Assembly (NCBI GenBank): GCA_016930695.1
Contig: JAFGGD010000030.1
Span: forward strand, 56,321 to 120,320
From: Candidatus Eiseniibacteriota bacterium
GTDB lineage: Bacteria > Orphanbacterota > Orphanbacteria > Orphanbacterales > Orphanbacteraceae
DNA length: 64,000 bases
Reading direction: 5' to 3'
Under the pieces are notes generated by a model. It had not been told where the DNA came from. It did not search any database and was given only the letters and a program-made list of their open reading frames with translations. Of this stretch, positions 1 through 64,000 are shown piece after piece; position 1 is the stretch's first letter, and each line of letters begins with the position of its first letter. Position numbers and translations under genes: made by a program.

Positions 1-2229
1 ATCCGGGATCTGATCACCGGCCGCAGCTCGGCGGGGAGCATCAGCGCCCGGTCCGTGAAGAGCGTGGAGATCATCACCGGCGGTTTCGACGCCGAGTACG
101 GCCAGGCCCTCGCCGGCGTGATCGACATCGAGACCAAGGAGGGGAGCACGGAGCTGCACGGCTACGTGGAAGCGCAGAGCGATCACCTCCCCGGTTTCGG
201 AGACATCTACCGGAACACCGACTTCGACAAACTCGAGGTGCAGATCGAGGGGGAGGAACCGATCCAGCACTTCCTCCTGAAACCCCTCGGCGCCGCGATT
301 CCCGGCAAGCTCACCTTCTTCGTCGACCTTCAGGGAGATTTCGACAACACCTATCTCCCGGTCCAAGCCGCCGACGGAAGCGACAACACCCTCCGTTCCG
401 ATTACGTGGACCGCTTCCTGGGCATGGACATCCGGTACGACAACGACTTCTGGACCCCCCGCGCCGAGAACCGTTGGAGCGGCATGTACAAGGTCGCCTG
501 GCAACCGAACGGCCGGAACAAGGTCTTTCTCTCCTTCCAGAAAAAGCTGGAGATCGACCACGGGTTTTTCCGCAGCCCCCTGATCAGCGCCATCGATCCC
601 GGCGAGGCCACCTCGTCCTACAATTGGGAGTGGAGTCGCCGGAAAGACCACGATTACACGAACACCGACGACAACAACACGATCACCCTCGACTGGCGGC
701 GTATCTGGAACCGCCGGGTGCGGACCACATTCCGGTTCTCCCGCGCCTTCAACGCCTTCTTCCAGAACGTCCACGGGCGCCCGTGGTTCACCTACGAGGA
801 GTCGGACGACACGGACCTCCCGAACGACCAGGACACGGAGTTCTTCGTCGACACGGGCGACAACGACGTCTGGCACAGCCGCTACACCGAGTCCTACACG
901 GGCTATTTCGACATCAACTACTCGCCCGGGGATCATCACGATTTCAAGGGCGGGTTCGAAGCCAGCTACGAGAACCTGCAGTTCGTGACCATCAGCGAAC
1001 CCTGGGTGCAGGACCCGGACGGCCTCGGCCGGAACCACGACCTGTGGCACGTCTATCCGACCACGGGCGCGCTCTTCGTGCAGGACAAATTCCAGTTCGA
1101 GGGGTTCATCGGGAACGTGGGCCTCCGTTACGACTACTGGTTCCCGGGAAAAGCGGCGGAGGACGCCCTCCGGGACACCACCCGGGACGGCTTCAACCAG
1201 GCGCTTCTCGACAAGTACGAGGACGATTCCTTCTCCTTCCTCGGCGGCAACCGGGTGAAGGCGGTATTGGCGCCGCGGTTCCAGGTATCCCATCCGATCA
1301 CGGACCACTCCCACCTCTTCTTTAATTACGGACATTTCTCGCAGCGCCCGAACTACTACTACGTTTATTCCAAGATCAGCAGCGTCTCGAGCGAGGACTT
1401 TCCTCTCGTCGGCAACCTCACGCTAAACCCGAAAAAGACGGTCAAGTACGAGCTGGGGGCGCGGCACCAATTCACCGACGACCTGGCCGTGGATTTCTCG
1501 GTCTACTACAACGACATCTACGATTATCCGAAATCGCTTCGCTTCGAGCGGCCCGGTCTGCCGGACTACTTCGTCTATATCAACGAGGATTTCGCCCGCT
1601 CCCGGGGCTTTGAGGTGGAGCTGCGGAAGCGCCGCAGCCAGTACCTCTGGGGACGCCTTTCCTATTCGTACATGATCGCCACCGGAAAGGCCTCCGATCC
1701 GACGCAGACCAACCTGCTCCAGGAGGAGGTGGGCGCCTTCACACAGGTCGGCCGGGACGAGGAGTACCTCTACTGGAACCGGCCCCACAAGCTGACCCTG
1801 GACCTCACCTTCTCTGTCGGCGAGAGGCAGCAACCCCCGACGTTTTTCGGCTGGACCACGCCGCATGACTGGGATTTTCATCTCTATCTCTGGATGCAGT
1901 CCGGCCGGGCCTTCACGCCGCAAAACGCCAACGAAGAGGAGACGGGGGACCGCTACTCGGCAAACGCCCCCCTGAACAGCACCATCGACATTCGGTTCCG
2001 GAAGGGGTTCCGTCTCGCGGGGACCAAACTGAACTACGTCCTGGAAGTGCGCAACCTCTTCAATCATCGATACGCGAAGCGAATCGATCCGGTCACCGGC
2101 GAGGGATATGTGATCGGCGAGGGGATTCTCGACCACTCCCTGACGGAATGGGAATTGGCGAAATACTCCGATCCCTCTTTCCTCAGCTCGCCCCGCTCGG
2201 TGCGGGTGGGCGTGAGCGGAGAGTTCTAG
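1..2229 (+). CDS. TonB-dependent outer-membrane receptor (N-terminus cut by window edge)
   Basis: Frame-1 ORF is open from nt 1 (IRDLITGRS...). It has the plug-domain-like motif IITGGFDAEYGQALAGVIDIETKEG and a ~700-aa barrel-sized body rich in aromatic/Gly/Asp beta-strand signatures. It ends ...VRVGVSGEF; a terminal Phe is typical of OM beta-barrels. Confidence 0.75.
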   Translation: MRDLITGRSSAGSISARSVKSVEIITGGFDAEYGQALAGVIDIETKEGSTELHGYVEAQSDHLPGFGDIYRNTDFDKLEVQIEGEEPIQHFLLKPLGAAIPGKLTFFVDLQGDFDNTYLPVQAADGSDNTLRSDYVDRFLGMDIRYDNDFWTPRAENRWSGMYKVAWQPNGRNKVFLSFQKKLEIDHGFFRSPLISAIDPGEATSSYNWEWSRRKDHDYTNTDDNNTITLDWRRIWNRRVRTTFRFSRAFNAFFQNVHGRPWFTYEESDDTDLPNDQDTEFFVDTGDNDVWHSRYTESYTGYFDINYSPGDHHDFKGGFEASYENLQFVTISEPWVQDPDGLGRNHDLWHVYPTTGALFVQDKFQFEGFIGNVGLRYDYWFPGKAAEDALRDTTRDGFNQALLDKYEDDSFSFLGGNRVKAVLAPRFQVSHPITDHSHLFFNYGHFSQRPNYYYVYSKISSVSSEDFPLVGNLTLNPKKTVKYELGARHQFTDDLAVDFSVYYNDIYDYPKSLRFERPGLPDYFVYINEDFARSRGFEVELRKRRSQYLWGRLSYSYMIATGKASDPTQTNLLQEEVGAFTQVGRDEEYLYWNRPHKLTLDLTFSVGERQQPPTFFGWTTPHDWDFHLYLWMQSGRAFTPQNANEEETGDRYSANAPLNSTIDIRFRKGFRLAGTKLNYVLEVRNLFNHRYAKRIDPVTGEGYVIGEGILDHSLTEWELAKYSDPSFLSSPRSVRVGVSGEF

Positions 2230-2230
2230 A

Positions 2231-3241
2231 ATGAAACGCGCGGCGGTCATCGGCATCCTCCTCCCGGCCCTTCTCTTTTGGGCGGCCGGCGAGGCGCGCG
2301 CGGGATCGGGACTCGGCAGCGAGCGCGTGGGAACCGCCTCCGGGGCGTTCCTCAAGATCGGCGTGGGCGCAAAGGCCGTCGGCCTGGGCGAGGCCTTCAC
2401 CGCCGTCGCCGACGACGCGACGACGGTCTTCTGGAACCCCGCCGGCCTGACCAACCTGGAGGGACGCCACGCTCTTTTCTCCCATACCTCCTGGATCGCC
2501 GACATCGACTATGAGTATCTCGCCTACGCCCAGAGCCTCCCCTACCTGGGGGGGATGAGCGCCGGAATCCAGATCGGTTCCCTCCGAACCGACATGATGG
2601 AGACCACCGTCTACCAGCCCTACGGCACGGGACGGGAGTTCACCTACTCGGACCTCTTCATCGGCGTCGCCGCGGCGCGGCGTTTCACGGACAAGCTCTC
2701 CCTCGGCTTCGGCCTCAAGTACATCCGCGAGAATTACGGCGCCGCCATCGACGGGCCGGTGGTGAACACCTTCACCATCGATTTCGGCACCTATTATTTC
2801 CTCGGCGTCCGGGACGCGGTCTTCGCCGTCACGCTCCGCAACTTCGGGCCGGAGTGGCAACCGAACGGCACCTACATCGAGTACGGCGGCGACGACACGG
2901 GTCAGGAGATGGATTTCCAGAAGAACAGCTCGCCCACGAGCTTCCAGGCCGGTTTCCAGACCCGAGTCTGGGCGAACGAGACCTTCCGGCAGATCGGCGT
3001 GATCGAAATGTCCCGCCCGCCGGACAACTCGGAGTCGTTCCGGATCGCCACGGAGCTGACCTATCTGGACATGCTCGCCCTCCGCACCGGGTACAACCTG
3101 AACGCGGATGAGCTGAAATGGAGCGGCGGCCTCGGCGTCCGGTTGGAGACGTCGGGCGTGACCAACCGGGTCGACTACGCTTTCACCTATTCCGATTACC
3201 TGGAGCGGATCGACAGAATCTCCTGGGGGGTGGAGTTCTAA
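2231..3241 (+). CDS. FadL/TodX (Toluene_X)-family outer-membrane beta-barrel, possibly PorV-like
   Basis: Signal peptide MKRAAVIGILLPALLFWAAGEARA. N-terminal motif GAKAVGLGEAFTAVADDATTVFWNPAGL matches the FadL/TodX N-terminal signature (G-x-G-x-A...ADDA...NPA-L). C-terminal ...WGVEF. The start is 2 nt after the upstream stop, so the gene is operonic. Confidence 0.55.
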   Translation: MKRAAVIGILLPALLFWAAGEARAGSGLGSERVGTASGAFLKIGVGAKAVGLGEAFTAVADDATTVFWNPAGLTNLEGRHALFSHTSWIADIDYEYLAYAQSLPYLGGMSAGIQIGSLRTDMMETTVYQPYGTGREFTYSDLFIGVAAARRFTDKLSLGFGLKYIRENYGAAIDGPVVNTFTIDFGTYYFLGVRDAVFAVTLRNFGPEWQPNGTYIEYGGDDTGQEMDFQKNSSPTSFQAGFQTRVWANETFRQIGVIEMSRPPDNSESFRIATELTYLDMLALRTGYNLNADELKWSGGLGVRLETSGVTNRVDYAFTYSDYLERIDRISWGVEF

Positions 3242-4449
3242 TGCGCCGGATCACCCTCACCGCCCTCGGCCTTCTCCTTCTCGCGGCGGGCTGCGGAAAC
3301 AAGATGGACCTGCCCACCGAGACGCCGGGCGGACAGATCCCCTTCGACGGCTACTTCGTCTACGGAGTCTGGGAAAACGTGGGCAACGTGACCGACATCC
3401 TGGTCACCCAGAACCAGTGGATCTACGTCGCCGAGGACAGCGCAGTCGTCTCCCGCCTCAAACGGAAGGGGGGGAACGACAACGGCGTCGCCGTCGCCCG
3501 GGTGATCTCCACGTTGGAGGGCTTCCACGCGCCGGTGCGCCTGAGCGAAGGGGCGGAGGATCACATCTTCGTTCTCGACGTCGACACGGCCACCGCCGTC
3601 TTTTACAGCGACCGTTTCCCGAACACGCCCCCCAGCACGGTCCTGCCGATCCCGACGACGGTGGCGATCCCCCGTGTTCGGCTCTACGACCTCTACAGCC
3701 AGGCGATCACCGCCGACTGGATCGATCGGAAGTGGCTCCCGCAGGACAGCACGAACACCTTCACCGGGCGCGATTCCGCCCGGATCAATCACCATTTCGG
3801 AAACACCCTTCTCACCTGTCTCACCGCCGACGACGACGACAACATCTACGTGGGGGGGAGGAACTTCTCCTATCTCCTGAAGGTGAAGCGCGAGTTCGAC
3901 ACCACCTGGGTGGGGACCACGCCCGTTCTGACGCAGACGGGCGCCGAGTCCACCTACGTCGACTCCACCACCGAGTGGTTCGTGCGGAAGTACGACGCCG
4001 AGGGGAGTTTCCTCATCGAGGTCGTCTCCAACGGGAGCGGCCTCGGGTACGGCGAAGAGATCGAGGGGCTCGCCTGGACGCCGGAGGCGCTCTTCTTCGT
4101 CGACCGGGCGACGAACCGCCTGAAGGCGAACGATCCGAACCTCTCCGCGTCGGGGCTGGATTGGCTGACCGGCGACGAGATCAACGACCCCGGCGAGGCG
4201 ATCCCCTTCCTGCTGAATCCGTCGGGGGTCGCCGTGGATCCGCTCGGCCACATCTTCGTGAGCGACGGCGGGAACGGCCGGGTGCTCAAGTACACCGAGA
4301 GCTTCGCGTACAAGGAGCGCGTGGACCGGAACGCCGTCGGCCTCCTCGCCGCGCCGGGCGCGGTGGCGGCCACGGACTCGCTCGTGTACGTCTATGACGA
4401 GGCGGGGGGGAAGATGGTGCTCTTCGAACTCCCCAAACCGCCCGAATGA
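3241..4449 (+). CDS. NHL-repeat beta-propeller lipoprotein
   Basis: Lipobox LLLAAG-C (MRRITLTALGLLLLAAGCGNK). NHL-like blades include NIYVGGRNFSY and HIFVSDGGNGRVLKY. The start ATG abuts the upstream TAA (taATG); the longer ORF from 3118 was rejected as an upstream extension. Confidence 0.55.
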   Translation: MRRITLTALGLLLLAAGCGNKMDLPTETPGGQIPFDGYFVYGVWENVGNVTDILVTQNQWIYVAEDSAVVSRLKRKGGNDNGVAVARVISTLEGFHAPVRLSEGAEDHIFVLDVDTATAVFYSDRFPNTPPSTVLPIPTTVAIPRVRLYDLYSQAITADWIDRKWLPQDSTNTFTGRDSARINHHFGNTLLTCLTADDDDNIYVGGRNFSYLLKVKREFDTTWVGTTPVLTQTGAESTYVDSTTEWFVRKYDAEGSFLIEVVSNGSGLGYGEEIEGLAWTPEALFFVDRATNRLKANDPNLSASGLDWLTGDEINDPGEAIPFLLNPSGVAVDPLGHIFVSDGGNGRVLKYTESFAYKERVDRNAVGLLAAPGAVAATDSLVYVYDEAGGKMVLFELPKPPE

Positions 4450-6332
4450 AACGGATGACCGGAACGATGAAAACCATTTTCTTCCGCACGATCCTCGTGG
4501 CGGCGCTTCTCGCCGCGGCGCCCCTCTCCGCCCAGGATGAATACCGGTCGATCCCGGATCAGAAGTTCACCTCCGTGAACCAGATCGGGCTCATGATCAA
4601 CAACAACGGTTTCCTCGGCACCAACCTGCCGAGCGAACTCTCGCCCCCCTCTTTCGAGTATCCCCTCGGAACCGACCTGGAACGGATGATCCGCGGCGGG
4701 ATCTGGATCGGCGCGATCAACGTGGACAACGACACGCTCGTGAGCCACGCCGCCATCGACGCCTACTACACCGACCCGATCGAATCGGAGTTCCGCGCGG
4801 GACCGCTCATGGATGTCCGCAGCTCTTTGAAAAACGACCCCAACTACGATCCCGACGCGGTGTCGGAACAGGACTACGACTGTTTCTTCGTCGATACCGA
4901 CGCCACCCTGATGAACAACCACGTCCCATTGAACTTGAAGGTGCGGCTCAAGACATACGCATGGAGCTTCCAGCCGGTGGACCAGTTCGTCATTCTGAGC
5001 TACACCATCGAGAACATCGGCCAGAACCGCCTGCAGGACCTTTATGTCGGAATGTACGGCGAGCTGATCAGCTGCTCCAAGTCGTCGGGAGGCTCCTTCC
5101 CGGGCCAGTGCTTCGACACCAAGGCGGTCTTCTACGACGCCGAGCGGCGCGCCGTCGGGAACCGGCACTTCACCTTCGACTATCCCGGTTACGCGGGCTA
5201 CGCGCTCCTCGGATCGCTCCCCGACACGCTCGGGAACAAGACCGTCACCTATGAGTGGATGCGCTGGGATCCGGGCGCCGCCAGCTCCGCCACGGACCCG
5301 GATCGCTACCGGCTCATGTCGAGCGGAGTCATCGATGTCGACTTCGACCCCGTGGCCGATCCGGGGGACACGCTCGTTCCGGTCGACGACCCGACGGAGC
5401 TTCTCTCCGCCGGTCCCTATCGCTTCCTCGATCCGGGGGACACGCTGAACGTGGTCTTCGCTTTCGCCGGCGGGACGGGCTGGGACGATTATCTCTTCCG
5501 CGTCGACTGGGCGCAGAAGACCTTCGAGTCGAACTATCAGATCCCGGAGCCGCCCCCCTCGCCGGCGCTCCACGTCGACCCGGGCCCGAACCGCGTCCGT
5601 CTCTTCTGGGACGCCGCGCCCGAGACGATTCCCGATCCGGTGCTCCCCGATTCGATGGACTTCCAGGGCTACCGAATCTACCTCTCCCGGGACAACCTGG
5701 ATTGGACTCTGGTGGGAGAGTACGACATCGTCGACACCATCGGATTCAACACCGGTTTCGCGTCGATTCTCTCGGACACGACGATCGACGAGTGGGATTA
5801 CAACTACGCCTACGAGATTCCCAATCTGAAGGACGGCTTCGAATACTGGGTGAGCGTGACCAGCTACGATCGGGGCGACCGCGCCCAGGGCGTTCCCCCG
5901 CTCGAGAGCGGTTACAGCCAGAACAGAAACATCATCATCCCCGGCCCGGACGCCAAGGGACCCGGCGATGCACGCCCCGACGTGCTCGTCTTCCCGAATC
6001 CCTATCGAGGGGAGGCGCTCTGGGACGGCCAGTATCCCCGGGAGCGGCTGATCTATTTCGGCAACCTGCCGCGTCTCTGCACGATCCGGATCTACACCAT
6101 CGCCGGCGACCTGGTGGACACCATCGTCTTCGACGCCGAGTCCTACCACGCCCTGGAATCGGCGGCGGTGTACGACCCCGATTTCGATCCCCCCGTGTTG
6201 TCCGGCGGCCTCGCCGCGTGGGACCTGCTGACCAGTCAGGACCAGTCCATCGCCTCCGGCCTCTACGTCTTCTCCGTGGAGGACCGGGAAACGGGCGACG
6301 TGGAGGTCGGAAAGTTCTTGGTGATCCGATGA
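4446..6332 (+). CDS. Secreted protein with fibronectin-III-like domain and T9SS C-terminal sorting domain
   Basis: ATGA overlap with the upstream stop. Signal peptide ...ILVAALLAAAPLSAQ. FnIII-like segment PPPSPALHVDPGPNRVRLFWDA...QGYRIYLSRDNLDW. C-terminus ...ASGLYVFSVEDRETGDVEVGKFLVIR fits the Por_Secre_tail/T9SS CTD pattern. Confidence 0.6.
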   Translation: MKRMTGTMKTIFFRTILVAALLAAAPLSAQDEYRSIPDQKFTSVNQIGLMINNNGFLGTNLPSELSPPSFEYPLGTDLERMIRGGIWIGAINVDNDTLVSHAAIDAYYTDPIESEFRAGPLMDVRSSLKNDPNYDPDAVSEQDYDCFFVDTDATLMNNHVPLNLKVRLKTYAWSFQPVDQFVILSYTIENIGQNRLQDLYVGMYGELISCSKSSGGSFPGQCFDTKAVFYDAERRAVGNRHFTFDYPGYAGYALLGSLPDTLGNKTVTYEWMRWDPGAASSATDPDRYRLMSSGVIDVDFDPVADPGDTLVPVDDPTELLSAGPYRFLDPGDTLNVVFAFAGGTGWDDYLFRVDWAQKTFESNYQIPEPPPSPALHVDPGPNRVRLFWDAAPETIPDPVLPDSMDFQGYRIYLSRDNLDWTLVGEYDIVDTIGFNTGFASILSDTTIDEWDYNYAYEIPNLKDGFEYWVSVTSYDRGDRAQGVPPLESGYSQNRNIIIPGPDAKGPGDARPDVLVFPNPYRGEALWDGQYPRERLIYFGNLPRLCTIRIYTIAGDLVDTIVFDAESYHALESAAVYDPDFDPPVLSGGLAAWDLLTSQDQSIASGLYVFSVEDRETGDVEVGKFLVIR

Positions 6333-7807
6333 GGACGGTGAACGCTCTCCTCTTTCTCTCGGCGCTCCTGGCCGCCGCTCTCGTCTCTTTCGGCGGCTGC
6401 GGCGACAACGCCTTCGATCCGAAGGAGAACCGCGCCCCCGAAACGGGACTCGCCCTGACCGGCGACTCCCTCTCCACCACCATCTATCGCGTGAATCTGA
6501 AGTGGTGGGGGAGCGATCTGGACGGCGAGGTGCACGGCTACGAATACCGTTGGATTCCTCTGCAGGGTCTCACCGAAACCTACGAACTGGACACCGCCTG
6601 GACCTATACCGCCTTCGTGAAAAAGAATTTCGTCCTTCCCGTGCCGGACGCGAACGCGCGCTTCCGCTTCGAGGTCCGCGCCATGGACGACGAGGGGAAG
6701 AGGGATCCGACGCCGGCGACGCAGGAGTATCCTTTCTATAACAATCGTCCTTCGGTGTCGATCCGGTACAAGTCGCTCCTCCCCGATTCCGCCTGGCCGG
6801 TGCTCACCTTCGGCTGGGACTCCGCGGACCCGGACGGCGACTCCACCATCGCCAAACATCTGATCTGGGTGGGGGGACGCGAGGAATCGCCGATGGAGGT
6901 GGACGCCGAGCTGGACACGATTCTCCTTCTGCCGGCGCAATTGGACACTTCCGGCTGGGTGACCGTGTTCCTGCAGACCGTAGACGAGGCCCACTCCGCC
7001 AGCGATCCGGACAGTTTTGACGTGAAACTCTATCCGATTCATGGGGAGATCCTCCTGGTCGACGACTACTCGCTCAACTCGGCGGGATTCGTGGACGCCG
7101 ACTCTTGGTACAAGGACTTCCTGATCGGCCGCGTACAGGAAGACGGCTTCACCCGGATCGACCTCGCCAAAACGCCTTTCAACACGGACGTTCGTTTCGG
7201 CGGCTTCCTGACCGCCTTCAACCACGTGATCTGGTACAGCGGCCACCGCGCGCGATCGGTCTTCAGCGACGAGCAGCGTTTCACCCAGATGGGACGCGCC
7301 GAGAAGGGACTGGGCACATTCCTCGAGCGGGGGGGAGGCCTCTTCCTCTCCTCGCTGAACGCGATCGGCACCTACAGCGGGTTCACGCCCAATTTCTATA
7401 AGACCTACGCCGGTTTCGACACCGTCTTCATCGACACCACGCCGCGCACCCAGACCTTCTCCAACTTCGCGTTCCGCGAGGGGATCTACGCCTACCAGGT
7501 CCCCCTGGAGCCTTTCGAGGGGACCGGTCTTCCCCAGCTGCGCGCCTTCACCGGGCTTCGCTATCACGGGCTCGACTCTCCGGTCGATACCACTGCAACC
7601 TTTGCCGCGGAAAGGCTTTACAAGATTCCGAACGGCAATCTGCAGGGGCAGGCCGCCGACTTCACCGTCGTACTCCGCCGGGATTTACCCGCTCCGGGGG
7701 GACGCCTGGTGCTCTCCACCATTCCCTTCGCCTTCTATTATGGGGAAGGGAACAACGACGAGGTGTTCGGGGCTTTCCTCGACTGGCTGGGAGCGCCGGC
7801 CCGCTAA
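6329..7807 (+). CDS. Lipoprotein of unknown function (last gene of operon)
   Basis: ATGA overlap with the upstream stop. Lipobox LVSFGG-C (MRTVNALLFLSALLAAALVSFGGCGDN). The six-frame ORF extends upstream to 5255, but there is no signal peptide there and that extension lies inside the preceding gene. Confidence 0.5.
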   Translation: MRTVNALLFLSALLAAALVSFGGCGDNAFDPKENRAPETGLALTGDSLSTTIYRVNLKWWGSDLDGEVHGYEYRWIPLQGLTETYELDTAWTYTAFVKKNFVLPVPDANARFRFEVRAMDDEGKRDPTPATQEYPFYNNRPSVSIRYKSLLPDSAWPVLTFGWDSADPDGDSTIAKHLIWVGGREESPMEVDAELDTILLLPAQLDTSGWVTVFLQTVDEAHSASDPDSFDVKLYPIHGEILLVDDYSLNSAGFVDADSWYKDFLIGRVQEDGFTRIDLAKTPFNTDVRFGGFLTAFNHVIWYSGHRARSVFSDEQRFTQMGRAEKGLGTFLERGGGLFLSSLNAIGTYSGFTPNFYKTYAGFDTVFIDTTPRTQTFSNFAFREGIYAYQVPLEPFEGTGLPQLRAFTGLRYHGLDSPVDTTATFAAERLYKIPNGNLQGQAADFTVVLRRDLPAPGGRLVLSTIPFAFYYGEGNNDEVFGAFLDWLGAPAR

Positions 7808-7842
7808 GTCCCGGCTGTGCCTCGACATCCTTAACCTTCATC

Positions 7843-7871
7843 TTGACTTGACGTTGCGTTTCTGGTAACAT
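7843..7871 (+). promoter_or_regulatory. Sigma-70-like promoter candidate (TTGACT-N17-TAACAT) upstream of 8014 gene
   Basis: Hexamers read directly, with 17-nt spacer; about 140 nt upstream of the start codon, followed by a weak hairpin plus T6 at 7892-7910. Confidence 0.3.
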
Positions 7872-8013
7872 TGTTTCGCCGTCTATATACAGCGGCGATG
7901 CGCTTTTTTCCCCCGGCGGCGCCGGCGGGAAGGGCGGCCGAAAAAACGTTCCTGATGCCGAATTTCGGAAACCGAATCCGCGAGTCCCACCGGGCCGCAA
8001 GGAGGAATGTCCC

Positions 8014-9927
8014 ATGAAGCGATCGATCCTGTTTCTCGCCCTGGCCGCGCTGGCGACGGCGACTTTCGCGTACGCCGAATGTCCCGAACCGGTCGATACG
8101 GTCACGGTCCAGCAGATCCAGCTGGGTATGGGCGTGATCGTAAACGAGATTTATTACGTGGACAGCATCGTCGTCACCGGTCTCGGCGAGGCCGGCTTCT
8201 ACGCCCAGGAGCTGGAAGACACGGGAAGCGCTTTCTCCGGCATCTACGTGTATACCGGCGCCGAGCCGACCGACTACAGCCGCGGCGATCTGGTGAACGT
8301 GATCGGCACACTGCAGGAGTACTTCGAATGGACCGAACTCCGGGTCACGAGCGATTACTACGGGTGCGTTTTCATCATCGGCACCGCCGATGTGCCCGTG
8401 CCGGCGATGGTCACCTGCTGCGACATCAACGACTCGGTGAACGTGGAGGCGGAGAAGTGGGAGAGCGTTCTCGTGCAGGTCGATTCGGTCCGCGTGACGA
8501 ATGATAATTACTCCCAATACGGAGAGTGGACGGTCGTGGAGTTCGACGGCGACGCCGGTTGCGCCGCCCAGGAAACGCTCATTTGCGACGACGAGATGCT
8601 TCAGCCGGTCGCCGTGCCGGACAGCGGCACGCATCTCCAAGGCATCATCGGCTGCATCTCCTACAACTTCGACTTCTTCAAGCTGAACCCGCGGAACAAC
8701 GCCGACCTCCTTTACATCGGCCTGCCGCCGGCGCCGAACACCCGCTTCTGCTATCCCATCGACAACAGCCATCTCGGCGTCGCCTTCGACAAGCAGTTGG
8801 ACGAGGTTTCCGCGGAGAACGCCAGCAACTACTACATCGCGGAGTTCGACATCACCATCTCCTCCGCGCAGATGCAGGACGACTCCCTCACGGTGATCCT
8901 CACCACGAGCGACATGTCCGGCTTCACCGGGAGCGCCTTCCGCAGCCTGGTGGTGGAGAACGTGAAGAACGCCCAGGGCGTGCCGATGGCGGCCAACATC
9001 GAAGAGTTCATCCCCGGTGTGAAGAACTGCGAGTTCGCGCATCTCACCGACAGCGCCACCGTGGCCGGGCGTCCCTTCGCCATCGGCGCCGTGGTCACCG
9101 CTACGCCGACCGAGGCCTACGCGGATCGTTACATGTTCATCCAGGACCGGAACACCGCCTTCGGCTACGGCTTGATCCTTTACACCGGAAGCTACATCGA
9201 CGTGGACGAGGTCGGCATCGAGAGGGGCGACTCGGTCCTCGTCTCCGGCCTGGTTTCGCCCTACTTCGGCCTGATCGAGATGGGCGTGGTGGATTACATC
9301 GGCATCGTCACCCCGGGCCTCGCCGTTCCGGCGCCGGTCGTGGTTTCCGTCGCCACCGCCCGCACCGATCCTTACGAGGGGAAGCTGGTGCGCGTCGAGA
9401 ACGTGCGCGTGCGCACCGACTCGATCGGCTGGGGCGAGTGGTCCGTCGACAACGTGCTGGGCGACACTCTCTGCATCGACAACATCTTCAGCCCGGGCAT
9501 CGACAACTACGAGCCCGCGCCCGGCGACTCCTTCACCTTCATCGCCGGCCCGATGTGGTATGAGTACAGCCACCGGAAGATCAACCCACGCGACTACGAC
9601 GACATCTACATCGTCGGCGTCACCGACGTGGACGACGGCGCGCCGAAGTTCATGAACGCCCTGGATCAGAACCGGCCGAACCCGTTCAACCCGGTCACCA
9701 CGATCCAGTTCTCGCTCCAGAGGCCGACGGACGTGGCTCTCCGGATCTACGACGTTTCCGGCCGCGAGGTGCGGACGCTGACCAAGTCGAACCTCCAGGC
9801 GGGCCGGTACGAAGCGGTTTGGCACGGACAGAACAACGCCGGCCAGAACGTCTCCTCCGGCGTCTACTTCTACCGTCTCGAGGCGGGCGAATACACCGCC
9901 ACGCGCAAGATGGTGCTGATCCGCTAA
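8014..9927 (+). CDS. Secreted protein with two OB-fold-like modules, Ig-like domain and T9SS C-terminal sorting domain
   Basis: RBS-like GGAGGA ahead of the ATG. Signal peptide MKRSILFLALAALATATFAYA. The module (V/I)QQIQ...G..V.V.G(V/I)VT......GF..Q.....S.GI.VYTG.......RGD.V.V.G.L.E recurs at residues ~30-110 and ~360-440. It resembles the N-terminal OB-fold of ExeM/NucH-type extracellular nuclease precursors, but no catalytic domain was recognised. C-terminus ...GVYFYRLEAGEYTATRKMVLIR is a T9SS CTD. Confidence 0.6.
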   Translation: MKRSILFLALAALATATFAYAECPEPVDTVTVQQIQLGMGVIVNEIYYVDSIVVTGLGEAGFYAQELEDTGSAFSGIYVYTGAEPTDYSRGDLVNVIGTLQEYFEWTELRVTSDYYGCVFIIGTADVPVPAMVTCCDINDSVNVEAEKWESVLVQVDSVRVTNDNYSQYGEWTVVEFDGDAGCAAQETLICDDEMLQPVAVPDSGTHLQGIIGCISYNFDFFKLNPRNNADLLYIGLPPAPNTRFCYPIDNSHLGVAFDKQLDEVSAENASNYYIAEFDITISSAQMQDDSLTVILTTSDMSGFTGSAFRSLVVENVKNAQGVPMAANIEEFIPGVKNCEFAHLTDSATVAGRPFAIGAVVTATPTEAYADRYMFIQDRNTAFGYGLILYTGSYIDVDEVGIERGDSVLVSGLVSPYFGLIEMGVVDYIGIVTPGLAVPAPVVVSVATARTDPYEGKLVRVENVRVRTDSIGWGEWSVDNVLGDTLCIDNIFSPGIDNYEPAPGDSFTFIAGPMWYEYSHRKINPRDYDDIYIVGVTDVDDGAPKFMNALDQNRPNPFNPVTTIQFSLQRPTDVALRIYDVSGREVRTLTKSNLQAGRYEAVWHGQNNAGQNVSSGVYFYRLEAGEYTATRKMVLIR

Positions 9928-9953
9928 GCGCCTTCCCAAAACGCAACGCGGAA

Positions 9954-9980
9954 GGGGGGACCGTCGGGTCCCCCCTTTTT
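9954..9980 (+). terminator. Intrinsic terminator after 8014-9927 gene
   Basis: GGGGGGACC-gtcg-GGTCCCCCC perfect 9-bp stem followed by TTTTT, 27 nt after the stop codon. Confidence 0.6.
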
Positions 9981-10118
9981 CTGTGCGGTTTTTGCACACG
10001 CCTCCACGCCGCTCCTCTTCGCCCGGACCTTCGGATTCCGCTTCTTTCCCTCTCCGCGTAACGCGCGCGGCGCGCTTCTGCGCGATTTTTGCGCGTTTCA
10101 GCCCGCCTGTGCCGTTTC

Positions 10119-10134
10119 GGCCGGCTTTTTGCAA
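10119..10134 (+). promoter_or_regulatory. Weak sigma-54-like -24/-12 element (CGGCCG-N5-TTGCA)
   Basis: GG and GC dinucleotides at correct spacing, about 90 nt upstream of the 10224 start. The -24 box deviates from TGGCAC at two positions. Confidence 0.2.
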
Positions 10135-10223
10135 TTTCATTGCGCGGGCGGTTCCCCGACCGTCCGGCCCACACGGGCCGATCCCCGGTCCGCCGAAAGA
10201 GTGAACGCAGAAGGGATGGAACC

Positions 10224-11180
10224 ATGATTAGAAAATGCGCCGCCGCGATCGCCACTCTTCTCATCGTCTCCGGCGCCTCCCGCGCCGCGGGGGAAGAGCG
10301 CGCCGGGATTCGCGACATACAGCAGGGAGCCTATCCCCCATACTCGTGGGTTCTCGTGGAGAGCGTCACCGTTACCGCGGTCGCGCCGGACGGTTTCTTC
10401 GCGGAGGAGGAGGGGGGAGGCCCGTGGAGCGGGATCTGGATCAACCGGCAGAAGACCCCCGCGGTTTCCGTCGGCGACCGGGTGCGCGTCCGGGGCTACT
10501 ACGCGGAGATCCGCGGTCTCTCCCTGGTCAGCGCGACCGATGCGCTGTGGGGCTCTGTGGAATGGATCGACCGCGCGCGATCCGCCCCGGCCGCGGAGAA
10601 AATCGCCGCGGGCGATGTGGGGGAACCCTACGAGGGGGTGCTCGTCTCCATCGGCGAGTTGATCGTCCTCGGCCCTGTCGGCGGCGGGGAGTGGCTCGCG
10701 CTCTCCTTCGGCGAAGGCGAGGCGGGAGACACGATCCGCGCGGGGGGGACGATGGCCTACACCATCCCCGAAACGGGGGACACCCTCGCCCTCCTCACGG
10801 GCCCGGTTCACACCGTCGACGGCGCCTATCGGATCGAGCCGCGCAATGACGACGATATCGTGTTGATGGAGGAAGCGACCGGCGCCGCCGGCGGCGCGCC
10901 CGCCCGCTTCCGTTTGTACGGCAACCAACCGAATCCGTTCAATCCATCCACCCACATCGCCTTCGATCTCCCCGCGGAAGGGAGGACGAGGGCGGACGTT
11001 TACGATCTATCCGGCCGCCTGGTCCGCGTCCTGTCGGACCGCACCCTTTCCGCCGGATCGCACACGATCCGGTGGGACGGCACGGACGACCGGGGGAACG
11101 AAGTCTCTTCGGCTGTTTACTTCTGCCGCGTCACTCACGGGGGGAACACCGAGGTGATCAAGATGTCGCTCGTCCGCTGA
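10224..11180 (+). CDS. Secreted single-module OB-fold-like protein with T9SS C-terminal sorting domain (paralog of 8014 gene)
   Basis: RBS-like GAAGGGA ahead of the ATG. Signal peptide MIRKCAAAIATLLIVSGASRAAG. GIRDIQQGAYPPYSWVLVESVTVTAV...GFFAEEE...SGIWINRQ...VGDRVRVRGYYAEIRG matches the module of the 8014 protein. C-terminus ...SAVYFCRVTHGGNTEVIKMSLVR is a T9SS CTD. The upstream extension to 10089 was rejected. Confidence 0.55.
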   Translation: MIRKCAAAIATLLIVSGASRAAGEERAGIRDIQQGAYPPYSWVLVESVTVTAVAPDGFFAEEEGGGPWSGIWINRQKTPAVSVGDRVRVRGYYAEIRGLSLVSATDALWGSVEWIDRARSAPAAEKIAAGDVGEPYEGVLVSIGELIVLGPVGGGEWLALSFGEGEAGDTIRAGGTMAYTIPETGDTLALLTGPVHTVDGAYRIEPRNDDDIVLMEEATGAAGGAPARFRLYGNQPNPFNPSTHIAFDLPAEGRTRADVYDLSGRLVRVLSDRTLSAGSHTIRWDGTDDRGNEVSSAVYFCRVTHGGNTEVIKMSLVR

Positions 11181-11704
11181 GCGGCGCGCCGCCGAACGTG
11201 AAATACAAACGTCCGGCCGGGGGTTTCCCGGATGCCCGTTCGTAAGGACCGGGCATCTTAGAGGAGGGTCCGGCATGTCGCGCATCGATCCTTCCCACGC
11301 GCTACCGGCCGTCCACGGAAAGGGTCCGGAAGAGGACCTTTCCCGCGGTGCCGTGGGAAGAAGCGGCGGGGACTCGCATGGCGCGAAGCGTCCCGTCGCA
11401 CGGCACAATCATCCGCTCCCCTTCGCCCCGTCCGCCGGCGCTTCCGCCGCCCCGGCTCCGCGCAAAGGGGGATCTCCCCCTCTCCCGCTCCACGGCTCCG
11501 GCGCCATCCCCTCCTGTTCGGAAATTTTACGGATGCTTTTGGAGATGAAGATGTCCGCGGCGATGCGCGCCCTTCTCTTTCCGGAACCGCGCCGGGAGAA
11601 CGAGGAATGATCCGGAGAGGGAGGGGGTGACGAAACGATGCGCCCGTCGGTCCCGGATTCTCCCTTCACGATCTCGGGAAGCGAAAAGGGATGCGGCACC
11701 GAAA

Positions 11705-12109
11705 TCAGCGCAGGTGCTTTTCCAGGTCGGAGAGATCCATCGGTAGGAACTCGCGGAAGGGAACCGAGCGGATCGAACCTTCCCCGCCGGCGAGGATCAC
11801 TTCGCCGGTACTCTTATCCACCCACTCGGCGAGAACGCCGAGGCACGCCCCGCAGGGGACCAGGTGGAAGCCGGTATCGCTCCAGATGGCGACGCGCCGG
11901 AAACCGGTCGCGCCCTCGCTGATCGCTTTGAAGAGCGCCACCCTCTCGGCGCAGAGCGTGAGGCTGAACGAGGCGTTTTCGATGTTACAGCCGGTGAATA
12001 CCCGCCCGTCCGTCGTTTCCAAAGCGCAGCCGACGCGCACCTTGGAATAAGGGGAATAGGAACGCTCCGCCGCTTCCTTCGCCCGCCCCGCGAGTTCCTC
12101 CGCTTTCAT
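11705..12109 (-). CDS. cdd: Cytidine deaminase
   Basis: 134 aa with the zinc-binding motifs CAERVAL...PCGACLGVL in the spacing typical of homotetrameric cytidine deaminases. Confidence 0.85.
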   Translation of the reverse strand: MKAEELAGRAKEAAERSYSPYSKVRVGCALETTDGRVFTGCNIENASFSLTLCAERVALFKAISEGATGFRRVAIWSDTGFHLVPCGACLGVLAEWVDKSTGEVILAGGEGSIRSVPFREFLPMDLSDLEKHLR

Positions 12110-12196
12110 GAAACACCTCCCGTGAGGGGGACCGCACTGTACCGGACATACGGAGCATCGTCAAGCGAAAGGAACGCCTTGAATCCCCTCTTTCCC

Positions 12197-12224
12197 TTGA
12201 CCTCTTCGCCAGCGGCGTTATCCT
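12197..12224 (+). promoter_or_regulatory. Sigma-70-like promoter candidate (TTGACC-N16-TATCCT)
   Basis: Hexamers read directly in the divergent cdd/membrane-protein intergenic region, about 45 nt upstream of the 12267 ATG. Confidence 0.3.
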
Positions 12225-12266
12225 GTCGTGGAAACGCTTTCGCCGCGCCAAAGAGGAGAGAAAAGC

Positions 12267-12908
12267 ATGGACTTCCTTCGCGTGTACTGGCCGTCCCTGA
12301 TCGGCCTGCTCTTAGTCCTTCTGCACCTGGGCGTTCTTCTCGGACGGTCCGGGGGCCGGACCACCGAGGGGCGCGGATCGGACCACGGAGACCGGGTCTT
12401 TTCGATCCTCGTCTCCCTTCTCCTCCTGATCCTCCTGTCGGGCGCCCAAGTCGCCAATCGGAACGCTTTCCGGGCGCTCGCCGAAAGGGAACGACGTAGC
12501 GACGGCGCCGAGGAAGCGCTCCAACGGGCGAATCAGGAATGGTCCCTTCGCCTCGCCCGCGCCGAGGGGGAACGCGATTCCCTCCACGCTGCCTTGGACG
12601 CGATCGAGGAAGGGGCGCGAGAGAAATTCCATTTCGAAGGCCTGGTTTTGAACGAGGAGGACGGCGGCCCGATTCGCGGCGCGCGGATCTCCCTCTTCCG
12701 GAGAGCGGGGGGGCGCACCGGTCGCGAGCGCGCGGTCGCGCGCGACCTGCTCACGGACGGGGAGGGACGGTTCCGCGCTGAAATTTCCCGCCTGCGCTCC
12801 GGCGAGGCGCTCCGCCTGGAGGTGACCGCCGCCGGTTTCGCCCCGGCGAAAGAGTGGGTCCCGCCATCCCTTCCCGAGGGACCCGTGACGATTCGTATGC
12901 GCCCCTGA
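12267..12908 (+). CDS. Membrane protein with coiled-coil and CarboxypepD_reg-like (transthyretin-fold) C-terminal domain
   Basis: RBS AGGAGAG ahead of the ATG. Two TM helices (LIGLLLVLLHLGVLLG and VFSILVSLLLLILLSGAQVA). C-terminal GLVLNEEDGGPIRGARISLF...GEGRFRAEI resembles carboxypeptidase-regulatory-like beta-sandwiches. Confidence 0.45.
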   Translation: MDFLRVYWPSLIGLLLVLLHLGVLLGRSGGRTTEGRGSDHGDRVFSILVSLLLLILLSGAQVANRNAFRALAERERRSDGAEEALQRANQEWSLRLARAEGERDSLHAALDAIEEGAREKFHFEGLVLNEEDGGPIRGARISLFRRAGGRTGRERAVARDLLTDGEGRFRAEISRLRSGEALRLEVTAAGFAPAKEWVPPSLPEGPVTIRMRP

Positions 12909-12983
12909 TTCCCGGTCCGCGCACCGAGGAAGGGTCTCGATCTCCCGCGCCCGCGCGGGCGGACCCCGCGAAACGGACGGCCC

Positions 12984-14513
12984 ATGAAACAGCGTTTCGA
13001 AGAGACGAACGACGCCCCCTTCGAGGCGATCCGCAAGGCGGTCCGTTTCGACGGCGCGGAGGAGGAAGCCCTGCGGGAGGTGGCGGCGGAGTTCGCTCCG
13101 GCGGTCGATCTCCACATCGAGGCATGGCTTCCCGATTGGCCCGACGAGGAACGCGCCCTCTACCGCGCCCTCTTTTTCGAGGGGCCACGCGATGGGGACT
13201 ACCCGGAGCGCCGGAAGAAGATCCGAGAGAGGGTCCTCGCGGCGGGAGGGAACGACGGCCGGGGGGCCGCGGTCTGGGCGGCGGGGCTGATCCGTCTGGC
13301 GGAGGAGCGGTTCGGCGGCGATCCGGTTCGGCTCGCCCGCGCCGTCGCGGCGATCGGGAGGGCCGCCCTGCTCGACAGGGAGGCGGCCCGCGCACCCTTC
13401 ACTCCTGAAGGACCGGGTCCGGGCGAGATCCTGAAGACGATCGGCCCCGGCTTCAGCCTCCCCGCGGAGGGGGAACTGGAAGAGGGGACCGATCCGGCGA
13501 TGGTCCTGGTCCTCTTCCGGGACGGGCGTTTCGCGGACGCCAACCAGACCGCCCTCGACGCGCTCGGCTTCCGCCGGGACGAGATTCGCCGCCTCACCAT
13601 ACGGAACGTGCTCCCCGAAGAGCAGCACGCGCGGGTGCGGATGCACCTGGAGAGGGTCGCCCGGAGCGGCCACGACCACGTGGCGGCGCACATCATCGAC
13701 CGGGAGGGGCAGGCGACCCACGTGGAGATGATCAGCAGCGCCATCTACGACGACGGGGGGCGCCTGCAGGGAACGCGCATCTTTCTCCGCGACCTGACCC
13801 ATCAGAAACGACTGGAGGAGGAGAAGCTCCGCTGGGAGCGTCTGGTCGCCGTGGGGAGCATGGCCGCCAAGGTCGCCCACGAGATCCGCAACCCTCTCTC
13901 GTCGATCTCGCTCAACGTGGAGCTTCTCATGGATCAGCTGGGCGGCCTCCCCGACGAGGACCGCGCCGAGGCGGGGCAACTGGTCAACTCGATCCTCTCC
14001 GAAATCGATCGCCTGACCAATGTGATCGAGGAGTACCTCAGTTTCGGCCGGCTCCCCAGCCCCTCTCTGGAGCCGGTGCGCGTCCGGGATTTCCTGCGCT
14101 CCGTCTCGGACTTCGTCCGGCCGGACCTCAGAAGCCACGGGATCGGCCTCACGATCGACGTGCTCCCCGGTACGCCGCGTCTCCTGGCCGACACGAGCCA
14201 GGCGAGGCAGTGCCTCCTCAACCTCTTCCGGAACGCCCAGGAGGCGATGAACGCCGGCGGCGAGATCCAGGTGACCGCGGGCCCGCGGGAGGGGAATGTG
14301 CTCGTCGAGGTCCGTGACACCGGCGCCGGCATCCCCCGGGAAAATCTCTCCAAGATCTTCGACCCCTTCTACACGACCAAGGACTTCGGGACCGGCCTCG
14401 GCCTCGCCTTCGTGCAGCAGGTGATGCGCGAACACGGCGGCCGGGTGGTCTGCCGGAGCCGCGAGGGGAAGGGGACCGTATTCGGTCTCTATTTCCCCGC
14501 CGACGAGGCCTGA
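12984..14513 (+). CDS. Cytoplasmic sensor histidine kinase (PAS + HisKA + HATPase_c)
   Basis: No TM segment. PAS-like segment MVLVLFRDGRFADANQTALDALGFRRDEIRRLTIRNVLPEE. H-box MAAKVAHEIRNPLSSISLNVELL. N, G1 and G2 boxes (LLNLFRNAQEAM, VRDTGAGIP, GTGLGLAFVQQVMREHGG). Confidence 0.85.
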   Translation: MKQRFEETNDAPFEAIRKAVRFDGAEEEALREVAAEFAPAVDLHIEAWLPDWPDEERALYRALFFEGPRDGDYPERRKKIRERVLAAGGNDGRGAAVWAAGLIRLAEERFGGDPVRLARAVAAIGRAALLDREAARAPFTPEGPGPGEILKTIGPGFSLPAEGELEEGTDPAMVLVLFRDGRFADANQTALDALGFRRDEIRRLTIRNVLPEEQHARVRMHLERVARSGHDHVAAHIIDREGQATHVEMISSAIYDDGGRLQGTRIFLRDLTHQKRLEEEKLRWERLVAVGSMAAKVAHEIRNPLSSISLNVELLMDQLGGLPDEDRAEAGQLVNSILSEIDRLTNVIEEYLSFGRLPSPSLEPVRVRDFLRSVSDFVRPDLRSHGIGLTIDVLPGTPRLLADTSQARQCLLNLFRNAQEAMNAGGEIQVTAGPREGNVLVEVRDTGAGIPRENLSKIFDPFYTTKDFGTGLGLAFVQQVMREHGGRVVCRSREGKGTVFGLYFPADEA

Positions 14514-14516
14514 TCC

Positions 14517-15731
14517 TTGGGCCGTCCGATCGCACTCGCGGGCGGCGGCCTCGCGGCTCACCTCCGCGCCGACCGTACGGTGATCGAGAGGACGAACGGC
14601 GCCGAGGCGGTCGCGTGGGACGCCGAGGGGCGCCTCCTCACCGACCAGGTCGGCCGGTGCGTCCTCAGGCGAGGGCTCTCCGGCCGTTTCCTACTCCGGG
14701 AACGCGCCGGGGCGGGCGGGCGGCCTCTCGATGCGGGAGAAGAAGGAGAGGTGATCGAGAGGACCCTCCGGATCGCCCGCGACGCGGCGGATCGCCTGGA
14801 GGGGAGTGACGCGGGGCCGGAGGAGAGGAGAGAACTCGTCGAACGCCTCGCGAGGATCCTCTCCCGGGACGCGGCGCGCTACGCCGAAGACGCGCGTCGT
14901 TTCAACCGCATCTGGAAACCGATTCCCATCCTCCCCCCGGATCGCGGCCTCGCCCTCGTGGCGCAGGGGACGGAGGGGTGTTCCTGGGGGCGCTGCCTCT
15001 TCTGCGGCCTCTATCCGGATGGGAGTTTCCGGGTGAAAGGGGAAGAGGAGTTCGCCCGTCACATTCGGGACGCCCTCTCCTTCCTCGGCCGCTCCGCGCT
15101 CACCCGGAACGCGCTCTTTTTCGGCGACGGCGATCCATTCGCCGCTCCGGACCGCCTGCTCCTCCCCTTGGTGGACCGCCTTCTCGCCGAGATGGACGCC
15201 GCCGCGCGGAGGGGCGATCCGGTCCCCCTCACCCGCGACCTGTACGCCTTCGCCCGCCTCTCCACGCTCGCCGGGCGCGACGCCGCCTCGCTCGCCGCCT
15301 ACGGCCGCCGCGGCTTCCGGCGGCTCTACATCGGCGTCGAGACGGGCGACCCGGAACTCTACGCGATCCTGCGCAAACCGGGCGACTCGGGCGAACTCCC
15401 CCGCGCGGTCCGCGCCGTACACGAGGCGGGAATGCGTGTGGGCCTGATCTTTCTCGCCGGGGTGGGAGGGAGGCGTTTCCGCGCAAGCCACCGCGCCGGA
15501 ACCATTCGGCTTTTAGAACGAGTGGAGCCGCGAGAAGGAGATCTGGTCTATCTCTCCCCGATCGTCGAGACGCCCGGTTCCGGCTACAGGATATGGATGG
15601 AGGAAGAGGGGATCGAGCCTCTCGGCGAAGATGAAATGGAGAAGGAGGCGAGGACGCTGATGGAGGGGATTCGCGCCCGATCGGGCCGGGCGAAGGTGGC
15701 GTTCTACCCCCTCCGCTCCTTCGTGTATTGA
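14517..15731 (+). CDS. Radical-SAM-like enzyme with non-canonical CX4CX2C cluster motif
   Basis: TTG start 4 nt after the kinase stop, with a long Arg/Ala-rich N-terminus, so the exact start is uncertain. ALVAQGTEGCSWGRCLFCG gives a CX4CX2C motif with an aromatic residue before the last Cys. A glycine-rich SAM-motif-like FFGDGDP lies ~35 aa later, and a GVQS-like ribose motif YIGVETGDPELYAILRK follows. Confidence 0.5.
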   Translation: MGRPIALAGGGLAAHLRADRTVIERTNGAEAVAWDAEGRLLTDQVGRCVLRRGLSGRFLLRERAGAGGRPLDAGEEGEVIERTLRIARDAADRLEGSDAGPEERRELVERLARILSRDAARYAEDARRFNRIWKPIPILPPDRGLALVAQGTEGCSWGRCLFCGLYPDGSFRVKGEEEFARHIRDALSFLGRSALTRNALFFGDGDPFAAPDRLLLPLVDRLLAEMDAAARRGDPVPLTRDLYAFARLSTLAGRDAASLAAYGRRGFRRLYIGVETGDPELYAILRKPGDSGELPRAVRAVHEAGMRVGLIFLAGVGGRRFRASHRAGTIRLLERVEPREGDLVYLSPIVETPGSGYRIWMEEEGIEPLGEDEMEKEARTLMEGIRARSGRAKVAFYPLRSFVY

Positions 15732-15786
15732 AACAGGGGGGAACCGGGCGCGGGAAATCGCTCGAAAGGCCGCTTCCAAACCCCGG

Positions 15787-15815
15787 TGGACAAGGGACTT
15801 CCCCCTTGATACACT
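15787..15815 (+). promoter_or_regulatory. Sigma-70-like promoter candidate (TGGACA-N17-TACACT)
   Basis: Hexamers read directly, about 50 nt upstream of the response-regulator start. Confidence 0.25.
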
Positions 15816-15863
15816 CCCTCGCGTGGGCTCCCCCCGGCCGGGAAATCGCCCCGGAAGGAGAGG

Positions 15864-17249
15864 ATGTTGGCGGAGAAAGAGACTAGGCGGAAGGCGGCGG
15901 TTCTCGTCATCGACGACGAAGCGGAGATCCGCCAGTCCCTCCAGAAACTGCTCACCAGGGAAGGGTACGAAGTCCACGCCGCCGCCGACGGCAAGGAGGC
16001 GATGAGCCTCGTCCGGACCCACCGTTTCCCCGTCGCCCTCTCCGACCTCCGCCTACCCGACGTGGACGGCCTCGACCTCCTGAAGATGCTCAAGATCGCT
16101 TCTCCCGAGACGGAAGTGGTGATGATCACCGGGTACGGCACCGTGGACGACGCGGTCCGGGCGATGAAGGACGGCGCCTACGACTTCATCCAGAAGCCGG
16201 TCAAGCGCCATCTGATCCTGAAGTCGGTGGAGAAAGCGCTGGAGAGAAGAGCGCTCGCCTCCGAGAACCGGGAGCTGCGCGCCCGGATTCGTTCCATGGA
16301 GAGAACGACCAGCCCGGTCAGCGCATCCCCGTCGATGCAGAAGGTCATCGAGATGGCGGAGCAGGTGGCGCCGAGCGCCGCGTCGGTGCTGATCCAGGGG
16401 GAGAGCGGGACCGGCAAGGAGGTGATCGCCGACATCATCCACGCCGCGAGCCTCCGCAAGGACGCCCCCTTCATCAAGGTGAACTGCGCCGCCATCCCGG
16501 AGACGCTCCTGGAGGCGGAACTCTTCGGCCATGAAAAGGGCTCCTTTACGGGCGCGGTCTCACGGCGAATCGGGCGCTTCGAACTGGCCGACGGGGGCAC
16601 CCTCTTCCTCGACGAAATCGGCGAGATGTCGCAAGCGACGCAGGTGAAGCTGCTCCGCGTGCTCCAGGAGGGTGAGTTCGAGAGGGTGGGGGGGGCGGAG
16701 ACTCTACGCGTGGACGTGCGGATTCTGGCCGCCACCAACGCCGACCTGGAGGAAGCGATCCGGTCGAGGCGCTTCCGCGAGGATCTCTACTACCGTCTGA
16801 ACGTGGTCACCATCCACATCCCTCCCCTCCGGGAACGGCCGGAGGACATCCCCCTTTTGGCGGAGCGCTTCATGCGCGCCTTCAACGAGAGGAACAACAA
16901 GGCGATCGAGGGGCTCTCGCCGGAGGTGATCGATCGCTTTCTCCAGTACGGCTGGCCCGGCAACGTACGTGAGCTGGAGAACGTGATCGAGAGGGCGGTC
17001 GTCCTCGGAAAAGGGAGGTTCGTCGAGCCCGAGGATCTTCCCCCGTCGCTCCATCGCCGGGAAGGGGTGGAGAGCGCCGTCCGCGTCCCCTTCGGCATGA
17101 CCATGGCGCAGGCGGAGCACCGGATCATCACCGAGACCCTTCGCCGCACCCGCGGAAACAAGGAGATGGCGGCCCGCCTCCTCGGCATCGCCGCACGAAC
17201 CATCTATCGAAAATTGGAGAACCCCCCGCCCCCGTTTCAGGCGGAATGA
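15864..17249 (+). CDS. Sigma-54-dependent response regulator (NtrC family: REC + AAA+ sigma-54 activator + HTH)
   Basis: Receiver domain [11 protein letters not shown]...[14 protein letters not shown]. Walker [15 protein letters not shown]-like box GSFTGA and [10 protein letters not shown]-like [11 protein letters not shown]-terminal Fis-type [25 protein letters not shown]. Confidence 0.9.
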
Positions 17250-17434
17250 TGATCCCCCTCCGGGGATTGCGCGAATCGGACCGGTCTGTTACGCTCCTTT
17301 CGTCTTGTCAAAATGTCCCGTCCGAGGTTTCGCGGCGGGTTCATCTTGTCAGTCCCCCCGGAAGCCCCGAAGGGAGGGCTGCCCTTAAAGCAATACAAAT
17401 CAACCGGTTGCATTCTTTCTTTCCTTCCGGTTGG

Positions 17435-17450
17435 TGGCATGAGCCTTGCG
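17435..17450 (+). promoter_or_regulatory. Sigma-54 promoter (TGGCAT-N5-TTGCG) upstream of kor operon
   Basis: -24 GG and -12 GC at canonical spacing, read directly. 89 nt upstream of the korD ATG and 186 nt downstream of the sigma-54 activator gene. Confidence 0.6.
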
Positions 17451-17538
17451 ATGCACGGATACGGACTTTTTATTCACGGTAAGGCGAAAGCCCGTTATTA
17501 ACCCCCAGTCCGCGGCACGCGGAGGAAGGGATTCCCGA

Positions 17539-17799
17539 ATGGCGGAACAGAAAACCAAGAGCACCAAGGGGTGGATCGAGATCTTCGAGGAGTACTGCAA
17601 GGGCTGCTACCTCTGCGTGGAGGACTGTCCCCAGAAAGACATCGAGATCGCCGATCACCTGAACACCAAAGGATTTCACCCGGCCAAACCGATCGGGCTC
17701 CGATGCGTCGGCTGCGGGATCTGCTTCATGGCGTGTCCCGAACCGCGGGCGATCCGGGTGCACAAAACGGTCCCGGAGAAAAAAGGAGGGGATCGCTGA
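17539..17799 (+). CDS. korD: 2-oxoacid:ferredoxin oxidoreductase delta subunit (2x[4Fe-4S] ferredoxin)
   Basis: RBS GGAGGAAGGG. Two CxxCxxCxxxCP motifs ([12 protein letters not shown] and [12 protein letters not shown]) in an 86-aa protein. Confidence 0.8.
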
Positions 17800-18860
17800 T
17801 GGCCCGGAAACTGATGAAGGGGAACGTAGCGGTGGTCATGGGGGCGATCCTCGCGGACTGCCGCGCCTTCTTCGGATACCCGATCACGCCGGCGAGCGAG
17901 ATCACCGAGACGGCGGCGGACCTGTTCCCCCGCCTCGGCCGCGTCTTCCTGCAGGCGGAGAGCGAAGTGGCCGCGATCAACATGGTCTACGGCGCCGCGT
18001 CGACGGGAACCCGCACCATGACCGCCTCCTCTTCGCCGGGGATCAGCCTGAAGCAGGAAGGAATCTCTTACTGCGCCGGCTCGGAACTGCCGTGCGTGAT
18101 CGTCGACGTGGTGCGCGGCGGCCCGGGCTTGGGCAACATCGCGCCGGAACAGGCGGACTACTTCCAGATGGTCAAAGGGGGCGGCCACGGCAACTACAGG
18201 AACATCGTCCTCGCCCCCAACTGCGCCCAGGAGATGTGCGACTTCACCAAGCTCGCCTTCGACCTGGCCGATAAGTACCGCAACCCGGTGGTGATTCTCA
18301 CGGACGGTTTCATCGGGCAGATGATGGAGCCGGTGGAACTGGAATACGACCCGGTCACGGCGCCGAAGAAAGAGTGGTCCGTGGACGGAACGAGCGCCAC
18401 GCAGGGGAATCTGGTTTGCTCCATTCAGCTCGCCCCGGAGGAGCTGGAACAGCACGTGTACCATTTGTACGAGAAGTATGCAAAGGTCGAGGCGGCGGAG
18501 ATCCGCTTCGAGGAATACCTCACCGAAGACGCGGAGATCATCACCGTCGGATACGGCGTGATGTCCCGCATCCTCACGTCCGTGGTGGACGAGGCGCGCC
18601 GCCGGGGGATCAAGGCGGGCATGATCCGTCCCATCTCCCTTTGGCCCTTCCCGACGGAGATCATCCGGAAGTACGCCGACTCGGACCGGGTGAAGGAGTT
18701 CTTCGTGGGCGAGCTGGCGATGGGACAGATGGTGGAGGACGTCCGCCTCGCCGTGGAGGGCCGGAAGCCGGTCCGCCAGTTCCACCGCGTCGGCGGCATG
18801 GTGCCCGACGAGGCCGAGGTTCTGGAAGCCCTCATGGCGCCGAAGGGGGTGGCGAAGTGA
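17799..18860 (+). CDS. korA: 2-oxoacid:ferredoxin oxidoreductase alpha subunit
   Basis: TGATG overlap with the korD stop. N-terminus [35 protein letters not shown] is typical of POR/KOR alpha subunits. Confidence 0.85.
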
Positions 18861-20272
18861 CGGAAAAGATCATCGAGAAACCGCGAAGCATTCTGGACGA
18901 ATACAAATACAAACCGGGGGCGGACAAGACTTCGACCCACTACTGCCCCGGCTGCGGCCACGGCAACATCCACAAGCTGATCGGCATGGCCGTGGACGAG
19001 CTGGACGTGGCGGACCGCACCATCCTGATCAGCCCGGTCGGGTGCAGCGTTTTCGCCTACTACTACTTCAACTTCGGCAACATCCAGGTCCCCCACGGCC
19101 GGGCGCCGGCGGCGGCGACGGGCGCCAAACGAAGCCGTCCGGACTCGATCGTCATCTCCTACCAGGGGGACGGCGACCTGGCGGCCATCGGCGGGAACAA
19201 CATCCTGCAGGCGGCCAACCGCGGCGAGAACATCACCGTCTTTTTCGTGAACAACGCGATCTACGGGATGACCGGAGGCCAGATGGCCCCCACCACCCTC
19301 GTCGGACAGAGCACCTCCACCACCCCCCGGGGGCGCACGATCCGGAACGAGGGCTACCCGATCCGCGTGTGCGAGCTTCTCTCCTCGCTCGAGGCGCCGG
19401 CCTACCTCGAGAGGGTCGCCCTCATCGATCCCAAGCACGTCGCCAAGGCGCGCAAGGCGATCAAGAAGGCGATCCAGACTCAGGTCGAAGGGAAAGGTTT
19501 CTCGCTCGTGGAGATTCTCTCCCCCTGCCCGACGGGTTGGAAGATCACGCCGGTGCAGTCGCGCAAATGGATCGAAGAGACGATGCTTCCCATCTTCCCG
19601 CTGGGCGTCTACCGGGACAAGACCGGCGACGAACCCGGCTCATTCGACGAGCTTGATCCGGAACCGGTGGAGAGGGTGCTCGGCATCGGCGGCGACGACG
19701 GCGGCGATAAAGCGCCCCGGCAAAAACTGGACCGGGAGATCCGGATGAAGGTCGCCGGTTTCGGCGGCCAGGGAATCCTCTTCCTCGGCGAAGTGCTCGC
19801 GGACGCGGGTATGCACGCCGGCTATCACGTCACCTGGCTCCCTTCCTATGGACCGGAGATGCGGGGGGGAACGGCGAACTGCCAGGTCGTCGTCAGCGAA
19901 GAGCGGATCGGCGCGCCCCTGGTCTCGCGGCCGACCGTGCTGATCGCCATGAACCGGCCTTCCTTCGAGCGATTCACTCCCGACCTTCAGCCCGGGGGAA
20001 CGGTGATCTACGACTCCTCGTTGATCGAGAACGTGACCGTCCCGGAGGGGATCAAGGGATACGGCGTGCCGGCCACCAAGATCGCCGATGATCTGGGGAA
20101 CACCCGTGTGGCGAACGTGGTCGCGATGGGCGCCTACCTGGGGGTCACCGATCTCTTCTCGAGGGAGCAGGCCGAGAAGGCTCTCCGTCTGCACATCAAG
20201 AAGGAGAAGCTCATTCCCCTGAACCTGAAGGCGCTCGACGCCGGCATTCAGGCGGCCAAGGCGCTCCTGTAG
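18857..20272 (+). CDS. korB: 2-oxoacid:ferredoxin oxidoreductase beta subunit (TPP-binding) fused to gamma subunit
   Basis: GTG start overlapping the korA stop (GTGA). Beta-subunit hallmarks YCPGCGHG and GDGD...GGNN (TPP-binding). An in-frame C-terminal ~190 aa beginning [29 protein letters not shown] matches gamma subunits (GFGGQG...YGPEMRGG). Confidence 0.8.
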
Positions 20273-20312
20273 AAAACCCCGGCGGACCCGCCCCGGCGAG
20301 GGAGGTCCGCGT

Positions 20313-20675
20313 ATGGCTCGGAAAGCGCGAATCCTCGTGATCGAGGACGATCTAGGGCTCAGGGCGTCGCTCTGCGCCCTTTTTCGTCGCGCCCGTTACG
20401 ACCCTCTCGGCGTCTCCTCTCCGGAAGGGCTCCGTCTCCTCCGGAAGGGGCTGGACGTGGACTTGATCGTCGCGGATCTCTGGGACGGGCCGCCGGAGGG
20501 AAGGGCCCTCCTCCGCCTTCTCGACCGGACGGGCCGACGCGGCATGCTCCTTCGCCTTTCCGATCCTCGCGGCGGCGGCGGCGGGGAAGAGGAGCGTGAG
20601 GAGGATCTCTCCGTGACCGACAATATCCTCCACCGCGGCAGGCTGCTCGATCAGGTCGCACGCATGCTCGAATGA
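20313..20675 (+). CDS. Single-domain receiver-like protein (atypical/orphan REC)
   Basis: MARKARILVIEDDLGLR...DLIVADL keeps the acidic pocket residues, but the conserved T/S and K are not evident. The C-terminus is Gly/Glu-rich and low-complexity. Confidence 0.4.
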   Translation: MARKARILVIEDDLGLRASLCALFRRARYDPLGVSSPEGLRLLRKGLDVDLIVADLWDGPPEGRALLRLLDRTGRRGMLLRLSDPRGGGGGEEEREEDLSVTDNILHRGRLLDQVARMLE

Positions 20676-20818
20676 GGGCGGCGTTTCCTCCGGAAAGCCC
20701 GGAAATCTCTCGGCGCCGGGAACGCGGCGACGGCCGAATTTTTACCAGTGGCGACCCGCAGAACCCTCACTATACTGAGTAAAGAAGACCGATCGAAAAC
20801 AGACGAGGAGGAAGATCG

Positions 20819-21106
20819 ATGGTCCGTCCAGAAGAGGACGGGAGAATCCTCTTTCGCTTCTCCTGTCCGGAAAGGCAGGGACCGGTTTTCCTGGTGGGGG
20901 ACTTCAACGGGTGGAGCGAGAGAAGACACCCGATGGAGCGTACCCCGGACGGCCACTGGCGAATCCGCATACCGCTTCCGCCCGGACGCTACGCCTTCAA
21001 GTACCTCTGCCGGGGAGACTGGTACAACGACCCGCAGGCGGACGCCTACCGCGAGAACGCCTGGGGGAGCGTCGACTCCCTGATCAGCATCCCCCGTTCG
21101 CGTTGA
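20819..21106 (+). CDS. Stand-alone CBM48 (glycogen-binding/early-set) domain protein
   Basis: 95 aa. RFSCPERQGPVFLVGDFNGWSERRHPMERTPDGHWRIRIPLPPGRYAFKY resembles the N-terminal CBM48 of isoamylases/branching enzymes and the AMPK-beta GBD. Confidence 0.55.
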   Translation: MVRPEEDGRILFRFSCPERQGPVFLVGDFNGWSERRHPMERTPDGHWRIRIPLPPGRYAFKYLCRGDWYNDPQADAYRENAWGSVDSLISIPRSR

Positions 21107-21349
21107 CCCTACCGTTTTCTTCCGGGAAAGGGCGGCCGTTCCTTTCCGCGCGCGGGTGAGGGGGAGCGCCGCGGTCCGTCCTTTCGAGGACCCGCGGGAC
21201 GATTGCCCGCCCGCGCCGCCGACACCGGTTTTTCAGACTTCCCGCCTCGCTTCTTGTCCCCGAACCGATCCTCCGGTAGCATTCCCTCGAATCCCGAGAG
21301 CAACTGAGCCCGGGCGGACGCCGCGGGTGGGCGAAAGAGGGAGCGGAAC

Positions 21350-23698
21350 ATGAGCCGAATCGACCGCTTGTACGAGGAGTCGGAACCGCATTTTCCCCGA
21401 TGGGAAACGATCAAGGATTGCGTCGATCAGTTCATTGATTTGATGCTCAATTATCGCCAGAGCGGCCACCCGGGGGGCTCGCGTTCCAAAACGCACGCCC
21501 TTGTGGCGACACTGCTCGGCGGTGTGATGCGCTGGGACATCCGCCGCCCCGACGCCCCCTTCGGCGATCGCTTCGTTCTGGTGGCCGGACACACCGTTCC
21601 CCTGGTCTACGCCACCCTGGCGGTGCTGAACGAGTCGCTGCGCGCCCGGCACCGCGAAACCGGCGACCCCCGCTTCCTCATCCGCAAGGAAGAGGAACGC
21701 GCCCTCTACGCGGAGCACCTGCTCGGCTTCCGCCGGAACGGAGGCCTATCGGGACACGCCGAGATGGAAGGGCGGACCCTCTTCCTCAAGTTCAACACCG
21801 GCCCATCCGGCCACGGCTCGCCGGCGGCGGCGGGCGAGGCGCTGGCGCTGAGGCGCGCCGGGGCGGCGGGCGTTCGCGTCTTCGCCTTCGAGGGGGAAGG
21901 GGGGCACTCCGCCGGTGCGATCCACGAAACCAAGAACTCCGCCTGGGGGCTCGGCCTGGACAATCTGATCTACGTGCTCGACTGGAACGACTTCGGGATC
22001 GACGACCACCGGGTCTCCTCGGTGATCGCCGGCGGACCGGAGGATTGGTTCGGCGCCTACGGGTGGAGGGTGCGCGGGGCGGAGGAAGGAAGCGCCTGGG
22101 GTCCCGTCACGCGGGCCCTTCTCGAGATCGTCCACGATCCGGATCCGGGAGGGCGGCCCGGCGCCGTTTGGATCCGCACCCGAAAGGGACGCGGCTACCT
22201 GAAATACGACAACAAATCCCACGGCTCGCCGCACGCGGCGAACTCGGAACTCTTCTGGGAGACGAAGCGGGAATTCGCCGAGAAGTACGGCGTTCGCTTC
22301 GAGGGTTTCGGCCGGCCCCTCCCGTCGGATCCGGAGGCGGTGCGGGAACAGGCGGCGGCCAACTACCAAATCGTGCTCGACGTCATCCGGAAGGACCGGG
22401 ATCTTCTCCACTACCTGACCGACCGCCTCGTGGAGATCGGCGAGTCGGTGCCGGACCGGCTCGAAGGCTTCCGCATCCCGGAGGAACGGAACCCGGCCGA
22501 GGACGAAACATTCTTCGATTGCCGCGCCTACCCGGAAACGATCTGGGCGAAGCCGGGCGAGAAGAAACCGAACCGGGCCGCCCTCGCCTCGTGGGGCGCC
22601 TGGATCAACTCGGCGAGCCGGGAACGATACGGGAGGCCCCTCTTCATCGCCTGCAGCGCCGACCTGGCCGATTCGACCAACATCTCCGGCTTCGGAAACG
22701 GGTGGGAAGGGTCGGAGGGATGGGGCTGGTACGAACGGGAGACGAACCCGGAGGGAGCCCTCCTCCCGCAGGAGATCACCGAGTTCACCAACGCGGGGAT
22801 CATGGCGGGACTGGCGTCGGTGAACTTCTCCCGGGAGCCGGAGAAGCGGTTCAACGGGTTCTGGGGGGCCTGCTCCACCTACGGTTCCTTTTCGTACCTC
22901 AAGTATGGGCCGATGCGTCTCTTCAGCCAGCTCGCGCAGGACTGCGACCTGCGGGTCGGCCGCGTCCTCTGGGTGGCGGGCCACTCCGGCCCGGAAACGG
23001 CGGACGATTCGCGCACCCATTTCGGCATCTTCGCCCCCGGCGTAACCGATCTCTTTCCGCGGGGCCGGGTGGTGAACCTCCATCCCTGGGAGTACAACGA
23101 GGTGCCAGTGGTGCTCGCCGAGGCCTTTCGCGGCGACTGGCCGATCGTGGTCCTTCATCTCACCCGCCCGCCCGTGGAAATCCCGGACCGGGAGGCGCTC
23201 GGGATGGCGCATCACTTCGAGGCGGCCCGCGGCGCCTACCTGATCCGGCCCTACCGGGAGGACAAGCCCCGGGGCGGCGTTCTTTTCGTGCAGGGGACGT
23301 CCACCACGGCCAATCTGATTCGCGTGTTGCCGGAGCTGGACCGAGAAGGTTTGAATGTAAAGATCGTGGCGGCGATCTCCCGGGAGCTGTTCGACCGGCA
23401 GCCGGAGCCTTACAGAAACGGCCTCGTTTCCGACGCGGACTGGATCGACTCGACGGTGATCACCAACCGCTCCCGCCTCCTCGCCGGACCCTGGTTGGCG
23501 CACCGGGACGCGGAGGCTTACGCCATATCCTCGGACTGGGACGACCGTTGGCGGACCGGAGGCACGTTGGAGGAGGTGTGCGAGGAGGCGCGCATCTCGC
23601 CGGAGTGGATCCTACGCGGGATCGAGCGTTTCGTCCGGGACCGGGAAAAGCGTCTCGGCCGGATCGCCGGCGCGCTGGCGAGGGCGCGAAAAGAGTGA
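21350..23698 (+). CDS. Transketolase-family TPP-dependent enzyme (unusually long, 782 aa)
   Basis: SGHPGGS and DRFVLVAGH align to the transketolase N-terminal motifs SGHPG and DRFVLSNGH. GEGGHSAG, NLIYVLDWNDFGIDD and FGAYGWRV align to the GDGCMMEG, NLI..DDNGISIDG and FEAYGWHV region. About 120 extra residues relative to classical Tkt. Confidence 0.7.
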   Translation: MSRIDRLYEESEPHFPRWETIKDCVDQFIDLMLNYRQSGHPGGSRSKTHALVATLLGGVMRWDIRRPDAPFGDRFVLVAGHTVPLVYATLAVLNESLRARHRETGDPRFLIRKEEERALYAEHLLGFRRNGGLSGHAEMEGRTLFLKFNTGPSGHGSPAAAGEALALRRAGAAGVRVFAFEGEGGHSAGAIHETKNSAWGLGLDNLIYVLDWNDFGIDDHRVSSVIAGGPEDWFGAYGWRVRGAEEGSAWGPVTRALLEIVHDPDPGGRPGAVWIRTRKGRGYLKYDNKSHGSPHAANSELFWETKREFAEKYGVRFEGFGRPLPSDPEAVREQAAANYQIVLDVIRKDRDLLHYLTDRLVEIGESVPDRLEGFRIPEERNPAEDETFFDCRAYPETIWAKPGEKKPNRAALASWGAWINSASRERYGRPLFIACSADLADSTNISGFGNGWEGSEGWGWYERETNPEGALLPQEITEFTNAGIMAGLASVNFSREPEKRFNGFWGACSTYGSFSYLKYGPMRLFSQLAQDCDLRVGRVLWVAGHSGPETADDSRTHFGIFAPGVTDLFPRGRVVNLHPWEYNEVPVVLAEAFRGDWPIVVLHLTRPPVEIPDREALGMAHHFEAARGAYLIRPYREDKPRGGVLFVQGTSTTANLIRVLPELDREGLNVKIVAAISRELFDRQPEPYRNGLVSDADWIDSTVITNRSRLLAGPWLAHRDAEAYAISSDWDDRWRTGGTLEEVCEEARISPEWILRGIERFVRDREKRLGRIAGALARARKE

Positions 23699-23726
23699 GC
23701 CGGCCGGAGGGAAGGCGTGAACGGAA

Positions 23727-23758
23727 GAGGGGAGGTCCCGGCGGGGCCTCCCCTCTTT
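23727..23758. terminator. Bidirectional hairpin terminator between convergent genes
   Basis: GAGGGGAGG-tcccggcgggg-CCTCCCCTC 9-bp stem followed by TTTGC, lying between the 3' ends of the transketolase-like gene (+) and the FG-GAP gene (-). Confidence 0.5.
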
Positions 23759-23780
23759 GCTTGCCCCTCGATTTCGCGGA

Positions 23781-25532
23781 TCAGCGGATCAGCGTCATTT
23801 TGCGGACCACGCTCTCTCCGTTCGCATCGAGCCGGTAGAGATAGACGCCGGAAGCGACGGAGCGGCCGGCGTCCGTCGTGCCGTCCCAGACCTTCTCGTG
23901 ATCCCCCGCGCCGACCTCGCCCCGGAAGAGGGTTCGGACGATCCGTCCGGAGGGGTCGAGGACCGTCAACGCCACGCGGGAGGGATTCTCCACGCGGAAG
24001 GGAAGAACGGTGGCCGGGTTGAAGGGGTTCGGCCGGTTGGGAAGGAGAACGAAGGCGGCGGGCGGCGCGCCGGCGGCGATCGCCGTCGCCGTCTCGTGGA
24101 GGAAGGCGATGTTCGGGTCGTCCGGATCCCAGTTGGTGACCACCAGGTCGAGGTTCTCGGAATAGACGTAGTCGATCTCCACGTTCCCCGAACCGGCGGG
24201 CGGGGCGGAGGCGAGCGAGATCCATCCCTTGTCCAGGTCGTAGGCGTAGGCGCCGTAGGGGACGGGGTTCCCGTTCACCCGGATCGCGTCGATACGGCGG
24301 AGGGGGAAGTTTTCCGTATAAAACACCTTCGCCGCACCGTCGCCGCTCTTCGACTCACCGGTCACGGCGACGGAACCGAAGTTGTCCAGGTCCCCCCAGA
24401 CGCAGCTCTCCACCACGAGTCCTTTGGCCGGGTTGGGGAAGATGTAGGAGAAGGAGGCGGTCGGCTCCAGGGCGCCGCCGAGGTTCTCGTACACGACCGC
24501 ATGCTCCCACCAGCCTCCCGAGGCGAGGTCGAGGTCGCCGTCGCCGTCCGCGTCGGCGAGGGAGACGGCGGAGTAGTACTGCTTCGGGTCCGAACAGATC
24601 CAGGAGGCGTTCGCCTCCAGCGTGCCGCCGGTGTTGAAGTAAACGCGCACGTCCGACGCGCCGCCGAGCTGGCCGTTGTTCGCCACCGCCAGGTCGAGCA
24701 GACCGTCGCCGTTCACGTCCCCCCAATCGAGCTGGAGGGTGTTCTCCGTGTCCGCCGACTCCCAGAAGGGAACCGAATCGAGCCCCGCGCCGTTGTTCCG
24801 GTACACCCGGTTGGGGCCGAACTCGTTCGCCACCGCCAAGTCGAGGTCGCCGTCGCCGTCCAGGTCCCCCCACGCCACGTCGAGGGAGTAGTCCACCGGA
24901 CCGGTGGTCCAAACCGCGCCGGTCGTCAGCACGCCGCCGTCGTTCCTGTACAGCTTGCTCTTCTGCGGCACCGACGTGTAAGTCTCGCCGCAGGCGACCG
25001 CCAGGTCGAGGTCGCCGTCGCCGTCCGCGTCCCCCCACGCGAGATCGAAGCTGTTGTCCAGGTCGCCGGAAGTCCAAACCGGCAGCGAGGAGAAGGTTCC
25101 CCCCTGGTTCTCGTACACCTTGTCGTACTGGGGCGTCCCCGGATCGCCGAGCAGCGCGACGGCGAGATCCAGGTCGCCGTCGCCGTCCATGTCGCCCAAA
25201 TCGATGTGACAGTGGTAGCCCACGTCGGCGCTGCTCCAAGAGGCGGTTCTCTCGAGCATGCCGCCCAGGTTGTAGTACACGCGGTTCGGATTCCGAGCCA
25301 TGTCATTGCCGTTTCCGGTCACCAGATCGAGATAGCCGTCGCCATCCACATCGGCGAGAGCCCCGCCGGTGCTGTAGTCCCCGTCGATGGACCGCCAGTC
25401 CGGCGGTTTGATCAGGGGCACCACCCCACGCGCCGGGAGGGGTGCCGCGAGAAGGAGCGGCAGGGGAAGAAGGAGAAGGAGCGTTCGGAAAAAAGCGGGA
25501 AGGGATAGGGTTCGGATCCCGGCACCGGACAT
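23781..25532 (-). CDS. FG-GAP/VCBS-repeat beta-propeller protein with T9SS C-terminal sorting domain
   Basis: Signal peptide ...LLLLLPLPLLLAAPLPARG. Repeated DxDGDGxxDLxV calcium-binding repeats (DVDGDGYLDLVTG, DMDGDGDLDLAVA, DADGDGDLDLAVA, DLDGDGDLDLAVA, DVNGDGLLDLAVA, DADGDGDLDLASG). C-terminus ...SGVYLYRLDANGESVVRKMTLIR. The mirror ORF 23757-25508 (+) was rejected. Confidence 0.75.
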   Translation of the reverse strand: MSGAGIRTLSLPAFFRTLLLLLPLPLLLAAPLPARGVVPLIKPPDWRSIDGDYSTGGALADVDGDGYLDLVTGNGNDMARNPNRVYYNLGGMLERTASWSSADVGYHCHIDLGDMDGDGDLDLAVALLGDPGTPQYDKVYENQGGTFSSLPVWTSGDLDNSFDLAWGDADGDGDLDLAVACGETYTSVPQKSKLYRNDGGVLTTGAVWTTGPVDYSLDVAWGDLDGDGDLDLAVANEFGPNRVYRNNGAGLDSVPFWESADTENTLQLDWGDVNGDGLLDLAVANNGQLGGASDVRVYFNTGGTLEANASWICSDPKQYYSAVSLADADGDGDLDLASGGWWEHAVVYENLGGALEPTASFSYIFPNPAKGLVVESCVWGDLDNFGSVAVTGESKSGDGAAKVFYTENFPLRRIDAIRVNGNPVPYGAYAYDLDKGWISLASAPPAGSGNVEIDYVYSENLDLVVTNWDPDDPNIAFLHETATAIAAGAPPAAFVLLPNRPNPFNPATVLPFRVENPSRVALTVLDPSGRIVRTLFRGEVGAGDHEKVWDGTTDAGRSVASGVYLYRLDANGESVVRKMTLIR

Positions 25533-25608
25533 GATCGCACCTCGCTTGCGTGTGTTCGGCTTCGGCGTTCCGGGGAGCGTGGTGGGAGGGGAACGCTCGG
25601 CGTTCAGA

Positions 25609-25693
25609 TGCCGGAGGTCGGAATCGAACCGACACGAGGCTAAGCCTCGGGGGATTTTGAGTCCCCTGCGTCTACCAATTTCACCACTCCGGC
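25609..25693 (-). tRNA. tRNA-Leu (anticodon CAA)
   Basis: Reverse complement reads GCCGGAGTGGTGAAATTGGTAGACGCAGGGGACTCAAAATCCCCCGAGGCTTAGCCTCGTGTCGGTTCGATTCCGACCTCCGGCA. It has a 7-bp acceptor stem, anticodon loop CUCAAAA (CAA), a long variable arm and a GTTCGATTC T-loop. It is close to the E. coli leuX sequence as recalled. CCA is not encoded. Confidence 0.85.
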
Positions 25694-25836
25694 GCGATCT
25701 ACCTTATAATTCTACAGGTCGTTTCGCGCGCCGTCAACGGCTTCCCGAGAGGAGGGAGAACGCCTTTTCGTGTTGACGGAAACGAGCCGAAAGGGTATCT
25801 TCTCACTCTGATCGGCGCCTATTGCGAAGAGGAATG

Positions 25837-25909
25837 GGGGCTGTAGCTCAGCTGGGAGAGCACTTGACTGGCAGTCAAGAGGCCACGGGTTCGAGCCCCG
25901 TCAGCTCCA
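25837..25909 (+). tRNA. tRNA-Ala (anticodon GGC)
   Basis: GGGGCTGTAGCTCAGCTGGGAGAGCACTTGACTGGCAGTCAAGAGGCCACGGGTTCGAGCCCCGTCAGCTCCA. G3:U70 Ala identity pair, anticodon loop CUGGCAG, GTTCGAGCC T-arm. CCA is not encoded. Confidence 0.9.
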
Positions 25910-25930
25910 TTTTTCTTTTCCCCGACCGCT

Positions 25931-26551
25931 CTATTCCCAGTCGAACTTCCATGTGTGGTGCTGCACCATTTCGCCATCGTGATACGCTTCGAATACGACC
26001 GAGGAGATGGATCGATCGAGCCGGAACGGGAAAGTAACGTCCGCTATGCTCCCCCAGATCGAAGTGCCGCGAATCGACGCTTCCTGCAGCTCGGCGCCCC
26101 GCACCTCCTCGATGGCGGCCGGATCGAAAACCCCTTCGTCCCCGCCGCGGAGGCGGAAATTCCACCGTTCCAAATCGACCATGTCGGCACGATCCCCCCA
26201 GATGACGACGCGGAAGCTGATCCCCCGGTCGATGAACCGTTCCCGCATCGACCGGAGGGCCTGATCGGCGCCCGACTTGTCGCCGACCCGCTTGACCAGG
26301 TACGCGTAATCATAGAGAAGAACGGACGTGGTTCCGGAGGTCTCCATCAGCGTTCGTCCCGTGTAGGGACGGACGAAATACGCCTCCAGTTCCTCGAGGG
26401 AGAGGTTCCGATAACTCATGTGAATCTGTTCGTCCACGGTAGGGTGGACGGGTTCCATAAAGAAGGCGGGGGGGGAGCATGAGAGGAGCGGGAGGAAAAG
26501 CGCGAAGGCGATCGGGGCGAGGGCGAGGCAGGTGACTTTTCTCTTATGCAT
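25931..26551 (-). CDS. Lipoprotein of unknown function
   Basis: Lipobox LPLLS-C in MHKRKVTCLALAPIAFALFLPLLSCSPP. The start was chosen at the Met preceding the signal peptide; the ORF track allows 26581. Confidence 0.5.
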   Translation of the reverse strand: MHKRKVTCLALAPIAFALFLPLLSCSPPAFFMEPVHPTVDEQIHMSYRNLSLEELEAYFVRPYTGRTLMETSGTTSVLLYDYAYLVKRVGDKSGADQALRSMRERFIDRGISFRVVIWGDRADMVDLERWNFRLRGGDEGVFDPAAIEEVRGAELQEASIRGTSIWGSIADVTFPFRLDRSISSVVFEAYHDGEMVQHHTWKFDWE

Positions 26552-26986
26552 CACGAATCCCTCCGGGCAACACCGTACCAACGGCGCCGATGTGAGTCAA
26601 GATCGACGCAATCCGCATCGCCCCCTCGCATTCTGGATTCCGCCCTTCTTGACACAACGCCTCTATTGCATTAAAATAAATATCGACAACGGCTTAAGGT
26701 TGGTGCGCGCCTTTTCCCCATCATGCGGGAAAAGACCCTCGAGCCGGAATCGATTGTGCCGCAACCGAGTACCGGGACATCCCCCCCGCACTCCCGGAGA
26801 GGTGTGAGGCAAAACGCCTTACATCGCTCGATCGACCGTGAGAGGGTTCTTCTTCCTGAAAGGGAGAGAGGGCGAGGAGCGGGTGTTGCCCATGAACCGT
26901 GATTTCATTCTAGCAAACGGTTTGTACCGCGGACCTCAGAAATCACCCGAGGTCCCTCTGTGCTTTCTTTGCACACCCCCTATCCC

Positions 26987-27002
26987 TGGCACCCCCCTTG
27001 CA
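26987..27002 (+). promoter_or_regulatory. Sigma-54 promoter (TGGCAC-N5-TTGCA), near-consensus
   Basis: Exact -24 TGGCAC and -12 TTGCA with a 5-nt spacer, read directly, 215 nt upstream of the 27218 start codon. Confidence 0.6.
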
Positions 27003-27217
27003 ATTTCTCACCGGCAAATACGAAGCGGTAGATGGGGATTCGTTCCCTGCGCTACCCGTGGTTTGCCGGGTCGTGGGCTGATCTCATTCGACTTGGATTC
27101 GAGTTTCACGGTTACCTGTGCACACGGTAGGGGCGGGGAACCCCCTTCTTTCCGCATCCCCCATTTCCTTTCGGCGCCCGCGCCGCCCTCGGCGATCCCC
27201 TTTGCCGCGGCGGAGGG

Positions 27218-30200
27218 TTGACGATGCGCTTCCTTCGAACTATTCCGGCGCTTTCGATCCTGGCCGGCGCGCTTCTCTGCGCGGCCCTCCCCGCGGCGGC
27301 GGTCGAAGGGCTCCTTCTGATCGCGCCGGGCGGGGCGGGCTGGACCGATTCGCGGGACGCCATCGAGGGAGCGGGCGGCCGTCTCCTCTTCGCCTTCCCA
27401 CCGGGGGGTGCGGTGATTGAGGGACCGGATTCCTTCTGGGAGAGGATCGCCGGGCTACGCGACGATTGGACCGTCCGTTTCGACGCGATCCCCGAGTCGG
27501 AGTCGGCCGGGTTCGAGCGGACCGCGCGTTTCGCGGCGCATGCTTGGAACAGGAGGCTCTCGCCGCCGGCGCGGGGGGCGCATCGCGCCGGAGAGCCGGG
27601 AGAGAGCCGCGCCGGTCCGGCCCCCGCCGGCGACGGGGGCATGATGAAGGCGCCTCCGGGCGGCAATTTCTTCGACACGAGCGAGTTCTTCCTCGGCACG
27701 GTCGCGATCGCCATCCTCCTTCCGGAGAGCGACGGTTCGATCGATCCCTCCACCGAAAACTGGTCCGCCGCGCGGATCGACTCCGTGATCGCCGAGGTGC
27801 AGGAGGGAGCGGCCTGGTGGATCGGGAAGGCGCCGGGCGGGCGGCTTTCCTTCGTGTATGAAATCCCCGATCCGATCCCCTGTCCCTATGAGCCGATCTC
27901 ACGCAACGCGTTCGTGGCGAAACAGGAGACCCTCTGGGTCCGCACCGTTTTCGATTCCCTGGGCTACGCCTCCGGCGACACATGGTTTCGCGGCCGTTCC
28001 TACCTGAACGACGTGCGGGACACCCACGGCGCCGACTGGGCGGTGGCGGTTTTCGTCGCCGACTCCGAGAACGATCCGGACGGGAGGTTCGCCAACAGCC
28101 TGATCGGGTTCTCCTACTACGGCGGGCCCTACCACTGCATGACCTACGACTGCGGTTCCTACGGGATCGGGGGGATGCGCGCCGTCGAGGCGCACGAGCT
28201 GGCGCACAATTTCTACGCCCTCGACGAATACTACTCGGCCCACAAGGGGTGCGCCCTGAAGGCGGGATACCTTTACGCGGAGAACCAGAACAGCGAATAC
28301 GGTTCCTGCATTCTCGACGAATCGTGCATCATGCGGGACGACCTGCAGGCGGCCTACGACTCGAGCGCCGCCTGCGTCTACACCCTCGCGCAGGTCGGGA
28401 TGGCCGACGACGACGAAGACGGGATCGCCGATATTCTGGACACCCATCCGAGCACCCTCTTCGACGCCTTCCCCGACTCGACCGACGATGTGACTCCGAC
28501 CGTCGGCGGCGCCGCCGAGGTGAATCCCCGCACCAACCGGAACGCGCTCGGCGAAGGGAACGACATCACGCTGAACACGATTTCCGCCGTGCAGGTCCGC
28601 ATAGACGGGGGGGAATGGCTCGTCGCGCAGCCGGCGGACGGCGTATTCGATTCCACCTGGGAAGCCTTCACCTTCACCGCTCCGGCGGTGACCGAGACCG
28701 CCCACGTCTTCGAGGCCCGGGCGATCAACTCCGAGGGGAACGCGGACACGGTCTTCGCCGCGGAGACGCTCCTCGTCTACGACGGCACGCCGCCGTCACC
28801 GGTGGCATCGCCCGTCGCCGCGGCCCTCGACTCATCGGTCACGCTGGCCTGGGTCGCGCCCGAGGACGGCGACTACGAAGCGGTGATGATCCGCTTCGGC
28901 ACCGCCGCCTACCCGGCGGACACGCTCGACGGTTTCCTCCTGGAACGGCGCGCCGGCGCCCCCGGCGAACCGGACACGACGATCCACGCCGGCCTCTTCC
29001 CGGACACCACCTACTATTACGCCTTCTTCTCTCTCGACGAGGCGTCCAACCCCTCGGCGCGCGCGGAGGCCACCGCCACGCCTCTCTACCCGCTCCCGCC
29101 GGCGGCCCTCCTCGCGCCCCCGGCCGGATCGCTTTATGTCGAAATCGAAACGGACTTTCTCTGGAGCGCGATCCCCCTCGATGATCCGCTCGACACATTG
29201 ATCGCCTACGCCGTGCAGATCGCCCGGGACAGCCTGTTCACCGACGTGCTGGTGGACAGCGAAGCGACCGCCGGATCGCCTGCGGACACCTTCTGGACCT
29301 GCGCCGGCCTCCCCGAGGGGACCATCCTCTGGTGGCGCGCGCGCGGCCTGGACGTCCTCTCCGGCACATGGGGCCTTTGGGGCGTGGGATCGCGATTCGC
29401 CACCCGGCTCCCCCTCGCGGGGATCGCCTTCCTCGACTCCACGCTCTCCGGCTACACCAACTTCGCCGACGGCGATTCGCTTCTCCCCAACGAGGACGCG
29501 CGCGTCGAGGTCCGTATCGAACCGGCGGACACTCTCGACATCGGCGGCTTCGCCGGCTGGGTCCGCTGGGAGGGAACCACGACCGACTCCGCGCCCCTCG
29601 CCCTGGACAGGAACGAGGGGGGATACGGCTACTGGCGGGGCGAGATCCCCTATGGAACCGCCTTCCACCGCGGGGACACGGTCTCCTTTTACGTCTCCGC
29701 CGGAGCCCCCTACCAAGCGGGTCTGCGGGACAAGAACGCCGGGGACGACTACGCCTTCACGGCGGGGAGGAGCAAGCTCGCCGCGCTCCACGTGCCGGAG
29801 CAGACGGACCCCTATGTGCCGATGCGGTATCCCTTCATCCCGAGCGACGCGGATCCGTCGATCACTCTGACGATCCGCGCCGAGCCTTCCGGGAACGTCA
29901 CCGGCGGCGCGGCCGTTCTCCGTGTCGCCGGCGATCCGAACTACTCTCTCTTCCCGGTCCTTTCGGACACGCTGATCGGCGGCGTCGATTACCTCACCGT
30001 TCTCGTCGATTCCACCTTCGACGTCGACGACGTGGTGGAGTACTACCTGCGGGTCTGGGGTGACCCGTCGCTTTGGGACACCACCTTCCTCTACGGGACC
30101 AACGACACGAGCCGGACCGCCTCCGTCGAGGCGAGCGCCGCGGGCGCGCCCTTCACCTTCCTCGTGCACAGCGTGACCGGGCTTCCCGCGGCGGGAGACG

Positions 30201-30490
30201 GGCTCCTCCCGTCCCGAAACGAACTTCTTCCGAACGCGCCCAATCCGTTCAACCCGACGACCACCCTCTCCTTCGCACTCACCCGCGCCGAGCGCGTCAG
30301 CCTCGCACTCTTCGACGTGCGGGGACGGCTGGTCCGCGTGCTGATGGACGACGCCCGCCCGCCGGGCTGGCACGAAATCGCCTGGAACGGCTTGGACGGC
30401 GGCGGGAAGGAAGCGCCGAGCGGCGTCTACTTCTCCGTGCTCCGGGGGAACGGCTGGAACCAAACCCGCAAGATCGTCCTCATCCGTTAA
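27218..30490 (+). CDS. Large secreted zinc metallopeptidase-like protein (HEXXH) with T9SS C-terminal sorting domain
   Basis: Signal peptide MTMRFLRTIPALSILAGALLCAALPAAA. MRAVEAHELAHNFYALDEYY contains HEXXH with a downstream acidic residue. 1090 aa with a Gly/Asp-rich beta-rich body. C-terminus ...SGVYFSVLRGNGWNQTRKIVLIR. Confidence 0.65.
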   Translation: MTMRFLRTIPALSILAGALLCAALPAAAVEGLLLIAPGGAGWTDSRDAIEGAGGRLLFAFPPGGAVIEGPDSFWERIAGLRDDWTVRFDAIPESESAGFERTARFAAHAWNRRLSPPARGAHRAGEPGESRAGPAPAGDGGMMKAPPGGNFFDTSEFFLGTVAIAILLPESDGSIDPSTENWSAARIDSVIAEVQEGAAWWIGKAPGGRLSFVYEIPDPIPCPYEPISRNAFVAKQETLWVRTVFDSLGYASGDTWFRGRSYLNDVRDTHGADWAVAVFVADSENDPDGRFANSLIGFSYYGGPYHCMTYDCGSYGIGGMRAVEAHELAHNFYALDEYYSAHKGCALKAGYLYAENQNSEYGSCILDESCIMRDDLQAAYDSSAACVYTLAQVGMADDDEDGIADILDTHPSTLFDAFPDSTDDVTPTVGGAAEVNPRTNRNALGEGNDITLNTISAVQVRIDGGEWLVAQPADGVFDSTWEAFTFTAPAVTETAHVFEARAINSEGNADTVFAAETLLVYDGTPPSPVASPVAAALDSSVTLAWVAPEDGDYEAVMIRFGTAAYPADTLDGFLLERRAGAPGEPDTTIHAGLFPDTTYYYAFFSLDEASNPSARAEATATPLYPLPPAALLAPPAGSLYVEIETDFLWSAIPLDDPLDTLIAYAVQIARDSLFTDVLVDSEATAGSPADTFWTCAGLPEGTILWWRARGLDVLSGTWGLWGVGSRFATRLPLAGIAFLDSTLSGYTNFADGDSLLPNEDARVEVRIEPADTLDIGGFAGWVRWEGTTTDSAPLALDRNEGGYGYWRGEIPYGTAFHRGDTVSFYVSAGAPYQAGLRDKNAGDDYAFTAGRSKLAALHVPEQTDPYVPMRYPFIPSDADPSITLTIRAEPSGNVTGGAAVLRVAGDPNYSLFPVLSDTLIGGVDYLTVLVDSTFDVDDVVEYYLRVWGDPSLWDTTFLYGTNDTSRTASVEASAAGAPFTFLVHSVTGLPAAGDGLLPSRNELLPNAPNPFNPTTTLSFALTRAERVSLALFDVRGRLVRVLMDDARPPGWHEIAWNGLDGGGKEAPSGVYFSVLRGNGWNQTRKIVLIR

Positions 30491-30569
30491 AGAGACGCGC
30501 GGGGACGCGCCCCTCTTCGATTCTCCCCTCCATTCCGCGCCGGAACCGCATGAGATCAGCGCGTTTCCG

Positions 30570-30599
30570 TTGACAGCGCACGGCCCCCTCTGCTACGTT
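30570..30599 (+). promoter_or_regulatory. Sigma-70-like promoter (TTGACA-N18-TACGTT) of the BMC operon
   Basis: Consensus -35 and a 4/6 -10 with 18-nt spacer, about 70 nt upstream of the BMC-H start. RBS AAGGAGGAG ahead of the ATG. Confidence 0.45.
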
Positions 30600-30670
30600 C
30601 CACGAGATTCTCGAGGAAACACACCCCGATCCGAGCCGCCCGTCGGCCGGATCGTCGCAAGGAGGAGAGC

Positions 30671-30964
30671 ATGGGCGAAGCGTTGGGCATGATCGAGTGT
30701 CGCGGGTTCATCGGCGTGGTGGAAGCCGCGGACGCGATGGTGAAGGCGGCCAAGGTCACCCTGGTGCACTACGAACGGATCGGCGGCGGTTACGCCACGG
30801 CGATCATCCGCGGAGACGTGGCCGCCGTGCGCGCCGCGACCGAAGCGGGTTCCGCCGCGGCGAGCAAGGTGGGCGAACTGGTCTCGGTGCATGTCATTCC
30901 CCGCCCCCATTCGAACCTGGAAGAGGTGCTCCCCATCGGGAAGCGCTCCGGCGACAACGACTGA
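30671..30964 (+). CDS. Bacterial microcompartment shell protein BMC-H (PduA/EutM/CcmK family)
   Basis: [76 protein letters not shown] matches the canonical BMC-domain sequence almost residue by residue. Confidence 0.9.
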
Positions 30965-30989
30965 ACGAGGTTCCGGGGAGGGAGCGTAG

Positions 30990-31283
30990 ATGGTACTGGG
31001 CAGGGTGGACGGCACGGTGGTCGCCACGCGGAAAGACGCCAAGCTGGAGGGCCTCAAGCTCCTCCTGGTCCGCGTGGTCGATCATCAGGGTAATCCGTCC
31101 GGCGGCGCCTTCGTCGCCGTCGATTCCGTGGGCGCCGGCGTCGGCGAGGTGGTTCTCTGCGCCCAAGGAAGTTCCTCCCGCCTCACCCCCGCCACGGAAA
31201 ACCGGCCGGTCGACGCGGTGATCCTCGCCATCGTCGATCTGGTCGAGGCGGAGGGGCGGGTCACCTACCGGAAGGACGCGTAG
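30990..31283 (+). CDS. Bacterial microcompartment vertex protein BMC-P (EutN/CcmL/PduN family), copy 1
   Basis: [31 protein letters not shown]...[15 protein letters not shown] shows the typical EutN/CcmL N-terminal pattern (M.LG.V.GTVV.T.K...L.G.KLL.V). Confidence 0.85.
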
Positions 31284-31288
31284 GACCG

Positions 31289-32713
31289 GTGGAGAAGGGC
31301 GATTCCTACATCGACGCGATCGTCGACCGCGTGCTGGAGAGGCTGACCGCGGGGGCGTCCGGGACGCGCCCGGCCCCGTCCACGGCGGGGGACGGCCTCT
31401 TCGACACCCTGGACGAAGCGGCGCGCGCCGCGGCGGAGGCGTTTCGCGCATTCTCCGCGCTCCCGCTGGAGGCGCGCCGCAGGACGGTCGCCGCCGTCCG
31501 CCGCGCGGCGGTGGAGGGGGCGGACGAACTCTCCCGCCTCGCCGTGGCGGAGACCGGCATGGGGCGTGTGGAGGACAAGGTCCGCAAGAACGTCCTCGCC
31601 GCCGAGAAAACGCCCGGACCGGAGATCCTCGATCCCGACGCGGTGACCGGCGACCACGGGCTCACGCTGACCGACCGCGCCCCCTACGGCGTGATCGGAT
31701 CGATCACCCCCTCCACCAACCCGAGCGAAACGATCATCCACAACGGCATCTCCATGATGGCCGGCGGGAACGCCGTCGTCTTCAACGGACACCCGGGCGC
31801 CAAGGAGACCACCGCGCGGACCATCGTCCTCCTGAACCGCGCCATCCACGACGCGGGCGGGCCTCCCTTCCTCTTCACCGCCGTGCGGGAGCCGACCATC
31901 GAAACCGCGCAGGCGCTGATGACGCACCCGGGGATCCGCCTTCTGGTGGTGACCGGCGGGCCGGGAGTGGTGGCGGCGGCGATGCGGAGCGGGAAGAGGG
32001 TGGTGGCGGCCGGGCCGGGAAATCCGCCCGCCGTGGTGGACGAAACCGCCGACGTGGAGAGGGCGGGGAAGGATCTGGTCCTCGGTTCCTCGTTGGACAA
32101 CAACATCATCTGCGTCGACGAGAAAGAGGTGATCTGCGTCGCCGCCGTCGCGGATCGCCTTCGCGACGCGATGGTCCGCGCCGGCGCGCACCTTCTGGAA
32201 CCGAACCGCCTGGAGGCGCTGGAAAAGCTGGTCCTCGCGGAGAACGCCGGCCCGGGACGACACGGCGCCCCGCGCAAGGAATGGGTCGGACGGGACGCGA
32301 GCCGCATTCTCGACGCCCTCGGCGTCCCCGCCGCGGGGGATCCCCGAATCGTTCTGGTCGAGACGGAGCCGGATCACCCGTTCGTCTGGACCGAGCTTCT
32401 CATGCCGGTCATCCCTCTCTGCCGCGTGCCGGACGTGGACGCGGCGATCGACCTGGCGGTCCGGGTGGAGCAGGGCTTCGGTCACACCGCCAGCATGCAC
32501 TCCCGGAACCTGGACGCCCTCAGCCGGATGGCCCGAGCGGTGAATACATCCATTTTCGTGAAGAACGGCCCCAACTACTCCGGACTCGGTTTCGGCGGCG
32601 AGGGGCACACCAGCTTCACCATCGCCAGCCCCACCGGCGAGGGGCTGACCGACGCCCGCACCTTCACCCGGCCGCGCCGTTGCGTGCTCGTCGACCGGTT
32701 CCGAATCGTTTAG
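31289..32713 (+). CDS. CoA-acylating aldehyde dehydrogenase (PduP/EutE-like, BMC-associated)
   Basis: GTG start. AGPGNPPAVVDETADVERAGKDLVLGSSLDNNIICVDEKEV aligns closely to the PduP active-site region (AGAGNPPV..DETADIEKA...SFDNNLPCIAEKEV), including the catalytic Cys. The N-terminal amphipathic helix IDAIVDRVLERL looks like an encapsulation peptide. Confidence 0.85.
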   Translation: MEKGDSYIDAIVDRVLERLTAGASGTRPAPSTAGDGLFDTLDEAARAAAEAFRAFSALPLEARRRTVAAVRRAAVEGADELSRLAVAETGMGRVEDKVRKNVLAAEKTPGPEILDPDAVTGDHGLTLTDRAPYGVIGSITPSTNPSETIIHNGISMMAGGNAVVFNGHPGAKETTARTIVLLNRAIHDAGGPPFLFTAVREPTIETAQALMTHPGIRLLVVTGGPGVVAAAMRSGKRVVAAGPGNPPAVVDETADVERAGKDLVLGSSLDNNIICVDEKEVICVAAVADRLRDAMVRAGAHLLEPNRLEALEKLVLAENAGPGRHGAPRKEWVGRDASRILDALGVPAAGDPRIVLVETEPDHPFVWTELLMPVIPLCRVPDVDAAIDLAVRVEQGFGHTASMHSRNLDALSRMARAVNTSIFVKNGPNYSGLGFGGEGHTSFTIASPTGEGLTDARTFTRPRRCVLVDRFRIV

Positions 32714-32722
32714 GCGGAAACC

Positions 32723-33280
32723 ATGGAAGCGCTCGCCCTGCTCGAACTGGACTCCATCGCCGGGGGATACCGCGCCGCCGACGCGTTGATGAAAGCCGCG
32801 CGGGTGCGGCTCCTGGAGATGCGCCCCCTGGACCCGGGCAAGTTCCTGATTCTCTTTCGCGGCCCGGTGGGGGAGGTGGACGCCGCCTATCGGCGCGGCC
32901 GGGAGACCGCCGGCGAGGATTTGGTGGACGAGGTCTACCTGCCCGCCGCCCACCCGTCCCTTTTCCCGCTGCTCGAGGGGAAACGGCCGGCGGCGTCCAT
33001 CGAGGCGCTCGGCGTGATCGAGACCGGCTCCGCCGCCTCCGCGGTGTGCGCGGCGGACGCGGCGGCGAAAGCGGCGGAAGTCGCGCTTCTCCGGGTGCAT
33101 CTCGCCCGAAGGATCGGCGGCAAGGGATATCTGCTCCTCACCGGCGGCCAGGCGGACGTGGAGGCGGCGGTCGCCGCGGGAGCGGCGCGGGCCCGGGAGC
33201 GGGAACGGCTGGTGGCGGAGGTGGTGATCCCCGCGCCGACCGAGGAGATCTTCGAACGGCTCACCGCGGAGTGGCTCTAG
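32723..33280 (+). CDS. Tandem-BMC-domain shell protein BMC-T (PduT-like, 185 aa)
   Basis: Two BMC-like halves: LALLELDSIAGGYRAADALMKAARVRLLEMRP... and LGVIETGSAASAVCAADAAAKAAEVALLRVHLARRIGGKGYLLLTGGQADVEAAV. The size matches PduT-type BMC-T proteins. Confidence 0.7.
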   Translation: MEALALLELDSIAGGYRAADALMKAARVRLLEMRPLDPGKFLILFRGPVGEVDAAYRRGRETAGEDLVDEVYLPAAHPSLFPLLEGKRPAASIEALGVIETGSAASAVCAADAAAKAAEVALLRVHLARRIGGKGYLLLTGGQADVEAAVAAGAARARERERLVAEVVIPAPTEEIFERLTAEWL

Positions 33281-33281
33281 C

Positions 33282-33551
33282 ATGCGGATCGGCGACGTGA
33301 TCGGCACGGTGACGGCGACGCAGAAAGCGGAGAGCCTCGTCGGCAGGCGCCTTCTTCTGGTGCAACCGTTGGACGAGCGGGGCCGCCCGACCGAGGCGCC
33401 CCTCGTGGCGATCGACACGGTGAGCGCCGCCCCCGGCCAGAGGGTTTACTTCGTGGAGAAGCGAGAGGCGGCCAAGGCGTTCTTCGGACCTCAACTGCCG
33501 AGCGACGTGACCATCCTGGGAATCGTCGATCGGATCGACCTCGAGCCATGA
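33282..33551 (+). CDS. BMC vertex protein BMC-P, copy 2
   Basis: MRIGDVIGTVTATQKAESLVGRRLLLVQPLD...VAIDTVSAAPGQRVY has the EutN/CcmL pattern. The start is 2 nt after the BMC-T stop. Confidence 0.8.
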   Translation: MRIGDVIGTVTATQKAESLVGRRLLLVQPLDERGRPTEAPLVAIDTVSAAPGQRVYFVEKREAAKAFFGPQLPSDVTILGIVDRIDLEP

Positions 33552-33850
33552 TTCTCGGCGACGTCATCGGCACGGTAACTTCCACCGTCAAGCACGGGTC
33601 CCTCGCGGGGAGACGTCTCCTCTTGGTCCGCCCCGTCACGCCGGAAGGGGAGCCGTCGGGGGAGACGGAGATCGCCCTCGATTCGGTGGACGCCGGGATC
33701 GGCGACCGGGTGCTGGTCAACCGCGAGGGACGCTCCGCCGAAGCGATTTTGGGCGCCGACGGCATCCCGGTCCGCAGCGTGATCACGGCGGTGGTGGACG
33801 AGGTGGTGAGCGGCGGGCTCGTCGCCTACCGGAAAGGCGATGCGCCGTGA
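33548..33850 (+). CDS. BMC vertex protein BMC-P, copy 3
   Basis: ATGA overlap with copy 2. MILGDVIGTVTSTVKHGSLAGRRLLLVRPV...ALDSVDAGIGDRVLV. Confidence 0.8.
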   Translation: MILGDVIGTVTSTVKHGSLAGRRLLLVRPVTPEGEPSGETEIALDSVDAGIGDRVLVNREGRSAEAILGADGIPVRSVITAVVDEVVSGGLVAYRKGDAP

Positions 33851-34593
33851 ATCCGTCCGACCCCACCTCGCAGATCATCGAGGTCGGCCGTCTTCTTTAT
33901 GACCGTAGTTTATTGATCGGTACCGAGGGAAACCTCTCGATCCGCCTGGAGAGAAACCGGTTTCTGGTCACCGCCGCCGGTGTCTGCAAGGGGAGACTCC
34001 GGTCGATCGACCTGGTCACCGTCGACGGCGAAGGTCGAAAGATCGCCGGCGGCGGGCGGCCCTCTTCGGAGATCCTCCTTCACCTCGCCCTCTACCGCCT
34101 CCGGCCGGAGATCCGCGCCGTGGCGCACGCCCACCCGCCCACCGCCACCGGTTTCGCCGTCGCCGGCGTTTCCCTGGACGGGGCGGTCCTTCCCGAGGTC
34201 GTCGTCTCCGTCGGTTCCGTTCCGACCGCCCCTTACGGCACACCCTCCACGGAATCGCTCGCGGAGGCGGCGCTTCCCGTCGCCCGTTGCCACGACGCTT
34301 TTCTCCTAAAGAATCACGGCGCGGTCACTCTGGGCCGGAAGGATCTCTGGGAGGCGTTCCATCGGATGGAGATGGTGGAGAGCCTGGCGCGGATCACGCT
34401 CACCGCGCGCCTCCTCGGCGGCGCTCAGCCGCTCTGCGGGGACGAGGTGGAGCGCCTGATCCGTCTCCACGGCGATCCCACGCCGCCCGGCTGCGGCTTT
34501 CCCGGCGGAGGGCCGCCCCCGACGCCGGAGGAGGAGGATCTGATCGGGAAGGCGCTCCGTCGCCTCGAGGAGCGTCTCGGCGGGCGGGATTGA
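33847..34593 (+). CDS. Class II aldolase/adducin-family enzyme (fuculose/rhamnulose-1-phosphate aldolase-like) with C-terminal encapsulation-peptide-like helix
   Basis: GTGA overlap with the upstream gene. Class II aldolase metal/catalytic motifs SSEILLHLALY, AVAHAHPP and LLKNHGAVTLG. A Pro/Gly linker (PGCGFPGGGPPPTPEEE) then an amphipathic helix DLIGKALRRLEERLGG at the extreme C-terminus. Confidence 0.8.
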   Translation: MNPSDPTSQIIEVGRLLYDRSLLIGTEGNLSIRLERNRFLVTAAGVCKGRLRSIDLVTVDGEGRKIAGGGRPSSEILLHLALYRLRPEIRAVAHAHPPTATGFAVAGVSLDGAVLPEVVVSVGSVPTAPYGTPSTESLAEAALPVARCHDAFLLKNHGAVTLGRKDLWEAFHRMEMVESLARITLTARLLGGAQPLCGDEVERLIRLHGDPTPPGCGFPGGGPPPTPEEEDLIGKALRRLEERLGGRD

Positions 34594-34614
34594 AGAGACC
34601 GGAAAAACGGGAAA

Positions 34615-34655
34615 AACGGCCGGCGCCGGACGCGTCGGCCGTTCTCTTTTCTCTT
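34615..34655. terminator. Bidirectional terminator between BMC operon and rpsT
   Basis: AACGGCCG-gcgccggacgcgt-CGGCCGTT 8-bp stem, then CTCTTTTCTCTT on the + strand and an A-rich tract (GAAAAACGGGAAAAAC) upstream on the other strand. Lies between convergent 3' ends. Confidence 0.55.
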
Positions 34656-34665
34656 CCGCCGTCCC

Positions 34666-34929
34666 TTAGGAGGACGCGGTGAGGCTGTTGATCCGTTTCT
34701 GGGCGCGGGATTTCCGGCGGGCCACCTGGTTCTTGTGGCAGATGTTGGTCTTCTCCGCCTTGTCGAGGCTGGAGACCAGCTGCCGGAGCGCCGCCGCCGC
34801 CTGTTCCGGATCTTCCGTCTCCCGCACCTTTCGGGTGAGGGTTCGGATCACGGATCGCTTGATGCGGTTGGCGATGTTACTCTTCTTGTTGGTGCGCAAC
34901 CGCTTCTTCGCGGAAACATGATGAGGCAT
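34666..34929 (-). CDS. rpsT: 30S ribosomal protein S20
   Basis: MPHHVSAKKRLRTNKKSNIANRIKRSVIRTLTRK... has the typical S20 N-terminal pattern (SAKKR.R.N.K). ATG at 34929 is preceded by GGAGGAG. The six-frame ORF track calls a longer form from a TTG at 34953, which I judge less likely. Confidence 0.85.
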   Translation of the reverse strand: MPHHVSAKKRLRTNKKSNIANRIKRSVIRTLTRKVRETEDPEQAAAALRQLVSSLDKAEKTNICHKNQVARRKSRAQKRINSLTASS

Positions 34930-35170
34930 CGAATTCTCCTCCGTTGTCGACAACGATCCTAAAATCTATCATTTCCGCCTCGAGGGGGTCAAGAGGAGAA
35001 TCGATCTTCGAGCGGAGGGGGCGATCCTGCGGAAAAGGGGTCCGCGCCGCCCGACGGGCAGGACGCGCCTTGACAGGGAGCCGTGGTGTTCCTATAGTGA
35101 CCACAAATCGTTGTGATTCAACGCGTCCCGGCGAAACAACGCCGTGCGAAACCTTAACCGGAGGGGCGGC

Positions 35171-36463
35171 ATGCCGAAACGGTACTTCCTGATCCTCATC
35201 GGGATCGCCCTCGCGTTTCCCACCGGCGCGGCGCGAGCCAAAGAGAACAATCGCTTCCTGAACTCGGAATTTCTCCCTCTCGGAGCCCGGTACGCCGGGA
35301 TGGGAGGAACCCACGTCGCCCTTCCGGGCGGCGTCGCCTGCGCCTATACGAACCCGGCGATCCTCCCCTGGACCTCGGACCTGGAGTTCACCTTGGAGGG
35401 GGTCTTCACCGGGGGCCCGGACCACGTCAGCGGGGAGGGGGACAACGCGCTCACCTACCAGGAGAGGAACGAGCTCGGTCTGATCGGCATACGCTTTCCG
35501 GATCGCGGAGGCTTCAGTTTCGCGATCATGGAGGTGACCCGTTACGATCACGACATCCGGGGGCATCTCTTCGGACTCCTCCCGGAGGGGGGGACCAAGC
35601 CGGTATACACGAAGAAGGCCGAGGAGGACCCGGACAAACTGATCAGCGATTACCAGGACCGCGCTCAGATCCGTTCCTTCGGTTTCACCACGGGGTATCG
35701 GTTCACTCCCAACGCCAGCTTCGGCCTCGGCTTCTGGATCGACCGAAAGAAGGTTTTCAAGAAGATCGACTACTACAGCTCGCCGGTCTCCAGCGGCGAG
35801 GAGATGGACGACCTGATCGAGAAAGACTACGTGGACCGGGAGGGGAACACCAACGACGTCACCCTGCGGATCACGGGGGGACTCTACTACCGTCTCACCG
35901 ACCGGATCGACGGCGCCCTCGCCTTCGGCACCGGTTCGGAGCTGCAGAGCGGGCTTCTCGTGGACGCCCGGACCACCATGATCTACGCCAAGGACAACCG
36001 GACCGTCTTCGACAAAACCCCCTGGAACATGCAGGCGGGCTTCTCCTTCTACTGGAGCGAGGGACTCCGTTTCGCCGGCGACGTCTCCTACCAGCACTGG
36101 AAGGACGTGCACCCGTATCTGAAATCCACCTTCCAGTTCGGCCTGGGCGCCGAGTGGGACTTCGACGAGAGGGTCACTTTTCGAGGCGGTTTCCGCACCT
36201 CCTTCGACCCGACCGATCTGCCGAGCACGGACGAGTTCCCGGGGGACGCGGCGTGGCGTGAGGAGCTCCGGGACATCGAGTGGAGCGGAACCCTCTTTCC
36301 GGCGGACGAGTACTTCCTGACCGCCGGCGTCGGCTACCGGCTCTCGCCGATCCTGCAGATCGACTTGGGCGTTCAGAACAGCGACCTGCTTAGCGCCGAG
36401 GACGGCCGCACCATGGTCACCGTGGGGGCCCGTTTCGTCACCGAGCAGCCCGACGACGACTAG
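35171..36463 (+). CDS. FadL/TodX-family (PorV-like) outer-membrane beta-barrel, second copy
   Basis: Signal peptide MPKRYFLILIGIALAFPTGAARA. LGARYAGMGGTHVALPGGVACAYTNPAIL matches the FadL/TodX N-terminal signature, as in the 2231 gene. 430 aa, barrel-sized. Confidence 0.5.
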   Translation: MPKRYFLILIGIALAFPTGAARAKENNRFLNSEFLPLGARYAGMGGTHVALPGGVACAYTNPAILPWTSDLEFTLEGVFTGGPDHVSGEGDNALTYQERNELGLIGIRFPDRGGFSFAIMEVTRYDHDIRGHLFGLLPEGGTKPVYTKKAEEDPDKLISDYQDRAQIRSFGFTTGYRFTPNASFGLGFWIDRKKVFKKIDYYSSPVSSGEEMDDLIEKDYVDREGNTNDVTLRITGGLYYRLTDRIDGALAFGTGSELQSGLLVDARTTMIYAKDNRTVFDKTPWNMQAGFSFYWSEGLRFAGDVSYQHWKDVHPYLKSTFQFGLGAEWDFDERVTFRGGFRTSFDPTDLPSTDEFPGDAAWREELRDIEWSGTLFPADEYFLTAGVGYRLSPILQIDLGVQNSDLLSAEDGRTMVTVGARFVTEQPDDD

Positions 36464-36519
36464 CCCGGACGGGACGGACGGCGCCGGCCGCGCCCCGGCG
36501 GGAACTCGCGAGGAAGTTC

Positions 36520-37152
36520 TTGGAGAAGGTTCCGATCGGCGTGCTCGCCTCCGGCAGGGGAAGCAATCTGCAGGCGATTCTCCGAGCCGCCGCCGGGCCC
36601 GCGTACCCGGCGCGGGTTGCGGTGGTACTCTCCGACGCGGCGGAAGCGCCCGCCCTCGATCACGCCCGCGTCGCCGGCGCCGATGCCGTGCATGTTCCGC
36701 CCGGACGGAAGGGGGCGCGCCTCTCTCCGGAAGCCGAGAGGCGGATGGTGGAGGAGCTGCGGGCCCGGAACGTCCGCCTCGTCGCGCTGGCCGGTTTCAT
36801 GCGTATCCTCTCCGGCGATTTTCTCGCCTACTTTCCCCGGGCGGTCCTGAACATCCATCCGTCCCTTCTCCCCGCCTTCCCCGGTCTGGACGTCCAACGC
36901 AAGGCGCTCGAACACGGCGTCCGTTTCTCGGGTTGCACCGTGCATTTCGTGGATGAAGGAATCGACAGCGGACCGATCCTGCTGCAGGCGGCGGTCCCGG
37001 TGGAGGATCGCGACACGCCGGAGACGCTCGCCGAGCGCATTCTGGAAGAGGAGCACAGGATCTACCCCGAGGCGATACGGATGGTGCTGGAAGGGGGGAT
37101 TCGCGTCGAGGGGAGGCGCGTCCTTCGCGCGAAAAAGGAGGGGGGAGCTTGA
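36520..37152 (+). CDS. purN: Phosphoribosylglycinamide formyltransferase
   Basis: TTG start. GVLASGRGSNLQAIL, LAGFMRIL and NIHPSLLPAFPG...SGCTVHFVDEGIDSGPIL are the PurN folate-binding and catalytic motifs. Confidence 0.85.
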   Translation: MEKVPIGVLASGRGSNLQAILRAAAGPAYPARVAVVLSDAAEAPALDHARVAGADAVHVPPGRKGARLSPEAERRMVEELRARNVRLVALAGFMRILSGDFLAYFPRAVLNIHPSLLPAFPGLDVQRKALEHGVRFSGCTVHFVDEGIDSGPILLQAAVPVEDRDTPETLAERILEEEHRIYPEAIRMVLEGGIRVEGRRVLRAKKEGGA

Positions 37153-38045
37153 GCGAGCGGGGCTCGGAAATCGCGACCGTCGCGGGACGGCGCCCGGACC
37201 GGAGCGGCAAGGTCAGGGATATCTTCGACCTGGGCGAACAAATGTTGATCGTCACCAGCGACCGGATCAGCGCCTTCGACCGGGTCCTCGCCACCCCGGT
37301 CTCGGGGAAAGGAAAGGTATTGAACCGTCTCTCCGCCTTCTGGTTCGACCGGCTCTCTTCCATCGCGCCGAACCACAAGATCACGATCCAAACGGCGGAA
37401 TTCCCCGAGCCCTTCCGCGGTGAGACTCTGCTCGAGGGGAGATCGATGCTGGTCCATAAGGCGCGGGTCTTTCCGTTCGAGTGCGTGGTGCGCGGCTATC
37501 TCGCCGGCTCGGGATGGCGGGACTACCGGAAAGAGGGGGGAGTGAGCGGCGTCTCGCTGCCGCCGGGGCTTCGTCTTTCGGAGCGCCTCCCCGAACCGAT
37601 TTTCACCCCCAGCACGAAGGCGGAGAACGGCCACGACGAGCCGGTCCCCTTCGAGCGGATGGAGCGGGAACTCGGAGTCGAGACGGCGAGGCGCCTCCGG
37701 GACCTTTCTCTCGCCCTCTTCCGAGAGGCGACCACGCACGCCGAGGCGCGGGGAATTCTCCTCGCGGACACCAAGTTCGAGTTCGGACTCGGGCGGGACG
37801 ACCGGATTCTGCTGGTCGACGAAGCGCTCTCCCCCGACTCTTCCCGCTTCTGGAAGGCGGAGCGTTATCGCGCCGGCGAACCGCAGGAAGGCTACGACAA
37901 ACAGCACGTTCGGGAGTACCTTCTCGGGATCGGCTGGCGCGGAGAGGCGCCCGCGCCCGGCCTGCCGCCGGAGGTGATCCGCTCCACCCTGGCGCGCTAT
38001 GAAGAGATTTTCGCCATCCTGACCGGTCCGGCCGCCGCCGCCTGA
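37149..38045 (+). CDS. purC: Phosphoribosylaminoimidazole-succinocarboxamide (SAICAR) synthase
   Basis: TTG start overlapping the purN stop. GKVRDIFDLGEQMLIVTSDRISAFD and ILLADTKFEFG are PurC signature segments. Confidence 0.85.
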   Translation: MSERGSEIATVAGRRPDRSGKVRDIFDLGEQMLIVTSDRISAFDRVLATPVSGKGKVLNRLSAFWFDRLSSIAPNHKITIQTAEFPEPFRGETLLEGRSMLVHKARVFPFECVVRGYLAGSGWRDYRKEGGVSGVSLPPGLRLSERLPEPIFTPSTKAENGHDEPVPFERMERELGVETARRLRDLSLALFREATTHAEARGILLADTKFEFGLGRDDRILLVDEALSPDSSRFWKAERYRAGEPQEGYDKQHVREYLLGIGWRGEAPAPGLPPEVIRSTLARYEEIFAILTGPAAAA

Positions 38046-38105
38046 GAGCCGGCCGCCGGAAATCGACCGCTCACCCGAAGGGAAGAGAAGAACCGGAGGA
38101 ACACG

Positions 38106-39647
38106 ATGAAGCGGATTGCCCGGGCGATCCTGTCGGTTTCGGACAAGGAGGGGATCGTCGAACTGGGCCGCGCCCTCGCCGCCGGCGGTACGACGATCCT
38201 CTCGACCGGCGGCACCGCCCGCCGCCTCCGCGAAGAGGGGGTGCCGGTCCGCGAAGTGGGAGAGGCGACCGGCTTTCCGGAGATGCTCGGAGGGCGCGTG
38301 CGCACGCTGCACCCCATCATCTTCGGCGGCATCCTCGGACGGCGCTCCCGGGAGGGGGACCGCCGCGAGATGGAGAAACACGGCATCGAACCGATCGACC
38401 TGGTGGTGGTGAATTTCTATCCCTTCCGGGAAACGGCGGCCACGCCGGGCGCGACGGAGGAGGAGATCGTCGAGTCGATCGACATCGGCGGTCCCTCTCT
38501 CCTCCGGGCGGCGGCGAAATCCTTCGAGGACGTGGCCGTGCTGCACCGGCCGGACCAGTACGTTCCCTTCCTGGAACGGCTCGCCTCTCCGGAGGGGGCG
38601 GACCTCGCGTATCGACGGGAGCTGGCCGCCGCCGCCTTCCGGCACGTGGAGGAGTACGACGCGGCGATCCGCGACTGGTTCGACGAGGGGGGGGAAGGGG
38701 AGGAGCACCCCCGGCGTTTTCGCCTGGAAGGGACGCTGCGCCGGGCGCTCCGCTACGGAGAGAACCCGCATCAGAGTGCGGCTTGGTACGATCGGTCCGG
38801 CTCGACGGACCGCTTTCGCGTGCTCCAGGGGAAGGAGCTCTCCTACAACAACCTGCTCGACGCGGACGCCGCCCTCCGCTTGGTGCGTGAGTTCGACGGT
38901 CCCGCCGCGGTGGTGGTCAAGCATGGAAACCCCTGCGGCGCCGCGGCCCTTGCGGACCCCCGCGAGGCGTTCCTCGCCGCCTACGCCGGCGACCCGCAAT
39001 CCGCCTTCGGCGGGATCGTGGCGCTGAACCGCCCGGTGGACGGCCTCCTCGCGTCGGAGATGAAACCCCACTTTCTCGAAGTGATCGCCGCCCCCGGTTT
39101 CGACGACGAGGCGCTCGATCTTTTAGGAAAAAAGAAAAACCTGCGGCTCCTCCTCGTCGAGGGTGCGGGCGCCGGCGCGCGGCCGCCGGAGATCCGCGTC
39201 CTGGCGGACGGTTTTCTGACGATGGATCCGGACCCGATCGGACCGTCCGGCGAGAGATGGCGCGTGGCGACCGAACGGGCGCCGACGGAGGCGGAGGCGC
39301 TGGACCTCCGCTTCGCCTGGAAGGTCGTGAAGCATGTCCGCTCCAACGCGATCCTTCTCGCCCGGAAAGGCAGGACCCTGGGCGTGGGCGCGGGACAGAT
39401 GAGCCGCGTCGACGCGGCGGAACTGGCCGTGACGAAGGCGCGGGGGGCGGGGCACGAAACGGCGGGGGCGGTGCTCGCCTCGGACGGTTTCTTCCCCTTC
39501 CCCGACGGCGTGGAGCGGGCCGCCGAAGCGGGGATCGTCGCGTTGATCCAGCCCGGCGGCTCGATACGGGACGCGGAGGTGATCGCCGAGGCGGACCGCC
39601 GGGGCCTCGCGATGGTTCTCACCGGCGTGCGCCACTTCCGCCACTAG
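38106..39647 (+). CDS. purH: Bifunctional AICAR transformylase / IMP cyclohydrolase
   Basis: MKRIARAILSVSDKEGIVELGRALAAGGTTILSTGGTARRL is the PurH MGS-like N-terminal domain. 513 aa. Confidence 0.9.
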   Translation: MKRIARAILSVSDKEGIVELGRALAAGGTTILSTGGTARRLREEGVPVREVGEATGFPEMLGGRVRTLHPIIFGGILGRRSREGDRREMEKHGIEPIDLVVVNFYPFRETAATPGATEEEIVESIDIGGPSLLRAAAKSFEDVAVLHRPDQYVPFLERLASPEGADLAYRRELAAAAFRHVEEYDAAIRDWFDEGGEGEEHPRRFRLEGTLRRALRYGENPHQSAAWYDRSGSTDRFRVLQGKELSYNNLLDADAALRLVREFDGPAAVVVKHGNPCGAAALADPREAFLAAYAGDPQSAFGGIVALNRPVDGLLASEMKPHFLEVIAAPGFDDEALDLLGKKKNLRLLLVEGAGAGARPPEIRVLADGFLTMDPDPIGPSGERWRVATERAPTEAEALDLRFAWKVVKHVRSNAILLARKGRTLGVGAGQMSRVDAAELAVTKARGAGHETAGAVLASDGFFPFPDGVERAAEAGIVALIQPGGSIRDAEVIAEADRRGLAMVLTGVRHFRH

Positions 39648-39656
39648 GAGGGCTCG

Positions 39657-41204
39657 ATGGAACGTCAGGAGTGGATCCTCATACTCGATTTCGGGTCCCA
39701 ATACACCCAGCTGATCGCTCGGCGGATCCGCGAAGCGGGCGTTCTCTCACGAATCCATGCGCCGGACCGCGTGAACGATTCCGTCCTGGACGATTCTTCC
39801 CTCAAAGGAATCGTGCTGAGCGGCGGACCCGCTTCGGTTTTCGCCGTGGGGGCGCCGTCCCTTCCGGACTGGTTCCCGCGGTGGCGGGGGCCCGTGCTCG
39901 GCATCTGTTACGGCATGCATCTTCTCGCCCGCGCCGAGGGAGGAGAGGTGGAGGGGGGGGACGCGCGGGAGTATGGGCCGGCGCGCCTGGAGGTCGACGA
40001 AGTCTCGCCCCTCTTCGACGGCGTGAGCGCCTCCACCGACGTTTGGATGAGCCACGGCGATCGGGTGGTCCGGCCCCCCGCCGGGTACCGAATCGCCGCC
40101 CGCACCGCCGACGTCCGCTGCGCCGCTCTCGCCGATCCCGGACGCGGGCGCTACGCCTTGCAGTTCCACCCCGAGGTGGTCCACACCCCGGAAGGGCCGG
40201 CGATGATCCGTAACTTCCTCTTACGGGTCTGCGACTGCCGCGGCGACCGGACGCCGGACCGCGTGGCGGAGCGGGAGATCGAGCGCGCCCGGGAGCGGAT
40301 CGGACCGGAAGGCGAGGTGCTCTGCGCGGTGAGCGGCGGCGTGGACTCCACCGTGATGGCCCGCCTCCTGCACCGCGCCATCGGCGAGAGGCTCCACGCG
40401 GTCTTCGTGGACAACGGCCTCCTCCGCCTCGGCGAAAGGGAGGAGGTTCTCCGGAACTTCCGGGAATTGCTCCGGATCGACGTGGACCTGATCGATGGAG
40501 CGAGTCTTTTCCTCCGCCGGCTCGAGGGTGTCGCCGACCCCGAGGAAAAGCGGCGGATCATCGGCCGCACCTTCATCGACCTTTTCCAGGAATGGGCGGA
40601 GCGATGGAAGGGAGTCCGCTTCCTCGCCCAGGGCACGCTCTACCCGGACGTGATCGAATCGACCAGCACCGCCGGGCCGTCGGCGACCATCAAGACGCAC
40701 CACAACGTGGGGGGGCTGCCGGAGACGCTCCACCTCGAGCTGATCGAGCCCTTCCGTGAACTGTTCAAGGATGAAGTGCGCGCCATCGGCCGCGCCATCG
40801 GCGTTCCGGAGGAGATGGTCGCCCGTCACCCCTTCCCCGGGCCGGGCCTGGCGGTCCGCATCCTCGGGGCGGTGACTCCCCGCGATCTGGAACTTCTCCG
40901 GCGCTGCGACGACATCTTCATCCGCGCCCTCCGGGAATCCGGCGAGTACGACCGGGTCTGGCAGGCGCTCGCCGTGCTTCTCCCCGTCGAGACGGTGGGG
41001 GTGATGGGGGACGGCCGCACCTACGAGCGGGTGGTGGCCCTTCGGGCGGTGACCAGCGTGGACGGCATGACCGCCGACTGGGCCCGCCTTCCCCACGATT
41101 TTCTCTCACGGGTTTCGACACGGATCCTGAACGGCGTGCCCGGCGTGAACCGGGTCGTTTATGATGTCAGCTCCAAGCCCCCCGCGACGATCGAATGGGA
41201 GTGA
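39657..41204 (+). CDS. guaA: GMP synthase (glutamine-hydrolysing)
   Basis: GATase N-terminus ILILDFGSQYTQLIARRIRE...GICYGMH. ATP-PPase motif VLCAVSGGVDSTV. C-terminal ...PATIEWE. Confidence 0.9.
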   Translation: MERQEWILILDFGSQYTQLIARRIREAGVLSRIHAPDRVNDSVLDDSSLKGIVLSGGPASVFAVGAPSLPDWFPRWRGPVLGICYGMHLLARAEGGEVEGGDAREYGPARLEVDEVSPLFDGVSASTDVWMSHGDRVVRPPAGYRIAARTADVRCAALADPGRGRYALQFHPEVVHTPEGPAMIRNFLLRVCDCRGDRTPDRVAEREIERARERIGPEGEVLCAVSGGVDSTVMARLLHRAIGERLHAVFVDNGLLRLGEREEVLRNFRELLRIDVDLIDGASLFLRRLEGVADPEEKRRIIGRTFIDLFQEWAERWKGVRFLAQGTLYPDVIESTSTAGPSATIKTHHNVGGLPETLHLELIEPFRELFKDEVRAIGRAIGVPEEMVARHPFPGPGLAVRILGAVTPRDLELLRRCDDIFIRALRESGEYDRVWQALAVLLPVETVGVMGDGRTYERVVALRAVTSVDGMTADWARLPHDFLSRVSTRILNGVPGVNRVVYDVSSKPPATIEWE

Positions 41205-43579
41205 ACGTGAACCGCGCTCTCCGCCCAGCCGCCGCGGCGCTTCTCGCCGTCTCCGTCCTCACCGTCCCCGCGGCGCCGGCGGATATTTCACCCCTCGACC
41301 TTCCAGACCGGCCCATCGGCTGGCTCGCCCTCCCGGACGACTCGATCCTCGCCCAACCCGCTCCCGCTCGAGAGGGGATTCTCCGCATCTGCGCCGAGAT
41401 GGGGTGGGCGGAGCGGGAGTACCGCCTCCGCGCCGCCCTCCAGGAGAGACCCCGCGTAACCGACCCGCGGCTACGGGCCAGGGAGAGGAGCCGAATCGCC
41501 CGTCTGGCGGTCCGCGCCGGAAGAGACGGGGAAGCGGTTCTTTGGATCGAAAGAATCGGCGCGGAGGAGCCCTTCTTCTCCGCGGCGGCCGCACTCGCCG
41601 AGCTCCGTCTCGGCCGGACCGAGGCGGGCGCGGCGCGGCTCGAGCGGGTCCTCGAGGAGGGCGGTTTCGACGCGCCCGCGGCGGACCTCCTCCGTTACCG
41701 GCTCGCCGGAGCGCTCGGGATGAGCGGAGAGACCGACCGCTCCATCGCGCTCTACCGTTCCCTCGCCGCCGACCGGGAGAGCCGCTTCCGCTCTTCCTCC
41801 CGGCGGGAAGCGGCGAGGCTCCTCTTCGACAGCGGCGACGCCGGGGACGCCCTCGATCTCCTCCGCGAGGGATACGGCGCGTCCCTCGCCGATCTGACGG
41901 ACCGGGACCTTCTGTCGCGAGCGGCCCGCTACGAGCGGGGCCGCGGGCGAAACGCGAACGCGGCGGCCCTCTGGTCCCGTCTGCTCGAAACGTGGCCCGG
42001 GGACCGGCGCGCCCGGGAGGCGTACCGGGTCCTCCTCGCGATGCAAGAGGAGGGGAAAACGGAAAGGAACGAGCGCCTCCCCCTGCTTGGCGCCCGCGCC
42101 TCCGCCCGGAGCGGGAGAACGGACGAGGCGCTCCGCATCCTCGCCCCTCTGCTCGCCCTCCCGGAATCGGATCCTCTCGCCGGCGAGGCCGCCCTGGAAG
42201 CGGGCCGCGCGCTGTACGAGGCGGGCCGTTTTCGCGAAGCGCTCCGCCGCGTGCTTCCCCTCTCGGCGGGGGAGGGGGCGAGCGCGCGGGAAGCGCTCCT
42301 CTACGTCGCCCGCTGCCGTAAAAAGTCGGGGGAGTGGCGGGAGTCGATCGAGTCGTACAGGGAGTACACGCGGCGCTATCCGTCGAGTTCCATCGCGCCG
42401 GAGGCGGGGTGGGAGATCGCCTGGCGGCTCCGCCTCGCGGGCGAGAACGCCGAGGCGGCGGACGCATTCGCCGATCTGGAGCGCCTCTTCCCGCGGAGCG
42501 ACTACGCGGTCCGGGCCCCGCTTTACCGGTCCTTCTGCCTGGCGGCGACCGGGCGCGCCGGGGAGGCGTTCCAAGCCCTGGAAAAGATGACCGGCGGCGG
42601 AGGGGGCGGAAAGGACCGTGAGGACGCCCTTTTCTGGAGGGCGGAAGCCCTCGCGGATCGAGGAGAGAAGGAGGGCGCCGAGGAGGTCTACAGGGAGGTG
42701 GCGGAAGAATACGCCGAGACCTACTACGGGATCCGCGCGGCGAGCCGGATCGGGCTCCGCACCGTGCTCCCGCCGCCGGTGGGGAGGGGCGGCGACGATC
42801 CCCTTCTCCGTTGGATCCGCTCCTGGCACGGCGGCGCGAAAGGGACGGAACCGGACACGAATCTCCTCATCCTTTACCGGGACCTGGGAGAGAACGACGA
42901 GGCGCGGCGCGAGGCGAACCGGCTGCGGAAACGACACGAGAACGATCCGGAGGCGCTCCTCGGCATCGCGCGGGAATGCCGTCGCCTGGGACTCTTCGAC
43001 CGCGCCATCCCCTGCGCGCGCCGAATCCAAGCCCTCGCGGAAAAGAAGGGAGAAAACGCCCTCGTTCCGGAGCTCCTCGCCTTGATCTATCCCCTCGGTT
43101 ACCTGGACCGCGTGGAGGAGGCGATCCGTCCCTACCGCGTCTTCGGTCCCTTCCTCGTCCTCGCGCTGATGCGTCAGGAGAGCTGGTTTCACGAAGAGGC
43201 GCACTCCCCGGCGGACGCGCGCGGTCTACTGCAGGTCCTCCCCTCCACGGGGCGGCGGATCGCGCGCGCCCTAGGCGAGCCGGACGACTTCCCGTCGGAG
43301 GAACTCTTCCGGGCGGACCGGAACATCCGCTACGGGCTGTGGTATCTTCAGAGCCTGATCGACCGTTACGACGGCGACCTCGCCGTCGTGGCGAGCGCCT
43401 ACAACGCGGGGGAGGGGATGGCGGACCTTTGGCGGGCGGGGCTCACGCCGGGCGAACCGGGGGGCTACATCGAGAGGCTTCATTTTTCGGAGACCCGGGA
43501 CTACGTGAAGCGCGCCCTGGCCGGTTACTGGATCTACCGCTATCTGTACCAAAACATTGCTTCGGAACTGTATCAATAA
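41195..43579 (+). CDS. Soluble lytic murein transglycosylase (TPR superhelix + SLT domain)
   Basis: Signal peptide then multiple TPR-like Ala/Leu/Arg-rich repeats. SLT catalytic region LALMRQESWFHEEAHSPADARGLLQVLPSTG...YNAGEG (ES...GLMQ-type motif). The start may be a nearby GTG. Confidence 0.75.
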   Translation: MGVNVNRALRPAAAALLAVSVLTVPAAPADISPLDLPDRPIGWLALPDDSILAQPAPAREGILRICAEMGWAEREYRLRAALQERPRVTDPRLRARERSRIARLAVRAGRDGEAVLWIERIGAEEPFFSAAAALAELRLGRTEAGAARLERVLEEGGFDAPAADLLRYRLAGALGMSGETDRSIALYRSLAADRESRFRSSSRREAARLLFDSGDAGDALDLLREGYGASLADLTDRDLLSRAARYERGRGRNANAAALWSRLLETWPGDRRAREAYRVLLAMQEEGKTERNERLPLLGARASARSGRTDEALRILAPLLALPESDPLAGEAALEAGRALYEAGRFREALRRVLPLSAGEGASAREALLYVARCRKKSGEWRESIESYREYTRRYPSSSIAPEAGWEIAWRLRLAGENAEAADAFADLERLFPRSDYAVRAPLYRSFCLAATGRAGEAFQALEKMTGGGGGGKDREDALFWRAEALADRGEKEGAEEVYREVAEEYAETYYGIRAASRIGLRTVLPPPVGRGGDDPLLRWIRSWHGGAKGTEPDTNLLILYRDLGENDEARREANRLRKRHENDPEALLGIARECRRLGLFDRAIPCARRIQALAEKKGENALVPELLALIYPLGYLDRVEEAIRPYRVFGPFLVLALMRQESWFHEEAHSPADARGLLQVLPSTGRRIARALGEPDDFPSEELFRADRNIRYGLWYLQSLIDRYDGDLAVVASAYNAGEGMADLWRAGLTPGEPGGYIERLHFSETRDYVKRALAGYWIYRYLYQNIASELYQ

Positions 43580-44888
43580 GATCGGAATCGTTCTGCTTCT
43601 CGCGGGCGCCGCCGCCGCGGGAGGGCCGGACGAGTCCACCCTGGTCTATCCCCCCTTCCGTCACGACTTCGGCCTCCACCACGTGAGCGACTTTCACCTT
43701 CGCCTCTACACGGGAAACCGGGACCGCTTTCTCGCTCCGAAGGGGATCGCGGCGGTGAAGCTGATCGAGAGGGACCGGCCGGACAAGACCGGCGACGACG
43801 ACGAGCTGACCGTTTTCGGCCTCAACTCGGCGGCCCACCAACTCATCTACAACGATTCCCAGACCTCGATCCGCGTGTACGGCGGCAAGGGGAGCGGCGA
43901 GGGGGAGTTTCTCTTCCCCTGGGCGATCGCCGCGTCCCCCTCCGGCGATGTCTATGTCGCGGATACCGGAAACGACCGGATCGTCCATCTACGCTACCGG
44001 GGCGGGGACCTCTTCTTCCTGCGCTCCTTCGAGGAGGCGAAGGGGGACACCGCGCGTTTCCGCTCCCCCCGCGGCGTGGCCCTCGCCACCGACGGAACGA
44101 TTTACCTGTGCGACACCGGAAACCAACGCGTGCTGGCGATCGACCGCACCGGTCGGCTTCTGCGCGTTCTCGGCGGCGCGGAGATCTTCTCGCACCCCGA
44201 GGCGATCGCGGTGGTCGACTCCGGCGACCCCTGGACCTGGCGCAAGGAGGACTTCCTGATCGTGGTGGACCGGAACGGCAAGCGGATCCGCAAGCTCTCG
44301 CCGGACGGGACGATCCTCGCCGAAACCGACGCGGAGACCCTCGGATCGCCCACATCCCTCTTCCGCGGCGTCGCCGTCGACCATTACCATCAGGTTTGGC
44401 TCACCGACGAGGCGAACCACCGTCTCGTCAAGCTGGACCGGTCTCTCCGCTTCCTCGCCTTTTTCGGCCGCGAAGGGGGCGGGGACGGCGAGTTCCGTTC
44501 CCCCTTCGGCATCACCATCTGGCGGCGGTACGGGCAGGTCTTCGTTTCCGAGAGGAGCGGCGCGCAGTACTACTGGATCGGCGCGGACCTTCTCGATCCG
44601 CGGGTGGAGAAGGGGGCCGACTCCCCGGGCGCGCGCTTTTTCTTCCGTCTCACCGAGCGCGCGCGGCTCACCGTCACGATCGAAGACCGCCGGGGAAGGT
44701 CGGTGCGCGTCCTCGCCGAGGAGAGGCTTTTCCCGCCCGGAGAGCGCCGCCTCATCTGGGACGGCCTGAACGACTCCGGCGAACCGGCCCCGCCGGGCGC
44801 CTACCGGGCCCGCTTCGAGATACGGGCGACCTACTCCTCGTCCAAGCACTTTCAAAAGAAAGTTGCAATCCCGTTCGACGTCGGATAG
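43557..44888 (+). CDS. Secreted NHL-repeat beta-propeller protein with C-terminal Ig-like (FlgD-like) domain
   Basis: NHL blades YVADTGNDRIVHL, YLCDTGNQRVLAID, WLTDEANHRLVKLD and FVSERSGAQYYW. The C-terminal LIWDGLNDSGEPAPPGAYRARFEI resembles T9SS-CTD/FlgD-Ig sequence but is not terminal. Confidence 0.55.
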   Translation: MLRNCINKIGIVLLLAGAAAAGGPDESTLVYPPFRHDFGLHHVSDFHLRLYTGNRDRFLAPKGIAAVKLIERDRPDKTGDDDELTVFGLNSAAHQLIYNDSQTSIRVYGGKGSGEGEFLFPWAIAASPSGDVYVADTGNDRIVHLRYRGGDLFFLRSFEEAKGDTARFRSPRGVALATDGTIYLCDTGNQRVLAIDRTGRLLRVLGGAEIFSHPEAIAVVDSGDPWTWRKEDFLIVVDRNGKRIRKLSPDGTILAETDAETLGSPTSLFRGVAVDHYHQVWLTDEANHRLVKLDRSLRFLAFFGREGGGDGEFRSPFGITIWRRYGQVFVSERSGAQYYWIGADLLDPRVEKGADSPGARFFFRLTERARLTVTIEDRRGRSVRVLAEERLFPPGERRLIWDGLNDSGEPAPPGAYRARFEIRATYSSSKHFQKKVAIPFDVG

Positions 44889-44934
44889 CCTCCGAGCCGT
44901 CACCGGAAGCACATCCTCCGAAGCGAGGTTCGCC

Positions 44935-46701
44935 ATGTCCGCACCCTGCGCACGATGGGACACGCTCACCTACGACGGCAGCGCCCCCGGACGCGCCGTT
45001 CCGACGCTTCACGTCTTCTTGAAACCCCTCGACCGCGAGGGCCCCGTTCCGGACACGGCGCAGCGCCTCTTCCAGGACCTGATCTCCCGCTTCTACTCCG
45101 GACCGCCCTTCCTGACGCCCGAGGAGAAGCTCACCGACACGATCCGCTACGCCCGAGAGGAAGCGGCGCACGCCGGATGCGGAGAACACCTGGAGAGGAT
45201 CCGCCTCGCCGCGGCGATCGTGGACCGCGGGGCGGGAAAGGTCCACCTCTACCGGAGCGGCGACATGCGTCTCTACAGGCCCGGCCGGGACGAATCGCCC
45301 GTCAAGGGAGAGGGCCGGGAAAGCCTTTCCGCCGAGGATCTGCGCGGTTTCGCGCTCCTGGACGGCGACGGGGCCGACGCGATCGCCGGAAAGATCGGCG
45401 GCGATCCCGGCGACGGCGGGGGGGAGGATTGCGAACGATTGATCCATGAAGGGAAAACGGCCGGCATTTGGGTCTCTCTCGGCGGAGGAGAACATGTCCG
45501 GCGCCGCGCGCCGGCGCCGGAGCCCGAGCGGCCCGGACCGGTGGAAAGCGCAGCCGGGAAGTCGGAACCGGCGGGCGTCCGCGGACGGCGGAGAACGGGC
45601 CTCTCCCTTCTTCCCCTCGCCCTGGTGCTTCTCATTTTCCTCGTCGCCGTATTCTGGAACCGGCGCGCCGGAGAGAGCCCGCCCGCCCGCGGCGTCGTGC
45701 CGTCGGAGGAGGAGCTGGTCCTCGGCCCCTCTCCTGCGGGAACGCTGATCTGGCAGTTTACCGCGGGCGCGGCGGTCACGTCGTCCCCCTATCTGGAAGG
45801 GGGGATGGTCTTCGTCGGAAGCCGGGACGGCAATCTCTACGCGCTCAGCCGCGCCGACGGGAGGCGTGTTTGGTCGGCGAAAGGGCCGGGGGGCGTCGGA
45901 TCTTCGCCGGCCGTCGCCGACGGGAAGGTCTTCTTCGGTGAATACGGGGGCTGCCTCGTCGCCGTCTCCGCCGAAACGGGCGCCGAGGTCTGGCGAAGGC
46001 CGACGGGGGCCAAGGTCGTCTCGTCCCCCGTCGTCGACGCCGGCCGCGTCTACGTGGGAAGCTTCGATAGGAACCTCTGGACGGTGGACGCGGCGACCGG
46101 CGAAACGCTCTGGAAGTTCCCGACCGGGGGCGCGATTTGGTCCTCGCCGCGCGTCTCCGAGGGGCGGGTCTTTTTCGGCTCGTTGGACGGGATCCTATAC
46201 GCCGTCGACGCCTCCGACGGGACCGAGATCTGGCGCTACGACGCCGGCGCCCGCGTGTACGCCGCGCCGGCGATCGACGGCGGGCGCGTCCACTTCGGCG
46301 CGCAGGACGGGCGCTTCCACTGCCTGCTGGCGTCGACCGGATCGCCGGTCTGGACGGTGGACACCGGCAGCCCGGTCCAGTCGGGAGCCGCGGTCGCCGA
46401 GGACCGGGTCGTCTTCGGCGGCGAGGACGGGACGATCCACGCACTTTACCGCGAAACCGGCGAGACGCTCTGGACCTTTCCCGCCGGCGAACGTGTTCCG
46501 TCCACGCCGGCGATCCGAGAAGGGGTCGTTTACGTCGGTTCCTATGATCGTTTTCTGTACGCCCTCGACCTGGAACTGGGGCATCCGATCTGGCGCGTCG
46601 ATCTGGGGGCGGCGATCTACTCCAGCCCCGCCGTGGACGACGATGCGATCGTCCTGGGCACCATCGGAGGTCGCGTGGCGGCGGTGGCCATCGGCCACTG
46701 A
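44935..46701 (+). CDS. Membrane protein: cytoplasmic PP2C-like domain + TM helix + periplasmic PQQ-type beta-propeller
   Basis: LAAAIVDRGAGKVHLYRSGDMRLYR resembles the PP2C AALIDGNRLYVANVGDSRAYLLR segment. TM helix LSLLPLALVLLIFLVAVFW. Then 7-8 PQQ/BamB-like repeats (GSRDGNLYALSRADGRRVWS, FGEYGGCLVAVSAETGAEVWR, GSFDRNLWTVDAATGETLWKF ...). The start was chosen at the ATG with RBS; the ORF track extends to 44863. Confidence 0.6.
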   Translation: MSAPCARWDTLTYDGSAPGRAVPTLHVFLKPLDREGPVPDTAQRLFQDLISRFYSGPPFLTPEEKLTDTIRYAREEAAHAGCGEHLERIRLAAAIVDRGAGKVHLYRSGDMRLYRPGRDESPVKGEGRESLSAEDLRGFALLDGDGADAIAGKIGGDPGDGGGEDCERLIHEGKTAGIWVSLGGGEHVRRRAPAPEPERPGPVESAAGKSEPAGVRGRRRTGLSLLPLALVLLIFLVAVFWNRRAGESPPARGVVPSEEELVLGPSPAGTLIWQFTAGAAVTSSPYLEGGMVFVGSRDGNLYALSRADGRRVWSAKGPGGVGSSPAVADGKVFFGEYGGCLVAVSAETGAEVWRRPTGAKVVSSPVVDAGRVYVGSFDRNLWTVDAATGETLWKFPTGGAIWSSPRVSEGRVFFGSLDGILYAVDASDGTEIWRYDAGARVYAAPAIDGGRVHFGAQDGRFHCLLASTGSPVWTVDTGSPVQSGAAVAEDRVVFGGEDGTIHALYRETGETLWTFPAGERVPSTPAIREGVVYVGSYDRFLYALDLELGHPIWRVDLGAAIYSSPAVDDDAIVLGTIGGRVAAVAIGH

Positions 46702-46973
46702 GCTCGAGGGGGGCCCCTTGACAACCCGGCGAACCGGTTGTAGTTTGGGGGCGTCCGCGTTCTCCCGGCCCCCGGGGCGGGATGCGAAGGGTTTATCCGT
46801 GCGGGACGCGACCGGCCGATCGGCGCGGATCGTAATGGGGGAACCACCGCGGAAAGGGCTCGCATCGTTCCCTATCGCGTGACCAGGCGAACCCCGAGGA
46901 CGACCTTCGGGGTTCCTGTTTGTTCGGAAGCGCCGGCGCGAAGCCTCGCCGATTCACGGAGAGCGGCCTCGAG

Positions 46974-49955
<2,982 letters not shown>

Positions 49956-50029
49956 GCTTGCCCCGACCGGGCGGAGGTCTTAGCTTCCAAACGGACCGGA
50001 GGACGGGCCTTTCTTAAAGGAGAGCGAAG

Positions 50030-50467
50030 GTGTCGATGGACCATGGGGAAAGGGAGATCCGGGATCTGCTCGCCCTGTTGGACGGGGACGACGATCTTCT
50101 GGACGCCCTTCAGAGGAGCCTGGGACCGGGCGGCGACCCGGATGAAACGCTGGTCCGCCTGGACCGCGAGGAGGACGGGAACGCCCCGCCGCACCCGGCG
50201 GCGATCCGGCCGCTCCTTGCCGAAGAGCGCCTCCCCTTCCGGCCCGGCGCGGAAGGGCTTCTGATCGAGCTGGCGCTGATCGGCGTTCTCTCCTCCGACC
50301 TCCGCGAGAGGCTCCTGGAAAGACTGCAGATCGAGGACGCCGGAACGATCGGCCGGGAGGAGACGGTGGAGTTGCTCGCCGGTCTTCTCCGGGAAGAGTC
50401 CTTGGACCGCGCCGGCGCGAGCCGCTTCACCCTCCGGGAACTCGGCAAGATCATGACCGTTCAGTAA
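50030..50467 (+). CDS. Acidic hypothetical protein
   Basis: GTG start 7 nt after AAGGAG. 145 aa, Asp/Glu/Leu-rich, no recognisable motif. The coding call rests on the RBS and on sitting in the gap between secA and topA. Confidence 0.35.
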   Translation: MSMDHGEREIRDLLALLDGDDDLLDALQRSLGPGGDPDETLVRLDREEDGNAPPHPAAIRPLLAEERLPFRPGAEGLLIELALIGVLSSDLRERLLERLQIEDAGTIGREETVELLAGLLREESLDRAGASRFTLRELGKIMTVQ

Positions 50468-50735
50468 AGAGTCACGTTTTCACCCGGACCGTGCAGAAAG
50501 TACCCCGCGAGGACTCGCGACACGAAGCGAGAGACCGAGTCGAGTGAGCCGCACCCGGAGGCGCGGTCACGCGTCGCCGCCCGAGGAGCGGCGGGTGAGG
50601 GGAAGCTCCGCGGGAGCGATCGAAAAAGAAAATTCGCGCACGATCCAATATCGATTAAAGCCCGGTCGGCGCGCGACCGAACACTCGGGAGACGCTTCAC
50701 CGGTCAGTGGGCAGTTCATCGAAGGCAAGGTACGC

Positions 50736-52982
50736 ATGGCCAAATCACTCGTAATCGTAGAGTCGCCCGCCAAGGCGCGGACAATCAACAAGTTCCTGGG
50801 TCGCGCCTTCACGGTCAAGGCTTCCATGGGCCACGTCAAGGACCTCCCCAAGCGGGAGCTGGGCGTGGATTTGGAGAACAGCTTCGAGCCCCGCTACATC
50901 GTGATCCGCGGCAAGGGGAAGGTGCTCAAGGAGATCAAGAAGGCCGCCGCCGGCGCCGATCGGATCTTCCTCGCCCCCGACTTCGACCGCGAAGGGGAAG
51001 CGATCGCCGCGCACCTCGCCGAGTACCTCAAGAACGGAAACGGCGACACCGAGATCCACAGGATTCTCTTCAACGAGATCACCGAGAAGGCGATCAAGGA
51101 AGCGATCCGCCGCCCTCTGCCGATCGATCTGCAGAAGGTGAACGCCCAGCAGGCGCGGCGGGTGTTGGATCGTCTCGTCGGTTACCTGGTCAGTCCCCTC
51201 CTCTGGAAGGCGGTTTATCGAGGGACCAGCGCGGGCCGCGTCCAAACCGTGGCGCTCCGCATGATCGTGGAGCGGGAGGAGGAGATCGAGGCTTTCGTCC
51301 AGGAAGAATATTGGACGATCGACGCCTCCTTCACCGGCGACGCCGGTGAACCCTTCACCGCCTCCCTGGCGGAGATGGACGGTGAAAAGCCGAAGATCGA
51401 GAAGGGGGAGGAAGCCGAGCGGATCGTCGCCGCGGTGAAGGAGCAGGAATACGTCGCTTCCAAGGTGGAGAAGAAGGTCCGCCGGCGCAAACCGGCGCCC
51501 CCCTTCATCACCTCGACTCTTCAGCAGGAAGCGGCCAAACGTTTCCATTACTCCGCGCGGAAGACGATGCAGATCGCCCAGACCCTCTACGAAGGGGTCG
51601 ACATGCCGGGCGAGGGTCCGGTCGGCTTGATTACCTACATGCGAACCGACTCGACCCGTGTCGCCCAGGAGGCGATCGACGACGTCCGCCGACACATCGG
51701 GGAAGCCTACGGCGCCGGCGAGTTGCCGGACAAGCCGAACGAGTACAAGAAGGGGAAAGGGGCGCAGGACGCCCACGAGGCGATCCGGCCCACCGCCGTC
51801 TCCCGCACGCCGGAATCGCTCAAGGACCATCTCACGCGGGACCAGTACCGGATCTACGACCTGATCTGGAGCCGCTTCACGGCGAGCCAGATGATGCCCG
51901 CCGTCTATGACCAGACCACCCTCTCCCTGACCGGCGGCCCCTTCGTCTTCCGCGCCACCGGCTCGGTGATCCGCAAGAAGGGTTTCCTCCTGGTCTTCCA
52001 GGAGAGCAGCGGGAACGGCGAGGGCGAGGGGAACGGAAACGGCAAGGACCGCCTTCTGCCGCGTGTGGAGGAAGGGGAGAAGCTTGCCCTCGGAGAGGTG
52101 GAACCGGAACAGCACTTTACCCAGCCGCCTCCCCGCTACTCCGACGCGAGCCTGGTGAAGGAGTTGGAAGCGAACGGCATCGGCCGGCCGAGCACCTACG
52201 CCAACATCGCCTCCACCCTGACCGACCGGAAATACATGGAGCGCAAGAGCGGCCGCTTCTACCCGACCGATCTGGGGCGGCACGTCCTCAAGTTCCTCCT
52301 CATCAACTTCGAAAACATTTTTAACGTGAAGTTTACGGCCCGGATGGAATCGGAGCTGGACCGGGTCGAGGCGGGGGAGGACAGCTGGCAGGACGTCGTG
52401 GACTCCTTCTACCAGCGCTTCCGCAAGGACCTGGAGACGGTGGAGGACAAGTCGGCGGAAGTGATGAAGGAACTGAAGTCGGAAACCGGCATCGAGTGCG
52501 AGAAGTGCGGCAAGCCGATGATCGAACGTTGGGGGCGAAACGGCCGTTTCCTCGCCTGCAGCGGCTATCCGGAGTGTCGGAACACGAAACCGATCAACGG
52601 CGAGGAGCCTGAGCCGACAGGTGAGACGTGCGAGAAGTGCGGCGGAGAGATGATCGTCAAGACCGGCCGTTTCGGACGCTTTCTCGCCTGCTCCAATTAT
52701 CCGGAGTGCAAGAGCACGCGATCCATCCCGGTGGGCGTTCCCTGCCCCGAAGAGGGATGCGGCGGGCAGCTGACCGAGAAAAGGACGAAGAACGGCCGCG
52801 TCTTCTACGGTTGCTCCCGCTACCCGGACTGCAAGTTCGCCGTCTGGAACCGGCCGGTGGCGGAGAAGTGCGCCGCCTGCGGTCATCCTCTCCTCCTGGA
52901 GAAGCGGACCAAGGCGCAGGGGGACTTCCTCGAGTGCCCGCAGTGCAAGGCGCGCAAGGAGGCGGCGCCGGAGAAGGCCTGA
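50736..52982 (+). CDS. topA: DNA topoisomerase I
   Basis: TOPRIM N-terminus MAKSLVIVESPAKARTINKFLG...ASMGHVKDLP...LAPDFDREGEAIAAHL, Topo IA core, and three C-terminal C4 zinc ribbons (CEKCGKPM...C..C). Confidence 0.9.
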   Translation: MAKSLVIVESPAKARTINKFLGRAFTVKASMGHVKDLPKRELGVDLENSFEPRYIVIRGKGKVLKEIKKAAAGADRIFLAPDFDREGEAIAAHLAEYLKNGNGDTEIHRILFNEITEKAIKEAIRRPLPIDLQKVNAQQARRVLDRLVGYLVSPLLWKAVYRGTSAGRVQTVALRMIVEREEEIEAFVQEEYWTIDASFTGDAGEPFTASLAEMDGEKPKIEKGEEAERIVAAVKEQEYVASKVEKKVRRRKPAPPFITSTLQQEAAKRFHYSARKTMQIAQTLYEGVDMPGEGPVGLITYMRTDSTRVAQEAIDDVRRHIGEAYGAGELPDKPNEYKKGKGAQDAHEAIRPTAVSRTPESLKDHLTRDQYRIYDLIWSRFTASQMMPAVYDQTTLSLTGGPFVFRATGSVIRKKGFLLVFQESSGNGEGEGNGNGKDRLLPRVEEGEKLALGEVEPEQHFTQPPPRYSDASLVKELEANGIGRPSTYANIASTLTDRKYMERKSGRFYPTDLGRHVLKFLLINFENIFNVKFTARMESELDRVEAGEDSWQDVVDSFYQRFRKDLETVEDKSAEVMKELKSETGIECEKCGKPMIERWGRNGRFLACSGYPECRNTKPINGEEPEPTGETCEKCGGEMIVKTGRFGRFLACSNYPECKSTRSIPVGVPCPEEGCGGQLTEKRTKNGRVFYGCSRYPDCKFAVWNRPVAEKCAACGHPLLLEKRTKAQGDFLECPQCKARKEAAPEKA

Positions 52983-53006
52983 CCGCGGCGAAAGAGTGAA
53001 CGACGG

Positions 53007-53035
53007 GGCGCGGACGCGGATCCGCGCCTTTTTTT
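53007..53035 (+). terminator. Intrinsic terminator after topA
   Basis: GGCGCGGA-cgcgga-TCCGCGCC stem followed by TTTTTTT, 25 nt after the topA stop. Confidence 0.65.
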
Positions 53036-53090
53036 ATCCCCCCCGTAGGGATCGTTGGGGGCGCCGGGCGAATTCCGTTAGAATCGGGAC

Positions 53091-54449
53091 ATGCGGGAAA
53101 ACGGCGTCATCGTCATCGGGGGAGGGCTCGCGGGTTGCGAGGCGTCCTGGCAGCTCGCGAAGCGGGGCGTACCGGTCCGCCTCGTGGAGATGCGCCCGGA
53201 GAAAACCACGGGGGCGCACCGCACCGGCCTGCTCGCCGAGCTCGTCTGCTCCAATTCCCTGAAATCGGACCGGCCTCCCACGGCGCACGCCCTCTTGAAG
53301 GAAGAGTTGAAGAGGCTCGGTTCGCTTCTTCTGGAGACGGCGGAGAGGACGCGCGTCCCCGCCGGCACCGCCCTCGCCGTCGACCGCGACCGCTTCGCGC
53401 GGGAGGTGACGGGGCGGATCGACGGAGAGCCGCTCATCCGGATCGAGCGAACCGAAGCGATCTCCCTCCCCGAAGAGGGCCCGGTGATCGTGGCGACGGG
53501 GCCGCTCACCTCCGAAGCGATGGCGGCCGCGCTTCTCCGCCTCGTCGGGGAGAACCGCCTCTTCTTCCACGACGCGATCGCCCCGGTTCTCTCCGCGGAA
53601 TCCCTCGACAGGGAGCGTCTCTTCGCCGCCTCGCGGTACGGGAAGGGGGGGGAGGACTACTGGAACATCCCGCTCGATCCGGAGGAGTATGAGCGCTTCG
53701 TCGACGCGATCCTCGCCGCCGACCTTCATCCCCTCCACGCCTGCGAGGAGAACCCTTTCTTCGACGCCTGCCTCCCTATCGAGGAGATCGCCCGGCGCGG
53801 ACGGGAGGCGCTTCGCTTCGGTCCCTTCAAGCCGGTCGGGCTGGTCGATCCCGCCACGGGACGGCGCCCCTGGGCGGCGATCCAACTCCGCCGGGAGAAC
53901 AAGGGGGGGACCGCCTGGAACCTGGTCGGCTGCCAGACGCGCATGAAGCAAGGGGAACAGAGACGGATTTTCCGAACCCTCCCCGGTCTCGCCCGCGCGG
54001 AATTCCTCCGTTACGGCTCTCTCCACCGGAACACCTACCTGCGCGCCCCCGTGATTTTAGAGGGGGGGATCCGCCTCCGCGCCGAACCGCGGATTCGCCT
54101 CGCCGGGCAGATCACGGGCGTGGAGGGATATGTGGAGTCGATCGCTTCCGGGCTGGCCGCCGGGATGGACGCGGCACGGGAAGCGCGCGGCGGGCCGCTC
54201 GTCACGTGGCCCCGGGAAACCGCGATCGGTTCTCTTCTTCATTATTTATCCGTCTCCGACGGGAGCGGCTTCCAACCGACCAATGTCCACTTCGGCCTCT
54301 TCCCGCCCCTGGCGTCCGCCCCGCGGGGTAGACGGGGGAAAAAGGAGAGGAACGAGGCGATGACCGAACGGGCGCGCCGCGCATTAGAGAGGGTTCTCTC
54401 CGCCGAAGAAGGAGAGTCCGGAAGTCCCCCTTCGTCCAACAGCTTGTGA
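53091..54449 (+). CDS. trmFO: Methylenetetrahydrofolate--tRNA-(uracil-5-)-methyltransferase TrmFO
   Basis: FAD-binding N-terminus VIVIGGGLAGCEASWQLAKRG...ELVCSNSLKS and overall length (452 aa) fit TrmFO/Gid. Confidence 0.85.
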   Translation: MRENGVIVIGGGLAGCEASWQLAKRGVPVRLVEMRPEKTTGAHRTGLLAELVCSNSLKSDRPPTAHALLKEELKRLGSLLLETAERTRVPAGTALAVDRDRFAREVTGRIDGEPLIRIERTEAISLPEEGPVIVATGPLTSEAMAAALLRLVGENRLFFHDAIAPVLSAESLDRERLFAASRYGKGGEDYWNIPLDPEEYERFVDAILAADLHPLHACEENPFFDACLPIEEIARRGREALRFGPFKPVGLVDPATGRRPWAAIQLRRENKGGTAWNLVGCQTRMKQGEQRRIFRTLPGLARAEFLRYGSLHRNTYLRAPVILEGGIRLRAEPRIRLAGQITGVEGYVESIASGLAAGMDAAREARGGPLVTWPRETAIGSLLHYLSVSDGSGFQPTNVHFGLFPPLASAPRGRRGKKERNEAMTERARRALERVLSAEEGESGSPPSSNSL

Positions 54450-54512
54450 TTTCATAAAATACGCGCTATAATCGGTTGCGCGGCTCTCGCCCGCCGGGGA
54501 CCGCGCATACCT

Positions 54513-56426
54513 TTGCAAGCCCTATCCGAGGACGAATCGTTGCGAATACGTATCCTGCGCGCGGCATGGCTCCCCCTTGCCCTCGCCATCGCCCCGCAAG
54601 GGTGGGCGTCGGCCGCGCCTTCCCCCGGCGATCCTCTCGACGATCCCCTCCCGATTCTCGAACCGACTCTCGACCCTCTCTTCGTCGGACCGGCCGGTCA
54701 CGCCGTCGACACTTCCCAGTCGCCCCCCTGCGGCGGAGACGTCCCCTGCGGTTGCGGCATGCGGCTTACCGAAAGCACGTTGCTCCGAGCGGACCTCACC
54801 GCCTGCTCCGGCATCGGGATTCGGATCGACGCAGACGACGTGATTCTCGACTGCGGCGGCCGGTGCATCGAAGGAGACGGTTGGGGAACCGGCGTATGGA
54901 GTCCGGGCCGCCGGGGAATCGTGATCCGGAACTGCGTGATCCGCGGTTTCCGCGTCGGCGTGCTCGCCTCTCCCGGCCTGGACGTGACCTTGGAGAACTG
55001 CGTCTTCGAGGAGAACGGCATCGCCGGAATCTGGATGCGCGGGGGGGAAGGCTCCACCCTCCGCTCGAATCGCTTCGAGAGATGCGGCGTCGTGGGGCTG
55101 GGCCGCAAACACGGCGGCGCCGTCACTCTCGATCGCTGCCGAGGCGGTGTGGTCGAGGGAAACACCGCCCTCGACTGCGGCAACGGTCAATTGCACGTGG
55201 GCGGCATTCTCCTCTACGACTCCGACCGGAATCGGATCGAGGGGAACCGTCTCGAACGGGTCGCCGAGGACAACATCTGGATCCGCATGGGGAGCGACGA
55301 CAACCAGGTCCTCCGCAACGTGATCCACGATTCGGGAATGGACGGGATCTGGATCCGCGAGAGCGACGGCAACCGTGTGGAGGGGAACGACGTGGAGGGC
55401 GCGGAGCGTTATGGGATCTTCGTGCGGAGCGGCCGGAGAAACCTCGTCCTAAACAACGATGTCCTCCGCGCCGGTCGGGAGCGGTACGCCGGCATCGGCG
55501 TGGGAGGGCTCGAACGAGCCTCGACGGAGAACACCGTCGCCGGAAACCGGATCGGCCTCTCCACCGAAGGGCTCCGCGTCGAGGAGCGCGCTCACGGGAA
55601 CCGCTTCGAGGGGAACGAGGTCCGCGGCTGCGCGACCGGAGTCCGGCTCGGCGAGGGGATCCGGGATCTCCCCAACCGTTTCATTCGTGAACGTATCGAG
55701 GAATCCGGCGGCCCTTCGGTCCTCGTCGCCGGCGAGCGGATGCTCGCCCACTTCATCGACGCCTCGTTCGGCGGCGGCGCGATCCTCTTCGACGGACCCT
55801 GCCGGGAAAGCCGTGTGGAGATCCGCTGGCTTCTCGACGTTCTCGTCGAGGACCAAGATGGGCATCCGGTTCCGGGCGCGGAGGTGACGCTCCGGGACGC
55901 GCGGGGAGATACGGTCTTCCAAGGCGCTTCCGCGGCGGACGGCGCCGCGCCCCGTATCGAGGCGGTCGCCTTCGCCCGGACCAAGGAGGGGACGGTCGAC
56001 TACAACGATCACCTCCTCCGCGTGCGACGGGAAGGATACGCGCCGGAGGAACGATCCTTCCGCCTGGAAGGAAACCGGACGGAACGGTTCGTCCTCACGC
56101 CGGTTCGGACAGGCGTCGGCGGCGCCGGAGAGCGGTCCACGTCCATTGCCTCCGCGCTCCTCACCGCCGCGCCGAATCCGGTTCGGGAGGGAACACGCCT
56201 CCTCTTTTCTCTCGCCGAGCCGGGCCCGGCGACCCTCCGCGTTTATGATCTGCGAGGCCGCGCGGTGACGACCCTCGCGGACGGTTCCTTCGCCGCCGGC
56301 GCGCACGACCTCTCCTGGGATCGCCGCGACGACGCCGGCCGGCCGGTCCCCTCCGGCGTCTACTTCGTCCGTCTCCTCGCCGGGGGGCGCTCCCGAATGG
56401 TCAAACTGATCGTCGCCGCCCCCTGA
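54513..56426 (+). CDS. Secreted right-handed parallel beta-helix protein with CarboxypepD_reg-like domain and T9SS-type C-terminal domain
   Basis: Signal peptide ...LPLALAIAPQGWASAAP. Repeated beta-helix rungs NCVIRGFRVGV, NRIEGNRLERV, NRVEGNDVEGAERYGIFV and NTVAGNRIGLS. Transthyretin-like segment RWLLDVLVEDQDGHPVPGAEVTLRDARGDTVFQG. C-terminus ...SGVYFVRLLAGGRSRMVKLIVAAP is a CTD variant. Confidence 0.6.
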   Translation: MQALSEDESLRIRILRAAWLPLALAIAPQGWASAAPSPGDPLDDPLPILEPTLDPLFVGPAGHAVDTSQSPPCGGDVPCGCGMRLTESTLLRADLTACSGIGIRIDADDVILDCGGRCIEGDGWGTGVWSPGRRGIVIRNCVIRGFRVGVLASPGLDVTLENCVFEENGIAGIWMRGGEGSTLRSNRFERCGVVGLGRKHGGAVTLDRCRGGVVEGNTALDCGNGQLHVGGILLYDSDRNRIEGNRLERVAEDNIWIRMGSDDNQVLRNVIHDSGMDGIWIRESDGNRVEGNDVEGAERYGIFVRSGRRNLVLNNDVLRAGRERYAGIGVGGLERASTENTVAGNRIGLSTEGLRVEERAHGNRFEGNEVRGCATGVRLGEGIRDLPNRFIRERIEESGGPSVLVAGERMLAHFIDASFGGGAILFDGPCRESRVEIRWLLDVLVEDQDGHPVPGAEVTLRDARGDTVFQGASAADGAAPRIEAVAFARTKEGTVDYNDHLLRVRREGYAPEERSFRLEGNRTERFVLTPVRTGVGGAGERSTSIASALLTAAPNPVREGTRLLFSLAEPGPATLRVYDLRGRAVTTLADGSFAAGAHDLSWDRRDDAGRPVPSGVYFVRLLAGGRSRMVKLIVAAP

Positions 56427-56483
56427 TCCGCGGGCGCGCCCTCCGCGCCGTGCCGGTTGCCGGACCGCCCTTCCGCCGTTACC

Positions 56484-57407
56484 ATGGGGGTGTCGGAGGG
56501 AAAGGTCTTGCGGGAATCGATCGACGCCTTTTTACGAACCCTGCGGAACCGGCGCTATTCGCCGCGAACGCTCCGCGCCTACCGGGACGATTTGGAGCGT
56601 TTCCTCGAATTCCTCGTCGAAGGGAGCGGGGAGAAAGACGCGGCCCCCGATCCGTCGTCGATCACCCCCTCGGACATCCGCCTCTATCTGGCGCATCTCT
56701 ACGACGCCGGGGCGGCGCGGTCCACGCGCGCCCGCGCCCTCGCGGCGATCAAGTCCTTCTTCAAGGATTGCCACAGGGAGGAACGGATTGACGCCAATCC
56801 GGCCGCCCTCGTATCCTTTCCCAAGCCGGAGAAACGGTTGCCCAAGTTCCTCTCGAAGGACGAGATCGAACGCCTCGTTCATCTGCCCGAGGGGGCGCTG
56901 GCGGCTCGCGATTTGGCGCTCATCGAACTGATCTACGGGGCGGGAATCCGTCTCTCCGAGGCGCATCACCTCGACGTGGGGGACCTGGACCTGGAGGAGA
57001 GGGAGGCGCACGTTCTGGGCAAGGGGAACCGGGAGAGAATCGTCCCCTTCGGGCGGGAGGCGGCCGCCGCCGTCCGGACCTATCTGACGCTCCGCGCTCA
57101 TGAGGATCCGATCCGTATGCGCGCGGCGCCGGAGGACCCGCTCTTTCTGAACCGGGTGGGCGGGCGCCTCTCGACGCGCGGGATCCAGAGGCGCGTCGGC
57201 CGTTATCTGAGACGGGTCGGCGACGGCCTCTCGGTTCACTCGCTTCGGCACTCCTTCGCCACCCATCTGATGGACGGAGGGGCGGACATCCGCGCCGTGC
57301 AGGAACTCCTGGGCCACCGGCACCTGTCGAGCACCCAGCGGTACACCCACCTGACCCCGGAACGTCTGATCCGGGTTTACCGCCGGGCTCACCCCCGGGG
57401 GGAGTAA
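56484..57407 (+). CDS. xerC: Tyrosine site-specific recombinase XerC/XerD
   Basis: Catalytic residues in context ...AGIRLSEAHHLDVGDL, HSLRHSFATHLMDGGADIRAVQELLGHRHLSSTQRYTHL (R...HxxR...Y). Lies immediately upstream of hslVU, the classical xerC position. The exact start is uncertain (ATG 56484 or TTG ~56502). Confidence 0.7.
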   Translation: MGVSEGKVLRESIDAFLRTLRNRRYSPRTLRAYRDDLERFLEFLVEGSGEKDAAPDPSSITPSDIRLYLAHLYDAGAARSTRARALAAIKSFFKDCHREERIDANPAALVSFPKPEKRLPKFLSKDEIERLVHLPEGALAARDLALIELIYGAGIRLSEAHHLDVGDLDLEEREAHVLGKGNRERIVPFGREAAAAVRTYLTLRAHEDPIRMRAAPEDPLFLNRVGGRLSTRGIQRRVGRYLRRVGDGLSVHSLRHSFATHLMDGGADIRAVQELLGHRHLSSTQRYTHLTPERLIRVYRRAHPRGE

Positions 57408-57413
57408 AGGACC

Positions 57414-57941
57414 ATGCGCAGCACCACCATTCTCGGCGTGCGACGCGGCGAAAAGGTCGCCATGGGAGGCGACGGCCAGGTCACGCTGGACAAGCAGATC
57501 ATGAAGGCGACGGCGCGCAAGGTGCGTCCCATCTACCAGGGCCGGATCCTCGTCGGTTTCGCCGGCGCCGTGGCGGACGCCTTCACCCTCTTCGACAGGC
57601 TGGAGACGCGGCTCGACGCGCACCACGGCAACCTGCACCGCGCCGCGGTGGAACTCGCCCGTGAATGGAGGACCGATCGGGTCCTGCGCCGCCTCGAAGC
57701 GCTCCTCGCCGCGATGGACCGGGAACACACCTTTCTCATCAGCGGCACCGGCGAGGTGATCGAACCGGACGACGGACTGATCGGTATCGGTTCCGGAGGC
57801 GGGTACGCCATCGCGGCCGCGCGGGGCCTCATCACCCACACCGACCTCCCCCCGGCGCGGATCGTGGAGGAATCGCTCCGCATCGCCGCCGGCCTCTGCA
57901 TCTACACCAACGACCACATCGTGGTGGAGGAGCTGGCGTGA
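57414..57941 (+). CDS. hslV: ATP-dependent protease subunit HslV
   Basis: [11 protein letters not shown]... gives N-terminal Thr after Met. [14 protein letters not shown] is the HslV signature. Confidence 0.9.
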
Positions 57942-59326
57942 GCGGCGAGGGGCTAAGCGGGCGGCCGACTGCGCCCGAGGTGGTGCGCGAGCTGGACCGT
58001 TTCATCATCGGGCAGGGACGCGCGAAGAAAGCGGTGGCGATCGCGCTGCGCAACCGATGGCGCCGCCGCGGGGCGGACGAGGGGATCCGCGACGAGATCC
58101 TCCCGAACAACATCCTGATGATCGGGCCTACCGGCGTCGGAAAAACCGAGATCAGCCGCCGCCTCGCCCGGGTCGCCCGAGCCCCCTTCCTGAAGGTGGA
58201 GGCGTCCAAGTTCACCGAAGTCGGATACGTGGGCCGGGACGTGGAGTCCATGATCCGCGATCTGGTCGAGGTGGGAATCAACGAAGCGGAGCGGGAGATG
58301 CGGGAGGCGGCCGAGCCGGAGGCGCTGCGCCGCTCCGAGGAGAGACTCCTCCGGATGATCGAGCCGGAGACGCCCGCCGGCGCGCCGAAGGGGGAAGGGG
58401 AGGTGTTCGCCGTGGACGCGGCCGGCGTCGCGGAAAAACGCGTTCCCCCCGAGAAGACGGATACACCCCTCGACCGGCTCCGTTCGGGCGAGTGGGACGA
58501 CCGGTTGGTGAACGTGGAGGTCCCCGAGAAAGGGATTCCTCTCTTCGACATCTTCGCCGCGAGCGGCATGGACCACGTGGACCGGAACGTGCAGGACGCC
58601 CTCGGTTCTTTGCTTCCTAAGAAAAAGAAAAAAAGCCGGGTGCCGGTTCGCGAGGCGAGGAGGATCCTTCTCGATCAGGAACTGGACGCCATGGTGGACC
58701 GGGAAAGGGCCGTGGAAGAGGGGCGGCGGCGGGTCGAAGAGGCGGGAATCGTCTTCCTCGACGAGATCGACAAGGTCGCCGGCGGGGGCGGCGGCCAGGG
58801 ACCGGACGTCTCCCGCGAAGGGGTGCAGAGGGATCTCCTCCCGGTGGTGGAGGGGTCCCGCGTGCCGACCAAGTACGGTCTCGTCTCGACGGAGCACATC
58901 CTCTTCATCGGCGCCGGCGCCTTTCACCAGAACCGCCCCTCCGACCTGATCCCCGAGCTGCAGGGACGGTTTCCGATCCGTGTGGAGCTGGATTCCCTGA
59001 CCGCCGACGACTTCTTCCGCATTCTGACGGAGCCGGAGAACGCGCTGGTCAAGCAGTACGCGGCGATGCTGCAGGCGGAAGAGGTGGAGCTGCGTTTCGA
59101 GGAAGAGGCCCTTCGGGAGATCGCCCGGATCGCGGAGCGGGTGAACGAGCGGACGGAGAACATCGGCGCCCGCCGCCTTCACACGCTTCTCTCCACGCTG
59201 CTCGAGGAGATCCTCTATGAGGTCCCCGAGACGCCGGTGAAGCGCTTCCTGGTGGACGAGAAAATGGTGCGGGAGCGGCTCGGCGCGATCGCAGAGGACG
59301 TGGATCTCTCCCGTTACATACTTTAG
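57938..59326 (+). CDS. hslU: ATP-dependent protease ATPase subunit HslU
   Basis: GTG start overlapping the hslV stop (GTGA). [31 protein letters not shown], Walker [12 protein letters not shown], and [10 protein letters not shown]. Confidence 0.9.
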
Positions 59327-59395
59327 ATTAAAATCACCTGCGACGGGAAAGGCCGGCGGCGGCCCGAACCGAATCGACCGAGGAGGAACACGAAG

Positions 59396-60310
59396 ATGCT
59401 GCAAAAGGATTTCCTGTCGATCGCCCAGCTCGACCGGGGGGAGATGGAATCGCTCCTCCGCCGCGCGATCGAGATGAAGAAGGAGTGGAAGGAGGGGAAG
59501 GCCGGCCTGCCTCTGGCGGGGAAGACGCTCGGCCTGATCTTCCACAAACCGAGCCTCCGGACCCGGGTCAGCTTCCAGGTCGGCATGTATCAGCTCGGCG
59601 GCCAGGTGGTGTATCTCACGGACGCGGAGATCGGCCTCGGCAAGAGAGAGGCGATCCAGGACGTGGGCGAAGTGCTCGGCCGCTACGTGGACGGGATCAT
59701 GATCCGCACCTTCGCCCATTCCCACGCCGAGGAACTCGCCGCGCACGCGCCGATCCCGGTCATCAACGGATTGACCGACCTGCTCCATCCCTGCCAGATC
59801 CTGGCGGACCTGATGACCGTGCTGGAGCACCGCGGAAACCTGGACGACTTGACCGTCTCCTATTTCGGCGACGGGAACAACGTGGCGAACTCCTGGGTGA
59901 ACGCCGCCGGCGTCCTCCCCTTCGCCTTCCGCATCGCCTGCCCCGAGGGGTACGAGCCGGACGCGGAGATCCTCGCCGCCGCCCGCGCCCGCGGCGCCGG
60001 AACGATCGAGGTGACCCACGACGCGAAAGCGGCCGCGAAAGACACGGACGTGCTTTACGCGGACGTCTGGGCGAGCATGGGGCAGGAAGCGGAGAAAGCG
60101 GCGCGGGCGAAGATCTTCGCCCCTTATCAGTTGAACGCCGGACTCGCCGCTCTGGCACGAAAAGACCACCTGGTGCTCCACTGCCTTCCGGCGCATCGCG
60201 GGGAGGAGATCACCGCCGAGGTGATCGACGGTTCCCATTCCGTCATCTACGACGAGGCGGAGAATCGGATGCACGCGCAAAAGGCGATCCTGGAACGGTT
60301 GATGGCATGA
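59396..60310 (+). CDS. argF: Ornithine carbamoyltransferase
   Basis: SLRTRVSF (STRTR motif), HPCQILADLMT (HPxQ) and LHCLPAHRGEE (HCLP, the OTC-type signature, as opposed to HPLP in ATCase). Confidence 0.8.
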   Translation: MLQKDFLSIAQLDRGEMESLLRRAIEMKKEWKEGKAGLPLAGKTLGLIFHKPSLRTRVSFQVGMYQLGGQVVYLTDAEIGLGKREAIQDVGEVLGRYVDGIMIRTFAHSHAEELAAHAPIPVINGLTDLLHPCQILADLMTVLEHRGNLDDLTVSYFGDGNNVANSWVNAAGVLPFAFRIACPEGYEPDAEILAAARARGAGTIEVTHDAKAAAKDTDVLYADVWASMGQEAEKAARAKIFAPYQLNAGLAALARKDHLVLHCLPAHRGEEITAEVIDGSHSVIYDEAENRMHAQKAILERLMA

Positions 60311-61362
60311 TCCGGCGCCTCCTCCTCACGGCGGTCCTCCTGCTGGCGCCCTCCTGCGCCCAGCAGGGACCGCCGCCCGGAGGCCCGGTGGACGACACCC
60401 CGCCGGAGGTGATCTTCACCATGCCGGCGGCGGACTCCACAGGCTTCCGTCCGCCCTACGTGCTCGCCGTCGCGTTCAGCGAGAAGATGGACAAGAGAAG
60501 CGTGCAGAGAAACCTCCGGATCTATCCTCGGCCTGAATGGATTCGGACCGAGTGGGAGGGGACGACGCTTTTGATTCGCACCGATCACGGAGCCGGCGAG
60601 CGACCGGACGGCGGGGAGATCGTCACGGTGACCGTCTCCGCCAAGTCGATGGACCGGCGAGACAATCTGATGGCGGCCCCCTTCTCTTTCTCCTTCACAT
60701 CCGCCGACTCCCTGCCCGCCGGTGTCGCGACGGGACGGGTGGAGGGGATACGGCGGGGGAGGGAGGTGCCCGCGGTGATTCTGCGCGCCCTCCGGCCGGC
60801 GGCGGCGGACTCTCTTCCGGCGACGGTGATCACCGAGACCGAGGCGGGGAACGACGGCACATTCCGGATCGACCACCTCCCCACCACTCCGGGGGACCGC
60901 TTTCTCCTCGCCGCGTTCATCGACGACGACGAGAATCTCGTACTGGACCGAGACCGCGAGGATTACGGGTTCAGCGACACGCTCTCCTTCCCCCCGGAGG
61001 GCGCGCGGATCGACTCGCTCGTCATCCCGTTGATCAACGCCGAAACACCCGCCAAGCTCTCCGGCCGCATCACCTTGGAACTCTCCTACGACTCGGTGAT
61101 CGTCGAGGCGATCGCCGAGGGGGATAGCGCCGGGCCGCAGTACGCCGAGCCGGACAGCACCGGAGCCTATGCGTTCGCCAGGCTCCCGGCGGGGGAGTAC
61201 CGCGTTCGTATCCTGCTCGGAACACGACAGATGGCGCTCCACGCCGAGCCGGAAAGCCCTTTGGAAACGCTTTCCGAGCGCCTCCTGCGGCTCGAACCGG
61301 GCGAGGAGAGGGTTTCCTTCCTCCTGCCTGAACGGGAGCGGGAGGCCCAAGTTACGCAATAA
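60307..61362 (+). CDS. Lipoprotein with Ig-like (SbsA-type) domain, unknown function
   Basis: ATGA overlap with the argF stop. Lipobox LLLAPS-C. DDTPPEVIFTMPAADSTG is like bacterial Ig-like domain openings. A CarboxypepD_reg-like YRVRILLG segment lies near the C-terminus. Confidence 0.5.
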   Translation: MIRRLLLTAVLLLAPSCAQQGPPPGGPVDDTPPEVIFTMPAADSTGFRPPYVLAVAFSEKMDKRSVQRNLRIYPRPEWIRTEWEGTTLLIRTDHGAGERPDGGEIVTVTVSAKSMDRRDNLMAAPFSFSFTSADSLPAGVATGRVEGIRRGREVPAVILRALRPAAADSLPATVITETEAGNDGTFRIDHLPTTPGDRFLLAAFIDDDENLVLDRDREDYGFSDTLSFPPEGARIDSLVIPLINAETPAKLSGRITLELSYDSVIVEAIAEGDSAGPQYAEPDSTGAYAFARLPAGEYRVRILLGTRQMALHAEPESPLETLSERLLRLEPGEERVSFLLPEREREAQVTQ

Positions 61363-61468
61363 AAAAGAGTTGACAGGCTCAAAACGCCCGTGATAGCGTT
61401 TCGCAGAGTCGTCTGTCTGGTATTTCGGCGTTCCCGGGGGACCGGGGACTTGGACCGGGAGGGAACCG

Positions 61469-61825
61469 ATGACCAAAGCGGATCTGGTGGACGAAGTCGT
61501 TGCCGCAACCGGCCTTCACAAGAAGGACGTCGCGCTAATCGTCGACGGGTTCCTCGAATCGATTTGCCAGACGCTGATCAACAACGGCCATGTGGAGATC
61601 CGCGGCTTCGGCAGCTTCAAAATCAAGTACGCCAAAGCCCGTATCGCCCGTAATCCTCGCTCCGGAGAGACGGTGCACGTCCCCGCCAAGCTGGTGCCCT
61701 TCTTCAAGGTCTCCCGCGAGCTCAAAGACTTGGTCGACCAGGCCCTTCCCGCCTCGGAAGAGGCGGATGAGCCACGCGTCGCCCACGAACCGGCGGCGGG
61801 CGAAGGCGCGTCGGAGTCGATGTAA
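61469..61825 (+). CDS. HU/IHF-family nucleoid protein with acidic C-terminal tail
   Basis: MTKADLVDEVVAATGLHKKDVALIVDGFLESI...GFGSFKIKYAKARIARNPRSGETVHVPAKLVPFFKVSREL is the HU fold signature (GFG.F....R.ARNP.TGE...). Plus a 30-aa Glu/Ala-rich tail. Confidence 0.85.
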   Translation: MTKADLVDEVVAATGLHKKDVALIVDGFLESICQTLINNGHVEIRGFGSFKIKYAKARIARNPRSGETVHVPAKLVPFFKVSRELKDLVDQALPASEEADEPRVAHEPAAGEGASESM

Positions 61826-61858
61826 ACCTATCTGCAGGAGGAAGCCGGAGGGGTTCCC

Positions 61859-61954
61859 ATGCCGAGCGGCAAGAAGAGAAAGCGCGCGAAGATCGCGACG
61901 CACAAGCGCAAGAAGCGCTTGAAAAAAGACCGTCACAAGAAGAAGAACCACTAG
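61859..61954 (+). CDS. Unannotated 31-aa ultra-basic ORF (bS22-like small ribosomal-type protein?)
   Basis: Not in the ORF track (too short). ATG 8 nt after GGAGGAAGCCGGAGGGG. Encodes MPSGKKRKRAKIATHKRKKRLKKDRHKKKNH (19 of 31 residues Lys/Arg). It resembles my recollection of the mycobacterial bS22 peptide (..[20 protein letters not shown]..). Confidence 0.35.
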   Translation: MPSGKKRKRAKIATHKRKKRLKKDRHKKKNH

Positions 61955-62017
61955 GACGCGAGCCTCCCGGACACCCGAGGATCCCCTTTCCCTTCCCCTT
62001 CTCGTACACGGGCATCC

Positions 62018-62851
62018 ATGGGCACCGAAGCGAATCGAGGGGCGAACCGCTGGAACCTGAAAAGGGCCCTGCTGGTTTCGCTTGTCCTTCATTTGCTTGC
62101 GCCGATTTTGGTCTCCCATCTCGGCAAAGCGACGGGTTGGTTGAAGGCGGAGGAACTCCCGGCGCCCGAGCGGCGGGAGCCGATCGTCTTCGAGTTCGTC
62201 GAGCCCTCGCCCGGCCCGGAGGCGGAGGTGGCGCCGGAGTCCGATCTGGTCTCGACCAAAAGTACCGAGGCCCGGTCGCCGGACGCGCCGGGATCGGAAC
62301 GGAACGACCTTCCCGTTTCGCGCGGCGAATCCCCCATAAAGGAGAGCCGTCCCGCCGCGTCGGCGGAGGAGCCCCAAGAGGCGGCGCCCGCGCCGGAGAA
62401 GCCGCAGGAGGAGGGGGAGTCCCCGGCCGCCGCCGCGCGCCCCTCCATACGCTCTCCCTCGACGATCCGCAGCAACGTCAGCCGCTCCATCGAGGAGAGC
62501 CGCTCGGACAATCGGGAGGGACGCCGTGCCATCCCCGGCGATCTTTCGTTCAACACGATCGATTTCGAGTTCGCGCCCTACCTGCTCGAGTTGAAGCGCC
62601 GGATCGAGGCGCACTGGTTTCCGCCCGTCGCCTTCCGCGGCGGCCTTCCCTACCGAGGCGACACGGTGGTCCGGTTCGCCGTGGACCGGGAAGGGAACCT
62701 GACTCTCCTGGAGCGGGTGTCCGGAGCGGATCACGAATCACTGGACACGGCGGCGCTCAGCGCGGTCCGCTTCGGCGCCCCCTTCCCGCCGCTCCCGGAG
62801 AATTTCCCGGAGGAACGGTGGGTGATCACCTGCACCTTCTACTACCGATGA
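62018..62851 (+). CDS. tonB: TonB-family energy transducer
   Basis: N-terminal TM anchor LLVSLVLHLLAPILVSHL, Pro/Glu-rich periplasmic spacer, and C-terminal TonB domain ...YLLELKRRIEAHWFPP...GDTVVRFAVDREGNL...VSGADHESLDTAALSAV. Confidence 0.7.
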   Translation: MGTEANRGANRWNLKRALLVSLVLHLLAPILVSHLGKATGWLKAEELPAPERREPIVFEFVEPSPGPEAEVAPESDLVSTKSTEARSPDAPGSERNDLPVSRGESPIKESRPAASAEEPQEAAPAPEKPQEEGESPAAAARPSIRSPSTIRSNVSRSIEESRSDNREGRRAIPGDLSFNTIDFEFAPYLLELKRRIEAHWFPPVAFRGGLPYRGDTVVRFAVDREGNLTLLERVSGADHESLDTAALSAVRFGAPFPPLPENFPEERWVITCTFYYR

Positions 62852-62858
62852 GGCGCCC

Positions 62859-63506
62859 ATGAAATCGTTGATCGCTTTCCTCGTCGCCGGCGGCCCTCTC
62901 ATGATCCCGCTCGGCCTCTGCTCGGTGATCGCCCTCGCCGTTATTCTGGAGCGGGCGATCAACCTGCGCCGCCGCCGCATCCTCGTTCCGGAGATCGTGC
63001 GGCTCATCGAAACGATCCGAGGTCCCGGCGATCTCTCCCTCTCCCTCGCCATCCTGGAAAAGAATCCGGGGAGTTTCGCCAACGTGGTGCGCGCCGCGCT
63101 GGAGAACCGGAACCTTCCGGCGGAGGAGATCCGGGAAATGGTCGGCGACGCGGGGCGGCGCGAGGCGAAACGCGTCCGCAAGGGGCTGATCGCCCTCGAA
63201 GCGATCGCCGGCGTGGCGCCGTTGCTCGGGCTTCTCGGCACGGTGATCGGCATGATCCGCGTCTTCCGCGTGATCGCCCTGGTCGGCGTGGGAAACGCGA
63301 ACGCCCTCAGCGGCGGCATCTCTCAGGCGCTGATCACCACCGCCGTCGGTCTCTCGGTCGCGATCCCGGCGCTTGCCGCCTATCACCTTTTCGCGAGCCG
63401 GGCCGGAGAAATCGTTTCGGACATGGAGCATCACGCGGGCGTGCTCCTCGCCAAGCTGCGGGGGATGCGCATCGCCGGGACTCCGGCGGGGGAGGAGGCG
63501 CGATGA
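62859..63506 (+). CDS. exbB: MotA/TolQ/ExbB-family proton channel
   Basis: Three TM helices. LGLLGTVIGMIRVF and TTAVGLSVAIPALAAYHLF are ExbB/TolQ signature segments. Follows tonB. Confidence 0.85.
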   Translation: MKSLIAFLVAGGPLMIPLGLCSVIALAVILERAINLRRRRILVPEIVRLIETIRGPGDLSLSLAILEKNPGSFANVVRAALENRNLPAEEIREMVGDAGRREAKRVRKGLIALEAIAGVAPLLGLLGTVIGMIRVFRVIALVGVGNANALSGGISQALITTAVGLSVAIPALAAYHLFASRAGEIVSDMEHHAGVLLAKLRGMRIAGTPAGEEAR

Positions 63507-63922
63507 AGTTCGACGGGGAAGAGGGACGCTCGCCGATGGTGAACGTGACGCCCCTGATCGACGCGCTCTTCCTGCTCCTCATCTTTTTCATGGTCAGCTC
63601 CACGTTCCGGGACCTCCCCGGGATCCCTCTCGACCTGCCGGAGGCGAAGTCGGGCGAAGCGACCCGTTCCTCGGGAGTGGAGATCCAGATCGACCGTGAA
63701 GGGGTGGTCCGCCTGGAGGGGCGGATCGTCGGCGACAGGGACCTTACCGAGCGTCTCGCGGAAGCGCTGGACGCGGCCGATTCGCGGGACCTGGTTCTCC
63801 GAGCGGACCGGGACGTTCCCTACGGCGAAGTGGTGCGGGTGATGGACGCGGCACGGCAATCGCGGGTGGGGAAGCTGGTGGTGGCGACGGAAAATCTACC
63901 GCCGGCCGGGGAAAACCGTTAG
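63503..63922 (+). CDS. exbD: ExbD/TolR-family biopolymer transport protein
   Basis: ATGA overlap with exbB. VNVTPLIDALFLLLIFFMVS single TM with the conserved Asp, and a periplasmic domain. Confidence 0.8.
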   Translation: MKFDGEEGRSPMVNVTPLIDALFLLLIFFMVSSTFRDLPGIPLDLPEAKSGEATRSSGVEIQIDREGVVRLEGRIVGDRDLTERLAEALDAADSRDLVLRADRDVPYGEVVRVMDAARQSRVGKLVVATENLPPAGENR

Positions 63923-64000
63923 ATTCTTCGAGCGGGGGAAACGCTCCTCCGCTCGAACGAGAGACAAGAAGCCCACGAGCACCCCGACGGGGTACACCCG

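What the first reader, a model, noticed from the sequence alone, without database searches (positions are those of the whole stretch)
30671..34593. BMC locus lacks cofactor-recycling and downstream enzymes
Metabolosome loci normally also encode a phosphotransacylase, an alcohol dehydrogenase for NAD+ recycling, often an acetate/propionate kinase, and a regulator. None is present: the operon is flanked by a protease gene upstream and by a bidirectional terminator plus rpsT downstream. Either the partner enzymes are satellite-encoded, or this shell encapsulates only the aldolase/AldDH pair, which would leave CoA and NAD+ regeneration unexplained.
Basis: inference. Interest (0 to 1): 0.5.

Follow-up and report, generated by a model that had tools for sequence, protein, structure and literature searches.

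The report
Known-type minimal microcompartment operon, Eisenbacteria
This is a seven-gene bacterial microcompartment operon (five shell proteins, an aldolase and an aldehyde dehydrogenase) that lacks cofactor-recycling enzymes, but this "incomplete core" design is already catalogued and is common in environmental bacteria, so it is a new example of a known puzzle.

Summary
Bases 30671-34593 encode BMC-H, BMC-P, a CoA-acylating AldDH (N-terminal encapsulation peptide), a tandem BMC-T, two more BMC-P and a class II aldolase (C-terminal linker plus helix). No PTAC, Fe-ADH, acetate kinase, PduS/MNdh, extra shell gene or adjacent regulator occurs in the locus or elsewhere in the 64-kb window. The operon has its own promoter and ends at a terminator before rpsT.

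It is not a new kind. The source is a Candidatus Eisenbacteria MAG. The gene order matches the catalogued HO type II locus and resembles MIC7, both "metabolosomes with an incomplete core" (Axen 2014; Sutter 2021). Eight other loci (five shown with both flanks) share the operon and flanks at 63-81% AldDH identity. None of 80 AldDH-seeded metagenome loci has a PTAC nearby.

More distant relatives beside the same rpsT gene carry PTAC, a second BMC-H and PduS, and their BMC-T has a pore cysteine. The window clade has Asp there. So it lacks all three recycling features together.

Whether an unlinked PTAC or MNdh module exists remains open. My searches were negative but weak, and another Eisenbacteria genome encodes its tailed aldolase as an orphan gene. 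Interest is modest.

The parts
30570..30599 (+). Promoter of the operon: TTGACA (30570-30575), an 18-nt spacer ending in TG (30591-30592), then TACGTT (30594-30599)
   Evidence: Read from the sequence. The same TTGACA-N17/18-TGnTAnnTT arrangement lies about 50-100 nt upstream of the BMC-H start in L001, L093, L094, L002 and L004, although the surrounding intergenic sequence is not conserved. The simple promoter scan did not list it. No transcription evidence.
30659..30665 (+). Ribosome-binding site AAGGAGG, 5 nt before the BMC-H ATG
   Evidence: Sequence. Also present in the relatives.
30671..30964 (+). BMC-H, the single hexamer shell protein (97 aa), with the standard KAAK and PRPH interface motifs
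   Evidence: Pfam BMC 7e-30. The best natural PDB match is Haliangium ochraceum HO-5815 (5djb/5v74), E 2.4e-39.
30990..31283 (+). BMC-P1, pentamer vertex protein (97 aa)
   Evidence: Pfam EutN_CcmL 6e-30. The best PDB match is the HO shell pentamer in 5v74, E 8.6e-34, aligned end to end; the next hit is 1e-20.
31289..32713 (+). CoA-acylating aldehyde dehydrogenase (474 aa). N-terminal encapsulation peptide at about residues 7-19 (YIDAIVDRVLERL, nt 31307-31345), followed by a Pro/Gly/Ala-rich linker. Catalytic Cys275.
   Evidence: NCBIfam PRK15398 at 643 bits, cutoff 403. PDB matches are PduP-type 5jfl (3.7e-129) and the C. phytofermentans fucose/rhamnose BMC enzyme 4c3s (3e-123). The N-terminal helix motif is conserved in all relatives. 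C275 is invariant and I11 and V15 nearly invariant in 37 homologues. 100% identical to MBN1825775.1.
32723..33280 (+). BMC-T (single-layer tandem-domain trimer, PduT-like, 185 aa), with Asp37 (nt 32831-32833) where PduT-type proteins have the Fe-S-binding pore Cys
   Evidence: Two BMC domains, 3e-38. PDB 3nwg 4e-41, PduT 3n79 8e-38, HO-T1 5dih 4e-24. In the pore-column survey, Cys occurs in 55 of 58 T proteins next to PduS and in 0 of 63 without PduS. Asp occurs only in the window clade.
33282..33551 (+). BMC-P2 (89 aa)
   Evidence: Pfam EutN_CcmL 2e-26. 37-43% identical to P1 and P3, with its own orthologues at 56-71% in relatives. Part of the classic BMC-P triplet.
33548..33850 (+). BMC-P3 (100 aa)
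   Evidence: Pfam EutN_CcmL 3e-24. Paralogue and orthologue pattern.
33847..34593 (+). Class II (FucA-fold) aldolase-family enzyme (248 aa). Catalytic domain residues 1-208, low-confidence linker 209-226, C-terminal helix 227-245 (EEDLIGKALRRLEERL, nt 34525-34581), taken as an encapsulation peptide.
   Evidence: Pfam Aldolase_II 9e-45. AlphaFold model with pLDDT 90.4: linker pLDDT about 50, terminal helix H227-245. Foldseek best match is FucA 4c24, TM 0.89. N29, S31, E75, H94, H96 and H157 are invariant in 44 homologues, and E117 replaces the FucA Tyr113. No NCBIfam equivalog cutoff is reached, so the substrate is unassigned.
34615..34643 (.). GC-rich hairpin between A-rich and T-rich runs: a shared (bidirectional) intrinsic terminator for the BMC operon and the convergent rpsT
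   Evidence: Terminator scan and sequence.

Best explanation
This is a chromosomal, vertically inherited metabolosome operon of a Candidatus Eisenbacteria MAG. It belongs to the catalogued 'incomplete core' kind. Its gene order is that of the HO type II locus, and its taxon and Cys-less BMC-T match MIC7.

Shown here: one BMC-H, one PduT-like BMC-T and a BMC-P triplet are encoded with exactly two enzymes, and both enzymes carry terminal amphipathic helices of the encapsulation-peptide type.

Inferred: the FucA-fold enzyme cleaves a phosphorylated ketose inside the shell into DHAP and a short aldehyde. The co-packaged AldDH converts that aldehyde at once to an acyl-CoA, using NAD+ and CoA. The compartment would serve to trap the aldehyde.

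Inferred, and the least certain step: this lineage runs without dedicated internal recycling. Acyl-CoA and NADH would leave and CoA and NAD+ would enter across the shell, and cytosolic enzymes would finish the pathway. The clade lacks three things together that its fuller relatives beside the same rpsT gene possess: PTAC, the PduS/MNdh NADH dehydrogenase, and the Fe-S pore cysteine of BMC-T (here Asp37).

I am about 0.85 confident in the identity as a known-type incomplete-core metabolosome and about 0.45 confident that there is no internal recycling. The figure given is a blend of the two.
For: Gene identities.

Encapsulation peptides: the AldDH N-terminal motif is conserved in all relatives. 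The aldolase has a linker plus terminal helix in the model. These are the only two of 48 window genes that match an EP-like pattern.

Organism: AldDH and aldolase are 100% identical to Eisenbacteria MAG proteins on a 315,885-bp contig.

Conservation: L001-L005 and L093 have the same seven genes and the same flanks; the short contigs L092 and L094 carry the 5' part of the same operon (L094 also the upstream neighbour). AldDH identity is 63-81%. These nine loci form one AldDH clade with bootstrap 1.0. Catalytic residues are invariant and the promoter is conserved.

Fuller relatives at the same rpsT junction: L007 and L172 read PTAC-H-H-P-AldDH-PduS-T(Cys)-P-P-aldolase-proS-rpsT. Other Eisenbacteria carry PTAC as the first gene of the operon.

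The pore Cys tracks PduS: 55 of 58 with PduS against 0 of 63 without, as already published (PMC11626177).

No PTAC was found in the window or in 0 of 80 AldDH-seeded loci. No PTAC among the best 120 hits lies on a contig of a length that carries a minimal locus. That read-out does work for the aldolase.

Against: No whole genome could be searched, so an unlinked PTAC, MNdh/BMC-T(SE), AlcDH or BMC-Tdp gene is not excluded.

The PTAC scans were truncated.

The published route for acyl-CoA exit in PTAC-less shells is a BMC-Tdp pore. No BMC-Tdp is encoded in the window or in the relatives' flanks, so the conduit is unexplained.

The AldDH tree does not resolve whether PTAC and PduS were lost or gained; deeper bootstraps are 0.1-0.3.

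The aldolase substrate is unknown. Its best profile hit is a decarboxylase family, well below cutoff.
Confidence: 0.55

Rival explanations
1. It is an ordinary split locus. [quoted passage not shown] These could be PTAC for CoA, an MNdh/BMC-T(SE) module or an alcohol dehydrogenase for NAD+, and perhaps a BMC-Tdp. The window would then show only the main locus.
For: There is a direct precedent in the same phylum. Assembly GCA_026388185.1 has its main locus on contig 11 (L090). Its class II aldolase, which has a C-terminal extension, sits alone on contig 14 with no shell gene nearby (L173).

The catalogue reports satellite aldolase, BMC-Tdp and PduS/T modules for HO and MIC7 and for other types.

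Only 64 kb of a MAG was visible here, and my PTAC searches were truncated.
Against: Every related locus that has a PTAC has it as the first gene of the operon.

No PTAC among the best 120 hits lies on the 316-kb, 600-kb or 1.23-Mb contigs that carry minimal loci. Named Eisenbacteria PTACs fall in other accession blocks.

No contig of the three identified assemblies appears in the 80 best PTAC loci.

The in-locus BMC-T has lost the Fe-S cysteine, so it cannot itself partner an MNdh.
Confidence: 0.32
2. The 'aldolase' is not the enzyme that makes the aldehyde. It could be a decarboxylase, epimerase or other member of the class II aldolase/adducin superfamily, or an accessory enzyme. The compartment would then be a general aldehyde-oxidising shell fed by an unidentified source, as in MIC7 loci that have AldDH only.
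For: No NCBIfam equivalog cutoff is met. The best hit is 3-oxo-tetronate-4-phosphate decarboxylase at 121 bits against a cutoff of 250.

The FucA catalytic Tyr113 is replaced by an invariant Glu.

Many related loci (Ha-H-P-AldDH-T-P-P) have no aldolase in the locus.

Sutter 2021 lists HO among types with no obvious signature enzyme.
Against: The Zn ligands, the Glu75 equivalent and the phosphate-binding residues are invariant. The closest folds are FucA and the DHAP-releasing 6btg aldolase.

The gene is translationally coupled to the shell genes and carries a cargo-type tail. The same family is the signature enzyme of PVM and GRM5 compartments.
Confidence: 0.1
3. It is a decaying remnant. The operon would be a non-functional leftover of a fuller PTAC/PduS locus and would no longer build a working compartment.
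For: It lacks three components that the fuller loci at the same rpsT junction have.
Against: All seven ORFs are intact. Gene order, overlapping or tightly spaced starts, the promoter and the catalytic residues are conserved across nine loci that have diverged to 63% AldDH identity. GC3 is 0.82-0.90, as in neighbouring genes.
Confidence: 0.03

Closest known systems
HO-type BMC (Haliangium ochraceum model shell), type II locus; Sutter et al. 2021, Supplementary Data 2
   Same: It has a single BMC-H, a BMC-P triplet inside the main operon, an AldDH with an N-terminal EP and a pfam00596 aldolase at the end of the main locus. It has no PTAC or AlcDH, and its BMC-Ts has no pore cysteine. The window BMC-H and BMC-P1 have the HO shell proteins as their best solved-structure matches. 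The function of HO is also unknown ('enigmatic').
   Different: HO shells include two BMC-Tdp proteins, one in the main locus. None is in this 64-kb window. The window BMC-T is closer to PduT-like proteins (3nwg, 4e-41) than to HO-T1 (4e-24). HO is mostly found in Deltaproteobacteria/Myxococcota, with one Latescibacteria member, whereas this locus is from Eisenbacteria.
MIC7 (metabolosome with incomplete core 7); Sutter et al. 2021
   Same: MIC7 is found in Candidatus Eisenbacteria and Latescibacteria. Its AldDH has an N-terminal EP. [quoted passage not shown] It has no PTAC.
   Different: MIC7 is described as having AldDH as the only enzyme and two BMC-H proteins, one of them specialised. The window has an aldolase and a single BMC-H. 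MIC7-like loci in my sample (Ha-H-P-Ald-T-P-P followed by HU and RNase R) sit in a different chromosomal context.
Fuller loci beside rpsT (L007, JGI metagenome 3300005098; L172, GCA_053497275.1), of MIC4/MUF2-like content
   Same: They have the same order H-P-AldDH-T-P-P-aldolase and the same convergent rpsT neighbour. AldDH identity is about 60%.
   Different: They add a PTAC (with an N-terminal EP), a second BMC-H and PduS/MNdh. Their BMC-T has the CPGK pore cysteine.
PVM and GRM5 fucose/rhamnose metabolosomes
   Same: They pair a class II aldolase signature enzyme with a CoA-acylating AldDH. The window AldDH matches the C. phytofermentans fucose/rhamnose BMC enzyme at 3e-123.
   Different: Those loci also encode PTAC, a lactaldehyde reductase or alcohol dehydrogenase, a kinase and regulators. 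The window aldolase belongs to the divergent HO/MIC3/ACI-like group with Glu in place of Tyr113.
PTAC-less SPU metabolosomes (Dwyer et al. 2024, PMC11585597)
   Same: Their AldDHs are closely related, within the same 98-locus clade. PTAC is usually absent. The idea that acyl-CoA leaves the shell has already been proposed for them.
   Different: Their signature enzymes are DeoC/DERA and RpiB, not a class II aldolase, and they typically encode a BMC-Tdp next to BMC-H (cluster c1). The window clade has neither.

Membership tests
[quoted passage not shown] | [quoted passage not shown] | tested here: met
   Pfam BMC and EutN_CcmL hits.
[quoted passage not shown] | A core acylating AldDH (pfam00171) is present | tested here: met
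   PF00171. NCBIfam PRK15398 above its cutoff. PduP-type PDB matches. Invariant catalytic Cys275.
[quoted passage not shown] | No core AlcDH and/or PTAC in the locus | tested here: met
   None in the locus or anywhere in the 64-kb window.
HO-type BMC, type II (Sutter 2021) | [quoted passage not shown] | tested here: met
   One BMC-H and three EutN paralogues that are 37-47% identical to each other, each with its own orthologues. The best solved-structure matches of H and P1 are the HO proteins.
HO-type BMC, type II (Sutter 2021) | AldDh with an N-terminal EP; pfam00596 aldolase in the main locus, sometimes with a C-terminal extension | tested here: met
HO-type BMC, type II (Sutter 2021) | Two BMC-Tdp proteins (CsoS1D-like in the main locus, CcmP-like in a satellite) plus one BMC-Ts | tested here: not met
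   A BMC-Ts is present. There is no BMC-Tdp in the window or in the flanks of the clade's loci (Pfam; tblastn with Tdp references). A distant satellite cannot be excluded.
HO-type BMC, type II (Sutter 2021) | Assignment by the authors' shell-protein colour HMMs and locus scoring; AldDh nearest to SPU5/SPU7 | not testable with these tools
   The type HMMs are not runnable here. My AldDH tree places the clade among SPU-like and MIC7-like loci without resolution.
MIC7 (Sutter 2021) | Occurs in Candidatus Eisenbacteria or Latescibacteria | tested here: met
   100% identity to Eisenbacteria MAG proteins.
MIC7 (Sutter 2021) | AldDh is the only enzyme besides shell proteins | tested here: not met
   A class II aldolase is the last gene of the operon.
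MIC7 (Sutter 2021) | A standard BMC-H plus a second, specialised BMC-H | tested here: not met
   Only one BMC-H is present.
MIC7 (Sutter 2021) | BMC-P triplet; BMC-Ts lacking the pore Cys when no PduS is present | tested here: met
   Asp37 at the pore position and no PduS.
PVM / MUF2 / MIC4-type aldolase metabolosomes | PTAC (pfam06130) accompanies the aldolase and AldDH, often with an acetate kinase | tested here: not met
   No PF06130 or PF00871 in the window.
SPU metabolosome | Signature enzymes DeoC/DERA (pfam01791) and RpiB (pfam02502) | tested here: not met
   Neither family was hit in the window Pfam scans. tblastn with DeoC references from related loci also found nothing in the window or the minimal-clade loci; no RpiB reference was run.

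The most novel reading that the evidence does not exclude
The Eisenbacteria clade represented here could be a natural two-enzyme metabolosome that works with no internal cofactor recycling and no BMC-Tdp. It would have arisen by reduction from an ancestor with PTAC, MNdh and a Cys-pore BMC-T at the same chromosomal site. The Asp-ringed BMC-T pore, or loose packing, would be the route by which NAD(H) and CoA/acyl-CoA cross the shell. That would give a compact seven-gene system for testing directly whether metabolosome shells pass large cofactors.
Probability: 0.25. Interest if true: 0.55.

Novelty: new member of a known kind. Interest (0 to 1): 0.3.

Why it matters
How metabolosomes without PTAC or alcohol dehydrogenase keep NAD+ and CoA available is an acknowledged open question. 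It was raised in 2014 and partly answered in 2024 by the MNdh/BMC-T(SE) electron-export model and by the BMC-Tdp exit proposal.

This clade lacks all of the proposed local solutions at once: PTAC, AlcDH, MNdh, the pore cysteine and BMC-Tdp. It is nevertheless conserved across nine sampled loci. If whole-genome checks confirm the absence, its seven genes would be a convenient minimal system for measuring cofactor permeability of a native shell.

As found in this window, though, it is one more example of a catalogued type, not a new system.

Tried and rejected
1. PTAC or PduS pseudogene remnants in the window. tblastn gave only noise, with E of 0.19 or higher.

2. A riboswitch or structured leader. 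Rfam at gathering thresholds found only two tRNAs in the window. The 5'UTR hairpins of six relatives are no more stable than shuffled sequences, with z from -0.85 to +1.45. Rejected.

3. Locating the window's own genome. The look-up of encoding contigs has no record for the window AldDH or for P0001, so nothing beyond the 64 kb could be read.

4. Genome-wide satellite test by a PTAC scan of GTDB representatives.

5. The contig-length and accession-block tricks on PTAC protein hits were negative, but only 120 of 7,906 hits were listed. Looking up P0176 (661-kb contig) gave another full locus in an unrelated assembly, not a satellite.

6. Polarising loss against gain with an AldDH neighbour-joining tree. 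The clade is solid (bootstrap 1.0) but the deeper nodes are unresolved.

7. Assigning the aldolase substrate. No NCBIfam equivalog cutoff was met, and the fold search returns FucA, YgbL and a DHAP-releasing aldolase with near-equal scores.

8. The 'protease' label for the upstream gene is not supported by Pfam or NCBIfam.

Full report
**What is there.**
Bases 30671-34593 form a tightly packed, same-strand operon of seven genes. In order they are BMC-H (30671-30964), BMC-P (30990-31283), an aldehyde dehydrogenase (31289-32713), a tandem-domain BMC-T (32723-33280), two more BMC-P genes (33282-33551 and 33548-33850) and a class II aldolase-family enzyme (33847-34593). All have strong Pfam support.

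The operon has its own promoter, TTGACA-N18-(TG)-TACGTT at 30570-30599, and a good ribosome-binding site. It ends at a 12-bp GC-rich hairpin at 34615-34643, flanked by an A-run and a T-run, which it shares with the convergent rpsT gene.

GC3 of the seven genes is 0.82-0.90, as in neighbouring genes, and regional G+C is like the surroundings. The locus therefore does not look recently acquired.

**Check of the absence claim.**
I chose about 47 genes across the 64-kb window by their GC3 signal and scanned them all against Pfam. None is a PduL-type PTAC, an Fe-alcohol dehydrogenase, an acetate or propionate kinase, a PduS-type flavoprotein or a further shell protein, and no regulator gene adjoins the operon.

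tblastn with PTAC, PduS, DeoC, BMC-Tdp and TIM sequences from related loci also found nothing in the window.

The one detail that does not hold is the 'protease' upstream. That 1090-aa protein shows only an HExxH motif and a FlgD_ig/T9SS-type C-terminal domain.

**The two enzymes.**
The AldDH is a CoA-acylating PduP/EutE-type enzyme:
- It scores 643 bits against NCBIfam PRK15398, whose cutoff is 403.
- Its PDB matches are 5jfl at 3.7e-129 and the C. phytofermentans fucose/rhamnose BMC enzyme 4c3s at 3e-123.
- Its catalytic Cys275 is invariant.
- Its N-terminus (YIDAIVDRVLERL followed by a Pro/Gly/Ala-rich linker) is a typical encapsulation peptide and is conserved in every relative.

The aldolase-family protein keeps the FucA-type Zn ligands, the catalytic Glu and the phosphate-binding residues, all invariant in 44 homologues.
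- It has an invariant Glu where FucA has Tyr113.
- It reaches no NCBIfam equivalog cutoff.
- It folds like FucA, YgbL and DHAP-releasing aldolases.
- Its substrate is therefore unassigned.
- The model shows a confident catalytic domain (residues 1-208), a low-confidence linker and a C-terminal helix at 227-245 (EEDLIGKALRRLEERL), which is the architecture of a C-terminal encapsulation peptide.

Among 48 window genes, only these two termini match an EP-like amphipathic pattern. One further match lay inside a BMC-P domain and I disregarded it.

**Source and relatives.**
The AldDH and the aldolase are 100% identical to proteins of a Candidatus Eisenbacteria MAG (MBN1825775.1) on a 315,885-bp contig.

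Eight other loci share the arrangement:
- L001, L002 and L004 come from three assemblies: GCA_043809585.1, GCA_025782575.1 and GCA_029262235.1.
- L003 and L005 are copies from sequencing-run assemblies, and L092-L094 come from metagenomes.
- L001-L005 and L093 have the same seven genes in the same order. L092 and L094 are short contigs that carry the 5' part of the same operon.
- L001-L005 and L093 have the same flanks: the large secreted protein upstream, and rpsT, an outer-membrane protein and purN downstream; where the contig runs further, purC, purH and guaA follow. L094 retains the upstream neighbour.
- AldDH identity to the window ranges from 63% to 81%.
- The nine AldDHs form one clade with bootstrap 1.0.
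- The promoter elements are conserved although the surrounding intergenic sequence is not.

So the minimal locus is a stable, inherited feature of a lineage. It is not an assembly artefact and not a decaying remnant.

**Comparison with fuller loci.**
At about 60% AldDH identity, two loci sit next to the same convergent rpsT gene. They read PTAC, BMC-H, BMC-H, BMC-P, AldDH, PduS, BMC-T, BMC-P, BMC-P, aldolase, proS, rpsT (L007; L172).

Other Eisenbacteria carry PTAC, H, H, P, AldDH, PduS, T, P in a different context, followed by HU and RNase R. In every case PTAC is the first gene of the operon and carries its own N-terminal EP.

I aligned 121 BMC-T proteins from all fetched loci and read the pore position:

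| BMC-T context | Number of proteins | Pore residue |
|---|---|---|
| Next to PduS | 58 | Cys in 55 |
| Without PduS | 63 | Cys in 0 (His 29, Ser 19, Asp 8, Gln 4, others 3) |

Asp occurs only in the window clade. This reproduces a published rule: the CP(G/S)K motif is conserved only next to PduS/MNdh (PMC11626177).

The window clade therefore lacks three recycling-related features together: PTAC, MNdh and the Fe-S pore cysteine. Loss is the more parsimonious reading, because the fuller architecture is widespread and shares the rpsT junction. However, the AldDH tree does not resolve the direction, with deeper bootstraps of only 0.1-0.3.

**How unusual it is.**
It is not very unusual. Of 80 metagenome loci retrieved with this AldDH, none has a PTAC. 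That includes 0 of 27 loci with at least 2 kb on both sides. The common forms are:
- SPU-like loci: regulator, DeoC, BMC-Tdp, H, P, AldDH, T, P, P.
- MIC7-like loci: H, H, P, AldDH, T, P, P.

The literature already names this situation:
- Axen et al. [quoted passage not shown]
- Sutter et al. 2021 catalogued the HO type: 41 loci, function 'enigmatic'. Type II has the BMC-P pair and a pfam00596 aldolase in the main locus.
- The same catalogue describes MIC7, found in Eisenbacteria and Latescibacteria, with a BMC-Ts that lacks the pore Cys and has no PduS.

The window BMC-H and BMC-P1 have the H. ochraceum shell proteins as their best solved-structure matches. The window locus fits HO type II in gene order and MIC7 in taxon and BMC-T type. 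It departs from HO in having no BMC-Tdp, and from MIC7 in having an aldolase and only one BMC-H. I file it as a new member of the incomplete-core kind, intermediate between those two catalogued types.

**How it probably works.**
Shown: there is a complete shell gene set (hexamer, trimer, three pentamers), and there are two enzymes with cargo-type tails.

Inferred from the families: the aldolase-fold enzyme releases DHAP and a short aldehyde from a phosphorylated ketose, and the AldDH traps the aldehyde as an acyl-CoA.

For the cofactors there are two live options.

(a) No dedicated internal recycling. Acyl-CoA and NADH leave and CoA and NAD+ enter.
- This fits the joint absence of PTAC, MNdh and the pore Cys.
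- It fits the proposal that acetyl-CoA exits PTAC-less SPU shells.
- Its weak point is the conduit. The published route is a BMC-Tdp pore, and none is encoded here.

(b) Unlinked genes supply the missing functions.
- This is realistic in this phylum. Assembly GCA_026388185.1 has its main locus on one contig (L090) and its tailed aldolase alone on another contig with no shell gene nearby (L173).
- My tests against (b) were negative but weak:
  - No PTAC among the best 120 hits lies on a contig whose length matches one that carries a minimal locus. The same read-out does recover the aldolases of those contigs.
  - Named Eisenbacteria PTACs fall in other accession blocks.

I put (a) at roughly 0.45-0.5 and (b) at roughly 0.3.

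**Verdict.**
The locus type and the question are both already in the literature, and relatives with the same design are common. The additions from this analysis are:
- the conserved Eisenbacteria clade with its fixed chromosomal position;
- its relation to fuller PTAC/MNdh loci at the same rpsT junction;
- the clade-specific Asp at the BMC-T pore;
- the absence of BMC-Tdp.

Interest is modest unless whole-genome searches show that the clade truly lacks every recycling module.

Noticed in passing
L001:12570-13361, L002:12580-13341, L004:12562-13266; proteins P0253-P0266; window 33847-34593 for comparison: In the sister lineages, the linker between the aldolase domain and the C-terminal helix carries a CxxCxxC(+C) motif (GCG(N/G)CxTC(T/S)). 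Another clade has FPDCESCGYCSG at the same place. The window protein and its three closest homologues have lost it (PPGCGFPGGG). This may be a metal or Fe-S site on a BMC cargo tail.
   Followed up: partly
window 34195-34197 (aldolase Glu117): Glu is invariant in 44 homologues of this BMC-associated aldolase group, at the position where FucA has the catalytic Tyr113 (LPEVV against HYMIA). The group may use a different acid/base residue or a different substrate.
   Followed up: partly
L173:8001-8837 (GCA_026388185.1 contig 14) and L090 (same assembly, contig 11): An Eisenbacteria genome whose main BMC locus has PTAC and PduS encodes its class II aldolase, which has a C-terminal tail, as an orphan gene. 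It lies between a YjeF-type gene and a methyltransferase, with no shell gene nearby.
   Followed up: yes
BMC-T pore column across L001-L172 (window residue Asp37, nt 32831-32833): BMC-T proteins without PduS fall into residue classes at the pore position that appear to follow locus type: His mostly in DeoC/BMC-Tdp (SPU-like) loci, Ser in most MIC7-like loci, Asp in the window clade, and Gln in a few. What a His or Asp triad at the trimer centre does is unknown.
   Followed up: partly
window 30570-30599 and the equivalent positions in L001, L002, L004, L093, L094: A near-consensus -35 box with a TG-extended -10 element is conserved upstream of BMC-H across loci whose proteins are only about 65% identical. 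No regulator gene is adjacent. This suggests constitutive or globally controlled expression.
   Followed up: partly
window 27218-30490, and the first gene upstream in L001-L005, L093 and L094: A protein of about 1090 aa with an HExxH motif and a T9SS/FlgD_ig C-terminal domain sits immediately upstream of the BMC operon in every locus of the clade with upstream sequence, sometimes with one inserted gene. It has no family assignment.
   Followed up: no
L096, L097, L114, L152, L153, L155: A different recurrent architecture occurs among the AldDH relatives: H, P, P, PduS, T(Cys or Asn), TIM, AldDH, P, P, DeoC, DeoC. The DeoC carries an N-terminal EP-like helix.
   Followed up: no
window 8014-9927, 10089-11180, 23781-25532(-), 43557-44888, 54513-56426: The window holds an unusually high number of secreted proteins ending in FlgD_ig/Por_Secre_tail domains. 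There is also a PorV-like outer-membrane protein at 2231-3241 and another at 35144-36463, consistent with a T9SS-type secretion lifestyle.
   Followed up: no
window 25609-25693(-) and 25837-25909(+); 56457-57407: There are two divergent tRNA genes and a XerC/D-type tyrosine recombinase. Neither appears connected to the BMC locus.
   Followed up: no
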